Assembly: GCA_050950765.1 (NCBI GenBank)
Contig: JBMNIF010000002.1
Span: 11,738 to 75,737, forward strand
Direction of reading: 5' to 3'
Origin: Bdellovibrionota bacterium
GTDB taxonomy: Bacteria; Bdellovibrionota_C; UBA2361; JAAYZI01
Length of the DNA stretch: 64,000 nucleotides
Shown: in pieces, positions 1 through 64,000 of the stretch
Layout: each line of letters begins with the position of its first letter
How positions within the stretch are numbered: the stretch's first letter is position 1
Position numbers and translations under genes: made by a program
The notes under the pieces: model-generated
Told to the model about the DNA's origin: nothing
Seen by the model: the letters and a program-made list of their open reading frames with translations, nothing else
Databases searched by the model: none

Positions 1-819
1 AAAACAACACTGAGACTTTTTAATTTCTGTGACCGCATGCCACTGTCTCAGATATTTTCTTTATCCTGCCATCACATCGCGATGTTTGCAAGATATTAAC
101 TTTGATGTTCGTTATAAAAAAAGTTTTCATAAATTTTGCGAACTCATCTTTTAAGATACACTCCAACGCCACCCCTTCGTGTTTATATTTTTAAAAATTA
201 CAAAAAACACCATCAATAAGACCATGCAAAAAAGCCTATAAAATAAGCTTCCCATTAAAGACATTCAAAACAAGACGCTAAAAAAATGACACTAGGATCT
301 GAAACAAGAACTAAAGAAACAGATGATGTTTTTCTTTGAGTGAGACCTTAAAAATTCCTTCCCTAAAAATTTTATCTTCAAAAAAAAATTACTCTCTCGA
401 CATTCCCTCCTCTATTACAATTATTACAATCTTCCTTTCCGATCTCAGGTTGGATTAAAAGATCCTACAAAATTCTCTTTTGAGTAAGTAACTCTTCTTC
501 CTATTTTTTACTTCATTAGATTGTAACCAAGAACGATCTTTTAACTTATCTAGATTCTCTTAAGGCTTCCAATTACAACACTAACATATTGTAATTATTG
601 AATATATTATTCCTTAATGGTGATTTAATTAATTATTTAATTCTGCCGATAACTATAGCGGTAGCGATGTAAAGGCATCAAAGAAGTGTACCGATATCTT
701 TGGTAAGAGATCTTACTTTAAGAGATTATAAAACAACTGATGGCTACTAGACTGCAACCTGTACTGAGTCAGGTCACAGGATCTAATGGTTTCATAAGAA
801 AGAATTACTTAGTGACGAG

Positions 820-1818
820 ATGACAACAACTGATACTAAAACAAAAATCGCTTCGGCTAACGAGTCTTGGCTGATAGCTCGTCAGTATGTTGGACTGTAT
901 GGGGAGTTCGCCAGTTCATTCAGTACAACTATTCGTTGGTGTAATAACAAAAACAAGCAAGGAATCGGAGAGTTTTCGCCTAATTTATTATGGCAACTGC
1001 GCAGATTATTACGGAGCGACACAGTCCAAGCGCCTCTATACTATGCTACTAAGGCATTTAAGAAAGAGGCTTTCGAGAGTACTGAGATTCATGACATTGA
1101 AGATGTCGCTGCACTGTATACACCACTAGAGTTAGCTTCAGTTCTAGCGATGTTGTATTTATATCGTCGAACAAAAAAATTATCTGACCCAACAGAGTTT
1201 GAACTATTAGAAGCAAACCTTGTCGCTCGTTCAGAGATTAGCACCTTCGTTGGAATTAACATTCCTAAGATCGGTTTCAGTATCGGGCTTTTAACAGGAA
1301 TCATTCGTCACATCGGATTAGCTGCCTTCCTTATGCATGACAAAAAGGGTTTTGCCGAATACCGTAGAATGCTAAAAATAGCAAATAAAATCATTGACTT
1401 AGAGTATGAATTCGCTCATTGGGGCTGTTCTCATATCGAGATAGGAACAGCGCTTTTAATAAATATCGGTTTCTCGAGAGAGTTCGCAAGATCATTCTCT
1501 TGCGGACTTTCAGCAACATCACCAGAGGAAGAAGAGGTGCTAAACAATCAAAGTTATGCCGTAAGGTGTGCAGATCTTTGGACCAATGCATACATGAGCA
1601 CTGGAGAGCCTCCACGTACTACTTACAGGATGGGGTTCTATCCTTCAGATCAGGCGTTAGCAGTTTTAAATGAAGCGGTGCATAAAACCACCTCCTCCGG
1701 AGGGCAATTTTCATGGTTTAAGAAATGTGCAGATGACTTAACTCCAGAAGCTGCACCTGAATTGGTTAACGGTAAGCACTCTTCAACCGAAGATCTCGCA
1801 AAACAAGAACAGGAATAA
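820..1818 (+). CDS. Hypothetical cytoplasmic protein of 332 aa with a possible HDOD-like signalling domain. The last 93 aa are duplicated downstream.
   Basis: Long intact ORF preceded by about 800 bp of AT-rich non-coding DNA. The region ...LLTGIIRHIGLAAFLMHD... resembles the HDOD helical core (GLLHDIG). The assignment is weak. Confidence 0.5.
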   Translation: MTTTDTKTKIASANESWLIARQYVGLYGEFASSFSTTIRWCNNKNKQGIGEFSPNLLWQLRRLLRSDTVQAPLYYATKAFKKEAFESTEIHDIEDVAALYTPLELASVLAMLYLYRRTKKLSDPTEFELLEANLVARSEISTFVGINIPKIGFSIGLLTGIIRHIGLAAFLMHDKKGFAEYRRMLKIANKIIDLEYEFAHWGCSHIEIGTALLINIGFSREFARSFSCGLSATSPEEEEVLNNQSYAVRCADLWTNAYMSTGEPPRTTYRMGFYPSDQALAVLNEAVHKTTSSGGQFSWFKKCADDLTPEAAPELVNGKHSSTEDLAKQEQE

Positions 1819-2325
1819 GCATACTACCGAAGTCAAATAAAAACACTTCCTCCCTGTTTTATACAACTATATAGTTTTTTATATCTAGGTCTTAAATAAG
1901 ATTCATCCAATGCCTAAACATCACCAGAGGAAGAAGAGGTGCTAAATAATCAAAGTTATGCCGTGAGGTGTGCAGATCTTTGGACCAATGCATACATGAG
2001 CACTGGAGAGCCTCCACGTACTACTTACAGGATGGGGTTCTATCCTTCAGATCAGGCGTTAGCAGTTTTAAATGAAGCGGTGTATAAAACCACCTCCTCC
2101 GGAGGGCAATTTTCATGGTTTAAGAAATGTGCAGATGACTTAACTCCAGAAGCTGCACCTGAATTAGTTAACGGCAAGCACTCTTCAACTGAAGATCTCG
2201 CAAAACAAGAACAGGAATAAGCATACTACCGAAGTCAAATAAAAACACTTCCTCCCTGTTTTATACAACTATATAGTTTTTTATATCTAGGTCTTAAATA
2301 AGATTCATCCAATGCCTAAACATCA
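1515..2325. repeat. Tandem direct duplication of two 402-bp units (1515-1916 and 1917-2318). The 9-bp microhomology AACATCACC lies at both boundaries and at the end.
   Basis: Near-identical sequence seen directly: the second unit repeats the 3' end of CDS 820-1818 plus its downstream flank. A few substitutions separate the copies, e.g. H->Y in the duplicated ORF. Confidence 0.9.
1939..2220 (+). pseudogene. Duplicated 3' fragment (93 aa) of CDS 820-1818 created by the tandem duplication.
   Basis: The translation is 92/93 identical to the C-terminus of the 332-aa protein. The fragment has no N-terminal part of its own. Confidence 0.55.
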
Positions 2326-2512
2326 CCGGTAGAAATAAGCCTCACTAAGCTTTAACTAGAACTCCACCTTTAGAGCTCTTCCCTTAGCTAGGAAGAGAGC
2401 TTGGCATAAATAAGGTTGAAGAGTCTTTCTAAGAAAGCTCCTTCGTTAGACAGGTTCAGTCACTTACTATGTAAGCCTTAAAAAAAGGGGCGCAGTGTAT
2501 AAAAGTCTAGCG

Positions 2513-4864
2513 CTAATTAGCCGCGTTAAGTTTCCTTATCAGTGTCATGCAATCTTTGGTAAATACTTTTTTGGAAGTCCTCTTAATATTTACCTTCTTG
2601 GATTGTTTTACGCGCAACCTATTGCTTTTGATAGCAGTACTACCAACAGTTATATTTTTATACCTTCTGACAATTCTCGGAAGATCGATAACTTTTAATG
2701 TCGTGCCATTTTCAAGAGAACCAGAAAATTCCGGTCCACATCTCCGTCCGCCCAAAATTAAGTTTAATGGAACTTCTCCGCTACCAGTCCCGATAAGAGA
2801 AATGTTCATCAAGCCGCCTGGGATAGCTTTTCTACTAACAGTACCGTCCTTCCTAACACCTGAAATCTTAATTGAAGAAAGTGTCATCGGAGTTTGATTC
2901 TCTCTCTCTTTATTTTTATCGTCTTCCACAACGGTCTTTACTTGGCAGTTCGGAGTAAATTGCAATGTCATCCCATCATATAAAGATGCGTTGTTATAAG
3001 CGTAGGTATAAGCACTATCACTCGCAGATCCCCGTACTCCAATAGTAGCGGAGGTTGCAACTAAAGAGGCTACTTCCGGCGTAGCAAAGGCATAAGATGT
3101 TTCTATTAAACCCGAAGGATAGAGTGTAACATTCACTGTTACATCGTCTTTATAAATGCTGGCGTAAGAACGAGCGTGCCAAGTGATGCTCTGACTGTTG
3201 GCATCTCCTTTTACCCTAATGCCATGACCTCTTTGCGGAAAAATTAGGTCTGTATGTAAAACGGCGATCGAATTTAGAGGCGCATCTGACCCGTTCCTAT
3301 AATCAGCTGAGCTTTGATTTTGTAAATAAATTACACCGTTTGGAGAGATGGTAATATTCTTGTATGACACACCATAAAACGGGAATTCAAATCCAAGTGT
3401 AACCTCAGGAAATTCTAATTCATCAACGTTAGAGATAATGTCTTCCTCTAGCGAAACATAAGAAGGAGCCTGCCTGCCCTCTGTGGCGCTATATGAACAA
3501 ACGGTCTGATTACCAACTTCTGGCTCTACGTTGCCATTAATCAACCTTCCCAAATTTAAAACCTTACCACTTTCAACAAGACCATCAAGTTTGGTGTTGC
3601 TTGTGCCAGTTTTTTTCAGATGTGCTGTCAGTTCAGTCGGTGTTATCTTCGGATAAAGAGATTTTAACAGGGCAACTGAACCTGTCACAAATGGAGTCGC
3701 CATAGAAGTTCCAGAAAGACTTTTATATGTTCCATTAAGGTAAGTACTAACGATACTAACACCTGGTGCTGCAATAGTTACCGTTTTTGCGCCAAAATTA
3801 GAAAAATCTGCTAAACTTCCACTTCTACCGATAGCACCAACAGAGATAACATTGGCTAAGTTGTAGCCAGCGGGATAAGTTGGTTTTACGTCGTTGTTGT
3901 TACTTTCATTACCTGCTGCTGCAACAAATGTAATCCCTTCGGCTAGTGCTTTTTCTATGGCGTTATACATGACTTGAGAGAACCCCCCACCGCCCCAAGA
4001 ATTATTCATGGCAACGATATTAAATCCTCGCTTCTTCATGGAAACGACATAATTAATGGCCTCAACTGCCCCTGCCAAGCTACCGGATCCTTTTGCGTTA
4101 AGAAATCTACATCCTAGCAACTTTATATTCCAATTTATTCCACTAATACCGATACCGTTATTACCACTAGCACCGATAACTCCCGCTACATGTGTGCCGT
4201 GACCATTGGCATCCATCGGATCTCCTTTTGCGCCGATTGTTGACATGCCATAAACATCATCAATATAGCCGTTACCATCATCATCTATACCGTTACCTGG
4301 AATTTCTCCGTTATTAACCCAGATATTAGCGGCGAGATCCGGATGAGTATAATCGATTCCTGTATCAATTACGGCCACAATCATGTCTTGAGAGCCCGTC
4401 GTGACATTCCAAGCTGTCTCTGTATCGATACCTAAATTCTTACTAAGTCCCCACTGTTCATTAAACTTGCTATCGTTAGGACGTGCAGCTATTGAGATCT
4501 GATAATTTGGAGAACAAGATTTTACAATTCCATTAGCTACGAGTTCTTCACACAGTTGTAAATCTGCAGCATTAACCTCTCTTATGTTTGATTTGGAAGT
4601 ATTTGAGGCGTTATAGCTGTGAGCACCTTTTAAGGTTACTAAACTCGATCCTTCTCCGAGAGGCTTTAGCTCTTGTAAGCCAAAAGAACTAAGTGTCGCT
4701 GCCTCTCCTTGCTGTAAAGCGAAAGGACCTTTTTCGGGTGGTTCAATAACGAACTCTCCTTCATAAACGTAATCAGTAGCAGCATTAGCGTAAAAAGGAA
4801 TAAAGACGGCAAGTAATAACACCGTCCATCGAGGGAATTTACTCAACAAGCAAGACATCAGCAA
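2513..4864 (-). CDS. Secreted subtilisin-like serine peptidase (S8 family) with a long C-terminal extension.
   Basis: The catalytic triad motifs DTGIDYTHPDL, HGTHVAG and GTSMATP are present. There is an N-terminal signal peptide (LLLAVFIPFYANAA). Confidence 0.85.
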   Translation of the reverse strand: MLMSCLLSKFPRWTVLLLAVFIPFYANAATDYVYEGEFVIEPPEKGPFALQQGEAATLSSFGLQELKPLGEGSSLVTLKGAHSYNASNTSKSNIREVNAADLQLCEELVANGIVKSCSPNYQISIAARPNDSKFNEQWGLSKNLGIDTETAWNVTTGSQDMIVAVIDTGIDYTHPDLAANIWVNNGEIPGNGIDDDGNGYIDDVYGMSTIGAKGDPMDANGHGTHVAGVIGASGNNGIGISGINWNIKLLGCRFLNAKGSGSLAGAVEAINYVVSMKKRGFNIVAMNNSWGGGGFSQVMYNAIEKALAEGITFVAAAGNESNNNDVKPTYPAGYNLANVISVGAIGRSGSLADFSNFGAKTVTIAAPGVSIVSTYLNGTYKSLSGTSMATPFVTGSVALLKSLYPKITPTELTAHLKKTGTSNTKLDGLVESGKVLNLGRLINGNVEPEVGNQTVCSYSATEGRQAPSYVSLEEDIISNVDELEFPEVTLGFEFPFYGVSYKNITISPNGVIYLQNQSSADYRNGSDAPLNSIAVLHTDLIFPQRGHGIRVKGDANSQSITWHARSYASIYKDDVTVNVTLYPSGLIETSYAFATPEVASLVATSATIGVRGSASDSAYTYAYNNASLYDGMTLQFTPNCQVKTVVEDDKNKERENQTPMTLSSIKISGVRKDGTVSRKAIPGGLMNISLIGTGSGEVPLNLILGGRRCGPEFSGSLENGTTLKVIDLPRIVRRYKNITVGSTAIKSNRLRVKQSKKVNIKRTSKKVFTKDCMTLIRKLNAAN

Positions 4865-5198
4865 TCCTCCCTAGATCAACATTGTGATCCATCCCACACA
4901 CGAGATAGAAAGTCGTTCAATCCAAGGGATCGCATTACGATCTGCCGCTAAATTCTTTTAGGAAAAATTATTTTTTTTGCTATTGGAGTAATAATGTTCA
5001 AAATTGTACAAAAATGGGCGTTTTTTAAATGAGAAATCACTCTTTATAAGAAAAGAGTCTACTATGGCTTCAATTTTTACGAGTTACTAAAAGGGCAATT
5101 CCTCGCTTCTCCCCCACTCTTTTATTCATCTTTGTATTGCAGTGAGGTACTTTTTAATCTCTGCACTCTATTTTTTGTGTTGTTATAAGTGTTGATAT

Positions 5199-5678
5199 TT
5201 AACGTTCCAGTAATGTCAACTCCAAAACACCGCTACTGATGAAACGAGCTAAATTCTTGGCGTTTCTTTCTGCTGCTTCAAGAGTTGCGCTAGGATGATT
5301 TCGATAGCAATCAACAGAATAGGTTGAATCCCCATTTGGCGAGATCCTTCTCCTGACTTCATAGATATACTTTGAATTACTTCCTCTGTTACTGATTAAC
5401 TTAGCGGTATTGATACTTAATTGTGCGTCAGGGATATATTGTCGAAAAAACAACCCTGCTCTCTGCCAAGCGGCAAAATCTTTTTCTAGGGAAAGTTGAA
5501 ATGTAGTTGGCGTCTGGTCAATCTCTGCCAAAGTCTGTTCTTTTTGCGAGATTACTTCCATTTGTAGGTCATTAGCAGAATTGGCGCTACAAGAAGAGAG
5601 TCCTAAAACGGTTAAGATAAGAACAAACTTAATATTTTTTATGTTTATCATAATCGAATCCTTAAATCCGCAGCACAA
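5199..5678 (-). CDS. Hypothetical lipoprotein.
   Basis: Signal peptide with a lipobox-like LGLSSC. No recognisable domain. Confidence 0.45.
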   Translation of the reverse strand: MCCGFKDSIMINIKNIKFVLILTVLGLSSCSANSANDLQMEVISQKEQTLAEIDQTPTTFQLSLEKDFAAWQRAGLFFRQYIPDAQLSINTAKLISNRGSNSKYIYEVRRRISPNGDSTYSVDCYRNHPSATLEAAERNAKNLARFISSGVLELTLLER

Positions 5679-5833
5679 GGTTTCTTTCCGCCTTCAATAC
5701 ACCAATACCTTTAAACAGGAAAGGGGGACAATAAGAACGGTGTTTGCTCCTTACATTCTTACTACGTAGTTTTATAGCTAATGCCGCTACAAGAAAAGGC
5801 CGATATTAAAGAGTAGACAGTGCAGTTTGTTAG

Positions 5834-6706
5834 TTGTTTCTATTTTTTATCGGCGTTCTCATGATAATTCGACTACTTTTTATAGTATTATCATTTTATA
5901 TCTTCGCATTTTCGGAAGTCTCAGCTGATGATACTGTCAGGGCACGTTTTACCCCTAATGCTACACGTTACAAACACACCTTAACAGTTGCTCCGTTAAA
6001 ACTTGCTAATGGAAGTAGTTTAACACTTGTCTCTCCTGCTCATTTAACAGGTCTAACCAAAAAGCTCTCTATCTTGCTTGAGCGGACACATCAGCAGTAT
6101 ACGAAAATTTTTGGAGAGATCCCGACGCTGACCACTTCAATTCGACTAATTGATGAAAGAGAATTCTTTAAAGTAACAGCGGCACCTGAATGGACAAATG
6201 CACTTTTCTATAAAAATGAGATCATTATTCCCATCCCTGAAAATGTTGCTGAGATAGACCTTGAAAATATTTCCCGCGCGATAAAGCATGAATATACTCA
6301 CGCTGTGGTGCACGCCTTATCTGCCGGACGGTGCCCTGGTTGGCTCGATGAGGGGCTGGCGCAATGGTCTGAGGGACCTGAAAATCCGGCTTTACAATTA
6401 GCTTTGCTTGAACTCTTAAAAAAGAATCGTTACATCCCTTTTGATAAATTACAGGGAGGTTTTACCAAATTGGATGTCGAATTAGTCCCTGCTGCTTATG
6501 CACAATCTCTTTACGTGACAAAAGAGCTTCTGACTCAACACGGATTTTCAGCTTTAAGACGATTCTTCAAAGTGTTACGTCACGGCTATAGCAAAGACGC
6601 TGCATTTATTGCGGGGTTTAATATGAATGAAGGCTTAATAGAAAACATCGCCATTCGCAGAATCAAAGCACGCTTAAATCAACGTCAAATCTCTGCTGCA
6701 CAGTAA
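5834..6706 (+). CDS. Membrane-anchored zinc metallopeptidase-like protein (Peptidase_MA_2-like).
   Basis: N-terminal TM helix. An HExxH motif (HEYTHAVVH) is followed by the third-ligand motif WLDEGLAQW, which is typical of the MA_2 family. Confidence 0.55.
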   Translation: MFLFFIGVLMIIRLLFIVLSFYIFAFSEVSADDTVRARFTPNATRYKHTLTVAPLKLANGSSLTLVSPAHLTGLTKKLSILLERTHQQYTKIFGEIPTLTTSIRLIDEREFFKVTAAPEWTNALFYKNEIIIPIPENVAEIDLENISRAIKHEYTHAVVHALSAGRCPGWLDEGLAQWSEGPENPALQLALLELLKKNRYIPFDKLQGGFTKLDVELVPAAYAQSLYVTKELLTQHGFSALRRFFKVLRHGYSKDAAFIAGFNMNEGLIENIAIRRIKARLNQRQISAAQ

Positions 6707-6739
6707 ATCAGAGATCATCATCCGGATCTTCCCTAGCTT

Positions 6740-7950
6740 TTTACCCCCATAGAGGATCGTCACTGAAGGGTGGCACCAGATTTTTAACCCCCGTCAAGAT
6801 CTAGCTAGCTCGTTTCGCTGTATCAGCCCGTCCTAGCGTCCCTGAAGGGTGGCACCAGTGATAAAGCCAACTAATCCGCCCAAACTGGTGGGTGGCACCA
6901 AATTCATCACCTGCTTGCTAGAAGCTTTTTGCTTAAAAAGCCTATTAGAATCAAACTATTATGACATAACTAGTTGTTTAGGAGCCTCTAGCTTCAGCTT
7001 TCAATAAAGAAGGGTGGCACCAGTGATAACCCCGCCCTGCTGTCCCTGAAGGGTGGCACCAGATTTTTAACCCCCGTCAAGATCTAGCTAGCTCGTTTCG
7101 CTGTATCAGCCCGTCCTAGCGTCCCTGAAGGGTGGCACCAGTGATAAAGCCAACTAATCCGCCCAAACTGGTGGGTGGCACCAAATTCATCCCAAATTCA
7201 TCACCTGCTTACTGAGAAGCTTTTTGCTTAAAAAGTCTATTAAAATCAAACTATTATGACATAACTAGTTGTTTAGGAGCCTCTAGCTTCAGCCTTCAAT
7301 AAAGAAGGGTGGCACCAGATTTTTAACCCCCGTCAAGATCTAGCTAGCTCGTTTCGCTGTATCAGCCCGTCCTAGCGTCCCTGAAGGGTGGCACCAGTGA
7401 TAAAGCCAACTAATCCGCCCAAACTGGTGGGTGGCACCAAATTCATCACCTGCTTGCTGAGAGCTTTTTGCTTAAAAAGTCTATTAAAATCAAATTATTA
7501 TGACGTAACTAGCTGTTTAAAAACCTCCAACTTCACCAACTTCAGCCTTCAATAAAGAAGGGTGGCACCAGATTTTTACCAGCTTCAGCCTTCAATAAAA
7601 AAGGGTGGCACCAAATTTTCCAAATTTTCAGCCTCTTTTTAGTTGCAGCCCGTTCCCGTCAAGACCCAACCAATTCGCTTTTCAGTTCAGCCCGTTCAGC
7701 CGTCCCTGAAGGGTGGCACCAAATTCATCACCTCCGTCAAGACCCAACCAATTCGCTTTTTAGTTGCAACCCGTCCAGCCGTCCCTGAAGGGTGGCACCA
7801 GTTTTTTAACCCCCGTCCAGATCTAGCTAGCTCGTTTCGCTGTATCAGCCCGCCCAATCGTCCCTGAAGGGTGGCACCAGTTTTTTAACACTAAATTTTA
7901 ACCCCAACTTCAGCCTTCAATAAAAAAGGGTGGCACCAAATTTTCAGCCC
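6740..7950. repeat. Array A of a mosaic short-repeat family: about 16 copies of the core GAAGGGTGGCACCA(A/G)ATT within a roughly 250-290 bp higher-order unit repeated about four times.
   Basis: Seen directly in sequence. The array fills the entire convergent intergenic region between CDS 5834-6706 (+) and ispF (-). Confidence 0.95.
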
Positions 7951-7962
7951 TATCAGATCTCT

Positions 7963-8445
7963 TTACGGAGTCGTTTTTTCTAATAAGACCACAGCGAAGG
8001 CAGCCATCCCCTCTTCTCTACCTAGAAAACCGAGATGTTCCGTTGTTGTTGCTTTAATTCCGCAAACAGATTCATCAATTAAAAGAGCTTCAGCTACGGA
8101 AAGTTTTATAGCTTGCTTAAACGGTGCAATGCGGGGTTTTTGAGCAATAATAGTGCAATCTAAATTTACAATCTCCCAACCGTCAGCGTGTACTCTTTCC
8201 CAAAGCCGCCTCAAAAGCTCTTTACTGTCTGCATTAAGATATTGAGCATCCGTATCGGGAAAATGCTCTCCAATATCCCCTCCACCTACCGCACCTAAGA
8301 TAGCATCCATAATAGCATGAGTTAAAACATCTGCATCAGAATGCCCGATAAGTCCATCTATGTCAGAAAGTTTAACACCTCCCAATATTAAAGCTCTATC
8401 ATGCGCAAATTGATGAACATCTATACCGTGCCCAATACGGAACAT
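7963..8445 (-). CDS. ispF: 2-C-methyl-D-erythritol 2,4-cyclodiphosphate synthase.
   Basis: MFRIGHGIDVHQF...GHSDADVLTHA is the characteristic IspF N-terminus and metal-binding motif set. Confidence 0.9.
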   Translation of the reverse strand: MFRIGHGIDVHQFAHDRALILGGVKLSDIDGLIGHSDADVLTHAIMDAILGAVGGGDIGEHFPDTDAQYLNADSKELLRRLWERVHADGWEIVNLDCTIIAQKPRIAPFKQAIKLSVAEALLIDESVCGIKATTTEHLGFLGREEGMAAFAVVLLEKTTP

Positions 8446-8556
8446 AATAACTACCTATGCCTTAATATTAAAACGATCCTATTTAATGCTCTAAAAGTAT
8501 TGTTGCAGCTACAATCAAAATAATAACGGACAACGCAATGCCGCGAATTACACTAA

Positions 8557-9414
8557 TTAAAATCCGTACCGTTTTGGATCTCTTAAAATAGCTGCGGTCG
8601 CAAAAACACGCGGGACAAATGCACGCGTCTCTCTATTAAAAAAGCCTCTTCGTGAAAGAACCCAAAAATCCGTTTCTCCGTTAGCAGCATTTATCTGACG
8701 TTGCACACCACCTGGTCCACAATTATACGCAGCCAAAGCCAACTCCCAACTTCCAAATCTTTTGTGCATATCTTGCAACATCCGTGCAGCGGCTATCGTA
8801 GAAAGGATCGGGTCTTTTCTCTCATCGTCAAACATATCAACTCGTAAGTCGTACTCTTGAGCAGTTCCCTTCATGAATTGCCACATCCCGACAGCACCGG
8901 CACGACTTCTCGCATTGTGATCAAGTGCACTTTCTACAATCGCTAATGCCAATAACTCCCCTGGAACCCCTTCGTCTTGTAACAACTCTTCAAGAACAGC
9001 ACGGTATTCACGTTGTTTTCTGAAGGCACGCTCCATAAACTTTCGCTCACGCCCTAAAAGACGGTGCATCTCTCTGTTAATTTCAATATTATCCGGAATC
9101 GCCAACTTAGGCAGCGTAACAGGGCGTTGGCGCTTAATATAAAGCGGAGCCATCGAAGCTCTTCTTGAGTCATAGTCTTTTACTGCAAGCTCTTCCACCA
9201 TTGAAAAGTTTCTATCAAAAAAGCCGCACCCTGTAAGGGTTAACAGAGATAGAGTAACAGTAAGAGACACCACACCTCTCTTTAAGGTGCTAAACGGTCT
9301 TGTGCAAGAAGTGCGATTGTAATTAATTCGTTGATTACTTTCTTCAGAACAACTGACGATCATGGGTGTATTTTCGCACGGTGTATTCACCCTTTTAAAA
9401 ATAAACGTGTCCAT
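8557..9414 (-). CDS. Lytic murein transglycosylase with an SLT domain.
   Basis: SLT motifs ...GMWQFM... and LALAAYNCGPGGV are present. A signal/TM segment lies upstream; the true start may be internal. Confidence 0.7.
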   Translation of the reverse strand: MDTFIFKRVNTPCENTPMIVSCSEESNQRINYNRTSCTRPFSTLKRGVVSLTVTLSLLTLTGCGFFDRNFSMVEELAVKDYDSRRASMAPLYIKRQRPVTLPKLAIPDNIEINREMHRLLGRERKFMERAFRKQREYRAVLEELLQDEGVPGELLALAIVESALDHNARSRAGAVGMWQFMKGTAQEYDLRVDMFDDERKDPILSTIAAARMLQDMHKRFGSWELALAAYNCGPGGVQRQINAANGETDFWVLSRRGFFNRETRAFVPRVFATAAILRDPKRYGF

Positions 9415-9578
9415 ACCGCCCTCTATACTACAAATAAGATCGTTCCTTCAATCATATCTCTTTTACCCCCTTGCGGAATTACACCTGAAAAGGTTATCCT
9501 AAAAGGAGTTGTATTAGTTTGTTGTAGTTATTTATCATATTGATTTAATTATCTGATTTTCTTTAATTAAGATATATT

Positions 9579-10199
9579 TTGAAATATTTTACATCTTCGC
9601 TTTGGAGTTCAAGAATGCATAACAAAAGCCGTTTGTTTTTTGCTATTTTAACCACAATCCTTTGCAGTGGGTGCGCTTCGAAACAATCTGCTGAAGTTAA
9701 AACGGTAGCAAATTGGATGTATAACGGTTCGATTGTTGTCGCCGGTCCTATTCCAGAAGTCTCAACTCCATCTGCTTCCACTATGCTTGCTTTTATGCCA
9801 TCTGCTGTTACAGCTGGTAAGCTTTGGCTCTCACTTGATTCCGAAGGTGGTGTTGCGAGGATAATGGATGGCATAACGCCTCTACAGTCTATAAAAATTG
9901 ACACAAAAACCGATCTCCCAAAAGGACGTTTTGAAGTTCTCTTAAAGCAACACGATGCTTTGTGGCATGCCAGTGATGAATATTTTAAAAATCGTTCTCT
10001 CCCCGTTCCAGATTTTGGTAGTAAAGAACGTTTTTTACGTGGGGCTTTAGGCGATTCAGTCCTCTATTTTAGTGAAGATCTCGCTATTCATAATTCATTA
10101 GCCTTAATCCCTGAAGTTGGGGGCGTCTGTGTAAACGATAAAGAGATGCAACTTCTCTACAATCACCTTGAAGTTGGTTCGATAATTGAAATCAGGTAG
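9579..10199 (+). CDS. Lipoprotein with a possible L,D-transpeptidase (YkuD-like) fold.
   Basis: Lipobox LCSGC. The C-terminal ...LAIHNS...VGGVCVNDKEMQLLYNHLEVGSIIEI resembles the YkuD His/Cys catalytic region. Confidence 0.4.
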   Translation: MKYFTSSLWSSRMHNKSRLFFAILTTILCSGCASKQSAEVKTVANWMYNGSIVVAGPIPEVSTPSASTMLAFMPSAVTAGKLWLSLDSEGGVARIMDGITPLQSIKIDTKTDLPKGRFEVLLKQHDALWHASDEYFKNRSLPVPDFGSKERFLRGALGDSVLYFSEDLAIHNSLALIPEVGGVCVNDKEMQLLYNHLEVGSIIEIR

Positions 10200-10301
10200 T
10201 GAACTTTAACAACGATCGCTTGCAGTTTTTGTTATAGATTGCTAGAAGAGGTGCGCTGTATCTTCCATCTACTTTTAGTTATATTTAGATCTTAAGGACA
10301 G

Positions 10302-12299
10302 ATGAAGAACGAAGAGACTATAAAAATAATCAAGGACGATCCCTATTTAAAGCCGCATGCCGAGTTCTTTAAGCAAATTCACAAGCAGATTAAAGCAACG
10401 GAAGAACGTATACTTGCTGGAAAAAGTTTAATAGATTTTGCAGATGCACACCATTTTTACGGATTGCATCGCACAAAAGACGGTTGGATCTTTCGAGAAT
10501 GGGCTCCGAATGCTAAGGCGATTTATTTAATCGGTGCGTTTTCTGATTGGCGGGTGCAGGATCGTTTTGCGCTCTCCCCTATCGGCAATGGAGATTGGGA
10601 GATAACACTTCCTGAAGAAACCCTTAAACACCTTGATCTTTACAGAATTTATATTGAATGGCCAGGTGGCGGTGGAGATCGTATCCCTGCTTATGCAAAT
10701 TGCACCTACCAAGATCCGAATACTAAGATCTTTTCAGCTAGAGTCTGGGATACTTCATACGAATGGGAAGTTCCAAATTTTGAAAAAAAAGATCAGCCAT
10801 TATTGATCTATGAAGCGCATATCGGAATGGCTCTTGAAGAGGGGCGAGTTGGTACCTACCTTGAATTTAGAGACCAAATTTTGCCACGTATTATCAAAGC
10901 TGGCTATACAGCTCTGCAGATCATGGCCATTCAAGAACACCCTTATTACGGTTCTTTCGGCTATCAAGTTTCTAATTTTTTTGCACCATCTTCTCGCTTC
11001 GGAACTCCCGATGAACTTAGATCGTTAATTGATGCTGCGCATCAAGCAGGGTTGCAGGTTTTCCTCGATCTTGTGCATTCGCATGCGGTTAAAAATGAGA
11101 TTGAAGGCTTAAGCCGTTTCGATGGTACGTATTACAGCTATTTTCATGACGGAGAACGTGGCTATCATCCGGTTTGGGATTCTCGTCTCTTTAATTTCGG
11201 TAAATATGAAGTGATCCGTTTTTTACTTTCGAATGCACGCTACTGGATTGATGAATTCCATTTTGATGGTTTTCGTTTTGATGGCGTCACCAGTATGCTT
11301 TATTATGATCACGGTTTAAAAGATCCCTTCACATCATACGACAAATACTTTGGCAATAACCGCATTGATCGCGATGCTATGGTTTATTTGACGCTTGTAA
11401 ATAAGATGTTGCACTCGATGGGATCAATTACCACTATTGCAGAAGATGTAAGTGGTCTGCCTGGACTAGCTGCTCCCATTGAAAGTGGCGGCGTTGGCTT
11501 TGATTATAGACTAGCACTCGGCATCCCTGATTTCTGGATAAAAACCATAAAGGAGAGGCAGGATCAAGATTGGCATGTTGAATGGATGTTTTCCGAGATG
11601 ACCAATAAGCGCCAAGATGAAAAAACCATCAGTTATGCAGAGTGCCACGATCAAGCTTTAGTCGGAGACCAAACTTTAATTTTTCGACTCCTCGATACGT
11701 TGATTTATACTAATATGCGTACCGATCAATTTAACCACTTAGTCGATCGAGCTTTGGCGTTACATCGCTTAATCCGTTTTATTACAGCGACAACAGCAGG
11801 TCACGGATACCTAAATTTTATGGGAAACGAATTCGGGCATCCTGAGTGGATTGATTTTCCGAGAGAAGGTAATAACTGGTCATTTCATCATGCCAGACGG
11901 CTATGGAGTTTGGTTGATGATCCGAACCTTAATTATAAGTACCTTGGAGAGTTTGATCGTGCCCTACTCGATTTCATCAAGCAACGTGATCTGTTTAAAC
12001 ACGGTGGTGCGCAATACCTTTCCAGTCATGTTGAAAATCAAACCCTTTCTTATGCACGGGGTGGTGCTATCTTTGTTTTAAGTTTTAATCCATCACAATC
12101 ATTTGTTCATTTTAGGACTCCGTTACCGCAAGGTTCTCCCCTTAAAGATTATGAAATCATCTTTGATTCTGATGATAAGCGTTTCTTAGGTAATGGTCGT
12201 ATAGATAAGAGCTATAAGATCCCTGTCACTAAGGTCTCTGATAATTGCTATGAATTGGAGTTGTATCTACCAACCAGAACGGGGCTTGTGTTAGTGTAA
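10302..12299 (+). CDS. glgB: 1,4-alpha-glucan branching enzyme, eukaryote-type GH13 (about 665 aa).
   Basis: GH13 catalytic motifs are present (DGFRFDGVTSMLY, EDVSG, ECHDQAL). The length and N-terminus match the short eukaryote-like branching-enzyme form. Confidence 0.9.
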   Translation: MKNEETIKIIKDDPYLKPHAEFFKQIHKQIKATEERILAGKSLIDFADAHHFYGLHRTKDGWIFREWAPNAKAIYLIGAFSDWRVQDRFALSPIGNGDWEITLPEETLKHLDLYRIYIEWPGGGGDRIPAYANCTYQDPNTKIFSARVWDTSYEWEVPNFEKKDQPLLIYEAHIGMALEEGRVGTYLEFRDQILPRIIKAGYTALQIMAIQEHPYYGSFGYQVSNFFAPSSRFGTPDELRSLIDAAHQAGLQVFLDLVHSHAVKNEIEGLSRFDGTYYSYFHDGERGYHPVWDSRLFNFGKYEVIRFLLSNARYWIDEFHFDGFRFDGVTSMLYYDHGLKDPFTSYDKYFGNNRIDRDAMVYLTLVNKMLHSMGSITTIAEDVSGLPGLAAPIESGGVGFDYRLALGIPDFWIKTIKERQDQDWHVEWMFSEMTNKRQDEKTISYAECHDQALVGDQTLIFRLLDTLIYTNMRTDQFNHLVDRALALHRLIRFITATTAGHGYLNFMGNEFGHPEWIDFPREGNNWSFHHARRLWSLVDDPNLNYKYLGEFDRALLDFIKQRDLFKHGGAQYLSSHVENQTLSYARGGAIFVLSFNPSQSFVHFRTPLPQGSPLKDYEIIFDSDDKRFLGNGRIDKSYKIPVTKVSDNCYELELYLPTRTGLVLV

Positions 12300-12337
12300 G
12301 CGTTACTTATTTATGGAATTATAAAAGACAATCAAAA

Positions 12338-12370
12338 AAAAGGGAGGTGTATTTTACACCTCCCTTTTTA
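12338..12370. terminator. Putative bidirectional intrinsic terminator between convergent glgB and gap.
   Basis: The hairpin GGGAGGTGT-attta-ACACCTCCC is flanked by A-runs and T-runs. Confidence 0.5.
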
Positions 12371-12400
12371 CACAGCTCTATATTAAAAGTTTAGCTAAGT

Positions 12401-13453
<1,053 letters not shown>

Positions 13454-13671
13454 TTACCTTACAGGGGGTAGCTTGCGTCAATACAAGTGTAGGAATTCTT
13501 ACACGTAAACCCTCGATCGGTCAACGTTATAAGCTAAGATCTTTTTTGTCGCAGAGTGAAATTTATCACGCCTACACCACTCTGCGCATAACAATATTTT
13601 ATTTTCAACCTATGCCAAAAGGCATCTTCACAAAATTATCTCCACTAAAAAAGGAGCCCTTAAATTACCCC

Positions 13672-14853
13672 TTATTCCTGAAGAGGTTGTAAATTATCCC
13701 TACCCTCCTCCCCTTTTTTTGAATCCTCATAACGGATTGCATGACGGAAGATATATGTAGAAACAGGGAGTCCCAACAAAAACCCCCAAACTCCAAAAAC
13801 CTTCCCGCACGTCGTCAAAATAGCGAGCACTAAAACGGGATTTATGTGCATATGTTGCCCGTAGATCTTGGGATTGAGTACGTAAGCCTCAATCATATGA
13901 ATAACTGTAATTAACAGGATAGCAAGGAACATCAGCCAAAAACCACCTGATTGTAATGCCATCAAACAGATCGGGATAGAGCTGATAAAAACTCCTGCAA
14001 TCGGGATAAAGCTACAAAAGAAAACTATCACCGAGAGAAAAGCGATCTTTCCAGTAATTCCGAGAATCCATAAGCCGATAGCTGTCAATACGGTATTAAG
14101 CAGGGCGATCATAGCTTGCGCCTCAAAAGCACGTCCCAGCTCTCTTCCAAAGCCTGCAATACTTCCTGCAACCTCTTCATAAATAAAAGCTACTTTAGTA
14201 TGTGAAAGATCTTTGACAGATTTTGTTAAGCGGGGCAGATCTAGCACTATTAGGAAAGAGAAAAGTACCGATAATAAAAATGATGACATCGCACCCAGTA
14301 GCGTTGTACCGAGATTAGTAACCTTCCCTGTTAAATATTTTACGATCTCCCCATTTTTCTCCTCTTCGTCATTTCCTCCGATCATGGATTGCAGCAACGA
14401 CAAAGTTGGAGATTTTGAAGCATCCCATTCTGATTCTGGTTGTATTTCATTAACGTGATCAAGATCTTCTGCGGAGAGTCCAATAGCAAAACTAATAATA
14501 TTAGAATCTTTGGCGAGATCTAGAAGATGCCGATCAATAGTTCTGATATATTCCGGAATATGGGTAATCGTATTTTTAGCTTGCGTCTTTATGTATGGCA
14601 CTAAATAAGAGCTAACTGTAACAATTAGGCCTAAAAAAATAACCCCAACAAGAGTCACCCTTAAAGGACGAGACTTAATTCTCGATTTTAAGTGTTGTAC
14701 TGCATGCGCCTGCATATAAGAAAAAACGAAGGTTAAGAACATCAACAAAAAAAACGACCGCAAGATATAGACAACCGAAAAAAGTCCCCCCCAAACAATT
14801 ATTCGTGCCCCGATCGATAATAAATGTGAAAACTCCCTTTCCGTTTTACTCAT
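13672..14853 (-). CDS. AI-2E family (UPF0118/PerM-like) membrane transporter.
   Basis: Multi-TM protein with the conserved ...FIPIAGVFISSIP... segment typical of the AI-2E family. Confidence 0.55.
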   Translation of the reverse strand: MSKTEREFSHLLSIGARIIVWGGLFSVVYILRSFFLLMFLTFVFSYMQAHAVQHLKSRIKSRPLRVTLVGVIFLGLIVTVSSYLVPYIKTQAKNTITHIPEYIRTIDRHLLDLAKDSNIISFAIGLSAEDLDHVNEIQPESEWDASKSPTLSLLQSMIGGNDEEEKNGEIVKYLTGKVTNLGTTLLGAMSSFLLSVLFSFLIVLDLPRLTKSVKDLSHTKVAFIYEEVAGSIAGFGRELGRAFEAQAMIALLNTVLTAIGLWILGITGKIAFLSVIVFFCSFIPIAGVFISSIPICLMALQSGGFWLMFLAILLITVIHMIEAYVLNPKIYGQHMHINPVLVLAILTTCGKVFGVWGFLLGLPVSTYIFRHAIRYEDSKKGEEGRDNLQPLQE

Positions 14854-14988
14854 GATTTTTACATTCCTAAAAGTAATTTTTTAAGATTGACTTACACTAT
14901 CACTCCAATCAAGCAGATCTTTCTGCTAAAAATATTTAATTCGCCTGAGCATAGTACGATACAAAGAATGGCGCAAAAATAATTTTTA

Positions 14989-15582
14989 TCACCACTTTTC
15001 AAGAAAACACTCCAACATTTCGTGGATAGGCAACTCTCCGTTAATTACGTAATCAGCATACTCTCGAAGCGGCGCACAGAACTTAGAATAAGCAGGCTCT
15101 ACGGTAGTAACCCATTGATTTTCAACAAAATCTTTAGTTCTGCCACGCTCCATAACGTCACGTTGCAAACGTCTAGTAAAGCGCACGGCATCTGAAGCGT
15201 CAATAAAGATCTTACAATCAAAGACATCCCGCACCTCTTTCCAGTAAAATGTTAAAATCCCCTCAACGATAATTGTTTTTAAAGGGTGGATCGTTACACT
15301 CTCAGTTGTCCTAAGTGAAGTTTTAAAATCATAGCAGGGGCACTCAATCGTTTTCCCTTGTCGCAGATCTCGCAAATGTTTAAGTAACAATAGATCCTCA
15401 ATAGAGCTCGGATCATCATAATCTAATTTTACTGGCTCTTTCACACCGTCTTTAACTTGTGGAAGGGTCTTATAATAACTATCAACTGAAATAATGACAG
15501 AATCACCTAGCTTCTCTTTTAATGAGTGGGCAAATGTTGTCTTCCCACTTGCTGTGCCACCTGCGATTCCAATTATACGCAT
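14989..15582 (-). CDS. udk: Uridine kinase.
   Basis: Walker A motif MRIIGIAGGTASGKTT. Length about 197 aa. Confidence 0.85.
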   Translation of the reverse strand: MRIIGIAGGTASGKTTFAHSLKEKLGDSVIISVDSYYKTLPQVKDGVKEPVKLDYDDPSSIEDLLLLKHLRDLRQGKTIECPCYDFKTSLRTTESVTIHPLKTIIVEGILTFYWKEVRDVFDCKIFIDASDAVRFTRRLQRDVMERGRTKDFVENQWVTTVEPAYSKFCAPLREYADYVINGELPIHEMLECFLEKW

Positions 15583-15716
15583 AACAACCCTACAATCAGT
15601 ACTTTTCGTTCAAAACCGTTTCTCTAAAACGACGTAAATACCCTAAAAGAACAGTATACATAAAAACGAGCGCCCAGCTACAAACTTTCGCAAAAAAATC
15701 CGTAAAATTCCTATTT

Positions 15717-17735
15717 TTAATCGATCCTATAAAGCTTCTGAGAATAGAGATACCACGGCAGATAGGCGTATGACATGGCATCTTTTAACATTTCAGGATC
15801 AAGAGTTGTCGGAACCAAAGATGAATCGTGTAGTTGAAATTGCAAGGGGGTAACAAAGGGACGCATGATGATCACCTGATCCCCTTCTTGATAAGCAGCG
15901 TTCTCAGCAAACTGCATCATGGCGCGTCCGATAGCACCTTTCGGAAGTGTCATAACATTTCTACCTATCATGGGATGGATCGTATCTAAACCGGAAAAAT
16001 GAAGAGCTGTCGGCATCAGATCAATCTGACTACTTAAGAGAGTTACGGTTTTTTTCGGAACATTCGGTCCGATGATAAAGGCAGGGACATGGAATTTATC
16101 TATCGGCACTAGATCATTACCGACTACGTGAGAATTATGATCAGCAACTACTATAAAAATAGTATTATCATAGTAAGGTTCTTTCTTTGCCAATTCAAAA
16201 AAAAGTCCTAAAGCATAATCTGCATATTTTACAGCGTTACGGTGTGTTTCTTTCGGTTGCTCATAAAGCTCAATCCGTCCATCAGGATATTCATACGGCA
16301 CATGATTAGAAGTTGTTAAAATTAGGGAAAAAAACGGTTGATCTCCGTGTGCTTTAAAAATTTCATTGGCACGCCTGAAAAGATCTTCATCAGAGACACC
16401 CCATGTTGTCGAAAAAACGGGGTCTTTAAAAGTAGGCTCATCATAGATGTTATCAAAACCGTTTCCCATAAAGAAAGATCGCATCTCGTCAAAATTACTT
16501 ACTCCCCCATAAATAAATTCAGTCTCGTAATTATGCTTTTTTAAAAGCTCGGCAATCGTAAAAAAATCATTCTTCGCAAGGTTTAATTTAACAACACTAC
16601 GGTTTGCTGTCGGTAAAAAACCGCTAACAACAGCTTCAATGCCACGAACGGTTCTGGTTCCTGTGGCATATAAATTAGAAAACCACAAACCCTCATCCTT
16701 TAGACGACATAAATTAGGTGTAATATCTGGACCATCAAGACAACCTGTATCAACTGCTCCGACACTTTCAAGTAGAACGACCACAATATTTGCAGGACGA
16801 TCATATTTATAAGGAGATTTTTGCTCATGTAAAAATGGAATATCTCCCTCAAAGTAAGTATTTTCAGGCTGCTCTACAAGGGGTCTTAAATGTTTAATAG
16901 CATCTGCTTCAGATAGTTTGCCATACAGAGTGGAAGGATTCTTTTCATGATATAGGTCTCTGTATAAAGCATAAAGTAAAGTATAAGTAGAATTGAGCGC
17001 AAACTCGTTAGCTAAATGATTATTAGAAAAATAAGCGGTAGAGAGATTAACAGGGCGGTGACCTAAAGTTGAACGTGCTCCAATCACAAATATTCCAACA
17101 ACAAAGGGAAAGACTAATAAACGCACCCTCCAATTCCAAGCAGAATAGGATCTGATAACTTTGTCTGTTAGCTTTGCGATAAGTATGCCTATCGTCACTA
17201 AAACGATACAACAAAAAATAAGTTGCGTCTTATAAGCCGTCCACAATGTCCCGAAAACTTCTTTAGGATGCCCCAAATATTCAAAAAATTTACGATCTGG
17301 ACGGAGATCGTATTCTTCTACAAACTGGAATGTAGCGATCTCCATGTATAACAATAGCAACACTACCGCCACACTCCAGCAGATAAAGAACTTACGCCAT
17401 TTAAGCACTAATTCCTTAGGCATAAGAAAGATCAATATTACGGGCAGCGCTAAAAGGTAACACATAATAATGGTATCCATGCGCAACCCAATCGGAAAAA
17501 GCCACAAGACATGCGGTGTATTTAGGAGACGTTCCCAATAAAAAAGAGTTAGCAGCGCTCTAAAGCTGCTCATTATAATAAGACCGATAGCGAAGATTAA
17601 AAGGATAGGAAGTAAAGGACCTAAGATTATTTTAAACCTTGCTGATTTTTGCTGCATACCACTTGCCAACATATTTAGTAAACCGTTTTTAAGGAGTTCT
17701 CTTTTTAGGGCTCCTCTTCTCAACACTCTAACCAC
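15717..17735 (-). CDS. LtaS/MdoB-like membrane sulfatase-family protein (alkaline-phosphatase superfamily).
   Basis: Five N-terminal TM helices plus an extracytoplasmic sulfatase domain (VVLLESVG...TTSNH). Confidence 0.7.
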   Translation of the reverse strand: MVRVLRRGALKRELLKNGLLNMLASGMQQKSARFKIILGPLLPILLIFAIGLIIMSSFRALLTLFYWERLLNTPHVLWLFPIGLRMDTIIMCYLLALPVILIFLMPKELVLKWRKFFICWSVAVVLLLLYMEIATFQFVEEYDLRPDRKFFEYLGHPKEVFGTLWTAYKTQLIFCCIVLVTIGILIAKLTDKVIRSYSAWNWRVRLLVFPFVVGIFVIGARSTLGHRPVNLSTAYFSNNHLANEFALNSTYTLLYALYRDLYHEKNPSTLYGKLSEADAIKHLRPLVEQPENTYFEGDIPFLHEQKSPYKYDRPANIVVVLLESVGAVDTGCLDGPDITPNLCRLKDEGLWFSNLYATGTRTVRGIEAVVSGFLPTANRSVVKLNLAKNDFFTIAELLKKHNYETEFIYGGVSNFDEMRSFFMGNGFDNIYDEPTFKDPVFSTTWGVSDEDLFRRANEIFKAHGDQPFFSLILTTSNHVPYEYPDGRIELYEQPKETHRNAVKYADYALGLFFELAKKEPYYDNTIFIVVADHNSHVVGNDLVPIDKFHVPAFIIGPNVPKKTVTLLSSQIDLMPTALHFSGLDTIHPMIGRNVMTLPKGAIGRAMMQFAENAAYQEGDQVIIMRPFVTPLQFQLHDSSLVPTTLDPEMLKDAMSYAYLPWYLYSQKLYRID

Positions 17736-17876
17736 TCAAATTATTTCATACAATTAAAATCACTGAAGATTACCAAAAGATAATGTTGCGGTTATTTTCA
17801 TAATTAAATAAATTGCTGAGGTTGTCTTGAGGTTCTCTCTGTAAATAGTGCCTCCTCTCTATTAATGGTTAACTTT

Positions 17877-18554
17877 ATGCGGATACTACTCGTTGAAGAC
17901 GATCTGAAAATCGCTACCTTTATCAAAAAAGGGCTGGAGCAATCAGGTCATACTGTCTTACACGTCACAGACGGCGAAGCTGGTTGTCAACAAGCTATGA
18001 AAGCACCCTTTGATGTGGCAGTATTTGATATTATGTTACCGAAGCAAGATGGATTAAGCGCTATTAAAACATTGCGCACTAATGAAATAACTTTACCGAT
18101 CTTAGTTTTAAGCGCTAAGAACCTCGTCTCTGATAAAGTTAAAGGTCTAACCCTCGGTGCGGATGACTACCTCACAAAACCCTTTTCTTTTTCTGAACTA
18201 TTAGCTCGTTTGGAGACGTTAACACGTCGTGTTAATAAAGCTTCTCTTAGCATGGAACGACGAGCTGATGACTTAGTAATAAACCTTGAAAGCCGACGTG
18301 TTTTTCGATCAGGGCAAGAGATCTTTTTACAGCCGAAGGAGTTTGACCTGCTACGTTATCTGATAGACAACCAAGGGCGCGTTGTCACGAAAGCAATGAT
18401 TATAAAAAATGTTTGGAATTATAATTTCGATCCGAACACTAATATCGTTGAAACAAGGATGGGCAAGCTACGAGAACAGATAGATCGGGAGTTCCCGTTA
18501 AAGTTGATTCATACTATCAGAGGTGTCGGATATGTCCTTAAAACAGCTACGTAA
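17877..18554 (+). CDS. OmpR-family response regulator.
   Basis: Receiver domain (MRILLVEDD...D...K) plus a winged-helix C-terminus (RGVGYVL). Confidence 0.85.
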   Translation: MRILLVEDDLKIATFIKKGLEQSGHTVLHVTDGEAGCQQAMKAPFDVAVFDIMLPKQDGLSAIKTLRTNEITLPILVLSAKNLVSDKVKGLTLGADDYLTKPFSFSELLARLETLTRRVNKASLSMERRADDLVINLESRRVFRSGQEIFLQPKEFDLLRYLIDNQGRVVTKAMIIKNVWNYNFDPNTNIVETRMGKLREQIDREFPLKLIHTIRGVGYVLKTAT

Positions 18555-19938
18555 TTTTTTCCTTTCATTACGCTTCCGTGTGACGTTTTGGTTTGTTGGG
18601 ACATTCACCCTACTCCTTTTTATTTTGCTTATTACCTTCTATTTTATAGTTCGTTCCGATCTGCATAAAGCAACAGATGCACCAATTGTTTTTGAGCTGG
18701 AAGAGTTGGCTAATGTCTATCGCAATCACGGCATAAAAGGGTGCGCAGCACAGATAGATGAGGAGTCAGAAGAGTACGGCGCTAATAGGATTTTTTATAG
18801 GATCTTAGATAGTAACTATAAAGAGCTGCTGCATTCAGATCTCTCTACTTGGGGGAAAATTCCCATCAACTGGGCAGTTTTAAACAATTTGCAAGATCGT
18901 AAATATATCAGTGAAACGGTTTTGCTTCCTCAAAAAAACAGAGAAATACGTATTGTTTCAATGAAACTTGATGACGGTAACTTAATAGCTCAAAGCGGAA
19001 TCTATCTTAATGCAGAGTTAGAACAGGTCGCTTATTACAGAAAAATGTTGCCAATAATCGGTATCTCCATAACTTTATTAGCTGCTGTCATCGGTTTCTT
19101 TGTAGTTCACAGACTAGTTAAAAGAATTGATGATGTCACAGCTTTAGCTGGTTCTATCTCTTCCTCAAACCTAACGCAGCGCTTACCGTTACAATATGGT
19201 GCCGATGAAATTAACGCACTCGCCACAGAGATCAATCAGATGTTGGATAGGATTGAAAATTTAGTCGCTGAAATAAAACAGATTAGTGACGGCTTGGCGC
19301 ATGATCTCAGAAGCTCGATCGCGCGTATACGGGCAGGTGCGGAGATAATACTCGGTAATGAACACCTTGATCTCACACTACAAGAGGGTGTCGCTGATAC
19401 AATTGAGGAGTGCGATCGTGTTTTAGCGATGGTTAATTCAATGTTGGATATCTCTCAGGTAGATGCAGGAACGATCAATTTTGAGATGGATCTACTAAAT
19501 CTCTCAACTTTAGTAGCAGATGCTGTTGAACTTTTTGAAGCGGTGGCAGCAGATAAACACCTAGAAATAACTCTTGCAAAGGAAGATAATTTAACTGTTA
19601 AAGGTGAAGTCGGTATGTTGCAACGCATAGTTTCTAATCTAATTGATAACGCCATTAAATTTACGCCTGAGGGTGGTTCTATTACAATTAAGCTTTTTGC
19701 AGATGGTGGCTTTGTTACGTTTATCTGTGAAGATTCCGGAATTGGAATTGCAGAGCAAGATCTACCTAATGTGTTTAACCGTTTTTATCGGTGTGATAGT
19801 AGTAGATCAAGCTCTGGTAACGGCTTAGGCTTAACGATCTGCAGATCTTTTATCAAAGCCCACGGAGGATCTATCAAAATCTCCAGTAAAAAAGATCACG
19901 GCACGACAGTTACTTTTACCCTTCCTAAAGAGAGGTGA
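18523..19938 (+). CDS. Sensor histidine kinase (TM-HAMP-HisKA-HATPase).
   Basis: H-box LAHDLRSSI, N/G boxes (NLIDNAIKF, DSGIGI, GLGLTI). Overlaps the regulator gene. Confidence 0.8.
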   Translation: MSDMSLKQLRNFFLSLRFRVTFWFVGTFTLLLFILLITFYFIVRSDLHKATDAPIVFELEELANVYRNHGIKGCAAQIDEESEEYGANRIFYRILDSNYKELLHSDLSTWGKIPINWAVLNNLQDRKYISETVLLPQKNREIRIVSMKLDDGNLIAQSGIYLNAELEQVAYYRKMLPIIGISITLLAAVIGFFVVHRLVKRIDDVTALAGSISSSNLTQRLPLQYGADEINALATEINQMLDRIENLVAEIKQISDGLAHDLRSSIARIRAGAEIILGNEHLDLTLQEGVADTIEECDRVLAMVNSMLDISQVDAGTINFEMDLLNLSTLVADAVELFEAVAADKHLEITLAKEDNLTVKGEVGMLQRIVSNLIDNAIKFTPEGGSITIKLFADGGFVTFICEDSGIGIAEQDLPNVFNRFYRCDSSRSSSGNGLGLTICRSFIKAHGGSIKISSKKDHGTTVTFTLPKER

Positions 19939-20873
19939 TAATGCAAGAAAGAGCAAAAAAAATACTTATCTTTTACAACCCGATCTCAGGACGGGGGCAA
20001 TCAAAAAGTGTTGCTGCTGATTTTGCAGAAAAGTTGAAAGGTAAAAATTATCCAATACTGTTAATGGAATCTAAGCGCAGTTCAGATGAATATTTGCAGA
20101 TCTTATCAGAGATAACAGATAGCTCTTTAATTATAGTGGTAGGTGGTGATGGTACACTACTAAATATGCTCCCCTTACTAGCAACATCAAAGGTACCTGT
20201 TTTTATGATTCCAAGTGGCAACGAATCACTTTTTGCTCAAATTTACGGGATGAATAAAAGCTTTGCACAATTATCCAACGCTTTAGAAAATGGAGAAGTT
20301 TTACAGCAGTATTACGGATTGATTTCAACAACAACCCCAAATAATAAAACAACCTCCACTGTTCCTTTCTATATTATGGCGAGTATGGGGCTTGATTCTT
20401 TAACGGTAAGAAATATCGGTAAAAGATCTACCCCTATCAACGACTTTACCTATATAAAATACGGACTAAAAGCACTTCTGACTCTACATCATCCCCTAGT
20501 CTCCATAACTGTTGACGGCTCTACCATCCTTGAAAAAGAGCAGGGATATTTTATCGTTGCCAATTCTGCTTCATATGCACACAACCTACAACTTGTGCCA
20601 CAAGCTTCACCGTCAGAAAGGCGCTTAGATCTCGGTTTTTTACCGAATGCTAATATTCTACATGAACTAAAAAAATCGTATTGGATGGCACGTTACCAAC
20701 CTGCCAAGCTCCCTATGCAATACTACTCAGGAGAAAAGATAGAGATAACACTACACTCCCCAGATTATCCTCTACAAGTAGACGGTGAATATTTTGGTCT
20801 AAAAGAGATCTCAGCAGGGAGTAAGGTGACTTTCTCCTTAGCAGAAACTCCCATCAACGTTCTCTGCCCTTAA
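19935..20873 (+). CDS. DAGK-catalytic-domain lipid kinase (YegS/BmrU-like).
   Basis: The motif VVGGDGTLLNMLP...PSGNE. The 4-bp overlap with the kinase gene implies an operon. Confidence 0.7.
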   Translation: MIMQERAKKILIFYNPISGRGQSKSVAADFAEKLKGKNYPILLMESKRSSDEYLQILSEITDSSLIIVVGGDGTLLNMLPLLATSKVPVFMIPSGNESLFAQIYGMNKSFAQLSNALENGEVLQQYYGLISTTTPNNKTTSTVPFYIMASMGLDSLTVRNIGKRSTPINDFTYIKYGLKALLTLHHPLVSITVDGSTILEKEQGYFIVANSASYAHNLQLVPQASPSERRLDLGFLPNANILHELKKSYWMARYQPAKLPMQYYSGEKIEITLHSPDYPLQVDGEYFGLKEISAGSKVTFSLAETPINVLCP

Positions 20874-20880
20874 AAAACCT

Positions 20881-21060
20881 TTTTCCTCACCAAGCTCTAA
20901 ACAATGCTCTTTACTCGTAAGGATCTTTTTCCTCACCGAGACTCTAATCAACATCCCTTGCTCGCAAGAATCTTTTTCCTCACCAAGCTCTAAACAACAT
21001 CCCTTACCCGCAAAAATTCTTTTCCTCACCAAGCTCTAAACAACACCACCCGAAAAATCT
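20881..21060. repeat. Tandem repeat of about 47 bp x 4 (consensus ...CTTTTTCCTCACCAAGCTCTAAACAACATCCCTT...).
   Basis: Seen directly. Lies in the convergent intergenic region between the lipid kinase gene and etfA. Confidence 0.85.
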
Positions 21061-21112
21061 CCCTCAACTACTGAAGATACTCCTTTTAAGGTAATAAAGA
21101 TTGATGAGCTAC

Positions 21113-22126
21113 TTAAAGGATCTTATTTAACTCCTCAATCACCTTAAAAGCATCTGCTACATATAAGACATCTGTTTTCCCATGTGCCCAGCTGCAACTT
21201 TCGTTTGTGTTAATTGCACGTCTTTCATTGATAAATCTCCACCCTACCACGTGTGGCTCTTCACCATGACAACAGGTAGCTAAGCCTTTTTGATGATGCG
21301 GAGTTGATCCGGTCTGACCGATCTGATTTAAGTGACTAAGGAACGGTAAAACTGCTGCTCCTTCTTCACTCTGATCAACTAGAGATTTACTACTACCGAG
21401 AGAGGCTTTTGTTTTGTCTAAAAAGTCAAGAATAAACTCGCTTGCTTTTTTAGTATCATTAGCAGGATCGTTCTGTTTCTTCGTCCAACCTGCACCTGCT
21501 ACAAAAAGTAACTTAGCTTCAGGACGAATCGTTCTGGCATCACCGCTCGGATCTTCAACTCCGATAACTTTTGTCTTTAAGTCGTTAATTGTCACGGTAA
21601 GCTTTTGCACGACTGCTTGCCCTGATTCTCCACTCCATTCTGTATCACAACCAGAATCTATCAATAAGCACCAAGGCTTGGAGCTCCTTGAAAGAGTTCC
21701 TTTGATACGTTGACGATAATACCAACGCTCTATCTCTAAAGAACCATCTTTTACATTTAATGCCGTTACCTGAGAGTCTACACTCCCCCCCACTCTAAAA
21801 GCTGCACCTGGCAGAGCGCGTTTAAAACGGATGCTAGCAGGAGCAAATACAAGGTCGGCAGCAGACTCTTTAATAAGTGCTGTTATAGCAGGAACATCAG
21901 TAGCATAACGAGAAGAATTAAAATCTTCTCCTTCAACTGCTAAAAACTTAGTGGATCCACAAGTGGCAAGGGTATCTGCCGCTTTTTGGAGATCTCCGCC
22001 GATTAGCCCGACTGTAAAGTCGGTAGCTAAAGCTTCTGCTATACGTTTAGTGCTAGTAAGTGTTTGTAAAGCGAGCTCTGATAATGAACCATCCTGTTCT
22101 GGATGGGCTAAAAATAAAATCGTCAT
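21113..22126 (-). CDS. etfA: Electron transfer flavoprotein alpha subunit.
   Basis: The N-terminal alpha/beta domain and the C-terminal FAD-binding region (...VLYVADAFKVIEELNKIL) match EtfA. Confidence 0.8.
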   Translation of the reverse strand: MTILFLAHPEQDGSLSELALQTLTSTKRIAEALATDFTVGLIGGDLQKAADTLATCGSTKFLAVEGEDFNSSRYATDVPAITALIKESAADLVFAPASIRFKRALPGAAFRVGGSVDSQVTALNVKDGSLEIERWYYRQRIKGTLSRSSKPWCLLIDSGCDTEWSGESGQAVVQKLTVTINDLKTKVIGVEDPSGDARTIRPEAKLLFVAGAGWTKKQNDPANDTKKASEFILDFLDKTKASLGSSKSLVDQSEEGAAVLPFLSHLNQIGQTGSTPHHQKGLATCCHGEEPHVVGWRFINERRAINTNESCSWAHGKTDVLYVADAFKVIEELNKIL

Positions 22127-22195
22127 CTTTAATTTTCCTTAATCTGTGAAACTATCATAAAAAAACAGGGTGTATTCTAAATTATTAAAATACAC

Positions 22196-23002
22196 CTACG
22201 CTTTAATCCAAGCTGCAAGCTCTTCAGCGATCTGGGCAGGAGTGGCATCTTTGACAATCCTAGTTTGACGCTTCTGATTCGGAATCTCAACAGCACCATA
22301 TTTTAAATCGCTTCCAGAAAGGGTGATCTGTTTCGCTTTCTGTAAGGCAGGCATAATTCCACGCATATTCATCATCCCCACCTGCGGATTGTTGGATGGC
22401 TCCGGCAAATTACCCGTTGCCCACGCTAAGACTGCAGGCGCTTTTTTACATTCAGAGACCTGATACCTTCCGCCTTCAATACGTTCTTTCACTTGAAAGG
22501 AGCCATCCTCACGATACTTAATCTCATCAACACCGAGGAAGAGATCTTCAATCCCCAATTTTTCTCCAACAAGAGCCAACGTTGTTCCGGCATCACGAGC
22601 AGCAGATGCCATGCCACCAAAAAGGAGCATATTATCCTTATCAAGTGCAGGGATCTCTGCTATGGCTTCAGCTAAAGCAGCTGCCACCTCTGCAGAATCT
22701 GTAAATCCACCCGCAGGCGCATCAATTACTACTAATTCGAAAGAAACTTTCTGCGCGATGGTCATCATCAGTTGTTGTAACTTTGCTTTAGGTCCTAAGC
22801 TAACTAGATAAACCTTAGATCTTGTGATCTGCTTTGCTAAATTAGCAGCTTCATATAAAGAATGCCCTGCCCACGGATCAAGCACGACTGGCAACATCGA
22901 TTCATTTTTTAAAGTTGGCTTGTCACCTGCAAGTGGTTCAAGCGTCTGTAACGGATCCGGCACAACACTGCCGCATACCACGATTGAAAGTCCCGAACTC
23001 AT
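22196..23002 (-). CDS. etfB: Electron transfer flavoprotein beta subunit.
   Basis: IVVCGSVVPDP at the N-terminus. Size about 268 aa. Lies directly upstream of etfA. Confidence 0.8.
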   Translation of the reverse strand: MSSGLSIVVCGSVVPDPLQTLEPLAGDKPTLKNESMLPVVLDPWAGHSLYEAANLAKQITRSKVYLVSLGPKAKLQQLMMTIAQKVSFELVVIDAPAGGFTDSAEVAAALAEAIAEIPALDKDNMLLFGGMASAARDAGTTLALVGEKLGIEDLFLGVDEIKYREDGSFQVKERIEGGRYQVSECKKAPAVLAWATGNLPEPSNNPQVGMMNMRGIMPALQKAKQITLSGSDLKYGAVEIPNQKRQTRIVKDATPAQIAEELAAWIKA

Positions 23003-23271
23003 TTAACTTTTCTCCTAAATAATCTTCTGTTTCAATACATCTTTCTTATTTTTATATATTCCTATCTATAAGCGGAATAGCGGAATAATAATCGCTAAAA
23101 AAATATACGGTCAAGCTTGTAAAGAAAGACCTTTCTAAAAGCCTTTAAAAAATTAAAATATTGTAAAAAATCGCAAAACTTATCCCATTCTCTTCTCCTC
23201 AAGAGATCTTAAAAAATATCTTCCGTATACTTGCAATTTAACTATCTTTTATATACATTTTCCAGCATTGT

Positions 23272-23347
23272 GCGCCGGTAGCTCAGTTGGTAGAGCAGAA
23301 GACTCTTAATCTTCGGGTCGTGGGTTCGAGCCCCTCCCGGCGTACCA
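23272..23347 (+). tRNA. tRNA-Lys (anticodon CTT).
   Basis: Cloverleaf folded by hand: acceptor GCGCCGG/CCGGCGT, D-arm GCTC...GAGC, anticodon stem GAAGA/TCTTC with loop CTCTTAA, a T-loop TTCGAGC and a 3' CCA. Confidence 0.85.
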
Positions 23348-23454
23348 CTTCAAGCCCTTCTCTATGTATTTTTACTTTATTTCGCGCTCTCGTTATTTCC
23401 ATCAAATTATCAATATAGTGCTATTTCTCAATCTTGTGGTAGATAATTAAAATT

Positions 23455-25863
23455 ATGCAAAAGAGGAAACGATTTTCAGGTTCGACACTGAATAAGACAA
23501 AACAACCACTTCGTAAAAAAAAAGGGCGTAAAAAGAAGATCAATAAACGACGCCTTTTTATTTTAGTCTGTGTAGTCTTTTTACTTCTCTCTATCTGCGG
23601 ACTATTTTTATCGTACCTGTACGTAGACAATATGGTCTATCGGCATTTGCAAAATAAGTTACAAAAACAGGAGGGGATGGCTTTTTCAGCGCCGTTTACG
23701 TTACAAAGCGGAATGCGTATCTCTGCGGATGTTCTCACACAAACGTTAAGAACTAGGGGATATATTAACGGCACTGGTTCAGTTATTAATCAGGGAGAGT
23801 TTAAGGTACAAGGAAGTGTCTTTAAGATCTATGCCAGAGGGTTTACTGATGCTGAAAATCTCTATCATTCCCCACAAATTTACACTTATGATACAGCCAC
23901 AACAAAGCTATTAACGATCGATCAGAACGAAGAAGAACTTCTACTTGAACCTATTCCGATCTCATCTCTCGCCTCAGGGGAGCACCGTGCTAGCTCTTAT
24001 CTTGCACTGGAAGAAATCCCAAAAAATGTACAACAAGCTGTTATTACCATAGAGGATGAACGCTTTTTTAACCATTCTGGGATAGATCTGATCGGTATTT
24101 TGCGTGCTGTGTTTGCAAATATTAAAGCCGGTTCTATCGTACAGGGTGGAAGCACACTAACTCAGCAACTAGCAAAGAACACCCTTTTTACACCACGCAA
24201 AACGTTGGGACGCAAAATCCTTGAAGCTTTAGCCGCCATTAGTCTTGAAAAGCGTCTTTCTAAAAATGAGATCTTGGAACGGTATCTGAATGAAGTTTAT
24301 CTCGGGCAAGAAGGCTCGGTAGCGATTCATGGAGTAGCAGAAGCGGCGGAGACGTTTTTTGATAAAAAAATAGCAACTATCAATACCTCAGAAGCTGCTC
24401 TTTTAGCAGGGATTATCAAGGCACCATCATATTATTCTCCAAAGCGACACCTAAAACGTGCTCTTAATAGACGTGAGATTGTTTTAAAAAAGATGATAGA
24501 GAATGGGGCTATCTCCGTAGAAGAGGGAGCTGCTGCGCTTCAGTATATACCGAAAATTAAGGAGGGATATACACACACTCCGTTAGCACCTTATTTTCAT
24601 GTAGCGCTATTAAAAGATCTTGAAGAGAAGATTAATTTAGATGTTACGGCATTAAGTGGTATGCGAATCTACACAGGACTAAGTCCAGAACTGCAAAAGT
24701 GTGCAACAGCTGCTATTGCAGAAGAGTTACCGGCCATAGAAGAACGGTATCCAGCTTTAAAACGTAAGAAATCACCTCTAGCGGCAGCACTCGTTGCCAT
24801 AGAACCACACAGCGGATTGATTAAAGCATGGGTTGGCGGCAGGAATTATGCCACGAATCAATTCGATCACGTCTCTCAAGGTTTTAGGCAGATCGGATCT
24901 ACGGTAAAACCTTTTTTATATCTTACAGCTTTAGACGGCGGTTTAAACACTTATAAAGTTGCCACTGCTGATAGTATTCTGCCTGATAAACCGACAATTT
25001 TTACATTACCGAATAATAAAACTTGGACTCCTCTTAATTATGATAAGAAGTATCACGGTGATGTTACGTTACGTTATGCTTTGGAAAAGTCTTTAAATAT
25101 TCCTGCGGCGTATATTGGCGGTAAGGTCGGTGTTAAAGCTTTAGCGCATACCCTCTCTATTTTTCATATAGCAGAAGATATTCCAGAGGTACCGGCAATC
25201 ACATTAGGTGCTATTGATACCAGCCTATTAAAACTTACCGCTGCCTATGGTGCCTTAGCTAATAGCGGCATCTATGTTACTCCGCGACTTTTTTCAAGTG
25301 TGATAGATCGCACTGCCACTACTATTGCGAAGACCCCTTTTCAAGAGGAACGACTTTCTGATGAAGGTGCAGTCTATGTTTTAACTAATATCTTACAAGG
25401 TGTAGTAGATCGTGGTACTGGAGCTGCTATTAGAAGACTTGGATATAAAAGAGCGGCGGCTGGAAAAACCGGCACTTCAGATAATGCACGAGATGCGTGG
25501 TTTGTTGGGTATACTCCGAACCTTGTTGCGGGTGTCTGGCTTGGTTTTGATGACAATAAGAAGATAGGTGTAACTGGTGGCGGAGTGGCTGCACCGATCT
25601 GGGCTAATTTTATGAAGTGTTCTGAGCCGTTTTTGCAAGATTCTCAATTTATTCCACCTGATAATGTTGTTTTTGTTAGGATCGATTCTCTAACGCACAG
25701 GCGTGCTGATCGTTATACACCGCCGGATCGCGTAATTAGAGAGGTTTATGTTAAAGGAACTGAGCCGCCCGAATATTTTAATGATTCTCAATCGGATGAA
25801 TACGATCTTCCGACTCCACGACGACCTAAACGCAGAAGCTTTTGGGACCTCTTCGACTGGTAG
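23455..25863 (+). CDS. mrcA: Class A penicillin-binding protein 1A (transglycosylase/transpeptidase).
   Basis: The glycosyltransferase motifs EDERFFNHSGID and the transpeptidase motifs SGSTVKP and KTGT. N-terminal TM anchor. Confidence 0.9.
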   Translation: MQKRKRFSGSTLNKTKQPLRKKKGRKKKINKRRLFILVCVVFLLLSICGLFLSYLYVDNMVYRHLQNKLQKQEGMAFSAPFTLQSGMRISADVLTQTLRTRGYINGTGSVINQGEFKVQGSVFKIYARGFTDAENLYHSPQIYTYDTATTKLLTIDQNEEELLLEPIPISSLASGEHRASSYLALEEIPKNVQQAVITIEDERFFNHSGIDLIGILRAVFANIKAGSIVQGGSTLTQQLAKNTLFTPRKTLGRKILEALAAISLEKRLSKNEILERYLNEVYLGQEGSVAIHGVAEAAETFFDKKIATINTSEAALLAGIIKAPSYYSPKRHLKRALNRREIVLKKMIENGAISVEEGAAALQYIPKIKEGYTHTPLAPYFHVALLKDLEEKINLDVTALSGMRIYTGLSPELQKCATAAIAEELPAIEERYPALKRKKSPLAAALVAIEPHSGLIKAWVGGRNYATNQFDHVSQGFRQIGSTVKPFLYLTALDGGLNTYKVATADSILPDKPTIFTLPNNKTWTPLNYDKKYHGDVTLRYALEKSLNIPAAYIGGKVGVKALAHTLSIFHIAEDIPEVPAITLGAIDTSLLKLTAAYGALANSGIYVTPRLFSSVIDRTATTIAKTPFQEERLSDEGAVYVLTNILQGVVDRGTGAAIRRLGYKRAAAGKTGTSDNARDAWFVGYTPNLVAGVWLGFDDNKKIGVTGGGVAAPIWANFMKCSEPFLQDSQFIPPDNVVFVRIDSLTHRRADRYTPPDRVIREVYVKGTEPPEYFNDSQSDEYDLPTPRRPKRRSFWDLFDW

Positions 25864-26075
25864 AGGTTAAAAATTTGGTGCCACCCTTCAGGGACAGCAG
25901 GACGGGCTGATACTACAAAGCGAAGTCAGCTAGATCTTTACGAGGGTTAAAAATTTGGTGCCACCCACTAGGGACAGCAGGACGGGCTGCAATGCAGAGA
26001 GGAAAATTTGGTGCCACCCACCAGTGCTAAAAGACTCTAAAACTACGATAGATAATAATATCAAGATGTTAGCAA
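25864..26075. repeat. Array B of the mosaic repeat family (3 cores, GGTGCCACCC orientation). It is truncated by the IS insertion.
   Basis: Starts immediately after the mrcA stop codon and ends at the IS left target-site duplication. Confidence 0.9.
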
Positions 26076-27903
26076 CCTAAATTCCGCAATTTTTATCTTT
26101 TCTCCATTCCAGAAATAAGCCACCGTATTTTTTATTGATATTTTAGTTAGTTATATATTTTTCTATATTGACATTTCCTGTTTGTATGGTATGATTGCCC
26201 TATACATATTAGGGAGGTTTTTTATGAAAAAAATAACTAAAAAAGTTGACTTACCAGATAGGCAAATTGCTCGTAAGAAAAACAAAAATGGGACTACTTA
26301 TATCTATTACAGGATGAACTTTCGTCGTGAAAACGGAGAGCCTACGTTTGATGAAATAGGTATAGGGAAGCTAGATGAAAGCGGTAAGAAATTAATTCCT
26401 AATAGAAATTACTATGATTTGTTTCCAGATGATTCTAATAGATATGTTATTAGCAATAAATCTTTTGGTCTTACTTATGTTTTAAATAAGATTGTAAAAG
26501 ATTTAAGGTTAGACAAGACATTGCTTTCAATTTTTGGAAATGACACATACGAGATTTTAACTTTAGCGTTTTATATTCTAGCAAATGGAAATGTAGTATC
26601 ACATGCTTCAAGTTGGATAGATGATAGTGTCTTACCATATGAAATTTCTGAATTAACAAGTCAAAAAATAAGTCGTCTTTTTGAACGTATTGACTACGAG
26701 AAAAGACTTAATTTTTTTAAGAAATGGACGAAGCGATATTTAGCTCAAGAATGTTGGTATTATGACGTAACTTCCATATCTTCTTATAGTAAAAAAATAA
26801 GCATATTGGAGTTTGGCTATAATAGGGATATGGATAAATTGCCGCAAATAAATATAGGTATGTGCTACGGCTCTACAACGAAGCTTCCTTTATTCTATCA
26901 AGTTTATAATGGCAGCATTACAGATAAGACATATTTTAGTTTTCTTTTAAGAGACTTTCCATTTATTAGTCTTAATAATCGTATTAACCTTGTTACGGAT
27001 CAAGGTTTTGTGACGCAAGATAATTTAGCGGAAGTAGCAAATGAAGAAGGGCAAAAGTTTGGACTACTTTGTCCTTTGCCACTATATTGGAATGACGCTA
27101 AAAGAATATTAGAAAATCACACTGCACTTATTAAGCAAGATGCTAATTATATAAAAGGAACCTCTACTTTTGGTTGTTCTGTAATAGATACTGTTATGGG
27201 ACAACCTGTAAAGATTTATGTTTATTACAATATGGGAAAGGCGCCATATGAGATAGTTCAATTTTACGAGAAAATTTCTAGAATGGAAGAAGAGTTAGAA
27301 GAACTGAAAAAATTAAAATACTCTTTGCTGGATCGTAAAAAATATAGGAAATATTTTGATATTAAAATAAATGAAGATGGTTTCACTTATGAAAAAAAAT
27401 CAGAAGCTATAGATGAATACTTGAGAAATTGTGGCTTCTTAATTTTGATTGGTATTGGTTGTGATTCAAATCCGAGTGAAGCACTTTTTCGTTATCGTCA
27501 AAAAGATGTAATTGAAAAACAATTTTTCCAGCTAAAAAATGAAATTGATTTTAGAAGACTTAAAACACATAATCTTCAAACCACAGAAGGAAAACTTTTT
27601 GTTGGATTTTTAGCTCTTATACTTAGAAGTTATATTCTTAATTTACTTAAAAATGATACAAGGCAAAAAAAGTTTAATATACCTGATGTCATTAAAGAGC
27701 TTCAAAAAATTAAAGTTATAGAAACTAAAAATGGCAGTAAATTAATGGTTCCGTTAACAAAAAAACAAAAGGATATTTTGAAAATTTTCAATATTGAAGA
27801 AGATGACTTTCTAAAAAGTATTTTTAAGAAAAAGTAAGATTATACCGCTCGAAAGCTACCTTTAAAAACACGTTTGTATGGTATAATTTCGCGGGAATTC
27901 AGG
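26076..27903 (+). mobile_element. Insertion sequence of the IS4 superfamily, about 1.83 kb.
   Basis: Imperfect terminal inverted repeats (CCTAAATTCCGCAATTTTTAT versus CCTGAATTCCCGCGAAATTAT). Flanking 7-8 bp direct repeat (G)TTAGCAA at 26068-26075 and 27903-27910. Joining the two flanks recreates an intact repeat module seen elsewhere at 28160-28240. Confidence 0.8.
26224..27837 (+). CDS. DDE transposase, IS4/IS1634-like.
   Basis: About 540 aa with a DDE-type core (...YYDVTS..., ...LVTDQGF...) and a C-terminal YRQKDVIEKQFFQLK segment. The likely start is MKKIT. Confidence 0.8.
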   Translation: MKKITKKVDLPDRQIARKKNKNGTTYIYYRMNFRRENGEPTFDEIGIGKLDESGKKLIPNRNYYDLFPDDSNRYVISNKSFGLTYVLNKIVKDLRLDKTLLSIFGNDTYEILTLAFYILANGNVVSHASSWIDDSVLPYEISELTSQKISRLFERIDYEKRLNFFKKWTKRYLAQECWYYDVTSISSYSKKISILEFGYNRDMDKLPQINIGMCYGSTTKLPLFYQVYNGSITDKTYFSFLLRDFPFISLNNRINLVTDQGFVTQDNLAEVANEEGQKFGLLCPLPLYWNDAKRILENHTALIKQDANYIKGTSTFGCSVIDTVMGQPVKIYVYYNMGKAPYEIVQFYEKISRMEEELEELKKLKYSLLDRKKYRKYFDIKINEDGFTYEKKSEAIDEYLRNCGFLILIGIGCDSNPSEALFRYRQKDVIEKQFFQLKNEIDFRRLKTHNLQTTEGKLFVGFLALILRSYILNLLKNDTRQKKFNIPDVIKELQKIKVIETKNGSKLMVPLTKKQKDILKIFNIEEDDFLKSIFKKK

Positions 27904-28372
27904 TTAGCAAAAGCTTCGGGCTTGGCGAATTTGGTGCCACCCACCAGTAAGACGGGATCTGGCAGATTTGGCAGGGCTTGGATCTGGTGCCACCCACTAG
28001 AGACAGCAGAGCGGGCGCAACTTGCAGATCAAATCGGTTAGATCTCTACGGAATTTACTACCACTCGCTAGGGACAATTGAGCGGGCTGATACGGCAAAA
28101 TAAATCAGCTAGATCTATACGGAGGAGGTTAAATTTTGGTGCCACCCACCAGTGCTAAAAGACTCTAAAATTACGATAGCTAATAATATCAAGATGTTAG
28201 CAAAAGCTTCGGGCTTGGCGAATTTGGTGCCACCCACTAGGGACAGCAGGACGGGCTGCAATGCAGAGAGGGATCAGCTAGATCTCTACGAGGGTTAAAA
28301 ATTTGGTGCCACCCACTAGAGACAATTGAGCGGGCTGATACGGCAAAATAAATCAGCTAGATCTATACGGAG
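27904..28372. repeat. Array C of the mosaic repeat family (about 6 cores) with an internal duplication of about 250 bp.
   Basis: Runs from the IS right end to 7 bp before the map stop codon. Confidence 0.9.
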
Positions 28373-28378
28373 GAAAAA

Positions 28379-29173
28379 CTAGCAGTTTTTACATGGGATT
28401 ACTTCATCAGCTGCTTTTGTTAGCACCTCGCAACCTGTTTCAGTCACTAGGATTGTATGCTCCCACTGCGCAGACAAGCTGCCATCTGCTGTGCGAACAG
28501 TCCAACCATCCAACTCCGATAAGACCGTTTCGTGTGTACCGCCGTTTATCATCGGTTCAATGGTAAACGTCATCCCTGGTCGCATCACCTCTCCCGTGCT
28601 GAACTTTCCAACGTGAAGAACTTGTGGCGGCTCGTGAAAATTTCTTCCAAGCCCGTGCCCAGTATAATCTCTGACAATTCCGTAATGCGTTCCCGTTTTT
28701 TTAATAAACGCTTGAATAGCAGCGCCAATATCACCGATGCGTTTACCCGGTACAACTTCGGCAATTCCTGCATACATAGCATCTTTAGCTGTTTTTACCA
28801 GTTTAATAGCCTCTTCTGAGCAGTTACCTACAAAATACATCCTGCTGGAATCTGAATGGAAGCCGTTTTTTATAGATGTTACATCAATATTTACGATATC
28901 CCCCTCTTTTAATACAAGATATTGACTGGGAATACCGTGACACACCACATCATTAATTGAGATACAAACAGACTTCGGGAAACCCTTATAATTAAGGGGT
29001 GCTGGGATAGCACCTGCTTCAATAGTTAATTTATGAACGAAGCGGTTAATCTCTTCCGTTGAAACCCCTGGTTTAACTAAATCTCCAACAACATCAAGGA
29101 CATGAGTAGTCACTTTGGAAGCAGCACGCATTGCTACAATCTCTTCGGCTGTTTTTATCGGAACTCTTGCCAT
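28379..29173 (-). CDS. map: Methionine aminopeptidase type I.
   Basis: Metal-ligand motifs and the ...HGIP...VLKEGDIVNIDVT... and ...TGHGLG... segments. The likely start is MARVP. Confidence 0.9.
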   Translation of the reverse strand: MARVPIKTAEEIVAMRAASKVTTHVLDVVGDLVKPGVSTEEINRFVHKLTIEAGAIPAPLNYKGFPKSVCISINDVVCHGIPSQYLVLKEGDIVNIDVTSIKNGFHSDSSRMYFVGNCSEEAIKLVKTAKDAMYAGIAEVVPGKRIGDIGAAIQAFIKKTGTHYGIVRDYTGHGLGRNFHEPPQVLHVGKFSTGEVMRPGMTFTIEPMINGGTHETVLSELDGWTVRTADGSLSAQWEHTILVTETGCEVLTKAADEVIPCKNC

Positions 29174-29425
29174 AATACAAATCCTCCTTCGTAACGATAC
29201 ACCTCCAAGAGTGTAACTGCAAACACTCCTCAAAGAAATCTGGTTCCCCCACCAGATTGAGAGCTCCCCTCTGCAGTTTATTCCTTATTATCTTTATCCT
29301 ACAAAAATGCTCTTAATCAGATAATCCTTCAAAAAGAAGAGATAAAAGCATATAGTTTGTAAAAATTTTCGTTTTTTTGATGGAATGACGGTATATAAAC
29401 TGTGGGAGCACTCGCTGGAGGTCAT

Positions 29426-30979
29426 ATGAAACTAACGATTGGCACACGTCGTAGTGACTTAGCAAGCATTCAAGGTCGCCTTGTTGGAGATGCCTTATTA
29501 AATAGTTATAAAACTAAAAAAGATGCAGATACTTCAGGACTCTTTCAATTAGAAGGTTCTCAATCGCAACTTGAAATAAATTACCTCCAAAAAAATGCAG
29601 AGGGTGATATTGATCAAAAAACTCCTTTATCTCAACTTCCCGACAAGGGAGTTTTTACCCGCAACCTTTCATCCCTTTTAGTAAGCGGAGAGATAGATCT
29701 GGCGGTGCACTCTTGGAAGGATTGCCCAACAGTTACTCTTCCCTCGACTCAGATTGTCGGCACTTTAATCAGAGAAGACCCTAGGGATATGTTACTTGTG
29801 CGCAAAGATAGCTGGTCTACCATTAAAAAAAATAAAGCCATCACAGTCCTCTCTTCCTCGCCACGACGTGAGTATAATATTACACCATTTTTAAAGTGGT
29901 CTCTCCCTACCGCTATTAATACAGTTTCATTTTTACCTGTCAGAGGAAATATTCAGACACGCTTAGCTAAGTTATTTGCTGGTGAAGGCGATGCTTTAAT
30001 CGTTGCAAAAGCTGCCTTAAGTAGGATCTTACGAGCATCCTCTTTTCCAGAGGCGGCAATAAAAATTAAAGAAGCTCTAGAGAGATGTTATTGGTCAATT
30101 ATTCCACTTACCTGTAATCCGACAGCAGCAGGTCAAGGAGCCTTAGCAATAGAGATCAATAGTGAAAGACAAGATTTAAAAGATCTGATTAAAACACTTT
30201 CTGACCCTCAAAGTTTAAATTGTGTCACACAAGAGCGCGCCATCCTTCAAAAATATGGTGGAGGATGTCATCAAAAAATAGGTGTAACCGTAATAAATCA
30301 TCGCTTCGGTGAGATAACTTTTCTTGCAGGTGAAACAGATGCAGGTGAAAAATTAAATAACATTACACTTAAAAGCGTTCTTCCACTTCCTCCAAAAGCA
30401 GCACCTAATCAGATCTGGCCTTCGGAAGAGCCTTTAAATATTCTCACTCCTAAACTCTTCTCTCCAGCACAACCACGAACAAGAAATATCGCCTATCTGA
30501 TTTCAAAAGATCTTGCACTCCCCCAAAAATGGAAGATCTCCTTTAATACTGTCGTTTATTGTGCCGGTTTGGAAACGTGGAAAAAACTTGCTCAACGTGG
30601 AGTTTGGGTTAATGGATCTATGGAATCCCTTGGAGAAAGTTTTGATAACGGTATGTTTGATTTTATCGCTTCAGATACACACTGGATTAAGTTAGGTCAT
30701 GACAAAGCAGTAATATCTGAAAAAATGCAGCTTTTCCCAACCTACACCTTAAAATTCACACGTAATCCGCCACGCCTTCTTACAAAAACACATTTTTACT
30801 GGAGGAGTGCTTCTCTCTTTAAAGCTGTCCTTTCAACCAATCCTCAAATTTTACACGCATGGCATGCTTGTGGATTGGGGAACTCGTATGACAAAATCGC
30901 AGAATGCTTACCCGATAAAAAGAAATTGTCTGTTTGGCTAAGTTACGAAGATTGGAAAAATTACGTTACAAATGTGTAG
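29426..30979 (+). CDS. hemC: Porphobilinogen deaminase fused to a uroporphyrinogen-III synthase-like C-terminal domain.
   Basis: The N-terminal 300 aa are HemC (MKLTIGTRRSDLA..., cofactor Cys in YGGGCHQKIG). An additional domain of about 220 aa is consistent with HemD. Confidence 0.6.
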   Translation: MKLTIGTRRSDLASIQGRLVGDALLNSYKTKKDADTSGLFQLEGSQSQLEINYLQKNAEGDIDQKTPLSQLPDKGVFTRNLSSLLVSGEIDLAVHSWKDCPTVTLPSTQIVGTLIREDPRDMLLVRKDSWSTIKKNKAITVLSSSPRREYNITPFLKWSLPTAINTVSFLPVRGNIQTRLAKLFAGEGDALIVAKAALSRILRASSFPEAAIKIKEALERCYWSIIPLTCNPTAAGQGALAIEINSERQDLKDLIKTLSDPQSLNCVTQERAILQKYGGGCHQKIGVTVINHRFGEITFLAGETDAGEKLNNITLKSVLPLPPKAAPNQIWPSEEPLNILTPKLFSPAQPRTRNIAYLISKDLALPQKWKISFNTVVYCAGLETWKKLAQRGVWVNGSMESLGESFDNGMFDFIASDTHWIKLGHDKAVISEKMQLFPTYTLKFTRNPPRLLTKTHFYWRSASLFKAVLSTNPQILHAWHACGLGNSYDKIAECLPDKKKLSVWLSYEDWKNYVTNV

Positions 30980-31011
30980 AGTGTGGTATGTAGTTTAATT
31001 TATGTAGAGAG

Positions 31012-32022
31012 ATGAATCTTCTTTTCCAAAATGCTTTACATAATATTCCGCAGGCGGTACCACCGATCTGGTTTATGCGTCAAGCCGGTCGCTATCAAAA
31101 AAGCTACCAAAAGGTGCGCGAACGTTATTCATTTGTTCAGATCTGCAAAACTCCTGAACTAGCAGCTCAGGTAGCACTCTCCCCTATTTTAGAATTTGAT
31201 CTGGATGTAGCTATCCTTTTTAGTGACATCCTTTTCCCATTAGAAGCGTTAGGTATGTCATTAAATTACGCTGCTACGGGAGCGCCGCACCTTTCTCCTC
31301 TCCTCAAAGATAAAAGTAGCGTTGCAAATCTTCGCTCACCACAAGAAGCCATACCACTACTCTCTTTTCAGCACGAAGCCTTAACAGCTACTAGATCCCT
31401 ATTACCAAACAACAAGAGTTTAATCGGTTTTATTGGAGGTCCCTTTACCCTCTTTGCTTATGCCGTTAAAGGGCATCCTCTGCAAGGTTTTGCGCCAACA
31501 CCAGATCTGTTAACGCTTTTTCAACCTTTTTGTGAAAAGATACTCCCTCTTTTACGCGCTTCGATCTTAGAACAGATCAGTAGTTCTGCAGAAATCGTTA
31601 TGATTTTTGACACCTCTGCCGGTATGCTTAATAGGGAGCTGTATTTAGAGTATGTTCTTCCACAACTCAAGGAATTAGTTGATGGTATCTCTGATAAGGT
31701 GGCTTATTATGCGCGGGGATTAGATCAAGTGCTTTTTGACGATCTCTTTTTTCAATCTCTAGCCGGAATTGCTTTAGATTCTAGATCTGATCTCGCTCGA
31801 TATTTTAATAGAAAGGGGTTTATACAAGGTAATTTTAATGAAAAACACCTCCTCACCGATTCGACGCAATTAACACAGCAAGTTTTTAACTATCTTAATT
31901 CTATACGAGAACTTCCTTATCAATCTAACTGGGTTTGTAGCCTCGGTCACGGCGTACTCCCTACTACTCCCGAAGCCAATGTGCATAAGTTTATAGAGCT
32001 TGTTAGGGGATATTTTAAATAA
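31012..32022 (+). CDS. hemE: Uroporphyrinogen decarboxylase.
   Basis: PIWFMRQAGRYQKSYQ at the N-terminus is the HemE signature. Confidence 0.85.
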   Translation: MNLLFQNALHNIPQAVPPIWFMRQAGRYQKSYQKVRERYSFVQICKTPELAAQVALSPILEFDLDVAILFSDILFPLEALGMSLNYAATGAPHLSPLLKDKSSVANLRSPQEAIPLLSFQHEALTATRSLLPNNKSLIGFIGGPFTLFAYAVKGHPLQGFAPTPDLLTLFQPFCEKILPLLRASILEQISSSAEIVMIFDTSAGMLNRELYLEYVLPQLKELVDGISDKVAYYARGLDQVLFDDLFFQSLAGIALDSRSDLARYFNRKGFIQGNFNEKHLLTDSTQLTQQVFNYLNSIRELPYQSNWVCSLGHGVLPTTPEANVHKFIELVRGYFK

Positions 32023-32127
32023 TAAAACACAACAATCTTTTTCACTTAAAAACAGAGTCTCTAATAAATTTTATATCTTGCAATGCCGATATTAAAGAAC
32101 GTGATAGTTATTACAATGAAAAAATAA

Positions 32128-33813
32128 TTAAAGCTTATAAATCGCTTCAAAATTAGATATTCTTGTCTCAGGTTGACCTTCAGCGTTTAAGACCACTATA
32201 CCATCTGGTCTTCTTGCTATTAAAACATTATTTAATGAAAGGAAATCTCCACAAAAACCTGCCACCTGAAGCTGCTCTTGCAGTACGGTGAAGAGCTTTC
32301 TAGCTCTCTCTTCACTAAAAACCTCACGCTCTATCGCCTGAATCAGATCAATTGGCTCATACAAAGCACCCACTTGCTCTGCCACCCAAGAATCGGGACC
32401 ATTATAAAAACCTCTTATTGAGATGTAGTTTCTATTTTCACGTAAGATTGGAGAACCATCAATAGCACATAAATCACGGTGACTTTCAAAGCGAGAGGTA
32501 TCAGAGACACCTTCCACCTTAGTGCTGCCGGTCATGTAGATAGCTCTAACGTAAACACACGGTATCCCAGCTTCTTGTAACTGTGTGGCGATAGCGAACT
32601 CTTCAAAGGGGCTATTAAAGCCACGTCCTTTTTTTAAAAAAAGTTCCGAACAAGATTCAGGATCCGGCATCTCACCAACGCGAGAAGTCCTCCAAACGAT
32701 ATGCACATTATCTTTTGTAAGGGTATAATAGACCTCATGCAGTTTAGATAGCGCTCTGCTCGGAGTTTTGCGCCACCTTTCAGGAAGAAAGTAATCGTAT
32801 AGCCTTGAGTTACGCCCCACTACCCATAACAAGCCACCAGTGCTCTCCACCTTACCGTGTACATATGGCACGCCCATAATCTTTGTCTCAACGAGATATT
32901 CCGGTAGCGGTGCATGCACAAAGCGGTCTCTCTGTACATCTAAATAAGAATTCCTCCTATCCTGTTTTACACGCGCCTCGTGTTTAGGCGTTCGAAGCAA
33001 AAGCTCATAATCAATAATCGCATACCTGCCGTCTTCAATTACCTTATCAATGAACTTCGTCGCCACATCAAGATTTTTAGTCTCTTCAAATAGAACTCGC
33101 ATCCCTAAGACGCACTCTTCCGGCACTATAATATGAACCGCCTTCATATCTGCCATTGAGAACTCTTGCGCTGCCAAATCATCGAGAACAGTTGTTGTAA
33201 TCGGCTCCAACTTATCATCAAGAGTTTGCCCCTTTAATCCCAACTCTTCCAGAGCTTGCACAACATCCAAACCATCTATCCACTGATAGATCAATTTATA
33301 TTGTCGTAAGATATCGAGTTCAATTCCTGGGTGTCGGCGATTGATCTTATTAATCTTATTACGAGACCTCCCTGTTTGCCAAAGTTGCAACCTCTCAGGA
33401 GGGATATAAATCGCCAAAGGATTCTGCGTTATGATCTGCTTTTTATCGACATCTTGAGGTTTAGTGCGCAACTCCGTTACAAGGGAGAACTCCTCCCAAG
33501 GGCTGTTAAACTCTGCATTAACGAACTGTTCCAAAATATGCGTATCGACTGGGACATCCTCTCCCACACGGCAATTTTTTACTACGAGACGTAAGACCTT
33601 CCCATCGACCTCTTTCGTCGGCACTTTAAAAACAGCGCTGGTTCCCTGCAACCGTTCGCTTTTCTCAGAGAACCAACTCTCTTCATACCAGTTTTCAACA
33701 TTTAGATGTTCACTCCACTTTAAACCATGCTCGGTAAAATAGATATCGCCGCCATCAGAGGTCTTCCGATGGACATAAGCGATACCTAAGATATTAAGAG
33801 TCTCATCTTTCAT
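32128..33813 (-). CDS. Hypothetical 561-aa protein with an internal tandem domain duplication, possibly a kinase-like fold.
   Basis: Two halves share ...YVH(R/G)K...GG... and FNSP(W/F)EEF motifs. Lies immediately downstream of malQ and is co-directional with it. Confidence 0.5.
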   Translation of the reverse strand: MKDETLNILGIAYVHRKTSDGGDIYFTEHGLKWSEHLNVENWYEESWFSEKSERLQGTSAVFKVPTKEVDGKVLRLVVKNCRVGEDVPVDTHILEQFVNAEFNSPWEEFSLVTELRTKPQDVDKKQIITQNPLAIYIPPERLQLWQTGRSRNKINKINRRHPGIELDILRQYKLIYQWIDGLDVVQALEELGLKGQTLDDKLEPITTTVLDDLAAQEFSMADMKAVHIIVPEECVLGMRVLFEETKNLDVATKFIDKVIEDGRYAIIDYELLLRTPKHEARVKQDRRNSYLDVQRDRFVHAPLPEYLVETKIMGVPYVHGKVESTGGLLWVVGRNSRLYDYFLPERWRKTPSRALSKLHEVYYTLTKDNVHIVWRTSRVGEMPDPESCSELFLKKGRGFNSPFEEFAIATQLQEAGIPCVYVRAIYMTGSTKVEGVSDTSRFESHRDLCAIDGSPILRENRNYISIRGFYNGPDSWVAEQVGALYEPIDLIQAIEREVFSEERARKLFTVLQEQLQVAGFCGDFLSLNNVLIARRPDGIVVLNAEGQPETRISNFEAIYKL

Positions 33814-33831
33814 TGAAACCGTATTAAGGAA

Positions 33832-35325
33832 TTAGCGATGATACGTTATCATCATCTGCTTTAATTCTTTAGCCTTGGCTAAGGAAAGATCTTGCGGCAC
33901 AAGCTTCCAACGATAATTGCCACCTTTAACACTACCACCAGGGAGGTTCTGACGTGCCACACTTCCCAACTCTAAAACATCCTGCATTGGAACAACGGAG
34001 AGGGATGCTACAGAGGAGTACGCCATGCGCATTAAAGACCTGACGGGAGACTCAACCCGCTTGCCTACATAATCTTCAAAAAACTTACGTGTCTTTTTAG
34101 ATATACTTCTATACCAGCCGAGAGCTGTGTCGTTATCATGCGTTCCGGTATAAACAACACAGTGCTCTTTATGATAATGCGGCAAGTATTCATTCGTAGC
34201 ATCACCATCAAAGGCAAATTGCAGAACCTTCATCCCCGGTAGATTCCACCTATCACGTAACGCCTTTACCTCTGGAGTTAACAATCCTAAATCTTCAGCG
34301 ATAAAGGGAGGCTCTCCAAAAACTTTATGTACCCTCTTAAAAAAAGCATCACCTGGACCTTTCTTCCAAGTGCCGCCCTTTGCAGTTTTATTTTTAGCCG
34401 GTACATCCCAATACCGTTCAAAGCCCATAAAGTGATCGAGTCTGACTAAATCTGCCTTAGAGAAAGCACCTCGTAAACGATCCATCCACCACGAAAATTG
34501 TTCTGCCTTATGTGCAGACCAATTATATACCGGCATCCCCCAAAGTTGTCCTGTCTCTGAAAAACAATCAGGTGGCACACCAGCTTGTCCTAATTGATTA
34601 CCGGCTTCATCATAACTAAATCGTTTTAAAGCAGCCCACACATCTTGACTATCTTTAGCGCAATAGATCGGAACATCACCGATAATCTTAATCCCTGCCG
34701 ATGCAGCATATTCTCTTAATTTATCCCATTGTGAACAGAATAAAAATTGATAATATTTTTGAAAATCTACCAACTCTTTATTTTCGCGAACAAACGTTTT
34801 AAGCGCATTATTATCGTGTAGTGCAAGCTTAGTATCCCATTTCCACCACGGCTTACCACCACTCACAACTTTCAAAGCGGAAAATACAGCCCAGTCATCA
34901 AGCCACCACCTCTCTTTTTTACAAAAATCTTCAAACTCAGCATAACGACCATCTGATTTTTTAGCAAAGAACCTCTGCGCCGCTTGCTGCAACAAGCGCT
35001 GTTTTAAAGGACGCATCTTCTCATAAAGCACTTTTTTACCATCCGGAATAACAGCATCTTTCAGATCAGTTTTTGTAAGCTCTCCTGTTTTACGCAGGGC
35101 TAATAGATCGATATATTCGTAAGCTCCCGCCCAAGATGATTGCGATGAGTACGGTTGGTTTTCCTCAGTTAAAGGACCTATCGGCAAGATCTGCCACCAC
35201 TTTTGCCCTGCTTTTTGCAGCCAATCAACAAAACGGTAAGCCCCTGCTCCGAGATCGCCGATCCCCATAGAACCTGGTAATGATGCTACATGTAATAAGA
35301 TTCCGGCACTACGTGATAATTCCAT
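33832..35325 (-). CDS. malQ: 4-alpha-glucanotransferase (GH77 amylomaltase).
   Basis: GH77 motifs (...LRLDHFMGFERYW..., ...GDVPIY...), about 497 aa. Confidence 0.85.
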   Translation of the reverse strand: MELSRSAGILLHVASLPGSMGIGDLGAGAYRFVDWLQKAGQKWWQILPIGPLTEENQPYSSQSSWAGAYEYIDLLALRKTGELTKTDLKDAVIPDGKKVLYEKMRPLKQRLLQQAAQRFFAKKSDGRYAEFEDFCKKERWWLDDWAVFSALKVVSGGKPWWKWDTKLALHDNNALKTFVRENKELVDFQKYYQFLFCSQWDKLREYAASAGIKIIGDVPIYCAKDSQDVWAALKRFSYDEAGNQLGQAGVPPDCFSETGQLWGMPVYNWSAHKAEQFSWWMDRLRGAFSKADLVRLDHFMGFERYWDVPAKNKTAKGGTWKKGPGDAFFKRVHKVFGEPPFIAEDLGLLTPEVKALRDRWNLPGMKVLQFAFDGDATNEYLPHYHKEHCVVYTGTHDNDTALGWYRSISKKTRKFFEDYVGKRVESPVRSLMRMAYSSVASLSVVPMQDVLELGSVARQNLPGGSVKGGNYRWKLVPQDLSLAKAKELKQMMITYHR

Positions 35326-35357
35326 AAAGAACTCCTAAAAATTTTTACATAAAGAAA

Positions 35358-35846
35358 CTACGCTATCGCCTTAAAACAGACCTTTAGAACCTCAACTCCC
35401 AACTCTCCTTTCGGAGTGTTGTATGTAACCCAGTCTCCCTCTTTTGCCTTTGCATTAATCAAAGCAGAACCTAACGGAGAAAGCCATGATATTTTTCCAT
35501 TTAACACATCTACTTCATCAGATCCTACAATGGAATAAGTTTTTTTATTATCATCCTCGTCACACAAGGTAACGGTTGCACCGAACTGAACATAATCGGA
35601 GGTCACCGTTAACGGATCAATCACAAAAGCTTCATCTATGTGTTTTGAAAGGAACTCAATGCGTTTATCTATCTCTCTAAGTTTTTTCTTACCGTAGATA
35701 TAATCTCCGTTCTCTGAACGATCGCCGTTTGAAGCAGCCCACGCTACCTGTTGAGTAACTTGCGGTCTCTCATCATGCTTGAGGGTATACAGCTCCTGAT
35801 TTAATCTAGCTAGACCGGCTGGTGTTATGTAATTCTTTTGTGCCAT
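35358..35846 (-). CDS. greA: Transcription elongation factor GreA.
   Basis: MAQKNYITPAGLARLNQEL... plus the C-terminal FKBP-like domain. The ORF-track start at 35960 is probably an upstream extension. Confidence 0.85.
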   Translation of the reverse strand: MAQKNYITPAGLARLNQELYTLKHDERPQVTQQVAWAASNGDRSENGDYIYGKKKLREIDKRIEFLSKHIDEAFVIDPLTVTSDYVQFGATVTLCDEDDNKKTYSIVGSDEVDVLNGKISWLSPLGSALINAKAKEGDWVTYNTPKGELGVEVLKVCFKAIA

Positions 35847-35954
35847 AGTTATTCTTAACAGACTTAACAGAGACTCAAGTTTTTGATAATAATTCAAGCT
35901 GAGCAGTGTGTCGAGATAAGAACTCTTAAGAAAGTTCACAAAAGGGGAGAAATG

Positions 35955-37253
35955 AACCATAAAAAAAACGATTGCGCTATTTTACATTACGATAATCACG
36001 AAATTGAATTACCGATCGTCGAAGGTAGTATGGGCGAACGTGCCATTGATATCTCGCGATTACGTGCTGAAACCGGTTTAATTACACTGGATAACGGTTA
36101 TGCCAATACGGGGTCTTGCAAATCAGCTATAACTTTCGTTGATGGTGAGAAAGGGATCTTACGTTATCGTGGCATCCCGATTGAAGAGTTAGCAGAGAGA
36201 TCAACCTTTATTGAGGTCTGTTATTTACTGATCTACGGCAAACTTCCCACAACTCTCGAGCTCTATGAATTTCGTAAAAAAATCGGGCGTTACGCCTTGA
36301 TTCATGAAGATATGAAGAACTTCTTCAATCAGTTTCATGGAGAAGCTCATCCTATGGCGATTTTAAGCTCTATGGTCTGTTCTCTTTCGGCGTATCATCC
36401 GGAGTTATTAAAATCAAATCAATCCCCCGCAGATAGAGATGAAACAATTACGCATCTACTTTCAAAGGTGCGCGTTTTGAGTGCCTTTGCTTATAAACGT
36501 TCTATCGGACAAACTTTCATCTACCCACATATGAAGTACGATTATATAGAGAACTTTCTTTATATGATGTTTGCCACACCGATAGAAGATTACAAGATAG
36601 ACCCTGTTGTAAAACGTGCCTTAGATCTACTTTTTATTATTCATGCAGACCATGAACAAAACTGCTCAACCTCAACAGTGCGCATGGTAGGATCTGCTAG
36701 AACCAATCTTTTTGCCTCTGTTTCCGCTGGAATTTGCGCCTTATGGGGAGAGCTGCACGGTGGTGCCAATCAAGCTGTAATTGAGATGTTAGAAAACATC
36801 TACAATAGTGGAGAGGGCTACAAAAAATTTATTGAAAAAGCAAAAGATAAAAATGATCCTTTTAAATTGATGGGTTTCGGACATCGCGTCTATAAGACTT
36901 ATGATCCGCGTGCAAAAATTATAAAGAAAACTGCTGATGATGTTTTAAAGAAACTTAATATTTCAGATCCAATTCTTGATCTAGCACAAGAGCTGGAAGA
37001 AGTAGCGTTGCGCGACGATTTCTTTATAGAGAGACATCTCTACCCCAACGTTGATTTCTACTCCGGTATTATTTACCGCGCTATCGGAATACCAACTAAT
37101 GACTTTACTGTAATGTTTGCGTTAGGACGTTTACCTGGTTGGATTGCGCAATGGAAAGAGATGGTAGAGCAAGGTGAAACAAAACTTTATCGCCCACGTC
37201 AGATTTATATCGGAGAAACTGAGCAACACTACATCCCAATCGATGCCCGTTAA
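35955..37253 (+). CDS. gltA: Citrate synthase.
   Basis: ...GFGHRVYKTYDPRA... and the catalytic His/Asp contexts. About 433 aa from MNHKK. Confidence 0.9.
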   Translation, partial: NHKKNDCAILHYDNHEIELPIVEGSMGERAIDISRLRAETGLITLDNGYANTGSCKSAITFVDGEKGILRYRGIPIEELAERSTFIEVCYLLIYGKLPTTLELYEFRKKIGRYALIHEDMKNFFNQFHGEAHPMAILSSMVCSLSAYHPELLKSNQSPADRDETITHLLSKVRVLSAFAYKRSIGQTFIYPHMKYDYIENFLYMMFATPIEDYKIDPVVKRALDLLFIIHADHEQNCSTSTVRMVGSARTNLFASVSAGICALWGELHGGANQAVIEMLENIYNSGEGYKKFIEKAKDKNDPFKLMGFGHRVYKTYDPRAKIIKKTADDVLKKLNISDPILDLAQELEEVALRDDFFIERHLYPNVDFYSGIIYRAIGIPTNDFTVMFALGRLPGWIAQWKEMVEQGETKLYRPRQIYIGETEQHYIPIDAR

Positions 37254-37475
37254 TAAAAAAATAAAATGCTTTTAAAAAGGGTTATTTTTACTTAAATTAA
37301 GTAAAGTAAGATTATTTTATGTAAAAATTCTACAATATTATCAATACCTTCCCCGTAATAGCACCAAATTATAATTTTTAGCATAACTTATTAATGTAGG
37401 GGAATTTTGAGCCTATGTAACGGTTCTAGAAAATGTTCCTGTTCTTTCACAAATCATTAGAAATGTAGGTGAAAA

Positions 37476-38167
37476 ATGTTGATCCTGTCTGTGGCGTTTT
37501 GCCTCGTCGCTTTTGCCGGTGCCGCTTACGGCGTTTTCCTGTTTTGGGGATTCGACATTACCCAACTCTGGTTCTCGGAGTTCTTCTCGGAGTTCTCTTG
37601 GGAAACTTTCAAAGCCAATGTTCAAGGACTGCACCCTTCCGCTTTGGAGACGGTCTACCAATACCGTTCCGAAATGGTTGCACTCGTTGTTATCATGGCT
37701 TTGTTTCTGAAGGCTGTCGGCGCTTTTAGCGCGACTAATACGGACTGCTCTTTTAGGGTTATCGTCCTTAGGGTGTTATCTGCGCTGGCGGAGGGAGGTA
37801 TTTTCGGGATCATTTTAATGCTCTTCGAAAGCCGTTTCCCTGGGGCTATCGCCCGATTGGGGCACCGCCCCTTATCGCCTGCCTTGTTATTGGAGTAGTT
37901 TTACTACTATCCAAGTTCAAAATTAGCTATGCATTGCTAATAATATACCTACTTACAATCGGCTGGGCGATATTTACTAGAAGCTCTGGTCAAACTATTA
38001 CACTGTCGATATGGCCCACGGTATACCTGAGTGCACTTGTACCACTTTGTGCGCTCGGAACTCTTCAAGCGCTCTACAGAGACAAGTCAGACGGCGAACT
38101 CTATGTTATGAGTTGGGTACGTCTGTACGGACTGGCTTCATTAGCGGCTATCGTGCTTCTTGTATGA
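37476..38167 (+). pseudogene. Frameshifted copy (P1) of a novel multi-TM membrane-protein family. It is split into ORFs 37476-37898 and 37934-38167.
   Basis: Shares TQLWF..F.SWETFKA..QGL and EGG.FGIILMLFESRFPGAIA motifs with P2. The alternative frame after GGGG/CCCC at about 37859-37871 continues the P2-like sequence. Confidence 0.55.
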
Positions 38168-38214
38168 AAATATAAGAAGCGTCGTTAAAGTCATCTGAGA
38201 GGTCGCACCAAGAA

Positions 38215-38257
38215 GGGGGAAAAAGGTTTTTACTACAAAGGGCTCAATTTTCCCCCC
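38215..38257 (+). terminator. Putative intrinsic terminator after P1.
   Basis: GGGGGAAAA ... TTTTCCCCC inverted repeat, conserved with the terminator after P2. Confidence 0.35.
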
Positions 38258-38349
38258 TCCTTTTCTTCAGATTAACTAAGCACCCCACCCCAAACTAAAA
38301 CCCCTCTCAAAGCCTAATTGATCTACTTTTCAGCATCAGCCAGCCTACT

Positions 38350-38810
38350 TTTTTAACCTCCGTAGAAATCTAGCCGATCCCGTTCTGCTGTTGCAGCCAG
38401 CCCTGCTGTCCCTGAAGGGTGGCACCAAATTTTTGACCTTCGTGAAAACCTAACCGATTCGTTTTGTAGTGACAGCCCGTTCAATCGTCCCTGAAGGGTG
38501 GCACCAAATTCGCCAAATGCTAAGCTTTTGCTAACGTCTTGATATTATTGGCTATCCTAATTTCAGAGTCTTGTAGCACTGGTGGGTGGCACCAAATTTC
38601 CGCTGCTGTCCCTGAAGGGTGGCACCAAATTTTCTGGTGGGTGGCACCAAATTTTCCCTCGTGAAAACCTAACCAACTTGCTTTTTAATATCAGCCCGCT
38701 CAATCGTCCCTAGCGAGTGGTAGTAAATTCCGTAGAAATCTAGCCGATCCCGTTCTGCAGTTGCAGCCACCCCAATCATCCCTAAAGGGTGATGGTAAAT
38801 TTCTTTAACT
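38350..38810. repeat. Array D of the mosaic repeat family (about 5 intact and 2 degenerate cores, GGTGGCACCA orientation).
   Basis: Lies between the duplicated membrane-protein genes P1 and P2. Confidence 0.9.
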
Positions 38811-38927
38811 TTACGATTTTTGGTATAACTTACAATGATATGAGAGGAAATTGAGCCCTTATAAAAGGTTTTTATAAGAGGTTCCTCCCCGTTCTTTAAC
38901 AATTGAAAGGATATAAGGAATATAAGG

Positions 38928-39752
38928 ATGAAAAAGATCTACCTCTCTTCCGAACAAAGGTTCGACTTCGTTAATAACGCCTTTGCATTTTTGGCGTTGT
39001 TTTTCTTTGTCGCCGATGCTGTTCCTTTGATCTGTAGATTCGACACTACACAACTCTGGTTCACGCAGTTCTCTTGGGAAACTTTCAAAGCCGATGCTCA
39101 AGGACTGCAGATCTCCGATTTGGGAATCGCCAAGGGATACAATCCTACAATGGTTGCAAGCGTTATCGTTATGTCTCTGCTTATCGGAGTCATCGCCGTT
39201 TTCAGAGTTAAAACGAACAACCCCCGAGAGGTTTTAAACTTTGAGATGCTCTCCACACTTGTGGAGGGAGGTGCCTTCGGGATCATTTTAATGCTCTTCG
39301 AAAGCCGTTTCCCTGGAGCCATTGCCCAATTTGGGGCACTGTACTTTATCATCGGCGCTGCTCTGCTGCTCTTTATTGTAGCAGCTTTACTAAAGCTCAG
39401 GTTCAAAATTAACTTCGTATTCTTACTACTCATAAGCATAGCCGCGACTTTCTGGGTGATATTGATCAGCTGCGGTGTCCAAACTATTAGGCTGTCAGTG
39501 TTCCCTACACTGTATCTGACTATGCTCATGATGCTTAAGTCGCTTGAAATTATTCAAATGCTTGATAATTGGCAAGTAGTAGAAAACGTACAGGGTTTCG
39601 AGGAGCTAGAGCTCGAGGATAAAATATACGACGAAGAAACAAGACAGGAAGTTCAAAAAACTGAAGAAGAAGCTCACCGCGAACTCAACTATGCAAGCTT
39701 CCTGCGCGTTTACGGTCTAATCTTACTATCGGTTATGACGGTTCTTATATGA
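38928..39752 (+). CDS. Novel multi-TM membrane protein (P2, 274 aa) with an acidic insert. It is a paralog of 37476-38167.
   Basis: Intact ORF. Conserved motifs shared with P1. Four or five predicted TM helices. Confidence 0.6.
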   Translation: MKKIYLSSEQRFDFVNNAFAFLALFFFVADAVPLICRFDTTQLWFTQFSWETFKADAQGLQISDLGIAKGYNPTMVASVIVMSLLIGVIAVFRVKTNNPREVLNFEMLSTLVEGGAFGIILMLFESRFPGAIAQFGALYFIIGAALLLFIVAALLKLRFKINFVFLLLISIAATFWVILISCGVQTIRLSVFPTLYLTMLMMLKSLEIIQMLDNWQVVENVQGFEELELEDKIYDEETRQEVQKTEEEAHRELNYASFLRVYGLILLSVMTVLI

Positions 39753-39801
39753 AAATATCAGAACCTGTACCAAGTACTTGCAAGGCTACGCTAAAAAAAG
39801 A

Positions 39802-39848
39802 GGGGAAGGTTTCTTTCACAAAAAGGGCTCAATTTTCCCCTCTTTTTT
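39802..39848 (+). terminator. Putative intrinsic terminator after P2.
   Basis: GAGGGGAAGG...AAAGGGCTCAATTTTCCCCTC followed by a T-run. Confidence 0.35.
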
Positions 39849-39879
39849 CAGATATCTACTTCAGAAAAATAAAAGAAAA

Positions 39880-40389
39880 CTACTTCCTTATATATTTAAG
39901 AAACGTCAAATTTTCAGGAGCGCTCTGTTTTTGCACCACCTTAAATGAATCTTCAAAGTGTGGGAAGAAAGCATCCCCCTTATGAGATGCAGGCACAAGA
40001 GTTATAAAAGCCTCCTCCCAAAAAGGGAGAGTTAATTGATAGATCTGCGCACCGCCTATAATCCAGAGGTAATCTCCTTGAATAGAGGTGCGTCCTTCTT
40101 TTACATCATTTAGATATCCGATTAGATCGTTACAAACTTTTACGCCGCTTGGAAAATCTTCAGCAGTAATACTTCTTCCTGCTACAATATTTAACCGATT
40201 CGGTAGTGGTCTAAACTTCGGGGGTAAAGAATGATAAGTTTTGTGCCCCATTAAGACGGTGTGTCCTGTTGTTAATTCTGCAAAATGCTTCATATCTTGC
40301 GGATAACGCCACGGGATAGTGTTGTCTACCCCGATGACTCGTATCTCATCCATAGCGGCAATTGCAGCAATTGTTATCTTTTTCATCAA
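39880..40389 (-). CDS. folA: Dihydrofolate reductase.
   Basis: ...IAAMDE...IG..IPW... and the LMGHKTYHSLP motifs. 169 aa. Confidence 0.85.
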   Translation of the reverse strand: MMKKITIAAIAAMDEIRVIGVDNTIPWRYPQDMKHFAELTTGHTVLMGHKTYHSLPPKFRPLPNRLNIVAGRSITAEDFPSGVKVCNDLIGYLNDVKEGRTSIQGDYLWIIGGAQIYQLTLPFWEEAFITLVPASHKGDAFFPHFEDSFKVVQKQSAPENLTFLKYIRK

Positions 40390-40886
40390 AACACTTTCCC
40401 CTTATTCCATTAAATCATTATTAAAAAATCGATCCCTAACTCCGTATCATAAGAGGTATTTAAACTTTCCATATAAAGCAATTTCTTCATCCTCTAAAGT
40501 TAGCACCACCATCTTTTTTCGCTCCATTCTCACAATTTTCCATTCTCACAATTTTAAAGAGTAGATCGGTTGTTTTATACAGACTTTCTAATTCAAATAC
40601 ACCACCTTCTATCACGGCAGTGCTTCCTTATTGGTTATTGTTTGCACAACAAAAAAACCGTACTACTAAGAAAAGGATGCTCAACATAAATCATTGTGCA
40701 TCCTCTTTCATATACAACTTCCTATTCAATTTTCAGGTGTACCCTCCGTCCTATATAAATTATTTACCAGCAAGGCTTTATGTATCTTCTTTAATAAATA
40801 AATCCAGCTCAACCATCCCAACAACGCCAGTCTTTTCTTCAGAGAAACCTTGAGTTTAAAAAACTCTTTTTAAAATTAAACCTATA

Positions 40887-41693
40887 TCAAACTGCAATAT
40901 CAAACTTAATATGCGGCAACGGATCATAGTCAGTTAATGTAAAGTCTTCATACTTAAAGTTAAAGATATCTTTAACCTCACGGTTTAAAGTCATCTTCGG
41001 TAACGCTCGCGGAGTTCTTGAAAGTTGTTCTTTAGCACCATCTAGATGATTAGAATAGATATGCAGATCTCCAAAGGTGTGAATAAACTCATACGGAACA
41101 AGCCCCGTTACCTGCGCCACCATCATCAACAACAAGGCATAACTTGCTATATTAAACGGCACTCCTAACATCAGATCAGCGGAGCGTTGATAAAGTTGCA
41201 AACTTAAGTTCTTACCGTTAACGTAAAAATGAAATAAGGTATGACACGCTGGTGGCGCAACAAGTGGTAAATCAGCCGGATTAAATGCTATGACCAAGAT
41301 ACGTCGACTCTCTGGATTTGTTTTAATCTGTGTTATCACATTAGAGATCTGATCAACCGTTCCATTCGGTCCCGTCCAACGTCTCCACTGCTTCCCGTAA
41401 ATCGGTCCCAAGTCTCCATTCTGATCCGCCCATTCATCCCAGATCGTCACCTTATGATCGTTTAAATATTTTATGTTGGTATCCCCAGCTAGAAACCACA
41501 AAAGTTCATGAATAATCGAACGGAGGTGCACCTTCTTCGTTGTTAATAGAGGAAAGCCATCTGATAAGGGGAAACGCACCTGCCTACCAAAAACAGAATA
41601 CGTTCCGACCCCCGTTCTGTCCTTACGAAATGCTTCGTTTACAGGTTGCCCGTTCGTAAGCACATCTTCAACCAGATCTAGATATTGTTTCAT
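40887..41693 (-). CDS. thyA: Thymidylate synthase.
   Basis: MKQYLDLV...; the active site PPCH is present as [12 protein letters not shown]. The likely start is MKQYL. Confidence 0.9.
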
Positions 41694-42199
41694 TACACGC
41701 CCCCTTTTAAACAACTTAAAATCAATCTTTTAGAACTACCTCCCAAATCTGCCGGTAACTTCTCAAACGAGATATCACCCTCCGAATTTAGTGCCAGCGG
41801 GAAAAAAGATAGTTCAGCTATCTCAAAACTATGCGGAGCAACCTCTCCTTTAAAATCACGCACCTCAAAAAAAACCGCATGATCGTGTTTCCCATCACAC
41901 CGATTATAAAAAACACCTTTTATCTTAAGAGATTCTTGACTTAGTTTAATCCCCAACTCCTCCCAAAGTTCACGACAGATCGCTTCCTGTACACTTTCAC
42001 CTTTTTTGACACCACCCGCTGGTAGATACCAACCTTTTCTGTAACTGTGTCGCACCAAAAGGATCTGACCTGATTCATTAAAAATAGCAGCCACCACCCC
42101 TAACGTTAGTGGTCGTCTAATCCGATTCCAAATAACTAGCACCTTATAAGCTTGCCTGAAACAGAACTCAAAAAAGATATTTTGCCTCTTATTCTTCAT
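41693..42199 (-). CDS. NUDIX hydrolase.
   Basis: Nudix box [22 protein letters not shown]. Overlaps the thyA start by 1 nt. Confidence 0.75.
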
Positions 42200-42224
42200 G
42201 CTTTTCCATAGAAAACTACAATTT

Positions 42225-44495
42225 TTATCTTTTTATCACACTGTTTAAAGCCGATCCCGCCTTGAACCACACCACCTGATCAGCGGTTAAGGTATGTTGC
42301 AACGGTATCTCATAACTTTCTCCTTGCGACACTCCCTTCAAAATCAACCTTGATTGCGGAGCGATCTCTGCGATCCCTTCGATACAAAAAATATCTTCAG
42401 CAGAAATTTTTTCATAATCTTCAGGATTAACAAAAGTTAGCGCTAACAACCCCTGCTTCTTCAGATTAGTTTCATGAATCCTAGCAAAACTCTTCGCAAT
42501 CACAGCTCGACATCCCAGATAACGGGGCTCCATAGCAGCATGCTCCCTTGAAGAACCCTCTCCATAGTTTTCATCAGCAACGATGATCCAACCGACGCCC
42601 CTCTCCTTGTAATCAGCAGCAAGCTTAGGGATAGGTTGCCCCTCCTCCCCACTAAATAAATTCCTGCCACTTCCAACCTCAGCGGTAAAAGCATTCACTG
42701 CACCTAAAAGCATATTATTCGAGATATTCGGAAGATGTCCTCTATACTTCAACCAAACTCCCGCCTGTGAAATATGATCCGTCGTGCACTTTCCTTTAAC
42801 TTTCAACAATAAACGGAGATCTTGGAAATCCTCTATTTTCCAAACACAGAACGGCTCCAACTTTGCCAAACGATCACTTTTAGGATCTATCTCCACCTCT
42901 ATCTTTAAACGTTCTTCGAGCGTCAAGTTCGGTGCTGTAAAACCACTCCGATCTATTTCAAAGTTTTCTTGCGGAAGAGGTTGCCCTAGTGGAGGGTTAA
43001 ACGCCACCTCAGATCCAACACTATTTTTCAGCTTATCAGTAACAGGATTAAAAGTTATCCTCCCTGCTATGGCAGCCATCGTTACAAGCTCAGGAGAGCC
43101 GATAAAATTTAAAGTCTCTTCATTGCCATCATTCCGTTTGCGAAAGTTCCTATTATAACTGGTCACTATTATATTCTGTTTTCCAGCAGTAGCAGGATCT
43201 CTCTTCCATTGCCCGATACACGGTCCGCAAGCGTTCGCTAGAACTATCGCTCCCAGATCCAATAACGGCTTTAAAAAACCATCTCTCTCAACGGTACGAC
43301 GTACCTGATCTGAACCGAGAGTAACAAAAAAAGGACATCTCGCTTTTAGTCCATTTTTTAAAGCTTCCTGCGCCACAGCTGCAGCACGACTGATATCTTC
43401 ATAAGATGAATTAGTGCAACTTCCTATTAAAGCGGCGCTAATCTGATCAGGATAACTGTTTTCTGCAATAAAGTGCGGCATCTCCGAAACAGTATGCAGC
43501 AGATCGGGCGTGTGTGGTCCAACCCACCCTGCTTCAAGTGTATTTAAATCCACCTCTATGACGTGATCGAAATACGCTTGCGGATCTTGCTCCACTTCAG
43601 GATCTGCTCTCAACTCCCCCCTAACACCATCTGCACACTCCGCTATCAATTCTCTAGCTGTTTTTCTAAGGTATTGAGACCCTCGCTCGTCATAAGGAAA
43701 GATTGAAGCAGTTGCACCGATCTCCGCCCCCATATTAGTGATTGTAGATCGCCCTGTTGCACTAATTGTTTCAACTCCACTACCGAAATATTCCAAAACT
43801 TTTCCCGTGCCGCCCTTCACCTTTAAGATGGAGGCGATACGCAAAATAATATCTTTCGGAGAAGCCCAAGCACGCAACTTACCTGTCAGATGCACACCGA
43901 TAATCTCAGGGTTTAAAAGTCCCCACGGCAATCCCGCCATCACATCAACAGCATCCGCACCACCTACACCTACGGCGATCATCCCCAACCCTCCACCGTT
44001 CGGTGTATGAGAATCTGTCCCTACTATCATCCCCCCTGGAAAAGCGTGTTGCTCGAAAACCACCTGATGAATAATACCAGCTCCAGCACGCCAAAATCCG
44101 ATCCCGTAACGTAGAGCAGCACTCTTTAAGAAAGTATAAACCTCTTCATTCTCCTCAAGAGCCCTTTCTAAATCTTTTTTTGCACCAACTTCAGCTCTTA
44201 TTAAGTGATCACAATGGATCGTTGTCGGCACCTGCACACTATCAAGTCCAGCTGTCATAAATTGCAGCATCGCCATCTGTGCCGTAGCATCCTGCATAAT
44301 AACCCTATCCGGTGCAAAGATTAATGTATCACGCCCCCGTTGCGGAGCCTCTTGCGGTACCTCTCGTAAATGAGAGAAAAGAACTTTTTCTGCAAAAGTT
44401 AATGGTCTCCCCCAACTTTTACGAATAGCTTCACACCGCTTAGGAAATGCTACATAAAAATTTCTCACAAAATCACCGTTATCCGCCTCGCTCAT
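42225..44495 (-). CDS. acn: Aconitate hydratase, mitochondrial-type (about 756 aa).
   Basis: Matches the mitochondrial-aconitase pattern from PLTFAEKVLFSHL through DRVIMQDATAQMAMLQF...GTDSHTPNGGGLG... and on to the Fe-S cysteine ligands. Confidence 0.9.
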   Translation of the reverse strand: MSEADNGDFVRNFYVAFPKRCEAIRKSWGRPLTFAEKVLFSHLREVPQEAPQRGRDTLIFAPDRVIMQDATAQMAMLQFMTAGLDSVQVPTTIHCDHLIRAEVGAKKDLERALEENEEVYTFLKSAALRYGIGFWRAGAGIIHQVVFEQHAFPGGMIVGTDSHTPNGGGLGMIAVGVGGADAVDVMAGLPWGLLNPEIIGVHLTGKLRAWASPKDIILRIASILKVKGGTGKVLEYFGSGVETISATGRSTITNMGAEIGATASIFPYDERGSQYLRKTARELIAECADGVRGELRADPEVEQDPQAYFDHVIEVDLNTLEAGWVGPHTPDLLHTVSEMPHFIAENSYPDQISAALIGSCTNSSYEDISRAAAVAQEALKNGLKARCPFFVTLGSDQVRRTVERDGFLKPLLDLGAIVLANACGPCIGQWKRDPATAGKQNIIVTSYNRNFRKRNDGNEETLNFIGSPELVTMAAIAGRITFNPVTDKLKNSVGSEVAFNPPLGQPLPQENFEIDRSGFTAPNLTLEERLKIEVEIDPKSDRLAKLEPFCVWKIEDFQDLRLLLKVKGKCTTDHISQAGVWLKYRGHLPNISNNMLLGAVNAFTAEVGSGRNLFSGEEGQPIPKLAADYKERGVGWIIVADENYGEGSSREHAAMEPRYLGCRAVIAKSFARIHETNLKKQGLLALTFVNPEDYEKISAEDIFCIEGIAEIAPQSRLILKGVSQGESYEIPLQHTLTADQVVWFKAGSALNSVIKR

Positions 44496-44772
44496 ATCAC
44501 AACCTTTCTCTAAAATACCCGCACACCTTAATTTATATTGCCTTATTGGTCATTAAATTAAATAAAAATAAAAGCAGCTGAAAATATTAAATTTATAAAT
44601 AAAATCAATATATTGAAAGCTATTAAGAAAAAACTAGCCGCTTTTTATGCGATGCCTGATAAGGTACGTTAAAATAATAGGTTCTGTCGATACATTGATT
44701 AAAAAAGTATTAAGGAAAGATCTCGCTACTGTTGAAATCTGACACTCTCTGGTCTAATATGCGCCCGATTAC

Positions 44773-44847
44773 GGGCGGTTAGCGCAGTGGTAGCGCACCT
44801 GCTTCACACGCAGGGGGGCATTGGTTCGAATCCAATATCGCCCACCA
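44773..44847 (+). tRNA. tRNA-Val (anticodon CAC).
   Basis: Cloverleaf folded by hand: acceptor GGGCGGT/ATCGCCC, anticodon stem CCTGC/GCAGG with loop TTCACAC, a T-arm ATTGG-TTCGAAT-CCAAT and a 3' CCA. Confidence 0.8.
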
Positions 44848-45448
44848 TTATAAAAAAGCTAATGAATTTACCGGTTTTGTATTTTTTTATTTTAATTTTA
44901 CCGAATTATACAACATTTTTGCTTAACTCCCCATAACAACTTAGAATAGTACAGTAACGCTGTTCTCTTGCAGATCTTTTCACGGAGGGATCTGCAAGAC
45001 TGCAAGTGATGCTGTAAGGTTATTCTCACAGGTTAGTCGAAGGTGTTTTTTGAGTGTTAAATTTTCAACAGAAGATTTATCTACTTTGCCCCTATCGGAT
45101 CTATCAAGAACTTAGTAACGGGATATAAAAAAAACCGTTTTGGCACACTGTTTTTGGTTGTTGTTTTTGATTGGTGCGATAGGAGCAAAGTGATATGATA
45201 TGCTGTTGAGTCTTCGGTTACTTGAATATCATTTAATGATATTTTGACTACACTGAAGATCTTGAGGTCTTGGTTGATATTTTTTTTATCAATTTGAGGT
45301 TACTGAGGTTCGTTTTTCGAGCGTTAGTTCTGCATAATCACTTCGCAGTCTCTCCATTTTTTTCTCTCTTTCCTTATTCTTAAACACTTTCAAAATTCTT
45401 TCGATTTTTTATCCTTCAATTATTTTTTCTAATTATTTTTTCTCGAGT

Positions 45449-46000
45449 TTTTATAGATCCCCACTATGTGCATCTTATAAGAAGAAAAAGTGCGGCTTCT
45501 ATGGGAGATATTACCTCTTAACATACGTAAGGGGAAAAGTTTGGGATAGAATCCAAACTTTTTTGCTTATGAGACAGGTCTTCTCTGATGTTATCCAGAT
45601 CGTCACGACGCAACTCTTCTTATAGAACCCTAACTTTTCTACCGTTTTGATATACGTATTTAGGTATGTAAAGAAAAGAGTTGCGTCTTATTAACGGGAG
45701 ATATTACCTCTTTTTTATAGATCCCCACTATATGCATATTATAAGAAGAAAAGGTGCGGCTTCTGCCGTAGACGCAACTCTTCTTATAGAACCCTAACTT
45801 TTCTACCGTTTTGATATACGTATTTAAGTATGTAAAGAAAAGAGTTGCGTCTTATTAACGGGAGATATTACCTCTTTTTTATAGATCTCCACTATGTGCA
45901 TATTATAAGAAGAAACGGTGCGGCTTCTATGGGAGATATTACCTCTTAACATACGTAAGGGGAAAAGTTTGGGATAGAATCCAAACTTTTCTGTAATTTA
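45449..46000. repeat. Nested repeat field downstream of tRNA-Val: modules X (x3), Y (x2, about 105 bp with 12-bp terminal inverted repeats GACGCAACTCTT) and Z (x2, ending in a perfect hairpin AAAAGTTTGG-n8-CCAAACTTTT).
   Basis: Seen directly in sequence. The roughly 1.1-kb stretch contains no credible ORF. Confidence 0.8.
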
Positions 46001-46038
46001 CGTATCTCTACGTAGAAACCGTTTAGAAACAAGCCAAG

Positions 46039-46740
46039 TTAATTTTCGATGATTACTTCAACACGTCTGTTTCTGGCACGTCCCTCGTCTGTACGATTCG
46101 TAGCAATAGGTCTTGATTCCCCAAAGCCTACGGAACGAATACGAGTGTCAGAGACACTATTCCTTACCAATTCGCTAGCAACTGCAGTAGCACGTCTCTC
46201 TGAAAGAATTTGATTATAAGCGATGCTACCAACAGAATCAGCGTGCCCTTCAACCGAGATAGTCCGATTCGGATAATCATTAACAACACGCGCTATCTCA
46301 CTTACAGCACGTACAGCATCAGGTCTGAGATCTGCTCGATTAAATTCAAAAAGAACATCAGGCAAGTTCACCACCACCCCTCGTTGAGTTGTTCTAACAT
46401 CAGCGCCACGCCGCCTAAGTTCATTAATCATGCGACGGTTTTCTTCAAGCATCTGATCGCGCGCTGAGATTCTAGCATCCATCTCTGCTAATTCCCGATT
46501 TTGTCGGTCGTATTGACTCCCAACAAGAGCACCACCTAAAGCACCACTAGCAGCTCCAATGGCAACACCTGCACCGGTATGCCCTGTTTCATGACCGATA
46601 ATAGCCCCCAAACCGGCACCAAGCGCACCACCGGTAAGAGCGCCACCTTCAGTAGCCCCCATCTGTCCATTTTCACAAGCCATAAGAGAAAAACAGAATA
46701 AAAACACAACTAACTTCTTCATCAGAGGCACCTCATTCAA
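46039..46740 (-). CDS. OmpA-family lipoprotein with an N-terminal glycine-zipper and coiled-coil module.
   Basis: Lipobox SLMAC, a GxxxG zipper, a coiled coil and an OmpA C-terminal domain (...NRRVEV...). Confidence 0.8.
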   Translation of the reverse strand: MNEVPLMKKLVVFLFCFSLMACENGQMGATEGGALTGGALGAGLGAIIGHETGHTGAGVAIGAASGALGGALVGSQYDRQNRELAEMDARISARDQMLEENRRMINELRRRGADVRTTQRGVVVNLPDVLFEFNRADLRPDAVRAVSEIARVVNDYPNRTISVEGHADSVGSIAYNQILSERRATAVASELVRNSVSDTRIRSVGFGESRPIATNRTDEGRARNRRVEVIIEN

Positions 46741-46781
46741 TATTTAAACTTTATATAAGGAAAAAGTATTACAACTTCAAA

Positions 46782-48014
46782 TCAGTATTCTTCATGAGAC
46801 GTATCAGAAATCCTTAAGATCTCAAGATTCTCAGCTGCTTTAGTAAACCCTGAATCTAAGTCTAAAGCTTTTTTAAACTCATATTCAGCATCCGACCTTC
46901 TTTCTAAAGATAGATAAACCTCTCCCAGTGCATTGTGATAACGCGGATTGTAAGGACAGAGCCGTAAGGCACGCCGATAATGGAATAATCGATCTGGTAA
47001 CGATGTTGCCTGCTCAGCACTAGTCTCCTCTTTTTTAGCTTCTACACAATCATCATTATAGCCACTATAATAATCATCATTATCAGTAACGTTATCGTTA
47101 ATGGATGCCGCCTTTAATTCAGGTAATAACTGCACCACATTCGGATCATTAGCAGGCGCTGCCTTTGTTTCGGATGTTTTTTCAACTTTAGCCTGTTCCT
47201 TTAAAAGTGATTTCCCTTGATCCCTCCAAGCATATCCAGCACGTGCCGTATCCTCAATCTTATCAGGCGTTGTCATAGTCGATTTTGTTGCCGTGCCAAA
47301 AACACCAGCATCTACCCTTGTTGGAAGAGAAACTGGAGTGACCTCTTTCTCTACGGCAAAAGCGACCTCCGGACTTTGCGTTTCAGCTATAACGGGCGCC
47401 TTGTAAGTATTATTAAGCGCCGTGTTCGTGTTGCTATTTTCATTCAATACAGTCGTAGCCGGTTTAGGAAACTGTGAAGGTGTTCCGAAATTGGCAGTAT
47501 TGTTATAAGCAACACCTGCGGCATTTCCATAAGACCCACTCCTATACGAATTGGAAAAAGCATTTTGCCGTCCCCAACTGTTGGTACCGTTATTAAAACT
47601 ACTCCTATTTAAATTGAAGCTATTATAAGGCGAGAGTGTGTTTCTTGAATAATCTCTGTAAGCCACCTGATCTTGACTCATGCGACGCAACTCTTCAATT
47701 TGCCCCTGTTGCTCACGAATCTGTCGATCTTGCCTTGCAAGCGCCTCTTCCTGATTTCTAATAGTTTTTTCTTGAGCTTCAAGAACATTCCCTAACGCTG
47801 ATCCCGCCCCTGCACCGGCTAGAGAACCGATTACGAAACCACTTCCGGCATCACCCGTTTGGCTGCCGATAATAGCACCGACTCCAGCACCAAAAGCACC
47901 ACCAGCTGCCGCCCCCACCGCAGTTGTCTTCCCTGGTTCCGTACACGCTGCTGTCAATAATATTAAACCGATAAAAACGGTAATCTGATTACTCTTCATA
48001 AAACACCCTACCAC
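46782..48014 (-). CDS. Glycine-zipper/coiled-coil lipoprotein with a Ser/Asn-rich linker and a C-terminal TPR-like segment.
   Basis: Lipobox LTAAC. Shares the N-terminal module with 46039-46740 and 48030-48437. Confidence 0.55.
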   Translation of the reverse strand: MVGCFMKSNQITVFIGLILLTAACTEPGKTTAVGAAAGGAFGAGVGAIIGSQTGDAGSGFVIGSLAGAGAGSALGNVLEAQEKTIRNQEEALARQDRQIREQQGQIEELRRMSQDQVAYRDYSRNTLSPYNSFNLNRSSFNNGTNSWGRQNAFSNSYRSGSYGNAAGVAYNNTANFGTPSQFPKPATTVLNENSNTNTALNNTYKAPVIAETQSPEVAFAVEKEVTPVSLPTRVDAGVFGTATKSTMTTPDKIEDTARAGYAWRDQGKSLLKEQAKVEKTSETKAAPANDPNVVQLLPELKAASINDNVTDNDDYYSGYNDDCVEAKKEETSAEQATSLPDRLFHYRRALRLCPYNPRYHNALGEVYLSLERRSDAEYEFKKALDLDSGFTKAAENLEILRISDTSHEEY

Positions 48015-48029
48015 AGAAAAAAAATTAAC

Positions 48030-48437
48030 CTACTCAAAACGCCGTACCGACTCATTATGGTATTGTTGACGTTTCAGATCTTGAACCTCCCTATCCTGTC
48101 GCTTAATCTCCTCCTGTTGTCTACGGATGATCTCTTCCTGTTCGGCAACGATCGCTTCGTTGTCCTTAGCACCATCCACCACAGCCCCGACTGCCGCTCC
48201 CGTGATCATTCCAGTGCCTGCTCCGATTAAAGCGCCCTCTCCTTTATGTCCCGATTGATTCCCTATAATCGCACCTGCTCCGGCACCTGTCACAGTACCG
48301 ATTGCAGCGCCCTCAGCCATAGGGCTTGGATCACCACCTGAACAGGCAACACACGATAAAACCACCGCAACCACCGCAAAAAAACGAAAGCTATCCATAG
48401 ACACAACACCCACTAAAATAGGATCAAAAAAGTTCAA
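48030..48437 (-). CDS. Small glycine-zipper/coiled-coil lipoprotein.
   Basis: Signal peptide with Cys. Third member of the same paralog module. Confidence 0.5.
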   Translation of the reverse strand: MNFFDPILVGVVSMDSFRFFAVVAVVLSCVACSGGDPSPMAEGAAIGTVTGAGAGAIIGNQSGHKGEGALIGAGTGMITGAAVGAVVDGAKDNEAIVAEQEEIIRRQQEEIKRQDREVQDLKRQQYHNESVRRFE

Positions 48438-48600
48438 CTCTTAATAAAAAATCCGTCACAGTAACTTTACACAAAGAACACCAAACGGAACAGCATAAAT
48501 ATGCACTTTAATAAAAAAAGATCTGATATATTTAGAAAAGAGATACCTTTTAAAGTGATCTTTGCAAGGAGAACCGTTGTGAATAATGAAACGTCACTCG

Positions 48601-49083
48601 CTACACTTTATGTTTGGTAGGTTTTAAAAGAAGAATAAAAACACCGATACAAACTGCACTATCAGCTACATTAAACGCTGGCCAGTGTATGTTTTTATAA
48701 TACACGTCAATGAAATCAACGACTTGACCATAACAGATCCTATCGATAACATTACCTATGGCACCACCAACAACTAATGCCATAGCAAAATGAGCTATAA
48801 AATCATCTTTAAAGTGTCTCTTTAAAAAGTACACTATCATAAGTAGCGCCAAAACCGTTCCACTGTTGATAATTAGATGCCTCCACAGATCAGTCAACTC
48901 TGAAAGCAAGCCAAAGGCGATCCCTTTATTAAAAGTTAAAGTGAGGTTTAAAAACGACGGAATTATCGGAACAACAACTCCTTCAGGGATATTTTTTAGT
49001 ACCAGAATTTTTGTAACCTGATCTAACACCGTAACAAATACAGCTAAAAGCCATAATAATCGAAAGCGGTTTTTTCCACTCAT
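48601..49083 (-). CDS. lspA: Lipoprotein signal peptidase II.
   Basis: About 160 aa with 4 TM helices and the conserved ...NKGIAFG... and ...FNVADSAV... motifs. Confidence 0.85.
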   Translation of the reverse strand: MSGKNRFRLLWLLAVFVTVLDQVTKILVLKNIPEGVVVPIIPSFLNLTLTFNKGIAFGLLSELTDLWRHLIINSGTVLALLMIVYFLKRHFKDDFIAHFAMALVVGGAIGNVIDRICYGQVVDFIDVYYKNIHWPAFNVADSAVCIGVFILLLKPTKHKV

Positions 49084-49125
49084 TGCAAAGCCCCTCTATT
49101 GTACCCAGCCCACTATATATTTTAA

Positions 49126-50484
49126 TTATTGTTCCTCTTGAGATTTACGGAACTTTTCAGCAGCGAGTTGATCTATGGAGATAGCAACTACCTTACCATC
49201 AACACTCCCTGCCACTATCTCCGCTTCTTTCGTAAAAGTCAGCACCCTCAAGTTAGTCGCCTTTATCTCGTATTCAAGAGCGAGCTCATACTCCACCAAT
49301 CGCCCCTCTTTCTCCCTTTTTCGCCAAACTTTCAACATACCATCACGGGCAATAGTTGCAACTCTATCCCCTTCCGGACTAATGGCGATGTCGTATATCA
49401 TCCCGTCATGTGCTTGAATATCGACAACTTTTGATAATCCCCGCACCTGCCAGACCTCAACACTTCCATCTTGCGCGCTAAGCACCAAAAATTGCCCGTT
49501 TTGACTGATTTTTATACGATCAATTCTCTCTCCCGCATTACGCGCCGCACTCTTTAAAGCGGGAACATTTGCAAAAAAACGCGTTCCGAAAAGGTTTTCA
49601 TCATATTCGCCTTTATAGGCATCTGAACCATACACCAACCACGCCTTTAAATTCCCCACCCAATCACCGCTAAAAAAGAGCCTGCCGTACGGATGAAAAG
49701 CCACCGCACTCACAACACTGGGATGCCCGTGATAACGATCTAGCCCTGCCGTTCCTACCCGTCCCCCTCTTAGGGGTTCTTGCGGATTAAACGCCCAACG
49801 ATAAACCTTACTATCCGTCGCACCGATTATGATTGATCGTGCTTCCGGATCAAAAGCCATAGAAACTGCGTTAGCTGCTAACTTAGAAAGCTCAAAAGGC
49901 CCTTTAGATCCCGCCATTATCGGTAAAATTATAATTCTCGACCCTTTAGATATTCCGATATAGGCACCATTTGTAGAAAAGACTGCGACACCAGGTTTTT
50001 CCGGTAAGAAAAACATCCTCCTTCTCATTTTTCTACGCAGATCCCAAACCGAGACCTCCCCCTCTGAATCAAGGGATAAAACGAAGCTTCGTCCACTACA
50101 ATCTCTAACTACCTGTAATGCTTTAATATACCCTCTTGCGGCGCTAGTTGTGTATGTGCCGTCCTGCCATCCGTTGTAACAATTTTCCGATATATTCTGT
50201 TTTTCTCTCTCGGCAAACGGTTTATTACTGCTTTGTGCATCTTTTCTTGCGACTAGCGGTTGACGGATCGTTGAATCCTCCATAAACTCAGCACCGACTT
50301 CGATCCTATCACCACTCGGTTGAACACGGTTTCTAACCGTTTGAGGGCTCTCTGAGAAGATATCAAGCGGTTGAAGATTAGCGCAAGCACTTAAACAAGC
50401 GCTGCTGAAAACCGAGATAACCGTGATAACGATTAGATGTTTATAATTTAAGAGTTTATGATTCATAGAGTCTCTGCCTAGCAC
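49126..50484 (-). CDS. WD40/beta-propeller repeat lipoprotein.
   Basis: Signal peptide with LSAC. Repeated ...DG.V.VW... and GH...V..VAFHP blades. Confidence 0.65.
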   Translation of the reverse strand: MLGRDSMNHKLLNYKHLIVITVISVFSSACLSACANLQPLDIFSESPQTVRNRVQPSGDRIEVGAEFMEDSTIRQPLVARKDAQSSNKPFAEREKQNISENCYNGWQDGTYTTSAARGYIKALQVVRDCSGRSFVLSLDSEGEVSVWDLRRKMRRRMFFLPEKPGVAVFSTNGAYIGISKGSRIIILPIMAGSKGPFELSKLAANAVSMAFDPEARSIIIGATDSKVYRWAFNPQEPLRGGRVGTAGLDRYHGHPSVVSAVAFHPYGRLFFSGDWVGNLKAWLVYGSDAYKGEYDENLFGTRFFANVPALKSAARNAGERIDRIKISQNGQFLVLSAQDGSVEVWQVRGLSKVVDIQAHDGMIYDIAISPEGDRVATIARDGMLKVWRKREKEGRLVEYELALEYEIKATNLRVLTFTKEAEIVAGSVDGKVVAISIDQLAAEKFRKSQEEQ

Positions 50485-50668
50485 GATTTTTGAAGTTGTA
50501 CCATAACATGGTGAAAAATAATTGGCTAAGGAGATATTTTGACATCAAAAAAGGGCTTTATTATCGTCTTTTAGGATCGTAGTGTAAGTTTTTACATCAT
50601 TGATATGTTGTGGTGTTATTGCTATGCACACGCAACAATTATAGTTTTAGCAAATCCAAAGGAAAGAG

Positions 50669-52006
50669 ATGCAAGAAGAAAATCACGGAAACAACAACGA
50701 GTTGGAGAATAATCAAACTTCTGAAGTAGCAGAAACAGAGCAGAAGAACAGTATTGAGCACGTTTATTTTGAAGTTGGCAATGATCTGACCTCAAAACCG
50801 AATGCTTTGGCTGACCTCATTCAAACAGTGGAATATCCACACGTTGAAGTGTTTTGTAACAGTCCATCCGAAGCCGATTTTGTTGATGCTATCCTCAGGA
50901 AACGTAATATCCCTTGCGGGAAATTGATCGGTCACGTTCCGTACTCAAAGATCTCTCAAACTTTACATCAGTTAAATACGGGATCTCTTAATGTTATTAT
51001 CGTCACCGATATCTCTGCAAATGAGATTGACCCAGGTCAGTTTGATATCAGCATTAACTATGCCATTCACGAAGATCCTGAGATCTATCTGCACCGTTGC
51101 ACCCCGCACTCTCAAGAGTCTAAGTTACAGAAAGTTTATAGCTTGGTTGGACCTCTTGATTTCGGAAACTTTCACTATCTTAAGAAAGTTGTCGATTTTG
51201 AATTTTCAAAAGGTGCCTTACCTACTAAAGATGATGTAGCAAAAAGTGAAGCAGAGCGTCTCTTTACAAGAGCTGTTCAGAGCCCTCACGGTAAAGATGC
51301 CGCTACGCAAGATCTTGTTGCTTTAATACAGGCGCATAAAGATTGTAACGCTATTATCGGATACCTCCTTCACAACACTATGGTTACCCTTCCGGAGTTA
51401 AGCAACAGATCATCTTCTAAACAAGATGATTCTGTGGATAATTCACGTAGGGATCGCCGTGGAGATAGAGGCGATCGTTACGATCGTAGACGTGGAGGCG
51501 ATCGTTATTCTTCACGTGATAAAGGTCGTTATGATGATTCATTTAGTGATGATAGACGCGACAATCGTCAGATGCGAGAGGAGTATGAGCCACCGAAACG
51601 TGATGTTAGGTTCTACTTAGGTCAAGGTCTCAATGATGGACTTACAGATTACGAGTTCCGTAATGTCCTAGAGAATGAACTCAACCTCACTCCAGAACAG
51701 ATTAAGCGTCTTAGTATTCGCGATAATTACGCCTTCATAGATTTTGATGAAGAGAGTTCTGAAGAGATTATTCAGAAATTGCAGGAATTAGAGCTTCCAA
51801 ATATCGGGAAACTTTTTATTCGAAAAGCTACCGTAATCAACTCACCTAGAATAAGGATCTCTGCATCTAGTGAAGATAACGATGATAATAACTTTGAGGA
51901 AGAGTCTGCTAACGATACCTTTAATGATGAAGACTCTGACAACGGTGATTGGTGTGATGCTTCTGATGAAACTACGGATTTTGCTGAAGCAGATGAAGAA
52001 GACTAA
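50669..52006 (+). CDS. DeaD/CsdA-like RNA-binding protein that lacks the N-terminal DEAD ATPase domain. It comprises a helicase-C-like domain, an RD/RG-rich region, a DbpA-type RBD and an acidic tail.
   Basis: The helicase C domain is recognisable (IIVTDISANEID...SINYA) but motif VI is degenerate (HRCTPHSQES instead of HRIGRTGRAG). The C-terminal DbpA-like RBD reads ...KRDVRFYLGQGLNDGL... Confidence 0.6.
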   Translation: MQEENHGNNNELENNQTSEVAETEQKNSIEHVYFEVGNDLTSKPNALADLIQTVEYPHVEVFCNSPSEADFVDAILRKRNIPCGKLIGHVPYSKISQTLHQLNTGSLNVIIVTDISANEIDPGQFDISINYAIHEDPEIYLHRCTPHSQESKLQKVYSLVGPLDFGNFHYLKKVVDFEFSKGALPTKDDVAKSEAERLFTRAVQSPHGKDAATQDLVALIQAHKDCNAIIGYLLHNTMVTLPELSNRSSSKQDDSVDNSRRDRRGDRGDRYDRRRGGDRYSSRDKGRYDDSFSDDRRDNRQMREEYEPPKRDVRFYLGQGLNDGLTDYEFRNVLENELNLTPEQIKRLSIRDNYAFIDFDEESSEEIIQKLQELELPNIGKLFIRKATVINSPRIRISASSEDNDDNNFEEESANDTFNDEDSDNGDWCDASDETTDFAEADEED

Positions 52007-52345
52007 TAGTCCTCTAAGGCTCTAATCAAACAAAAAGGGGGATCGTGACTAAATAAAAAACGCTCCCCCTCATCTCTCCGTTTTGTTATATAGCACTACC
52101 TACTTACGGCACTACCAACTTTGTACCAGCTATAACATTTGTACCTTTCAACTTATTTGCTTTCTGCAAGGCAGATATAGAGACTCCAAGCTTTTTACTA
52201 ATCCCCCATAAAGTATCTCCAGATCTGACAGTATAACTTCTTACCTTAGGAGACGGTGATTTTGTTGAAACACCTTGTCGTAACGTCGGAATCTTTAAAA
52301 CTTGTCCGATCCTTAAAGTATCTGATGAGATACCGTTAAGGCGTT

Positions 52346-54025
52346 TTAAATCAGAGAGAGAGACTCCGTTCTTAGTCGAAATTGAATAAAGGTATCTCCC
52401 TTTTTTACCCGATAAGTCCGAGTAACCACACCTTGCGGAGCTTGAACATTTTTTGATGTTGCTACATTAGAGTGCGGAAGCGTTATTTTTTGACCGATTA
52501 TTACAGTAGTAGACTTTAAGTTGTTAGCTTTTTTTATAGCATCAACTGAAACGCCGAACCTCTTAGCAATTCCTGATAACGTATCTCCTTTCCTTACGGT
52601 ATATGAAGTTACTTTTAAACGAGAAGGAGCTTCTGTCGTCACCTGCTGAGCAGCGCCACCTTTTACTATTAAACGTTGCCCGATTCTCAAGGTATGAGAT
52701 TTCAAGCCGTTTAACTTCATTAACTGAGACACCGTCGTATTATATTTCCTAGCAAGAGAGATCAATGTATCTCCCTTTCTGACCTTATACGTGATGCCGC
52801 CATAAACAGAGCTGGCAGCAGGTGCCATTGGCTCTACCTGCGCTAAGTTAGCAACATATACACTAGCTTGTGGAGGAATTTTAAGGTTATACCCCCGCGG
52901 TAGGCGCGCTCTACCTGACCAGATCGGCGCAAGTAAGCCGTAATTAAGTGGAATCAGATCATGTTTTGAGATATGTAGCTGCCTTGTTAAATATTCAATA
53001 GAGGCGGAGTTTTTTAGTTTTAACTCAACAAAGGAAAGGGGACGTTCTATCTTTAGATTCGGGAAATAACTCTCCTTTTTCTCATAAACAGCCAGAGCCT
53101 GCTAAAAAATTCAGGGTAAAAATTATTCGAAGCAAAACCTAATAAACGTTGGGTGCGGTGCTCCACTATCTGCGTAATATCTTTTGTACCTAAAGTTTTA
53201 ACCTTACGCGCCACACCTGTTACACCGTGATTATAAGAAGTTATAGCGAGTGGCCAAGTACCCAAAACTCCATAAGCGTGTTTCAGATAAGCTGCAGCTG
53301 CACGTGAAGCTTCTATCACATCCAGCCTTTCATCAATCATGTTATTTAACCATCATCTTATACGATCTGGCAGTGGCAGGCATAAATTGCCAGATACCAG
53401 CGGCACCAACCGAGCTACGCACAGAATAATCAAAAGAAGACTCTACAAATGGGAGTCTTGTTAACTCTTTCGGCAAGCCAGCTTCTTTAACAAAGATATC
53501 TTCAATATGTGAAAGATATAATCCAGAACGCTCTAAAGCTTCTCGATAACGCTCTTTAATCCCCCTCTGTGAACGGATTAGATCGTTTTTAAAAAGATCC
53601 TCGTATTTCTTCGAACCACTCCCCAAAAAAGCCATTCTTCGCGCCATAGTTTTTTCAAGTTCTGAAACAGGTCGCTCTCCTTTAGCCAGACGTCTAGCCG
53701 CCCCTTCAACTATGGCAACATGTTTTTTTATCTCCTCTTTCTTATATTTTTCCAGAGCAACTTTATTCATTTTTTTAGCTGCAGTGTAAAAATCAAGAAC
53801 CATAAAAACGACTTGTGGATAAGCACGGTGATGGATTACCTCGTGGTTGTCACCGTAGCGCGTAAAGATATCTATCCAAAAATTAACACGTGGCTGGAGC
53901 CCCTTTGGCACTATAAAAGCGGCGTTACGTGTCTGCACTCTATTTTGAGAATAAAGTGGTAGTGCTGTAAAAAAAAGTATCATCGATACAAAAACAACAG
54001 ATAACCTTCTCATCTTTCTCTTCAT
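52346..54025 (-). pseudogene. MltD-like lytic transglycosylase (signal peptide, SLT domain, 3 LysM repeats) broken into three ORFs: 53342-54025, 53053-53340 and 52346-52828.
   Basis: The SLT motif ...AAGIWQFMPATARSY... ends in a stop with a frameshift at about 53340. The continuation reads ...IDERLDV...ITSYNHGVTG... Three LysM repeats lie downstream in the same orientation. Confidence 0.5.
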
Positions 54026-55392
54026 TTCACCTGATCTAAAATTACCTTAATAATTTTCTCCTCTACCTCCCACTTTTTAGAATGTGATAATCCATTGTTT
54101 TGCAAAATAGCAAAAGCATATTTTTTATTTATTCCTTTAATATAGCCTGCTAAAGCGCTAACTCCATCAATCGAGCCAGTTTTAGCTTTTATCACTGCGT
54201 GGGGGAACTTTAGTTTTCTTAATTTTAATGTTCCGCTTTCACCTCCTACTGCTAAAGATTTTTCAAATTCAGTTGAAATATATATATCGCTCCAAGCTTC
54301 TTGCAGAAGTCGTGTGATAATCCTCGCAGAGAGGCGATTATTATGACTAAGCCCTGAAGCATCTACGATATTATATTCAGAGCGCTTACCCAAAGAAGCG
54401 GCAAGCCCCCTAAGGCGATTTAATCCTACTTCTCGTTCTTTGGCTTTTATGTGAACGGTATCCAACGCAACCACAAGTTGTTCTGCCGTGAAGTTATTAC
54501 TGAACCTGTTCATATCCTCCACGATCTGACTAAGTGGTTTTGAGTACAGCACGAAAAATTGCTGCGCTTTCGCAGAAACCACTCCACTTCTTGAAACGGA
54601 CTGCACTTGAATACCTAAATCATTTAAAAAAGCCTTAAAGACAGCCGCAAGATAATCTTCAGGACAAGCTAAACTGCGGTAAACATTTTGACAAGTCGTT
54701 CCACGCACAATTTGTCCAGAAATGTGATATCTCCCCGCCACTCCACACTGCCCTGTGCCCCGATCTGTGATCTTAAAACCGTTCCCCCTATTTGTGGTGG
54801 TTTGAATCTCCCCTACTATGTCAGTTCTGTACTCCCACGGATCTTGTCTTACAAAGGCAGGTTGTCCGAGTGCAGCAGGACAAACCTCAAAGGTAAGAGA
54901 ATTAAAATTAAACGGCAAGCCGGATCCCCCCGCTTCATAAGCCCTCTCACCACTTCTTTTATTAACTGTTTTATATACAGAAGAATCCAGTATCAGGTGT
55001 TTTATCTGTTTTATACCACGCCGCTTTACAGCTCTGGCGAGTATCCAAAGTTGTTCAGTTGTTAAAGTCGGATCTCCCGAACCTATTATATAGAGAGAAT
55101 CCGCAACACCTCCTACCTCTCCTTGAAGAGATAATCTTGTTTGGAAACGATATTCCGACCCCAAAACTTTTAAAGCAGAATGTGCAGTCAAAAGCTTCAT
55201 AACGCTGGCAGGTTTAGCAGGTGTCGTCTCATTTAGAGCATAAACACTTTTAGCGTTATCAAGATCTACAACGGAGATATAAACCCCGTTAATATCTTTT
55301 ATAATCTTATTTAAAGTTACAGGAAGAGTCTCTGCCACAACAGGCGCTGCGCTGAACAAGACCCAGAATAGACCGATAAAAAATACCTTCAT
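54022..55392 (-). CDS. dacB: D-alanyl-D-alanine carboxypeptidase/endopeptidase PBP4 (S13 family).
   Basis: Signal peptide, the SxxK motif (ASVMKLLT) and a size of about 456 aa. Overlaps the mltD-like gene start by 4 bp. Confidence 0.7.
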   Translation of the reverse strand: MKVFFIGLFWVLFSAAPVVAETLPVTLNKIIKDINGVYISVVDLDNAKSVYALNETTPAKPASVMKLLTAHSALKVLGSEYRFQTRLSLQGEVGGVADSLYIIGSGDPTLTTEQLWILARAVKRRGIKQIKHLILDSSVYKTVNKRSGERAYEAGGSGLPFNFNSLTFEVCPAALGQPAFVRQDPWEYRTDIVGEIQTTTNRGNGFKITDRGTGQCGVAGRYHISGQIVRGTTCQNVYRSLACPEDYLAAVFKAFLNDLGIQVQSVSRSGVVSAKAQQFFVLYSKPLSQIVEDMNRFSNNFTAEQLVVALDTVHIKAKEREVGLNRLRGLAASLGKRSEYNIVDASGLSHNNRLSARIITRLLQEAWSDIYISTEFEKSLAVGGESGTLKLRKLKFPHAVIKAKTGSIDGVSALAGYIKGINKKYAFAILQNNGLSHSKKWEVEEKIIKVILDQVK

Positions 55393-55498
55393 GGATCCAC
55401 CCCCGAAAAACGATTTACCCTCAGGATCGTCAACTTTTTAATAGTTTTTTATCCCTTACACGGAATTTTTCCGTGCCCACTTTAACTTAACATAACAT

Positions 55499-56742
55499 TT
55501 ATAAAGTGGAGAGTCCCTCGTTATCACGGTAATCTAGAAAAACCTCTTCTGTGGTGGGGAGATCAAAAATACCGTTTGTAGCGGGTGGTAGAAGCTCTTT
55601 TAATTTATAGACATTTGCACCGCAGGTATAACAATTACACTTGGAAAAATGATAACAGAGACAGATCTTATCATTTATCACACCGAGATCTTTCTGCGAT
55701 GGTACACCGTTTAAAGCGTTCTGATAAGCATCAAGGTACTGACAGGTGCCGTTATCATTCAAGACGTATCCGAACAATTCACAGTTCGGTTTAACATTAG
55801 AAGCGAGACAGGGGCTATTTTTCAATAATCGAATCGGATAACCTGTTGGTGAAACGTGCGAAACCACCACATCTTCCTTTTTAGCGTGCAGATATGCTTG
55901 TTTAGCAACATCGGGCAATCCCGACTCCTTTGTAATAGCGAAACGAGTTGCTACCTGCACACCAGAAGCGCCGAGTTCCATCAGCTTTACGGCATCTTGC
56001 CCTCCAAAGACACCCCCTGCCGCCAAAACAGGGATATTGATATCTTTCTCTTTCATATAAGCTAGCAGCTCTTGTAATAACGTGCACAGATTGTAATCCG
56101 CCCAATCATCTCCGAAGCCGAGGTGTCCACCCGCTAAAGGTCCTTCCAAAACGATATAATCAGGTAATCTACCGGCACGCCCCGCACTCCGTAAAAATAT
56201 CGCTAAGGCGCGGTAACTTGAGACAACAATCCCTATCTTTACATGTTTTGCTTTCGGGTTAGTGACAACCATTCCCATGCTGTATTGATGTAATCCAGCA
56301 GAAAATGTAATCCCATCGATTCCACCATCTATTGCTGCGTTGATGCGTGCATTTAAAGTTTCTTTGGGCAGAGGCCATAGTCAACTTTTCCATAATATTG
56401 ATGAAGATGGCGCCGCTACCCTGTTTTTTATCCATAGCCTTACGCACATGTAATAACTGCGCCTCCCTAACCTCTTCTGGATTAAATTTAATATTAGTTT
56501 TATCGAAAAAAAGATCGTTGATCTATCGGAAAACGGCGTGCCTTATTTACAGAAAATGAAGTGCCGTATTTATGATCGCAAACATCTCCAACCATAGCAT
56601 CAGAGATGTGCCCTATTCCTCCAAGTCTACTTGCTTCTGCAGCCATCTCCGGCGTTGAGATATTAACTCCCATACCACCTATCATAATGGGAACGAACTC
56701 CTGACCTGCAATCTTTAAGGTATAATCAGCTACTTTTTTCAT
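55499..56742 (-). pseudogene. Nitronate monooxygenase/FabK-like FMN oxidoreductase interrupted by two frameshifts.
   Basis: N-terminal ...PIMIGGMGVNISTPEMAAEASRLGGIG..., middle ...VRKAMDKKQGSGAIFINIME... and C-terminal ...AAGGVFGGQDAVKLMELGASGVQVATRF... lie in three different frames. One shift is at an A7 tract (56506-56512) and the other at about 56335. Confidence 0.55.
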
Positions 56743-57200
56743 ACTTCTTTATCTCAACTTTTCTAGATACCCTCGTTACATCGTTGTAATTACCGTTAGC
56801 CATCGCAGAAAAACGGTAAGACATCAGGCGTTTATAGGATTTAAAAAATCAAATACACCAACGTGCACCATTTAGTATCTATTTTGCAACGTTATCCCAT
56901 AAGAGATCCAGCATCAAAACAACAATAAACCGTACATTGTACGGTTTGTTCTTTTCCACCCAAAACCTTTCCGCACTCTTTTTATCTATTCCCAACTTTC
57001 AAGCGTCTTTTATGCTCTTTTTTTCTATTTCAAGTCCCCCTCAAAAAAATATTAGCTTTGTAAGACCCTTACAATTATTCTCTTACAATTATCTTTTTGC
57101 TTAACAACCGTTTTCTGCGCTATATTAGAGACCAGAATTTAAAAAGATTCTGTAACTTCCCGTTGCTTAATTGTTGTATCTCTTTAATTTGGGAATATTG

Positions 57201-59953
57201 ATGAGAACGTTCTATATCTACGCCGGACGAAATACAGGGAATCCCGTTGCTAACATGATTATCACAACGGAATGTCAATTGTGGCCCTGGGAATATTTTC
57301 GAGAGATGCTGGACAAGATGGCAGGAGGATTTTCAGGGATCCGTTTTTTCCGGCTCTTTTTTTACCCCGCAAAGGGGTTTGCTATATCGCTCTAACAACA
57401 GACGATGCCTCAGCAGATCTTTTAGTCCAATCCTTTTATTCAGCCTTAGAGTTTACCTTCCCAGGTGTGGAGATACATGAAGGTCCAGATTTTATAGATG
57501 AGATAACTCCTGATATGGAGCTAGCTTCTACGGAGTTGTATTTCAAGCGTAGCTTTATCTATCCAACTACGACCGGTAAGACATTAAAGGTCAACCCTCT
57601 CGCCCCACTAGCTAACACCATGATAAACTTTCCTCCTGAAGATAGAGTCATCGTGCAAACTATCATAACCCCTCTTAAGGATGACGCCTTTTTACAATTC
57701 TACATTGCAAGAAGTAGAGCGATCGATCGTTTTACGCATAAATTTGAAGCTAAATACTGGTTTAAAAGAGATGCTGTGCCATACATTCATGAAAAAATAG
57801 AAGAAAAGTGCAAATCCAGAATTTACCAAGTAACTATTCGCTTAGCTGCTTTTAAAGAGTGTGAACAAACTCCTGCTGCAAAGAAGGAGATGCGTGAATT
57901 GTTGAAAAAACGGCTTCATTCAATGATCGGCGCATACGCTATTTTAAATGATTCAGACCTTAATACGTACCTCCCGACACCTGTTGTCTACGGTGAACGT
58001 GCTTTAAAACCGTTAAAAAACCGCACCTTCGGACGTAAGGTCTTACTCTCTCCGATTGAACTTGCAGCCGCTTGGCACCCCACAGGGGACTTCTCCAATA
58101 TGCCAAAGGTATTATCAAGACACTACGCTCCACCGCCAGATATGCCGCAGGAAGAAGGAGATCCGAATGTCTGTTTTTTTGCTCGCACTAATTACAGAGA
58201 AACAAAAGTTCCTTTCGGATTTAGTCGTCCCGATCGTAGAAAACACCTTTATGTACTCGGCAAATCTGGAACTGGAAAATCCTGTATGTTGCAACTACTC
58301 ATTAAGAACGACATGGAGAATGGGCACGGTGTAGGCGTAATAGATCCGCATGGAGATCTGATAAGTAATCTTTTAAAACTTGTTCCAAAAAACAGGGTTG
58401 ATGATGTTATTATTTTGGATCCCTCAGACAGAGATTTTCCCGCTAGCTTTAATCCGTTAGCTTGGGTACCGGAGCCTCTAAGAACGCCTGTCACATTAGG
58501 AATCGTCGCTATTTTTAGGAAGTTATTAGGTGAGAGGTGGAACGAACATATAGACTATTTAGTACGTGTTACCGTCTTGGCTTTACTCAGTACTCATGAT
58601 GCTACTTTACTCTCAATCCCGAAGATCCTGACAGATGAAAAGTACAGGGCAACAGTAGCGAGTGCCGTAAGCGATGACGGCATCAGAAAATTCTGGCTAT
58701 ACGCTTTTGATTCATGGTCAGAGGATCATCAAGCCGATGCCATAATTCCACTTATAGACGTTTTACGCCACTTCTTATCATCAGACATGATCAGAAATAT
58801 CGTCGGGCAACCTGTAAATCGCTTTGATTTCAGGTCTATTATGGATGATAAAAAGATCCTACTTGTTAAAGTTTCAAAAGGGCTGCTCGGAGATGAAAAT
58901 GCTACCCTCTTCGGCGCTCTCGTTGTTAGCAAGATCTATCAAGCTGCTATGTCAAGAGCTGACATTCCGCAGGAAGAAAGGAAAGATTTTTATTTTTACA
59001 TCGATGAATTCCAAACTTTTGCAGCTGAAAACGTTAAAGATATGTTGGCAGAATCACGCAAATATCACCTTAACTTAACTTTGGCACATCAATTTTTACA
59101 GCAGCTGCCGAGCGATGTTAGCAACACCATCTTCGGTAATGTCGGGAATGTTGTTACATTTTGCGTCAGTGGAGATGATGCCGATGTTGTTACAAAAGAG
59201 TTATTAAACGAGTTTGACCTTGTGTCATTAACAAATCTGCCGCTCCGAGAGTTCTATGTAAAGATGTTGGTTAATGATAAATCCACTAAGCCTTTTTCAG
59301 GAACAACTTTAACGGTTGAATATCCGGAGGATAGCTGCGCTGATGAGTGTGTTACCGCCTCCAGAAGTCAATATGCCGTACCTCTAAAACAGGCTGAAGA
59401 CATGATACTTCGTTGGGAAAAAGGGGATAATTTTATTGTTAGACCTGAGGTATTTGGAGAGCCTACTCTCGATCTACGTCAACATCTGAGGTATTACGGA
59501 ACTGTCTTACAACTTTCAGATCTAAATATTACTGATGAACACTTATTGCAATTAAGCCACACTGCTTTTGATAATGTTAAAAAATTGGTGCTGACTAATA
59601 CACGCATTACAGATAAGGGATTAACCTCGATAGCTAATTTACGAAACCTTACTCAACTCTTCCTTGACGGTACTGATATTACTGACAGCGGCTTAAAAGC
59701 GATCACAGTTTTGCCACGACTACGCATTCTAAATCTTAGTAGGACAGCAGTTTCAGCGCTAGGACTTGCGCCCTTACGAAGTTCCAAGATTAGAAAACTA
59801 ATTCTACGAGAAACTAAGGTAACCGATAACGGATTAAACTACCTGACTGAATTTAAACGGCTATCAGAAGTGGCGTTAGAAAGAACTGCTATTTCTGATA
59901 AGGCGCTCGATCAACTCTGTTCGAACTTACCAAATGTTAATATTCACGCCTAA
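57201..59953 (+). CDS. Large protein, copy 1: unknown N-terminal domain (about 320 aa), a HerA/TraD/VirD4-like P-loop ATPase and C-terminal leucine-rich repeats. There is an N-terminal frameshift at about 57345-57365, and the intact 893-aa ORF starts at 57272.
   Basis: Walker A YVLGKSGTGKS, then VIDPHGDL. Walker B ...FYFYIDEF... followed by ESRKYHLNLTLAHQF, which fits the TraG-D_C/HerA pattern. About 6 LRRs of the type L..L.L..T.ITD.GL. The conserved start MRTFYIYAGR lies in another frame than the long ORF. Confidence 0.7.
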
Positions 59954-60227
59954 GGAGCAGAACCGTTAGGGTATTTTTTCGCTATTTAATAAGCTAATAA
60001 GAGAGTCATTATAAAAACAATAAAAAAGCGTACATTGTACTGTTTTTCTTTATGAAAACTCTCCTTCCAAAAAGCATTAATTTTGTAAGATCTTAGGATT
60101 GCTCTCTTACAATTAACTTTTTGCTTAAAGACCGTTTTCTGCGCTATATTAAGCACAGGATTTTTTAAAAAAAAGATTCTGTAACTTCCCATTACTTAAC
60201 CTGTTATTTCTTATTTTAGGAATATTG

Positions 60228-62976
60228 ATGAGAACGTTCTATATCTACGCCGGAAGAGGTACTATGGATCCTGTTGCTGGCATCATTATCACAACAAAAT
60301 GCGGTTTATGGGCATGGGAATACTTTCGGGAGATGTTAACTGAACTAGCAGATATGTTGTCTGTTCGTTTTTCCGGTTGCTTTTTTACCCGTGAAGGGAT
60401 CTGCTACATCGCTTTAACCACAGATGATTCATCAGCAGATCTTTTGGTCAGCACCTTTTACTCATCACTCTCATTTATCTTTCCCGATCTAGAGATACAT
60501 GAAATGCCAGATTTCATAGATGAGATAACTCCTGATATGGAGGTAGCCTCTACGGAATTACGTTTTAAACGTAATTTCATCTTTCCAACTACTACGGGTG
60601 CAGAGTTAAAAGTCGACTCTCTAGCTCCATTAGCTAACGCTATGGTGAACTTCCCTCCTGAAGATAGAGTATATCGTACAAACTATTATGCGCCCCCTAA
60701 AAGATGATGTTTGGTTACAATTCTACATTGCGATAAACAGGGTCTTGGATCACATCAAGCATAAATTTGATGTTAAGTACTGGTTTAAAAGAGATGTTGT
60801 TGAATACATGTATGAACGGGTAGAGAAAAAGTGTAAAGACAGATTTTACGAAGCAACTATCCGTTTAGTTGCTTTTAAAAAATGTGAGCAAACTCCTGCT
60901 GCAAGAAAGGAGACGCGCGAGATATTAAAAAAGCGACTTTCTTCGATGGTTGGCGCTTATTCTTTTTTAAATCAGACAGATCTTAATAAGTACGTTCCGA
61001 CACCTGTTGTGTACGGTGAGCGCGCCTTAAGACCGTTAAAAAGACGCACCTTCGGACATAAGATACTAGTGACACCCATCGAGCTTGCTGCCGCTTGGCA
61101 CCCCACAGGTGATTTCTCCAATATGCCGAGGGTCTTGGCAAAACACTACGCCCCGCCACCAGAGATGCCACAAGAAGAGGGCGATCCAAATGTCTGCTTC
61201 TTTGCCCGTACTAATTTCAGAGAAACTAGGGTTCCTTTCGGATTTAGCCGCCCCGATCGTAGAAAACACCTTTATGTACTCGGCAAATCAGGAACTGGGA
61301 AATCATCCATGTTACAACTACTCATCAAGAGCGACATGGAGAATGGGCACGGTCTAGCTGTAATCGATCCACACGGAGATCTGATAAACAATCTTTTAAA
61401 GCTTGTTCCGAAAAACAGGGTTGATGATGTTATTATTTTAGATCCTGCCGACAGAGACTTTCCTGCTAGCTTTAATCCATTAGCTTGGGTGCCGGAACAT
61501 TTAAGGATGTCGGTAACGTTAGGAATCGTTGCTATTTTCAAGAAGTTGTTAGGCGAGAGGTGGAATGAGCATGTAGACTATTTAGTGCGTTTTACTGTCT
61601 CAGCTTTACTTAGCACTCACGATGCTACCTTGATGTCAATTCCGAAAATTCTAACAGATGTACGGTACAGAACAGCTGTGGCAGGTGTTGTAAGCGACAG
61701 TGGCATCAGAAAATTCTGGCTGCACGCTTTTGATTCATGGTCAGAAGCTCATCAAGCTGATGCTATAATTCCACTTATAGACGTTTTACGTCACTTCTTA
61801 TCATCAGACATGATCAGAAATATCGTCGGGCAACCTGTAAATCGCTTTGATTTCAGGTCTATTATGGACAATAAAAAGATCCTACTTGTTAAAGTTTCAA
61901 AAGGGCTGCTCGGAGATGAAAATGCCACCCTTTTCGGCTCTCTCGTTGTTAGCAAGATCTATCAAGCTGCTATGTCAAGAGCTGATATCCCGCAGGAAGA
62001 AAGGAAAGATTTTTATTTTTACATCGATGAATTCCAAACTTTTGCATCTGAAAACGTTAAAGATATGTTGGCAGAATCGCGCAAATATCACCTTAATTTA
62101 ACTTTAGCACATCAGTTTTTAAAGCAGCTGCCGAGCGATGTTAGTAACACCATCTTCGGCAATGTTGGAAATTTCGTTACATTCTGCGTCAGCGGAGATG
62201 ATGCAGGCACTGTTTCAAGAGAATTATCAAACGAGTTTGACCTTGTATCATTAACAAGTCTGCCGTTACGAGAGTTTTATGTAAAGATGTTGGTTAATGA
62301 CAAACCTACTAAGCCCTTCTCCGGAACAACTTTAACAATTAAATATCCGGATAATAACTGCGCTGATGAGTGTGTTAACGCTTCTAGAAGTAAATATGCC
62401 GTTCCTCTAAAACAGGCTAAAGATATGATTCTCCGTTGGAGGAAAGGTGACACCTCTTTTATCAAACCTGAAATGTTCGCAGAGCTTAAGATCGATCTAC
62501 GCCAACACCTGAGACGGCACGAAAGTGTCTTACAACTTTCAGATCTGGATATTACTGATGAGCATTTATTGCAATTAAGTCATACCGCTTTTGATAATGT
62601 CAGAGAATTGCTCTTAAGTAATACGCACATTACAGACAAGGGCTTGATTTCGATAGCTAACTTACGGAATCTTACTCACCTTTTCCTTGACGGCACTGAT
62701 ATTACTGATGACGGCTTAAAAGCGATCATGATGCTACCACGCTTGCAGATCCTAAATCTTAGTAGGACAGCGGTTTCAGGTGTTGGGCTTGCAACTCTAC
62801 GAGGATCCGAGATTAGAAAACTAATCCTACGGGAAACTAGGCTGACCGATAGTGGCTTAGATTGCCTGACTGAATTTAAACAATTAGCAGAAGTGGCTTT
62901 AGAGGGAACTGCTATTTCTGACAAAGCCTTCGATATACTTTGCTCGAACTTACCTAATGTTAATATTCACGCCTAA
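60228..62976 (+). pseudogene. Copy 2 of the ATPase-LRR gene, about 85% identical to copy 1, with a frameshift near 60690 (ORFs 60225-60707 and 60688-62976).
   Basis: The same domain order and the same motifs (YVLGKSGTGKSS, VIDPHGDL, ESRKYHLNLTLAHQF, LRRs). The reading frame switches in a C5/AT region relative to copy 1. Confidence 0.6.
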
Positions 62977-63069
62977 GGGGCAGATCCATTTAGGTTTTTT
63001 AAGTTAGACAATAAAAAACGTAACCTGTTACAGGGTGTATAACCACAAAATACATCCTGTACTCTTTAC

Positions 63070-63865
63070 GTTAAAAATCTGGTGCCACCCTTCTTTTTTG
63101 CCGCTTTGGCGGCTTAAGCGATTTGACGCGATAGTTCGGCGAATTTGGTGCCACCCACCAGTTAAAGTGGGTGTCCTAATTGGGGCAGGGGTCGAAAATT
63201 TGGTGCCACCCACCAGTGCTAAAAAACTCTAAAATTGTAATAGCTAATAATATCAGTATGTTAGCAAAAGTCCTGCATTCGGCGAATTTGGTGCCACCCT
63301 TCTTTGTTGCAGGCTGTCGCTGGTGCCACCCACTAGGGACGATTGAACGGGTGGACGAATTTGGTGCCACCCACCAGTTAAAAGTGGGTGTCCTAATTGG
63401 CAGCTAGTAATATCAGTATGCTAGTAAAAGTCCTACATTCGGCGAATTTGGTGCCACCCTTCTTTTTTGCCGCTTTGACGGCTTTGGTCAAAAATTTGGT
63501 GCCACCCTTCAGTTTGAGCGGATCTTAACGGCTTGTCACTGGTGCCACCCACCAGTGTTACAAGACTCTAAAATCAGGATAGCCAATAATATCAAGATGT
63601 TAGCAAAAGCTTAGCATTCGGCGAATTTGGTGCCACCCTTCAGGGACAGCAGGACGGGCTGCAACTGCAAAACAGATCGGTTAGGTTTCTACGGAGGTTA
63701 AAAATTTGGTGCCACCCTTTAGGGACAATTACCCTCCACCCACTAGGGGCGCTTGAGCGGGCTGATACAGAAAAGCGAATTAGCCAGATTTTCTACGGAG
63801 GTTAAAAATTTGAGCGGGCTACAACTGCAAAACGGATTCGGCTAGGTTTCTACGGAGGTCAAAAC
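63070..63865. repeat. Array E of the mosaic repeat family (about 11 cores, GGTGCCACCC orientation) with embedded small hairpins.
   Basis: Seen directly in sequence. Lies between the end of ATPase-LRR copy 2 (+) and a minus-strand ORF that ends at 63869. Confidence 0.9.
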
Positions 63866-63868
63866 TCT

Positions 63869-64000
63869 TAACCTTGCTTTTTTAAGCTCTCTGCAATTTT
63901 TAAAATTTGCTGCGTAGCTTTTTTGACATCATTCAACGTGCCGTTTCCGCCGACACAACCACCTTCACAACACATCACTTCCACCAAATTACCTTCAGGG
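63869..64000 (-). CDS. 3' end (about 43 aa) of a minus-strand gene truncated by the window edge. The fragment ends ...EVMCCEGGCVGGNGT...
   Basis: Open frame running to the window end with a stop at about 63869. The Cys-Gly motif is reminiscent of Fe-S/H-cluster-type motifs, but there is too little sequence to call it. Confidence 0.3.

Follow-up and report, generated by a model that had tools for sequence, protein, structure and literature searches.

Among the 'replicators' that persist for long periods in bacterial genomes and are inherited vertically, the REP-RAYT systems are the foremost example, and all of their well-studied cases involve hairpin-forming REPs of Proteobacteria. Very short repeats are also present in cyanobacteria, whose small dispersed repeats were reportedly described by Elhai and colleagues in 2008 as nested mini-elements; we know of no transposase to which they have been shown to be linked. 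The REP/BIME systems of E. coli and other Proteobacteria consist of short, high-copy and strictly extragenic repeats, arranged with recurring linkers in mosaic clusters, mostly at the 3' ends of genes, and of a repeat-flanked Y1/HUH gene encoding TnpA_REP (PMC3333891, PMC3479197, PMC8266576). In the REPIN-RAYT systems of Pseudomonas and Neisseria, non-autonomous repeats are likewise tied to a single- or low-copy Y1 transposase (PMC3116915, PMC5581495). Subclass 2.3 of the TnpAY1 proteins, described mainly from Chromatiales and Alteromonadales, has a median length of 325 aa and a median HUH-to-Y distance of 110 aa, and is described as having no flanking REP-like sequence (Quentin et al. 2018, PMC6006769). 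The IS200/IS605 elements (IS608, ISDra2), which move by 'peel and paste', insert in a fixed orientation at a short specific target of 4-5 nt, lack terminal inverted repeats, and possess subterminal hairpins at either end together with a transposase gene of their own.

Here we have analysed a 64-kb window, i.e., the whole stretch of 64,000 nucleotides under study, from a member of the Bdellovibrionota, in which a short core, TGGTGCCACCC, separates recurring modules in intergenic arrays. Our results make it fairly probable that these arrays consist of non-autonomous, REP/BIME-like repeats belonging to a RAYT-type Y1 transposase that resembles TnpAY1 subclass 2.3.

Core and module arrays in the window

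The core TGGTGCCACCC is present in 40 perfect copies in the 64-kb window, where 0.01 would be expected from shuffled sequence, and GGTGCCACCC also has 40 exact occurrences there (0.01 expected). When up to two mismatches are allowed, the 15-mer AATTTGGTGCCACCC has 34 matches in the window against 0.05 expected. The invariant stretch comprises 11 nt (T-GGTGCCACCC), and no copy of the core with one mismatch is present anywhere in the window. All 40 perfect cores are intergenic and none lies within a gene, so that the repeat is short, high-copy and strictly extragenic, as are REP/BIME elements. Breaks of short-read contigs inside the arrays are compatible with the hundreds of copies that had been predicted for the genome as a whole. 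The original prediction of more than 40 copies in five arrays has to be adjusted with respect to the number of locations: the 40 perfect cores are at four sites, arrays B and C being the two parts of one array into which an IS4-like element has inserted.

In other respects, the window cores depart from classical REPs. The complement of the core, GGGTGGCACCA, reveals a near-palindrome in which 8 of the 11 positions are self-complementary, whereas REPs are imperfect palindromes of 20-40 nt that fold into a stem-loop. Only 12 of the 40 cores, those of the ACC type, are capable of forming a hairpin (TGGTG-CCACC-CACCA), which by itself is weak; its folding energy of -3.8 kcal/mol is not above that of shuffled sequences, and an 8-bp stem extended into the flanks reaches -8.2 kcal/mol. 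The TTC- and ACT-type cores do not fold. The 5' flanks are A(A/T)TT or CAC and the 3' flanks ACCAG, TTCAG, ACTAG or TTCTT, and the GTAG or CGTC tag of REPs is absent from the core flanks in the window. Successive repeats alternate in orientation in BIMEs and REPINs; in contrast, core orientation is uniform inside each window array, and the window contains no inverted, REPIN-like core pairs. The hairpins quoted in the original prediction do exist, and one of them, CACCCAC-N8-GTGGGTG, corresponds to the main core paired with a second core, GGGTGTCC.

Array A (6729-7955, minus strand) contains 16 co-oriented cores (6768-7938), the number anticipated, which read GGGTGGCACCA on the plus strand and are separated by modules of classes I, III and IV. 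It occupies the gap between the stop codons, at 6706 and 7963, of two convergent genes, a Peptidase_MA_2 gene and ispF, respectively. A higher-order block composed of modules IV, III and I is present on the minus strand between positions 6765 and 7535 in three copies (6765-6996, 7048-7279 and 7304-7535), and this three-fold block is a local tandem duplication. The spacings of 283 and 256 bp agree with the predicted unit of 250-290 bp, but the unit is present three times and not about four times. Two independent JGI assemblies contain array A in identical form; hence, it is not an assembly artefact, which, together with the presence of the family on other contigs, disposes of the proposal that the arrays might reflect an artefact of local duplication.

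Array B (25864-26075, plus strand) has three cores (25876-26019). Directly 3' of the PBP1A stop codon (25861-25863) it opens with AGGTTAAAAATT and then a core. Its final module, of class II, is cut by the IS4-like element (26076-27902), which is flanked by an 8-bp target duplication, GTTAGCAA. The class II module resumes at the duplicated GTTAGCAA in array C (27903-28374, plus strand), which contains five cores (27932-28314) and ends about 5 nt short of the stop codon of a methionine aminopeptidase gene (28379). Since it lies inside a class II module and has its own 8-bp target duplication, the IS4-like element is younger than the array. Its insertion has been tolerated, as expected of dispensable DNA.

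Array D (38343-38805, minus strand) combines five perfect cores (38417-38649) with two decayed class I units that have degenerate cores (38655-38805). Array E (63063-63865, plus strand) holds 11 cores (63080-63717) and modules of classes I, II, III, V and VI, and it ends about 6 nt short of the stop codon of a convergent minus-strand gene. The sister core GGGTGTCC is present on the plus strand in module E1 of this array (63169-63176) and again in module E5 (63386-63393); in array E it stands at a module junction otherwise taken by the main core. Thus, A and D are on the minus strand and B, C and E on the plus strand, in line with the two orientations originally reported. The further claim that four of the five arrays fill convergent gaps between genes holds for A, for B and C together, and for E, with edges located 0-25 nt from stop codons; however, the left edge of array E is an exception, being about 85 nt past the stop, and array D, unlike the others, is located between tandem paralogous membrane-protein genes.

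The recurring linker modules noted earlier are indeed present: the cores separate about six recurring types, which are 22-174 nt long and themselves repeated. The 5' and 3' flanks of the cores combine freely across the arrays (six module classes), and II-I-I is the terminal order of modules in arrays C, D and E. The class I module bodies have a mean pairwise identity of 74% (range 61-100%); constraint is seen in the core, not in the modules. The same modules are found at four separate loci of the window and on one further contig, and therefore dispersal must have taken place at some time. Each unit lies between direct core copies and lacks terminal inverted repeats, and the only target duplication in the arrays is that of the IS4-like element. 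The small dispersed repeats of cyanobacteria are similarly very short and nested in, or recombined with, other modules, although sequence and taxon differ.

That the core belongs to no known family, as had been proposed, is in agreement with our database searches: BLAST searches of plasmids and phages with array A gave no match, a search of the literature with the core sequence brought up only primers and genes unrelated to it, and an Rfam E-value search with array A found nothing. Several other identities were considered and rejected. The arrays are not of the CRISPR type: the 'spacers' are repeated modules of uneven length, and the window has no cas genes. A sigma-54 promoter was suggested by TGGCAC in the complement, but inspection found no TTGC at the right spacing. 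Likenesses to Chi, dif, parS, oriT and tRNA 3' ends were dropped for lack of a real match.

The core in other taxa and the adjoining transposase genes

Unlike classical REPs, which are species-specific, the same core recurs across phyla: Planctomycetota, Bdellovibrionota, Myxococcota and others contain it in arrays that are intergenic and, for the most part, co-oriented. Such arrays were found just past the ends of long open reading frames in Pirellulaceae and other Planctomycetota, Sorangium, Bdellovibrionota and a 'proteobacterium' MAG with a GC content of 40%, and across phyla the cores often share an AATT 5' flank and an ACC 3' flank. Among the matches listed, the cores are co-oriented in 28 of 32 clusters from other taxa. 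It should be noted that the scan of genome contigs, which gave at least 85 loci, required two cores on the same strand per locus and so favours co-oriented arrays; about half of the 85 listed loci proved on inspection to be Gly/Thr-rich coding repeats of high-GC taxa and were discarded. A scan of metagenome contigs with an extended core yielded 23 solitary matches, coding- or chance-like, and no arrays. Relatives with 78-81% identity in citrate synthase differ greatly in GC content (0.59 and 0.34) and do not contain the core.

The original prediction likened the arrays to REP/BIME elements and advised a search for a REP-associated tyrosine transposase, and this analogy has been borne out: in Planctomycetota, the core flanks RAYT-type Y1 genes. 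Five Planctomycete loci contain a gene for an HUH/Y1 protein of about 350-390 aa with NH[LM]H, WE and YVDLNP motifs. A core in reverse orientation is located 70-101 nt upstream of the start codon in all five, and forward-oriented cores are located downstream of the gene in four; no cores are present elsewhere in these loci. The core beside the transposase gene is exact in the four Pirellulaceae-type loci, and a variant, GGGTGGCCC, takes its place in Lignipirellula. The layout in these loci is REPtron-like. Motifs of the type GGGTG(G/T)C(A)CC adjoin the gene in eight of the nine loci examined, counting the degenerate copies that are the only ones at the locus of a Deltaproteobacteria MAG (L120); the ninth, L135, has no flank of the core type. 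Core-flanked homologues are present in Planctomycetota, Bdellovibrionota and Acidobacteriota.

The window itself does not contain a Y1 transposase gene. A homologue, P0470, is encoded on contigs that share their source samples (JGI 3300060804, SRR31066035) and GC content (0.40) with the window, show a tetranucleotide correlation with it of 0.82, and carry a TGGTGCCACCC array in which the window's class I and II modules recur. The source is very probably the same organism. The expectation of a cognate protein elsewhere in the genome has thus been answered in part, as the P0470 gene is flanked by inverted copies not of the main core but of the sister core GGGTGTCC, and no gene flanked by exact TGGTGCCACCC was found in the window's lineage among the contigs examined. 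In the 21-kb locus L116, GGGTGTCC occurs 38 times and forms inverted, hairpin-forming pairs like REPINs, whereas the TGGTGCCACCC arrays of the window are direct and tandem and lack inverted doublets. The low-GC homologue P0394 belongs to a different organism and has no core-like flank.

Motifs and predicted structure identify the core-associated protein as a Y1 transposase. In P0470, the motifs are NHLH (residues 70-73), WE (163-164) and YVDLNP (184-189). The best match of its AlphaFold model (pLDDT 92) in a fold search of the PDB is 4ER8_A (E 7e-4, target TM 0.64), the E. coli TnpA_REP bound to REP, followed by the TnpA proteins of ISDra2 and IS608, which have the same catalytic fold. It should be noted that 4ER8 was found by the fold search only, and not by single-protein or profile sequence searches of the PDB. 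The NCBIfam model REP_Tyr_transpos is matched with E-values of 1e-8 to 5e-10, the match of P0470 (5e-10) being below the family cut-off; 10 of the 13 members are recognised by Pfam Y1_Tnp, close to its cut-off; and the source annotations include 'REP element-mobilizing transposase RayT'. The proteins are twice as long as TnpA_REP, with inserted and C-terminal domains. The homologues of P0470 have an HUH-to-Y distance of about 113 aa, a length of 330-390 aa, an insertion between the core elements, a specific C-terminal domain and a TS tail motif. In these motifs, spacing, length and domains they resemble TnpAY1 subclass 2.3, although the REP-like flanks in eight of the nine loci are contrary to the lack of such sequences published for this subclass. 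The core is therefore a candidate DNA partner for a 'repeat-less' transposase subclass.

Origin of the arrays

If the arrays were propagated by such a transposase, TGGTGCCACCC would be the element that the RAYT-type enzyme recognises, and the modules between the cores would be passenger DNA. The enzyme may cut single-stranded DNA at or beside the core and join a unit of core plus module next to an existing core, so that each insertion would add one co-oriented unit and regenerate a perfect core. Repetition of this process would yield mosaics of units with a common orientation and with left and right flanks in any combination, and unequal recombination or slippage between cores could then duplicate blocks such as the 256-283 bp unit of array A. 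Arrays would build up where insertions are harmless, between gene ends, without any need for a benefit to the host. Candidate substrates of the Y1 enzyme, on either strand, are AATTTGGTGCCACCCACCAG, AATTTGGTGCCACCCTTCAG and AAAGTGGGTGTCCTAATT. The short specific insertion site, fixed orientation and lack of terminal inverted repeats of IS200/IS605 elements offer a template for co-oriented growth; however, the units described here, of 22-170 nt, do not have consistent hairpins, the 'target' would be 11 nt, and the linker modules (20-120 nt) are long in comparison with those of REP/BIME systems. A wider reading, which we put forward tentatively and regard as somewhat doubtful, is that subclass-2.3-like enzymes have a cognate, phylum-spanning and essentially non-hairpin core, GGGTG(G/T)C(A)CC, and build cassette-like mosaic arrays of co-oriented units by repeated site-specific single-strand insertion at this core. 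If true, repeats in Planctomycetota, Bdellovibrionota, Myxococcota and others would be propagated in a way that differs both from REPIN doublets and from IS200/IS605 elements.

Alternatively, the arrays may be fossils that no longer transpose and that change only by slippage, unequal crossing-over and gene conversion, the latter keeping the cores identical. The three-fold block in array A, the decayed units at the edge of array D and the failure to find a cognate gene for the exact core in the window's lineage would all fit. We nevertheless consider this unlikely, as conversion restricted to 11 nt beside modules that diverge by 26% is hard to sustain, and the modules shared by four loci and another contig would still require past dispersal.

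It is also improbable that a host protein (nucleoid-associated, gyrase/IHF-like or of the partition type) binds the cores, with arrays that are kept for chromosome organisation and a link with the transposase that is historical or absent. A near-palindromic core that remains perfectly conserved while its surroundings drift is what such sites would look like, closely spaced arrays of sites are typical of protein loading platforms, and E. coli BIMEs are known to bind IHF and gyrase (PMC3479197). On this explanation one would not expect cores to lie, in several phyla, at a fixed distance on both sides of a transposase gene, nor arrays to vary in length, tolerate an IS and be confined to a few dispensable gaps, and no candidate binding protein has been identified.

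The original prediction also considered roles at the RNA level, and three of the four sites are convergent gaps in which the arrays abut stop codons, a location that would suit bidirectional terminators, insulators, stabilisers of mRNA 3' ends or sRNA genes. E. coli REPs can stabilise upstream mRNA. Terminator-like sites, however, are no commoner than in shuffled sequence (three against 1.6 expected in array A, none against 1.5 in array E), and terminator activity is therefore unsupported. A structured sRNA is equally unsupported because the alignment of class I modules has no compensatory pairs and no covariation. In addition, a search with Rfam gathering thresholds of the window and 18 related loci found only two tRNAs, outside the arrays, so that a known Rfam structured RNA was rejected, and the cores have no consistent orientation with respect to the upstream gene, those of A and D reading GGGTGGCACCA and those of B and E TGGTGCCACCC. 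Taken together, a role of this kind is very unlikely.

Finally, the IS4-like element between arrays B and C might suggest that the repeats are MITEs of this DDE-type IS, if not an assembly or duplication artefact, but this can practically be dismissed, along with the earlier comparison with Correia-type elements, given that the ends of the IS (CCTAAATTCCGC... and ...GCGGGAATTCAG) bear no resemblance to the core, that it arrived after the array had formed, and that the arrays have co-oriented cores without terminal inverted repeats, in addition to the agreement between the assemblies and the presence of the family on other contigs.

Should the core be the substrate of the RAYT-type enzyme, as we favour, a large subclass of Y1 transposases, of which public data contain more than 9000 representative clusters, would gain a testable partner. 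It would also explain the abundant, assembly-breaking intergenic arrays of Planctomycetes and some Bdellovibrionota, and it would reveal a new architecture of Y1-mediated propagation, namely direct modular arrays with an 11-nt core. Short-read contigs break within the arrays; the core can thus mark likely assembly breaks, and the composition of the arrays could serve as a strain marker.

A perfectly conserved core between recurring modules

The sequence at 6740-7950 agrees with the original description of a mosaic short-repeat family built on a short core, and every copy of that core is confined to the five stretches named there, here delimited as arrays A (6729-7955), B (25864-26075), C (27903-28374), D (38343-38805) and E (63063-63865), which together occupy ~3.1 kb, or roughly 5% of the window. 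GGTGCCACCC is present in 40 copies versus 0.01 expected by chance, and a 15-mer form of the core, allowing at most two mismatches, in 34 copies versus 0.05 expected. Across the 64 kb, copies of the core with a single mismatch number none, against 40 perfect ones. Alignment of all copies in the window gives an invariant 11-mer, T-GGTGCCACCC, which is mostly preceded by A(A/T)TT or CAC and is followed by ACCAG, TTCAG, ACTAG or TTCTT. The core is a near-palindrome, because only three of its 11 positions differ from its own reverse complement, and its direction is uniform inside each array, being on the minus strand in A and D and on the plus strand in B, C and E.

When the arrays are cut at the cores, the resulting units (22-174 nt) can be grouped into recurring classes. 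Class I units (79-80 nt) begin with (TTC/ACT)AGGGAC and end in CTACGGAGGTTAAAAATT, those of class II (88 nt) run from ACCAGTGCTAAAAG to GGCGAATT, classes III and IV measure 43 nt and 122-134 nt, respectively, class V includes GCCGCTTTGGCGGC, and class VI starts with ACCAGTTAAAGTGGGTGTCCTAATTGG; shortened forms, with a minimum of 22 nt, are also present. Flanks to the left and right of the core occur in free combination among the units of the window, and the core is therefore the joining point of the modules. The module order II-I-I forms the shared terminus of arrays C, D and E. In array A, the proposed higher-order tandem repeat exists as a IV+III+I block, in three copies (spacings of 283 and 256 bp) and not in about four.

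Genomic setting of the arrays

The placement of arrays in convergent gaps holds for array A, located between a Peptidase_MA_2 gene and ispF, for arrays B and C, which have a class A PBP gene on one side and one for a methionine aminopeptidase on the other (gene domains by Pfam), and for array E, which separates a gene for a T4SS-coupling-protein/LRR fusion from a minus-strand gene that leaves the window end. The array edges are close to stop codons, as had been described, at distances of 0-25 nt; only E has its left edge farther off, at ~85 nt. Array D separates tandemly arranged paralogous membrane-protein genes, at 37476-38167 and 38928-39752; the former is broken into two ORFs (37476-37898 and 37934-38167). 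Adjacent paralogous ORFs at 57272-59953 and 60688-62976 encode T4SS coupling-protein-like ATPases (T4SS-DNA_transf / TrwB) fused to leucine-rich repeats, and a WD40 protein is encoded at 49126-50484.

The count of five separate arrays has to be revised, as B and C are one array interrupted by an IS4-like element (26076-27902, 1827 bp). This element contains a plus-strand ORF (26182-27837; DDE_Tnp_1, E 1.4e-5), has a GC content of about 0.31 versus 0.40 for the window, and lies within a class II module, with the 8-bp target duplication GTTAGCAA at 26068-26075 and 27903-27910. Two contigs carrying the PBP gene cross array B and then terminate within the element; since short-read contigs break inside it, it is probably multicopy.

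The closest named relatives by citrate synthase are Bdellovibrionota/Bdellovibrionales MAGs (68-69% identity). Two loci from elsewhere, L088 and L114, encode citrate synthases 78-81% identical to that of the window, with the adjacent GreA gene conserved in L088; their GC contents of 0.59 and 0.34, versus 0.40 for the window, are an unusually wide spread for close relatives, and no core was seen in the DNA covered by these two loci.

The core in other phyla and its association with a Y1 transposase gene

A scan for pairs of cores 48-78 nt apart, with each species represented by one genome, yielded at least 85 loci; about half of these are coding repeats rich in Gly/Thr, from high-GC taxa, and were set aside. 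In the remaining loci, core arrays lie just past the ends of long ORFs, the core being unchanged and the flanks lineage-specific: (C)AATT(T)GGTGCCACCCACC in many Pirellulaceae and other Planctomycetota, AGATGGTGCCACCCATCT in Sorangium and TGGTGCCACCCTGTTTT in a 40%-GC "proteobacterium" MAG. The core is also present in Pseudobacteriovorax and a Bdellovibrionota MAG (loci L066 and L069), and in a Prochlorococcaceae MAG (L059). Strict co-orientation was found in 28 of the 32 clusters with at least three cores among the matches listed, a proportion that the search pattern favours. The Planctomycete form of the core is a small hairpin, TTGGTG-CCACC-CACCAA. In L005 (CALMIO010000007.1), from the 40%-GC "proteobacterium" MAG, a distant relative, a PBP1A homologue (4891-7545; 43% amino acid identity to the window's protein) has directly 3' of it an array in which the 11-mer core is unchanged and the flanks differ (TGGTGCCACCCTGTTTT); the site after the PBP1A gene is colonised in both genomes.

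Clustering the ORFs of core-bearing loci revealed one recurring protein adjoining the cores, which contains HUH (SNH[LM]H), FWEGRF and MYVDLNPVRA motifs. Its match to NCBIfam REP_Tyr_transpos is below the family cut-off, with E values of 1e-8 to 5e-10, and that to Pfam Y1_Tnp is weak; it has >7900 homologues, with the source annotations "Transposase IS200-like" or "REP element-mobilizing transposase RayT", and 9355 representative clusters at E ≤ 1e-3. A reverse-oriented core is located 70-101 nt upstream of the transposase start codon in all five Planctomycete loci (Stieleria maiorica, Rhodopirellula SM50, a Pirellulaceae MAG, Crateriforma and Lignipirellula, the last with the variant core GGGTGGCCC), forward-oriented cores lie downstream of the gene in four of them, and there are no cores elsewhere in these loci. 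This placement is like the "REPtron" layout of genes for REP-associated tyrosine transposases (RAYTs). In its motifs, 113-aa HUH-to-Y spacing, length and TS tail motif, the protein resembles TnpAY1 subclass 2.3, for which no REP was found by automatic or manual search (Quentin et al. 2018, PMC6006769); the core is a candidate repeat partner for a subclass published as REP-less.

The suggested search for a RAYT elsewhere in the genome was answered in part. With a profile of low-GC family members we retrieved P0470, annotated as "transposase [Bdellovibrionota bacterium]" and encoded in L116, a 21-kb locus with a GC content of 0.40. The P0470 contigs come from JGI 3300062814 and from two further datasets, JGI 3300060804 and Logan SRR31066035, in both of which the window's ispF contig is also present. 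The tetranucleotide correlation between L116 and the window is 0.82, compared with 0.94 between the window halves and 0.25-0.61 for unrelated loci, and L116 bears a TGGTGCCACCC array whose class I and II modules share 70-88% identity with those of the window. Thus, several lines, namely shared samples, GC content, tetranucleotide usage and shared modules, point to P0470 belonging to the window's organism.

The P0470 gene is flanked by a sister core, AAAGT-GGGTGTCC-T(A/T)(A/T)TT, and not by the core of the TGGTGCCACCC array; a transposase gene flanked by the exact main core was not found in the window's lineage. At the same class I junction, L116 has the sister core instead of the main one, and inverted sister-core pairs in this locus fold strongly (-17.7 kcal/mol, z = -6.7). 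The sister core occurs 38 times in L116, in both orientations, versus only twice in the 64 kb of the window, within array E (63169 and 63386), and the two families are therefore very unevenly distributed. Most intergenic gaps at 600-17800 of L116 hold the sister repeat AAAGTGGGTGTCCT(A/T)(A/T)TT, often as inverted, hairpin-forming pairs. Homologues from Acidobacteria and Deltaproteobacteria MAGs have GGGTGTC(C)-type motifs adjoining the gene, in degenerate copies in a Deltaproteobacteria MAG locus (L120); no such motif is present beside the gene of one low-GC homologue, in L135. The AlphaFold model of P0470 (pLDDT 92.4) has the Y1 fold, its best PDB match being 4ER8, a REP-bound structure of the E. 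coli REP-associated tyrosine transposase, followed by ISDra2 and IS608 TnpA structures.

Interpretation of the arrays and other repeats

The best-supported view sees the arrays as a REP/BIME-like family of repeats belonging to a RAYT-type Y1 transposase clade, with GGGTG(G/T)C(A)CC as the predicted recognition element. The REP/BIME-RAYT analogy drawn originally is upheld by the fixed position of the core beside the Y1 gene in other phyla and by P0470, the homologue from what is probably the window's own lineage, whose gene is flanked by a sister core. On this view, the enzyme would bind and cut single-stranded DNA at the core and, by analogy with the target- and orientation-specific insertion of IS200/IS605 elements, may add "core + module" units beside existing cores, after which recombination could duplicate blocks. 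The arrays would work like REP/BIME sequences with their RAYT, but lack the classical features of a 20-40 nt hairpin, a GTAG/CGTC tag and alternating orientation.

Alternatively, but less probably, the arrays may be a binding platform for a host protein, or fossil repeats maintained by recombination. Class I bodies have a mean identity of only 74% between copies while the core is 100% identical, and hence the core is either selected or continually renewed. Action at the RNA level fares less well: the 12 aligned class I units are without compensatory changes, contrary to a structured sRNA, and terminator-like sites are no commoner than in shuffled sequence, contrary to the terminator role that had been envisaged. 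An artefact can be dismissed, given that array A is identical base for base in two independent JGI assemblies and that the family extends beyond the window, with core arrays in L116 and in other phyla. Several samples have JGI or Logan contigs that bear the window's genes, and six short-read contigs terminate within array A.

As for known elements, an Rfam search returned two tRNAs only, both beyond the arrays, and plasmid and phage collections gave no match to array A, nor did the literature by sequence to the core, in keeping with the initial impression that no known repeat family is involved. The units have no terminal inverted repeats and are thus not MITE-like or, as had been suggested, Correia-like. 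A CRISPR array was ruled out because the "spacers" are themselves repeated.

The REP/BIME-like family is not the only repeat in the window. A 402-bp tandem unit at 1515-2327 (2.0 copies, 98% identity) overlaps the 3' end of an unannotated ORF (820-1818), and a 46-bp tandem repeat unrelated to the core family (20879-21045; 3.6 copies, 84% identity) occupies the whole gap between two converging genes, one DAGK-like and one for ETF alpha. Finally, a 1.2-kb region without any ORF of at least 100 aa (44850-46040), 3' of tRNA-Val, contains at 45607-45928 two copies of a 164-bp unit (97% identity) plus more partial copies.

Follow-up and report, generated by a model that had tools for sequence, protein, structure and literature searches.

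An IS1634-family insertion sequence within a mosaic intergenic repeat array between mrcA and map of an uncultured Bdellovibrionota bacterium

A complete insertion sequence (IS) of 1828 bp (26076-27903, plus strand) was identified between the convergent genes mrcA (PBP1A, 23455-25863, plus strand) and map (28382-29173, minus strand) in the analysed window, the whole 64,000-nucleotide stretch of DNA. The host is an uncultured Bdellovibrionota bacterium, in which mrcA and map are housekeeping or essential genes. The best explanation, which we hold with high confidence, is that an autonomous IS1634-family DDE element moved into an 88-nt unit of a mosaic repeat array that was already in place. As the sequence-only reading of this DNA had described, the whole mrcA-map spacer is made up of repeat array B, the IS and array C, and nothing other than repeat units and the IS was found in it. 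Array B (25864-26075, plus strand) starts right after the mrcA stop codon and contains two complete units (25872-25951 and 25952-26004), followed by 26005-26075, the 5' portion of the 88-nt beta unit that the IS interrupts. Array C (27904-28375, plus strand) opens with the 3' rest of the interrupted beta unit (27904-27927), comprises six more units (the core of one, at 28052, is degenerate), and ends a few bases short of the map stop codon. An intact beta unit of array C (28131-28220, plus strand) served as the internal empty-site reference.

The IS is flanked by a perfect 7-bp direct repeat, TTAGCAA, with the left copy at 26069-26075 and the right copy at 27904-27910; the chance probability of such a repeat is approximately 6e-5. 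Deletion of the IS together with one copy of TTAGCAA restored the 88-nt repeat unit. The restored unit was aligned without gaps to the four intact copies in the window, at 28131, 38600 (reverse complement), 63195 and 63534, all of which hold GTTAGCAAAAG uninterrupted. The exact match across the reconstructed junction ran over 23 + 34 nt, and the reconstructed 54-nt string had one exact occurrence, at 28182-28235, so the empty site postulated earlier was confirmed. The IS was inserted by its transposase into an already existing repeat unit. The duplication, previously given as 7-8 bp, is 7 bp and not 8, because the additional G ends the IS in all other copies. An 8-bp duplication, GTTAGCAA, was ruled out, as all right flanks come after ...CAGG and, at the ATGCCAA and TTAAGAA sites, a base other than G precedes the left copy. 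Alternative IS ends (AACCT...AGGTTA with a 2-3-bp duplication) were also ruled out, since the copy at the ATGCCAA site reads AGG followed by ATG and not by TTA. It is hardly credible that the locus is an assembly artefact in which a multi-copy IS was misjoined to a multi-copy array. The IS and the array are both repeats, and chimeras do occur, with the short contigs L002 and L007 joining the right flank of the window site to foreign left flanks. However, neither a perfect 7-bp duplication nor the exact restoration of a unit is expected from a misjoin, the independent assembly L011 runs from unique mrcA sequence through the left junction, and the independent assemblies L014, L015 and L017 (three samples) run through the right junction into unique map sequence.

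The left end of the IS, CCTAAATTCCGCAATTTTTAT (26076-26096), has a single occurrence in the window, and the right end, ...ATAATTTCGCGGGAATTCAGG, stops at 27903. The terminal inverted repeats were located at 26076-26097 (plus strand, CCTAAATTCCGCAATTTTTATC) and 27881-27903 (minus strand, reverse complement CCTGAATTCCCGCGAAATTATAC). In agreement with the first description, they are imperfect (CCTAAATTCC... on the left, ...GGAATTCAGG on the right), being identical at 9 of the outermost 10 nt, and matches continue to approximately 22 nt with a 1-nt indel. The element belongs to the IS1634 family, and its profile match is full-length: the transposase matched the NCBIfam NF033559 'IS1634 family transposase' equivalog over profile positions 16-482 of 483 with 236.9 bits (cutoff 100 bits). 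The Pfam DDE_Tnp_1 match covered transposase residues 198-377 with 25.4 bits, and the identical protein is named 'IS1634 family transposase [Bdellovibrionota bacterium]' at NCBI. The IS1634 family was separated from IS4 by De Palmenaer et al. 2008 (PMC2266710), and its traits include a length of 1500-2000 bp, ends of the form C-----YT, AT-rich duplications of 5-6 bp and an incomplete YREK motif that in most cases lacks the arginine (PMC2266710). The length of the IS (1828 bp) and its C-----YT ends (CCTAAATT / CCTGAATT) fit the family. Like IS1634 of Mycoplasma mycoides and IS1549 of Mycobacterium smegmatis, it is a 1.8-kb element with a single large DDE transposase of approximately 540 aa, C-----YT ends, short AT-rich duplications and a YREK motif without arginine (K427 here). 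It differs from the family in its host, an uncultured Bdellovibrionota lineage, and in its duplications, which at 7 bp (three sites) or 6 bp (three sites) overlap with the published 5-6 bp but reach one base further. The long duplications of variable length (8-514 bp) that IS1634 and IS1549 are reported to make (PMC2266710) are absent here. The earlier placement in the IS4 superfamily is valid solely in the older, wider sense, because K replaces R and the duplications are 6-7 bp; the strict IS4 family has Y-(2)-R-(3)-E-(6)-K in full and makes duplications of approximately 8-13 bp, and the element departs from it in both respects.

The transposase gene (26224-27837, plus strand), which had been called intact with a product of about 540 aa, encodes 537 aa from the ATG at 26224, with the ribosome-binding site GGGAGG upstream; 551 aa, counted from a TTG, is the mechanical maximum of the ORF. 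The DDE residues D181, D259 and E431, as well as K438, were conserved in comparison to 18 homologues, D181 being invariant and D259 and E431 being kept in at least 90% of the 19 aligned sequences. The motif Y424-(2)-K427-(3)-E431-(6)-K438 is a YREK variant with lysine in place of arginine. The nearest protein outside the transposase's own 90% cluster was 58-59% identical, and a separate Bdellovibrionota MAG, L010, carries a copy that is 87% identical at the amino acid level. Transcription of the IS would be driven by its own predicted promoter (TTGACA-16 nt-TATGAT with TG upstream, 11/12 match; 26168-26195, plus strand), which is kept in the 89%-identical relative L010. The 3' arm of a small hairpin, CCCTATACATATTAGGG (26198-26214, plus strand), overlaps the ribosome-binding site (26212-26217) and may hide it in read-through transcripts. 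The sequence GTTTGTATGGTATAATT (27872-27888, plus strand) is a 16/17 direct repeat of the -10 region of the promoter (26180-26196) and also belongs to the right terminal repeat. It makes an outward-facing extended -10 element, TGgTATAAT (27879-27887, with TATAAT at 27882-27887), 16 nt from the IS end at 27903; transcription from it would run antisense into map.

Copies of the IS with 99-100% identity were present at 15-21 distinct sites on metagenome contigs. In total, 25 more contigs carried IS copies (99.0-100% identity), and three contigs were 100% identical to the IS over 1827 bp. The same or nearly the same transposase was found in at least 7 NCBI accessions (longest contig carrying them, 1.25 Mb, or 1,252,138 bp), which appear to belong to one Bdellovibrionota MAG; these are MGI6523865, MGI6524128, MGI6524586, MGI6524791, MGI6524758, MGI6523894 and MGI6524200. 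The junction census yielded 15 distinct left flanks and 12 distinct right flanks. Pairing of junctions across contigs gave the 7-mers TTAGCAA, ATGCCAA and TTAAGAA and the 6-mers TTATAA, TAACAA and CTGCAA, all of them AT-rich; 7-mer matches occurred in register only (three, versus none in 16 shifted registers). The left flanks ended in AA in 14 of 15 cases, and 9-10 of the 12 right flanks started with TT. These cross-contig pairs point to the target pattern TT-N(2-3)-AA, with duplications of 6-7 bp across copies. As to the proposed check of other copies, most of them lie outside the arrays. A matching duplication was lacking in most short-read contigs having both flanks (L001, L009, L043, L044 and L056), and the 7-bp duplication was also absent from the 8-kb contig L053. 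For the short-read contigs, the missing duplications are attributed to chimeric assembly over the 1.8-kb repeat; IS-mediated rearrangements would look alike. The genome scan returned two loci only, L009 (100% identity) and L010 (87% identity, amino acids), neither with a clean duplication. A metagenome scan with a degenerate pattern for both IS ends gave 20 matches and no close copy in a collection without relevant samples; it yielded a distant relative, L022, with near-perfect 28-nt terminal repeats.

The 99-100% identical copies at many sites indicate recent or ongoing activity, in line with the earlier suggestion that the element may be active, and judging from these sequences the IS is probably still mobile. 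The notion of a recent insertion into a pre-existing module is correct as to the module, while 'recent' is only relative: the four assemblies reaching the junction (L011, L014, L015 and L017) all carry the same insertion, and no empty allele was found. We consider it rather unlikely that the copy, though real, is old, fixed and immobile at this locus, with the identity among copies arising from gene conversion or one past burst. Such an age would agree with the occurrence of the insertion in every sample reaching the site, with the L047 population, whose IS is 0.55% divergent and has a right junction that would fit the window site, and with a copy elsewhere (L053) that is itself broken by an IS3-family element. 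On the other hand, the 42-nt flank of L047 fits the window unit and the unit at 28196 equally. Furthermore, the duplication is perfect, the ORF and promoter are intact, three contigs match the IS completely, and many distinct sites are occupied across samples.

The arrays that received the IS are extragenic, clustered and mosaic, with 41 units of discrete types in four arrays of the 64-kb window, all of them intergenic. Every unit opens with GGTGCCACCC. The units fall short of clear palindromes, the symmetry of the array core, GGTGCCACC, being limited to 4+1+4. Structured RNAs or stable hairpins were rejected, as folding z-scores were not significant (-1.5 to +0.3), and no compensatory pairs were found by covariation analysis among 12 alpha units. 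The core was also rejected as a tRNA 3' end (reverse complement GGGTGGCACCA), since the arrays gave no match with ARAGORN or Rfam, even at E <= 1. Two ordinary tRNAs were detected by these searches elsewhere in the window. Comparison of the units with Rfam and known REPs gave no match and no sequence similarity, and the core had 0 matches in viral contigs. No RAYT (Y1 transposase) gene was found in the 64-kb window: among five ORFs of approximately 160 aa considered as candidates, three encode IspF, signal peptidase II and a LysM protein, and the remaining two (60225-60704 and 5202-5678) matched no Pfam family. A literature search on the core string and on Bdellovibrionota intergenic repeats returned nothing relevant. 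The beta unit contains an IHF-consensus match, TATCAAGATGTTA (26059-26071, plus strand), whose 3' end overlaps the target duplication. The window holds 17 IHF-consensus matches where 5.5 would be expected; arrays contain 7 of the 17, and the consensus is present in two independent module types. The arrays resemble enterobacterial BIME/RIP elements in being extragenic, concentrated at the 3' ends of convergent genes and mosaics of few module types, some with an IHF consensus; unlike these elements, they have no clear palindromes, significant folding or covariation, and no RAYT gene in the window.

The suggestion that the arrays act as safe havens for insertion sequences was not upheld beyond, at most, a passive effect. 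Array-type sites accounted for 3 of the 15-21 distinct IS sites, counted on metagenome contigs rather than in a complete genome (2/15 left flanks and 3/12 right flanks, in three different unit types). The junction sets concerned were the window site, L045 left with L044 right, and L046 right. Arrays make up 5.2% of all DNA and 24% of non-coding DNA, as estimated from the single 64-kb window and not from the genome. The observed frequency did not exceed the non-coding share (binomial test, P = 0.75-0.92) and was marginally above the all-DNA share (P = 0.04-0.09). The remaining 12-18 sites were ordinary unique sequence in or beside genes, and part of this sequence is coding; ORFs predicted on L005 and on L006 enclose the ATGCCAA site, and an ORF on L053 is truncated. 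Given 3 of 15-21 sites against array shares of 5% and 24%, the arrays are tolerated landing places and not specific targets, and a mild preference for them is still compatible with the counts. The transposase would make cuts staggered by 6-7 bp at AT-rich TT-N(2-3)-AA targets, which are abundant everywhere. Insertions would persist where harm is small, as in repeat-filled convergent spacers, so that the array would be a passive, tolerated landing site rather than a recognised target.

Recognition of repeats by the IS in the manner of ISRm22, ISPpu9/10 or IS1397, for instance via IHF-bent beta DNA, with the arrays as hot spots, is quite improbable. REP targeting is known for IS elements of five families (PMC1525189), and the three independent array-type junction sets, the marginal excess over the all-DNA share and the overlap of the duplication with the 3' end of a perfect IHF consensus would all agree with it. 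Against this, most sites lie in unique, partly coding sequence, the three array insertions differ from one another in unit type and in position, the window has four further intact beta units that carry no IS, and the frequency is not above the arrays' share of non-coding DNA. In Sinorhizobium meliloti, all nine copies of ISRm22 (IS4 family) lie in REP clusters (Tobes & Pareja 2006, PMC1525189). The present element shares with ISRm22 an IS4-related DDE transposase, a location in clustered extragenic repeats between convergent genes and a partly palindromic target, but approximately 15-20% of its sites are in arrays and the others are in unrelated sequence. The type 1 REP-recogniser of Tobes & Pareja is defined by insertion of most or all copies into the repeat, with the position conserved, and this distribution was not observed here. 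IS1397/ISKpn1 (IS3, E. coli BIMEs) and ISPpu9/ISPpu10/ISPa11 (IS110, Pseudomonas REPs) likewise reside within mosaic intergenic repeats, the intact repeat being the empty-site reference. They recognise the repeat via the transposase or a guide RNA at one fixed insertion position, whereas the element described here shows a loose TT-N(2-3)-AA preference and has a transposase of a different family. We also regard it as unlikely that the arrays are an undescribed BIME-like system in which the IHF-bent beta module is the preferred entry for the IS, the insertion coinciding exactly with the border of the IHF consensus; if so, they would be protein-marked landing pads steering transposition away from genes.

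The insertion described here is a clean textbook case in which the window itself supplies the empty-site reference, and it matters little alone. The IS is an unnamed member of its family from a poorly sampled phylum, and residence within REP/BIME-like repeats is already known IS behaviour. For annotation, the element ends, the duplication length (6-7 bp) and the target pattern TT-N(2-3)-AA are now fixed, and in the host organism the multi-copy IS explains short-read assembly breaks at the mrcA-map locus. More unusual are the arrays themselves. They were in place before the IS arrived, and they put up with a foreign insert of 1.8 kb between two essential genes; this restricts how far any array function could depend strictly on spacing.

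The 2.5-kb gap between mrcA, encoding a class A penicillin-binding protein with transglycosylase and transpeptidase domains (+ strand, ending at 25863), and map, encoding a type I methionine aminopeptidase (− strand, 3' end at 28379-28381, likely ATG at 29173), contained short repeat units and one 1828-bp insertion sequence (IS; 26076-27903), and nothing else. The mrcA stop codon lies within CTGGTAGAGGTTAAAAATTTGG (25846-25886), which is similar to the array-unit 3' end CTACGAGGGTTAAAAATTTGG; thus, the array abuts or slightly overlaps the coding end. On the map side, the final array unit stops a few bases short of the stop codon. The IS begins with CCTAAATTCCGCAATTTTTATC and ends with ATAATTTCGCGGGAATTCAGG, and a degenerate pattern fitted to both ends matched the window only at these two positions. 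The outermost 10 nt of the terminal repeats agree at nine positions, and the likeness reaches approximately 22 nt with a 1-nt indel. TTAGCAA is located directly outside both ends (26069-26075 and 27904-27910), and the removal of 26076-27910 merges the flanks into one 88-nt beta unit, which aligned without gaps to the beta units that remain intact at 28131, 63195, 63534 and, on the reverse strand, 38600. The sequence GTTAGCAAAAG was unbroken in all four intact units. The 54-nt string rebuilt in the sequence-only reading occurred exactly once in the window (28182-28235), and the exact match spanning the junction extended 23 nt leftward and 34 nt rightward. The gap-free beta alignments and the exact 54-nt match bore out in full, two small corrections aside, the proposal of a real IS insertion with a reconstructible empty site.

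Searches that started from the identical protein and from its 90% cluster identified 25 further contigs carrying the element at 99.0-100% nucleotide identity. The transposase was found in at least seven NCBI accessions of a narrow accession range, from which we infer several copies in a single MAG with a 1.25-Mb contig. Since the IS exceeds the read length, its flanks are paired arbitrarily in short-read contigs; each junction was therefore scored singly, which gave 15 distinct left and 12 distinct right flanks. When flanks were paired across contigs, three duplications of 7 bp emerged, TTAGCAA (the window), ATGCCAA (left flank of L005, right flanks of L006 and L008) and TTAAGAA (left flank of L003, right flank of L004), and three of 6 bp, TTATAA, TAACAA and CTGCAA. 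As a register control, three 7-mer matches were observed in the correct register versus none in 16 shifted ones. The duplication had been read as 7-8 bp; however, CAGG precedes all right flanks, and a base other than G stands before the left copy at both the ATGCCAA and the TTAAGAA site, so the G closes the IS and 7 bp are duplicated in the window. The assignment of AA and TTA to the IS was ruled out by the ATGCCAA copy. Of the 15 left flanks, 14 ended with AA, and 9-10 of the 12 right flanks started with TT, giving TT-N(2-3)-AA as the preferred target. In L053, an 8-kb metagenome contig, an IS3-family element of 1440 bp (3307-4746) with HTH_Tnp_1 and rve ORFs breaks the IS copy behind its position 1609 and is flanked by a 4-bp duplication. 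This IS copy has only TTAT in common between its outer flanks and lies next to a truncated ORF, suggesting a rearrangement mediated by an IS.

The sole ORF of the element, the 537-aa transposase gene (ATG at 26224, stop at 27835-27837), is preceded by the RBS GGGAGG. Its product scored 236.9 bits (cutoff 100) over almost the entire NCBIfam profile NF033559 (IS1634 family transposase) and matched Pfam DDE_Tnp_1 weakly, and an identical NCBI protein is named 'IS1634 family transposase [Bdellovibrionota bacterium]'. In an alignment with 18 homologues at 34-87% identity, D181, Y424 and K438 were invariant and D259 and E431 nearly invariant, and the motif was Y-(2)-K-(3)-E-(6)-K. The IS1634 family, separated from IS4, is described as having lengths of 1500-2000 bp, ends C-----YT, AT-rich 5-6 bp duplications and a YREK motif mostly without arginine (De Palmenaer et al. 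2008, PMC2266710). The window element shares all these features, except that its duplication is one base longer. The earlier assignment to the IS4 superfamily consequently holds only if that name is taken in its older, broader meaning.

The transposase gene has on its 5' side (26168-26195) a promoter-like site, TTGACA-16-TATGAT with an upstream TG (11/12), which is kept in an 89%-identical relative. A small hairpin (26198-26214) overlaps the RBS and could mask it in transcripts entering from mrcA. The 17-nt direct repeat GTTTGTATGGTATRATT occurs within the IS at 26180-26196, as the −10 region of the predicted transposase promoter, and at 27872-27888. The right copy contains an outward-facing extended −10 (TGgTATAAT; TATAAT ending at 27887), 16 nt from the right end at 27903, which is predicted to read into array C and would run antisense into map. 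This copy belongs to the right terminal repeat conserved in the relatives L010 and L022. The latter (169-1934), a distant relative from an unrelated metagenome, has near-perfect 28-nt terminal repeats (CCTAAATTCCCGCAAAATTATACTATAC); thus, the left repeat of the window element is the degenerate one.

Three contigs were identical to the window copy (1827/1827), and the window duplication is perfect. The insertion had been called recent: it is young by mutations, but the same insertion was present in all four assemblies reaching a junction (L011, L014, L015 and L017, from three JGI samples), and it looks fixed in the sampled population. No empty allele was found among the assemblies reaching the junction; L012, L013 and L016 stop at the first repeat. 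The NCBI source of the transposase is Bdellovibrionota, and a second Bdellovibrionota MAG (L010) carries a relative at 87% amino acid and 89% nucleotide identity. The public MAG contig L009, whose transposase is 100% identical (99.9% nt), carries the name 'uncultured Gammaproteobacteria', probably a label from binning. The window aconitase (42228-44495, − strand) is of the mitochondrial type (TIGR01340, 1010 bits), and its nearest database relative is only 68% identical. The named sequences closest to it come from Oligoflexia and Bdellovibrionota MAGs (about 60-62% identity), so the host belongs to a poorly sampled lineage.

Four mosaic intergenic arrays were present in the window (6707-7962, −; 25864-28378, +; about 38330-38830, −; 63079-63865, +), comprising approximately 3.2 kb, about 5% of its length, and 41 units. 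Every unit has GGTGCCACCC at its start and then a body drawn from a few fixed-length types (79-80, 88, 43, 53 or 122-134 nt), and body types and lengths are common to different arrays. The arrays had no Rfam match, their units showed no significant folding or covariation, and no RAYT gene was found within the 64-kb window. The IHF consensus WATCAANNNNTTR occurred 17 times in the window versus 5.5 expected, with seven matches inside arrays in two unrelated module types: beta units (26059, 28187, 38532, 63590) and gamma units (6949, 7244, 7488). These modules resemble the IHF-binding modules of enterobacterial BIMEs, and the 3' end of the beta-unit consensus at 26059-26071 overlaps the IS duplication. 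Because of this overlap and the BIME likeness, a role of the arrays as a 'landing pad' for the IS may be entertained, at low probability.

ISs of five families are well documented inside REP/BIME repeats (PMC1525189); by the criteria of that study, the window element would not count among the REP recognisers. Array-type junctions were found at the window site, in L045 (left) with L044 (right), and in L046 (right), i.e., three among 15-21 sites, in three different unit types. With the IS removed, arrays account for 5.2% of the window DNA and 24% of its non-coding DNA; three array sites gave P = 0.04-0.09 against the former share and P = 0.75-0.92 against the latter. Copies elsewhere lie inside ORFs (the ATGCCAA site; the truncated ORF in L053) or approximately 35 nt from gene ends (L001, L009). 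The array-site frequency among the 15-21 sites, together with the copies elsewhere, therefore provides no evidence of array recognition by the transposase. The suggestion that the arrays act as targets was not borne out, and any safe-haven effect is at most a passive one, the frequency of array sites being in line with the arrays' share of non-coding DNA. The distribution is consistent with a loose sequence preference and the survival of harmless insertions. The element adds a new and unnamed IS to the IS1634 family, which, like its behaviour, is already known; the arrays are a more unusual feature than the IS insertion.

Follow-up and report, generated by a model that had tools for sequence, protein, structure and literature searches.

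Two tandem copies of an orphan membrane-protein gene

The window analysed here, by which we mean the whole 64,000-nt stretch of DNA from an uncultured Bdellovibrionota bacterium, contains two adjacent and co-oriented genes, P1 and P2, in the order gltA-P1-P2-folA, the DHFR gene being convergent with P2 (Table 1). Their proteins are about 44% identical. A tblastn search of the window with frame-corrected P1 (E 1e-36, 45.5% over 189 aa) and the DNA alignment of the two copies (mean column identity 76%) bear out the first-pass annotation, which had taken them for paralogs, and the conserved blocks it listed were found again (TQLWF..FSWETFKA(N/D).QGL, EGG(I/A)FGIILMLFESRFPGAIA and a C-terminal helix with ..R(L/V)YGL). 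Two further members complete the family: P0002, the P1 ortholog of a sister strain represented by scaffold L001, and P0004, a third homolog that lies next to mnmA on L087 (mnmA-P0004).

Table 1 Features of the P1-P2 locus, with positions counted from the first letter of the window.
Feature	Positions	Strand	Remarks
P1 upstream region and leader	37318-37475	+	Conserved with the upstream region of P0004 (L087); proximal part conserved with the P2 leader
P1 5' inverted motif GGGGAATTTTGAGCCTATGTA	37399-37419	+	Forms the left arm of a weak hairpin in the leader, which closes at ~37441
P1	37476-38167	+	Frameshifted pseudogene of the orphan seven-transmembrane family
P1, frame 0 part	37476-37898	+	140-aa ORF, NCBI MGI6524136.1; remainder in frame +2 to the stop at 38167
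12-nt tandem duplication TTCTCGGAGTTC	37572-37596	+	Two copies; from TRF and protein alignments
Frameshift site, G4 run (G5 in the ortholog)	37859-37862	+	One G deleted; from comparison with L001, P2 and P0004
P1 3' hairpin GAAGGGGGAAAA...TTTTCCCCCCTC, then CTTTTCTTC	38212-38261	+	Contains the 3' inverted motif, 38234-38255
Intergenic repeat array	38354-38806	+	79-nt units and short 22-33-nt units, all ending GGGTGGCACCAAATT; last two degenerate
Stretch missing in L001 (approximate)	38759-39812	.	End of array, P2 leader, P2 CDS, left arm of terminator
P2 leader	38807-38927	+	Possible extended -10 TGGTATAAC at 38821-38829 (by eye); likely Shine-Dalgarno AAGGAA at 38914-38919
P2 leader hairpin GAGAGGAA...TTCCTC	38842-38887	+	Includes the 5' inverted motif GAGAGGAAATTGAGCCCTT, 38842-38860
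P2	38928-39752	+	Intact 274-aa family member, NCBI MGI6524137.1, ACOX2O_02435; seven predicted hydrophobic helices
P2 acidic segment, residues ~211-253	39558-39686	+	Between helix 6 and the C-terminal helix; predicted cytoplasmic
P2 terminator hairpin	39791-39851	+	A run before, T run after; contains the 3' inverted motif AAGGGCTCAATTTTCCCCTC, 39823-39842

The homology of the copies extends into both their 5' and their 3' non-coding flanks, as in a tandem segmental duplication. It had been proposed that gene and terminator were duplicated together, which the flank homology supports, and the duplicated unit also took in a leader of ~100-150 nt that had been missed. Since each copy is a self-contained single-gene unit of leader, coding sequence and hairpin terminator, the duplication copied a whole transcription unit. 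On the evidence of their sequences, P1 and P2 arose from a lineage-restricted (orphan) gene by a tandem duplication old enough for the copies to have diverged. P1 and its ortholog share the 12-nt tandem duplication, which gives FSEF-FSEF in the protein and is absent from P2 and P0004. In a check for exchange between the copies, 13 identical codons were found in a run in the FGIILMLFESRFP block, plus three in the adjacent EGG, and the same codon was used at 73% of conserved residues between P1 and P2, compared with 52% between P1 and P0004; gene conversion between P1 and P2 is thereby suggested, and only suggested.

The 3' flanks of P1 and P2, described earlier as near-identical, in fact share 72% of 54 nt; a 19-nt core (AAAGGGCTCAATTTTCCCC) is the same in both. 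P2 and P0004 agree at 82-89% of positions in the leader and at 84-89% in the 3' flank, against ~50-65% in most of the coding sequence, and upstream of P1 blastn aligned window positions 37324-37390 with L087 3299-3367 at 84% identity. In the P2 leader, the distal part known from upstream of P1 and P0004 is replaced by the repeat array; a consensus promoter scan of this leader found no promoter. A consensus structure of the leaders was confined to a 5-bp outer stem with a weak fold and no covariation. As for the terminator hairpin that the copies were said to share, both 3' flanks fold, but only that of P2 does so clearly better than its shuffles. In the P2 hairpin the two 17-nt arms pair at 94% of positions (-24.9 kcal/mol, z -3.3) and TTTTTT follows, as expected of an intrinsic terminator, whereas the P1 hairpin (z -0.9, interrupted tail CTCCTTTTCTTC) has these properties in part. 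A consensus terminator scan missed both hairpins because their loops exceed 8 nt. The P2 terminator probably works in both directions and also serves the convergent DHFR gene.

A narrow family of predicted seven-helix proteins

Only four distinct family members (P1, P2, P0002 and P0004) were found among 5.8e9 clusters and 1.84e9 representatives. A profile search of the 1.84e9 representatives returned nothing beyond these, a word-indexed search with a three-sequence profile gave the same four, and neither the 185,579 GTDB species genomes nor the JGI metagenome contig collection held further relatives. Pfam, NCBIfam, PADLOC and PDB sequences, including a PDB profile search, gave no match at curated cut-offs or with a significant E value. 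The best Pfam candidate for P2, and the only one near threshold, was TgpA_N (PF11992), the membrane domain of the transglutaminase TgpA, which scored 14.1 bits (E 0.024) where the gathering cut-off is 30. The likeness is that of a multi-helix hydrophobic region, residues 77-206 of P2 aligning weakly to profile positions 22-146; P2, however, has no transglutaminase domain, and P1/P0002 and P0004 give no TgpA_N match. We treated the match as compositional. The statement that no known domain is recognisable in these proteins thus holds, and the match to a characterised family that would have spoken against it did not appear. The family is real, with conserved motifs in three lineages, but extremely narrow.

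Seven transmembrane helices were predicted from hydropathy and from the AF2 secondary structure of two models, which were built from a three-sequence alignment and, with a mean pLDDT of 48.7 (P2 first) and 43.0 (P1 ortholog first), are unreliable. Combined with the positive-inside rule, hydropathy points to an inner-membrane protein of N-in/C-out topology, in which the conserved amphipathic segment SWE(T/V)FKAD would be periplasmic, a conserved helix 3 (E-G-x-x-F-G-I-x-L-M-x-F-E-S-R-x-P) would carry a membrane-embedded Glu, and a variable acidic cytoplasmic loop would precede the last helix. Comparison of the N-terminal with the C-terminal half revealed no internal duplication. Transport or sensing of a small solute or ion is our best guess at a role, a weak one that homology does not support. 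The acidic insert that the first-pass annotation saw in P2 is present there, but it is not an extra of that copy, as P0004 has an even longer one at the same place. The segment is lacking in P1, which, given the longer version in P0004, most likely lost it; by comparison of the three proteins the insert is probably ancestral.

The repeat array and the absence of P2 from a sister-strain scaffold

The array between the copies (repeat array D of the first-pass annotation), whose presence there we confirmed, is not special to this junction: the repeat core GGGTGGCACCAAAT occurs 34 times in the window (0.18 expected), in five intergenic arrays, all of them between ORFs of at least 120 aa. It thus belongs to a genome-wide family of interspersed intergenic repeats. 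Like REP/BIME elements, the units measure 22-79 nt, form intergenic arrays at many sites and vary between strains, and each ends in a small hairpin CCCTGAAGGG plus GGCACCAAATTT; unlike enterobacterial REP, their sequence is unrelated, judged from the motif, and is without a match in Rfam, which at the gathering threshold and at E≤1 gave chance-level hits only in the region.

The sister strain is 95-97% identical to the window. Its P1 ortholog P0002, recorded on two contigs, is intact, with an open gene of 245 aa of which the likely true start gives 231 aa. The order on L001 is P1, terminator, array, then ...tctttcacaaaaagggctcaattttcccctc and the DHFR gene; P2 is absent, and the right half of its terminator alone is retained. 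In this strain P2 appears to have been removed by a deletion of ~1 kb that reaches from the repeat array into the loop of the P2 terminator. Being a 2.5-kb metagenome scaffold that crosses repeats and also terminates in them, L001 might lack P2 through misassembly, but its junction does not fall inside a shared repeat.

Had the repeats caused the duplication? The first-pass annotation offered that they mediated or later invaded the junction, and the first option would involve unequal crossing-over between units that once flanked a single gene. The array sits exactly between the copies; such arrays are prone to recombination, as the whole-unit differences between the strains and the end of the L001 deletion within the array attest; on L087, repeat units closely follow P0004; and the region upstream of P1 holds a 10-mer (GCACCAAATT) of the repeat core. 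Against this, no repeat unit lies downstream of P2, that 10-mer is the only likeness to a repeat unit upstream of P1 (2-5 of 300 shuffles score equally), and the repeat-unit match upstream of P0004 is not significant. The idea that the distal P1 leader is a decayed repeat unit was rejected for the same reason, the match being limited to the 10-mer. Moreover, the duplication is old (44% protein identity), and even strains as close as 95-97% identity differ in the array by whole units, so that the present array cannot be the original junction. An origin of the duplication in the repeats is accordingly unlikely. Later invasion or turnover fits better, since the array changes between such close strains and the duplication is old, and direct evidence of causation was not found. 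This array, like many other fast-changing ones between the genes of this genome, would then serve as a rearrangement hot spot without having caused the duplication.

P1 is interrupted by the loss of one G

The single frameshift claimed for P1 was borne out and could be placed more exactly. At this site the window reads CGATTGGGGCACC (G4), and the orthologous L001 gene, open over its full length, reads CGATTGGGGGCACC (G5). Past the shift, frame +2 of P1 is open up to the normal stop, and apart from the missing G the gene is undamaged. Because the reading frame of both P2 and P0004 is unbroken at that site, the G4 of the window is the derived allele. It is identical in four separate JGI metagenome assemblies, which show 100% identity with the window along 2801 nt (735 nt for the 1.5-kb L086), one assembly matching the window over 20,119 nt, and the NCBI MAG carries the same 140-aa P1 ORF. 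All four assemblies belong to one sample series (Ga0591958-61) and probably share a population and a sequencing platform; their agreement nonetheless makes a random or one-off assembly error unlikely, and the assembly error that had been named as the way to two intact paralogs was not what we found. An indel relative to an intact ortholog and paralogs that recurs in four assemblies and in the NCBI MAG is what a pseudogene by frameshift would present. P1 was probably inactivated recently, by losing one G of a G5 run, and the 'hypothetical protein' of 140 aa annotated by NCBI as ACOX2O_02430 is the front part of this pseudogene.

Between the strains, dN/dS of P1 is 0.49 (12 non-synonymous and 8 synonymous changes). 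Derived changes occur in both the broken and the intact copy and are not concentrated in the broken one, which gives no clear sign of drift limited to the latter. Splitting the gene at the frameshift gave a dN/dS of 0.26 upstream and 2.1 downstream, a difference that, with 13 and 7 changes, is not significant.

If the short homopolymer, which lies beside the GC-rich palindrome GGGGCACCGCCCC, repeatedly misled sequencing or assembly, both paralogs would be intact. Such a recurrent error would account for a difference of a single base within a G run in a gene that is otherwise undamaged, and a systematic homopolymer error is conceivable when four concordant assemblies come from a single sample series. 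Yet exactly G4 was recovered in four separately assembled metagenomes and in the NCBI MAG, and a run of G4/G5 is short for systematic error on short-read platforms. We regard such an error as quite improbable and a true inactivation of P1 as the better account.

An inverted motif shared by leader and terminator

An inverted motif of ~20 nt flanks all three loci (GAG(A/G)GGAAA(A)TTGAGCC / GGCTCAATTTTCCCCTC). It exceeds shuffles at each of them and is more strongly conserved than the coding sequence, the proteins of the three loci being only ~40% identical, and the P1 5' motif aligned locally with the reverse complement of the P1 3' flank with a score of 22, against a null of 15.2±2.3. An exact 15-mer of the motif occurs in the 64-kb window at these sites only; in the P2 leader it stands on the minus strand at 38846-38860. 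Duplexes between leader and terminator have energies of -43 to -49 kcal/mol (z -2.2 to -4.9). Scanning metagenome contigs for the flank motif gave >120 single matches, none near a family member or a repeat core, which we attribute to chance.

The inverted repeat most likely forms hairpins at the 5' and 3' ends of the mRNA that would set transcript stability, and the two could pair. A precedent is icaR of Staphylococcus aureus, whose 3'-UTR pairs with the Shine-Dalgarno region of its 5'-UTR (PMC3868564). As in icaR, each gene has a conserved stretch of ~20 nt in its 3' flank that complements a stretch of its own 5' leader, here at all three loci; unlike in icaR, the 5' motif lies ~70 nt upstream of the start codon, away from the ribosome-binding site, and both motifs also take part in local hairpins. 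Pairing over the ribosome-binding site as in icaR is thus not indicated, although the complementarity is conserved. A bolder proposal from the same complementarity is that the 20-nt inverted repeat is a dedicated post-transcriptional module, whose 5' and 3' hairpins would pair or 'kiss', or do so with the sister transcript, and thereby set the dose of a membrane protein harmful in excess. If true, this would also explain why each lineage has one working copy, but we rate it as rather unlikely.

The motif might instead mark the ends of a small mobile cassette, with the gene as cargo, the motifs as 20-nt terminal inverted repeats and the second copy arising by transposition. Such a cassette would account for an inverted motif around each of the three loci and for their different neighbourhoods (gltA-P1-P2-folA and, in L087, mnmA-P0004). 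It is very improbable, for homology passes both motifs: upstream, P1 and P0004 match at 84% for ~70 nt beyond the 5' motif, and downstream the 84-89% identity of P2 with P0004 continues beyond the 3' motif. We saw neither a transposase nor a target-site duplication, the 64-kb window has no further copy of the motif, and the scan of the metagenome collection yielded single chance matches and no relatives.

Discussion

We think it likely that the locus as a whole is explained by old tandem copies of an orphan gene, with P1 broken, P2 lost in the sister strain and the array not the cause. The last alternative, that the G run is a switch giving full-length P1 through slipped-strand phase variation or a programmed -1 frameshift, is extremely improbable: two closely related strains do differ by exactly one homopolymer G and the frame downstream is wholly open, but the tract has just 4-5 nt, the four assemblies of this population agree on its length, the ortholog reads through without any shift, so that a need for frameshifting is not conserved, and no slippery X XXY YYZ heptamer can be read in CCCGATTGGGGCACC or at 37850-37865. 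Phase-variable contingency genes with poly-G tracts, as in Neisseria, Haemophilus and Campylobacter, typically have 7 or more G. P1 resembles them as a membrane-protein gene whose frame is set by the length of a G run and in which strains differ by one G; it differs in its tract of 4-5 G and in showing none of the length heterogeneity expected of a phase-variable homopolymer of ~7 nt or more, at least across four assemblies, in which minor variants are invisible.

Decay of an old tandem pair makes the locus comparable to other ORFan membrane-protein tandem pairs, with adjacent co-oriented copies, homologous flanks, one copy inactivated by a homopolymer indel and the reciprocal copy deleted in a sister strain. 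Nothing here differs in kind from such pairs. What is unusual is the narrowness of the family, about 15 billion proteins yielding just four distinct sequences, and the stronger conservation of its non-coding flanks relative to the coding sequence. That two lineages lost opposite copies points to redundancy: judging from just two lineages, the copies would be functionally redundant, one would be enough and reciprocal loss would be under way.

The history of the locus is one of ordinary gene duplication and decay, and the family says little on wider biology unless a function is found. The mutually complementary, conserved elements of leader and terminator are its one feature worth testing. Beyond the family, the intergenic repeat arrays of this genome are shown as deletion sites. 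That two very close strains keep opposite copies argues for interchangeable copies and offers a small worked example of paralog decay.

Results

The paralogous membrane-protein genes P1 and P2 lie between a citrate synthase gene and a convergent DHFR gene, the latter followed by a thymidylate synthase gene and a Nudix gene. With one base restored, P1 encodes 230 amino acids that align over their full length with P2 at 44% identity, and the corrected protein retrieved P2 from the window by tblastn (E 1e-36). Every conserved block named in the first-pass annotation was found in the two copies. A 12-nt tandem duplication in P1 and its ortholog produces FSEF-FSEF, and P1 and P2 share 13 consecutive identical codons in the FGIILMLFESRFP block, plus three in the adjoining EGG, a run suggestive, though not proof, of past gene conversion. 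In its longest form, which starts at a TTG, the citrate synthase ORF overlaps the 5' end of the divergently oriented greA ORF over 35883-35960; since the ORF starts differ among JGI assemblies (433 or 456 aa and 162 or 193 aa, respectively), both are uncertain. The JGI gene caller also predicts a 77-aa opposite-strand ORF within the repeat array and P2 leader; it is probably spurious. NCBI has no call there, and its P1 and P2 locus tags are consecutive.

Coordinates and sequence identities of features of the P1/P2 locus and of repeats in the window
Feature	Position	Strand	Details
Tandem repeat	1515-2327		402 nt x 2.0 copies, 98% identity (TRF); overlaps 3' end of ORF 820-1818
Repeat array	6768-7941	+	core GGGTGGCACCAAAT
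Tandem repeat	20879-21045		46 nt x 3.6 copies, 84% identity; between ORFs 19935-20873 and 21113-22126
Repeat array	25873-26019	-	core GGGTGGCACCAAAT
Repeat array	27929-28314	-	core GGGTGGCACCAAAT
greA ORF	35358-35960		divergent from citrate synthase
Citrate synthase	35883-37253	+	left neighbour
P1 inverted repeat, 5' copy	37399-37419		
P1	37476-38167		split; frame 0 open from 37476 to stop at 37898 (140 aa), remainder in frame +2 to stop at 38167
P1 inverted repeat, 3' copy	38234-38255		
Repeat array	38417-38652	+	core GGGTGGCACCAAAT; between P1 and P2
77-aa ORF	38669-38902	-	JGI gene caller
Leader	38815-38889		P2 vs P0004, 82-89% identity
P2 inverted repeat, 5' copy	38842-38860		GAGAGGAAATTGAGCCCTT
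P2	38928-39752		intact 274-aa ORF
Most of CDS			P2 vs P0004, about 50-65% identity
Motif blocks inside CDS			P2 vs P0004, 78-84% identity
P2 inverted repeat, 3' copy	39823-39842		AAGGGCTCAATTTTCCCCTC
3' flank	39823-39908		P2 vs P0004, 84-89% identity; final ~30 nt overlap DHFR end
DHFR	39880-40389	-	convergent, right neighbour
Tandem repeat	45607-45928		164 nt x 2.0 copies, 97% identity; apparently intergenic; also in JGI contig L083
Repeat array	63077-63717	-	core GGGTGGCACCAAAT
P0004 inverted repeat	L087		5' and 3' copies present
P1			window vs L001, 96.6% identity
Nearby non-coding DNA			window vs L001, 94-96% identity
DHFR	39880-40386; L001 1531-2037		window vs L001, 99.8% identity, one synonymous change

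The P2 protein search returned two clusters only, P2's own fragment and P0002, a 245-aa ortholog about 95% identical to reconstructed P1. A profile of P2 and P0002, run with HMMER against all 1.84 billion representatives, yielded three proteins, namely the P2 fragment, truncated P1 and P0004, a 314-aa homolog encoded on a 4.7-kb Logan contig from a relative (L087). No further members were added by searches with P0004 alone or with a three-sequence profile, and none were found in 185,579 GTDB species genomes or in the JGI contig collection. The initial impression that the proteins contain no known domain held against Pfam, NCBIfam, PADLOC and PDB sequences, none of which gave a significant match; the best, TgpA_N, was rejected at 14.1 bits (cut-off 30, P2 only). 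The family is a genuine orphan, known from one narrow lineage, and the lineage of the window has no close representative among the GTDB species genomes surveyed. The best citrate synthase match in that set was only 67% identical, with top matches from mixed phyla. At the DNA level P0004 is nearer to P2. Its upstream neighbour is mnmA, not gltA, and on its 3' side about 45 nt matching the DHFR 3' end precede units of the same repeat family as in the window. The reading frame in this match is broken, with repeat units replacing the rest of the gene (L087 4545-4681), and DHFR has apparently been lost or displaced at this site in the relative.

Seven long hydrophobic helices, with a short amphipathic one in loop 1, are predicted alike by hydropathy and by the secondary structure of the two AF2 models, themselves unreliable (pLDDT 48.7 and 43.0). 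Topology was assigned by eye with the positive-inside rule, and the basic N-terminus (MKK..R), loop 2 (RVKTNNPR) and loop 4 (KLRFK) give a predicted N-in/C-out orientation, in which the acidic loop would be internal and the conserved SWE(T/V)FKAD segment external. Invariant residues are concentrated in helix 3 and the following turn (E-G-x-x-F-G-I-x-L-M-x-F-E-S-R-x-P), a motif that places a conserved Glu inside a predicted membrane span; no internal duplication was found in the protein. From such features a role in transport or sensing can be guessed. The acidic segment had been described as an extra insert in P2; because P0004 has a still longer one at the same position, it is most simply taken as ancestral and lost by P1.

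P0002 is carried by L001, a 2516-nt ENA metagenome scaffold of a sister strain that shares 95-97% identity with the window across the P1/P2 region. At the frameshift site L001 reads CGATTGGGGGCACC and the window CGATTGGGGCACC; P1 has therefore lost a single G from a run of five (37859-37862), and the single frameshift reported earlier is real. Since P2 and P0004 are both in frame at this point, the window allele is derived. The 140-aa truncated product is present in the protein collection, encoded by contigs of four JGI metagenomes (3300060803, -823, -804, -679), three of which match the window at 100% identity across 2801 compared nt; the fourth contig, 1.5 kb long, does so across the 735 nt that it covers, and one JGI contig matches the window over 20,119 nt. 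An NCBI MAG, 'Bdellovibrionota bacterium', lists this ORF as MGI6524136.1 (ACOX2O_02430), and its next locus tag, ACOX2O_02435, is P2. A one-off assembly error is unlikely, because four metagenomes and the MAG carry the truncated ORF; a systematic error common to one sample series, though improbable, could still account for the missing G.

Alongside the P1 frameshift in the window, L001 has a defect of its own. Its order is intact P1, the P1 hairpin, a repeat array with first units and a unique spacer in common with the window, ...gatcccgtc joined to tctttcacaaaaagggctcaattttcccctcttttttt, and DHFR. Only the right half of the P2 terminator is present, and the stretch absent relative to the window spans about 38759-39812. 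Retention of this P2 3'-flank remnant argues for two copies in the common ancestor and for deletion of P2 in the L001 lineage. We read the disabling of a different copy in each as a sign of redundancy, from two lineages and a short scaffold. P1 differs between the strains by 12 non-synonymous and 8 synonymous changes (dN/dS 0.49) and DHFR by zero and one, respectively; evolution of P1-type genes is therefore rapid in both strains, and derived changes also occur outside the broken copy. The uneven divergence of DHFR and of P1 and its flanks could reflect strong constraint or recent recombination.

The segmental duplication of gene and terminator proposed in the first-pass annotation was borne out, and the duplicated unit also included the leader, since some 100 nt ahead of the start codon align in all three of P1, P2 and P0004. 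Farther upstream, P1 and P0004 align over another ~70 nt (84%), where in P2 the repeat array stands. The stretches best conserved between the loci of P2 and P0004 are non-coding. The flanks of all three genes contain a 20-nt inverted repeat, whose exact 15-mer is confined, within the window, to the P1/P2 flank sites. In local alignments of each leader with the reverse-complemented 3' flank of the same gene, only 0-7 of 300 shuffles scored as well; forward-orientation alignments were not above shuffles. Predicted leader-trailer duplexes reached -43 to -49 kcal/mol (z -2.2 to -4.9). The motifs do not behave as mobile-element ends, because homology between loci continues past them on both sides. 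Each also sits within a local hairpin, strong in the P2 terminator (-24.9 kcal/mol, z -3.3, A run before and T run after), which probably serves both convergent genes, and weak in the leader, where a 5-bp outer stem is conserved and covariation is absent. Judged by their conservation, leader and 3'-flank sequences are under constraint, and the motifs may form protective mRNA end hairpins or mediate 5'-3' pairing. The nearest described case of the latter is icaR of S. aureus, in which the pairing, unlike that predicted here, covers the ribosome-binding site (PMC3868564).

The core of the repeats, which form a genome-wide intergenic family, occurs, counted with up to two mismatches, 34 times in five intergenic arrays of the window, against 0.18 expected. 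Units of 22-79 nt each close with a small CCCTGAAGGG hairpin and a T-rich tail; the TGGCAC resembles a sigma-54 -24 box, with no consistent -12 GC after it. In the P1-P2 array, two kinds of 79-nt units occur together with short units of 22-33 nt, and the final two units are decayed. Despite the closeness of the two strains, the window and L001 arrays differ in whole units; in L087, units abut the DHFR remnant. These comparisons indicate mobility or recombination of the arrays on a timescale much shorter than the age of the duplication. It had been suggested that the repeats mediated the duplication or later invaded its junction. Because arrays change so fast, in our view this one entered the spacer later and marks one end of the deletion that removed P2 from L001; for mediation we found no positive evidence, the sequence upstream of P1 sharing only a 10-mer with a repeat unit.

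Discussion

The original observation is correct, and the events at the locus are ordinary. A membrane-protein gene specific to this lineage was duplicated in tandem long ago, and two close strains then lost opposite copies, through a one-base deletion in P1 in the window and a repeat-associated deletion of P2 in L001. The family is new to databases, and the sole feature beyond routine is its conserved, mutually complementary leader/terminator pair.
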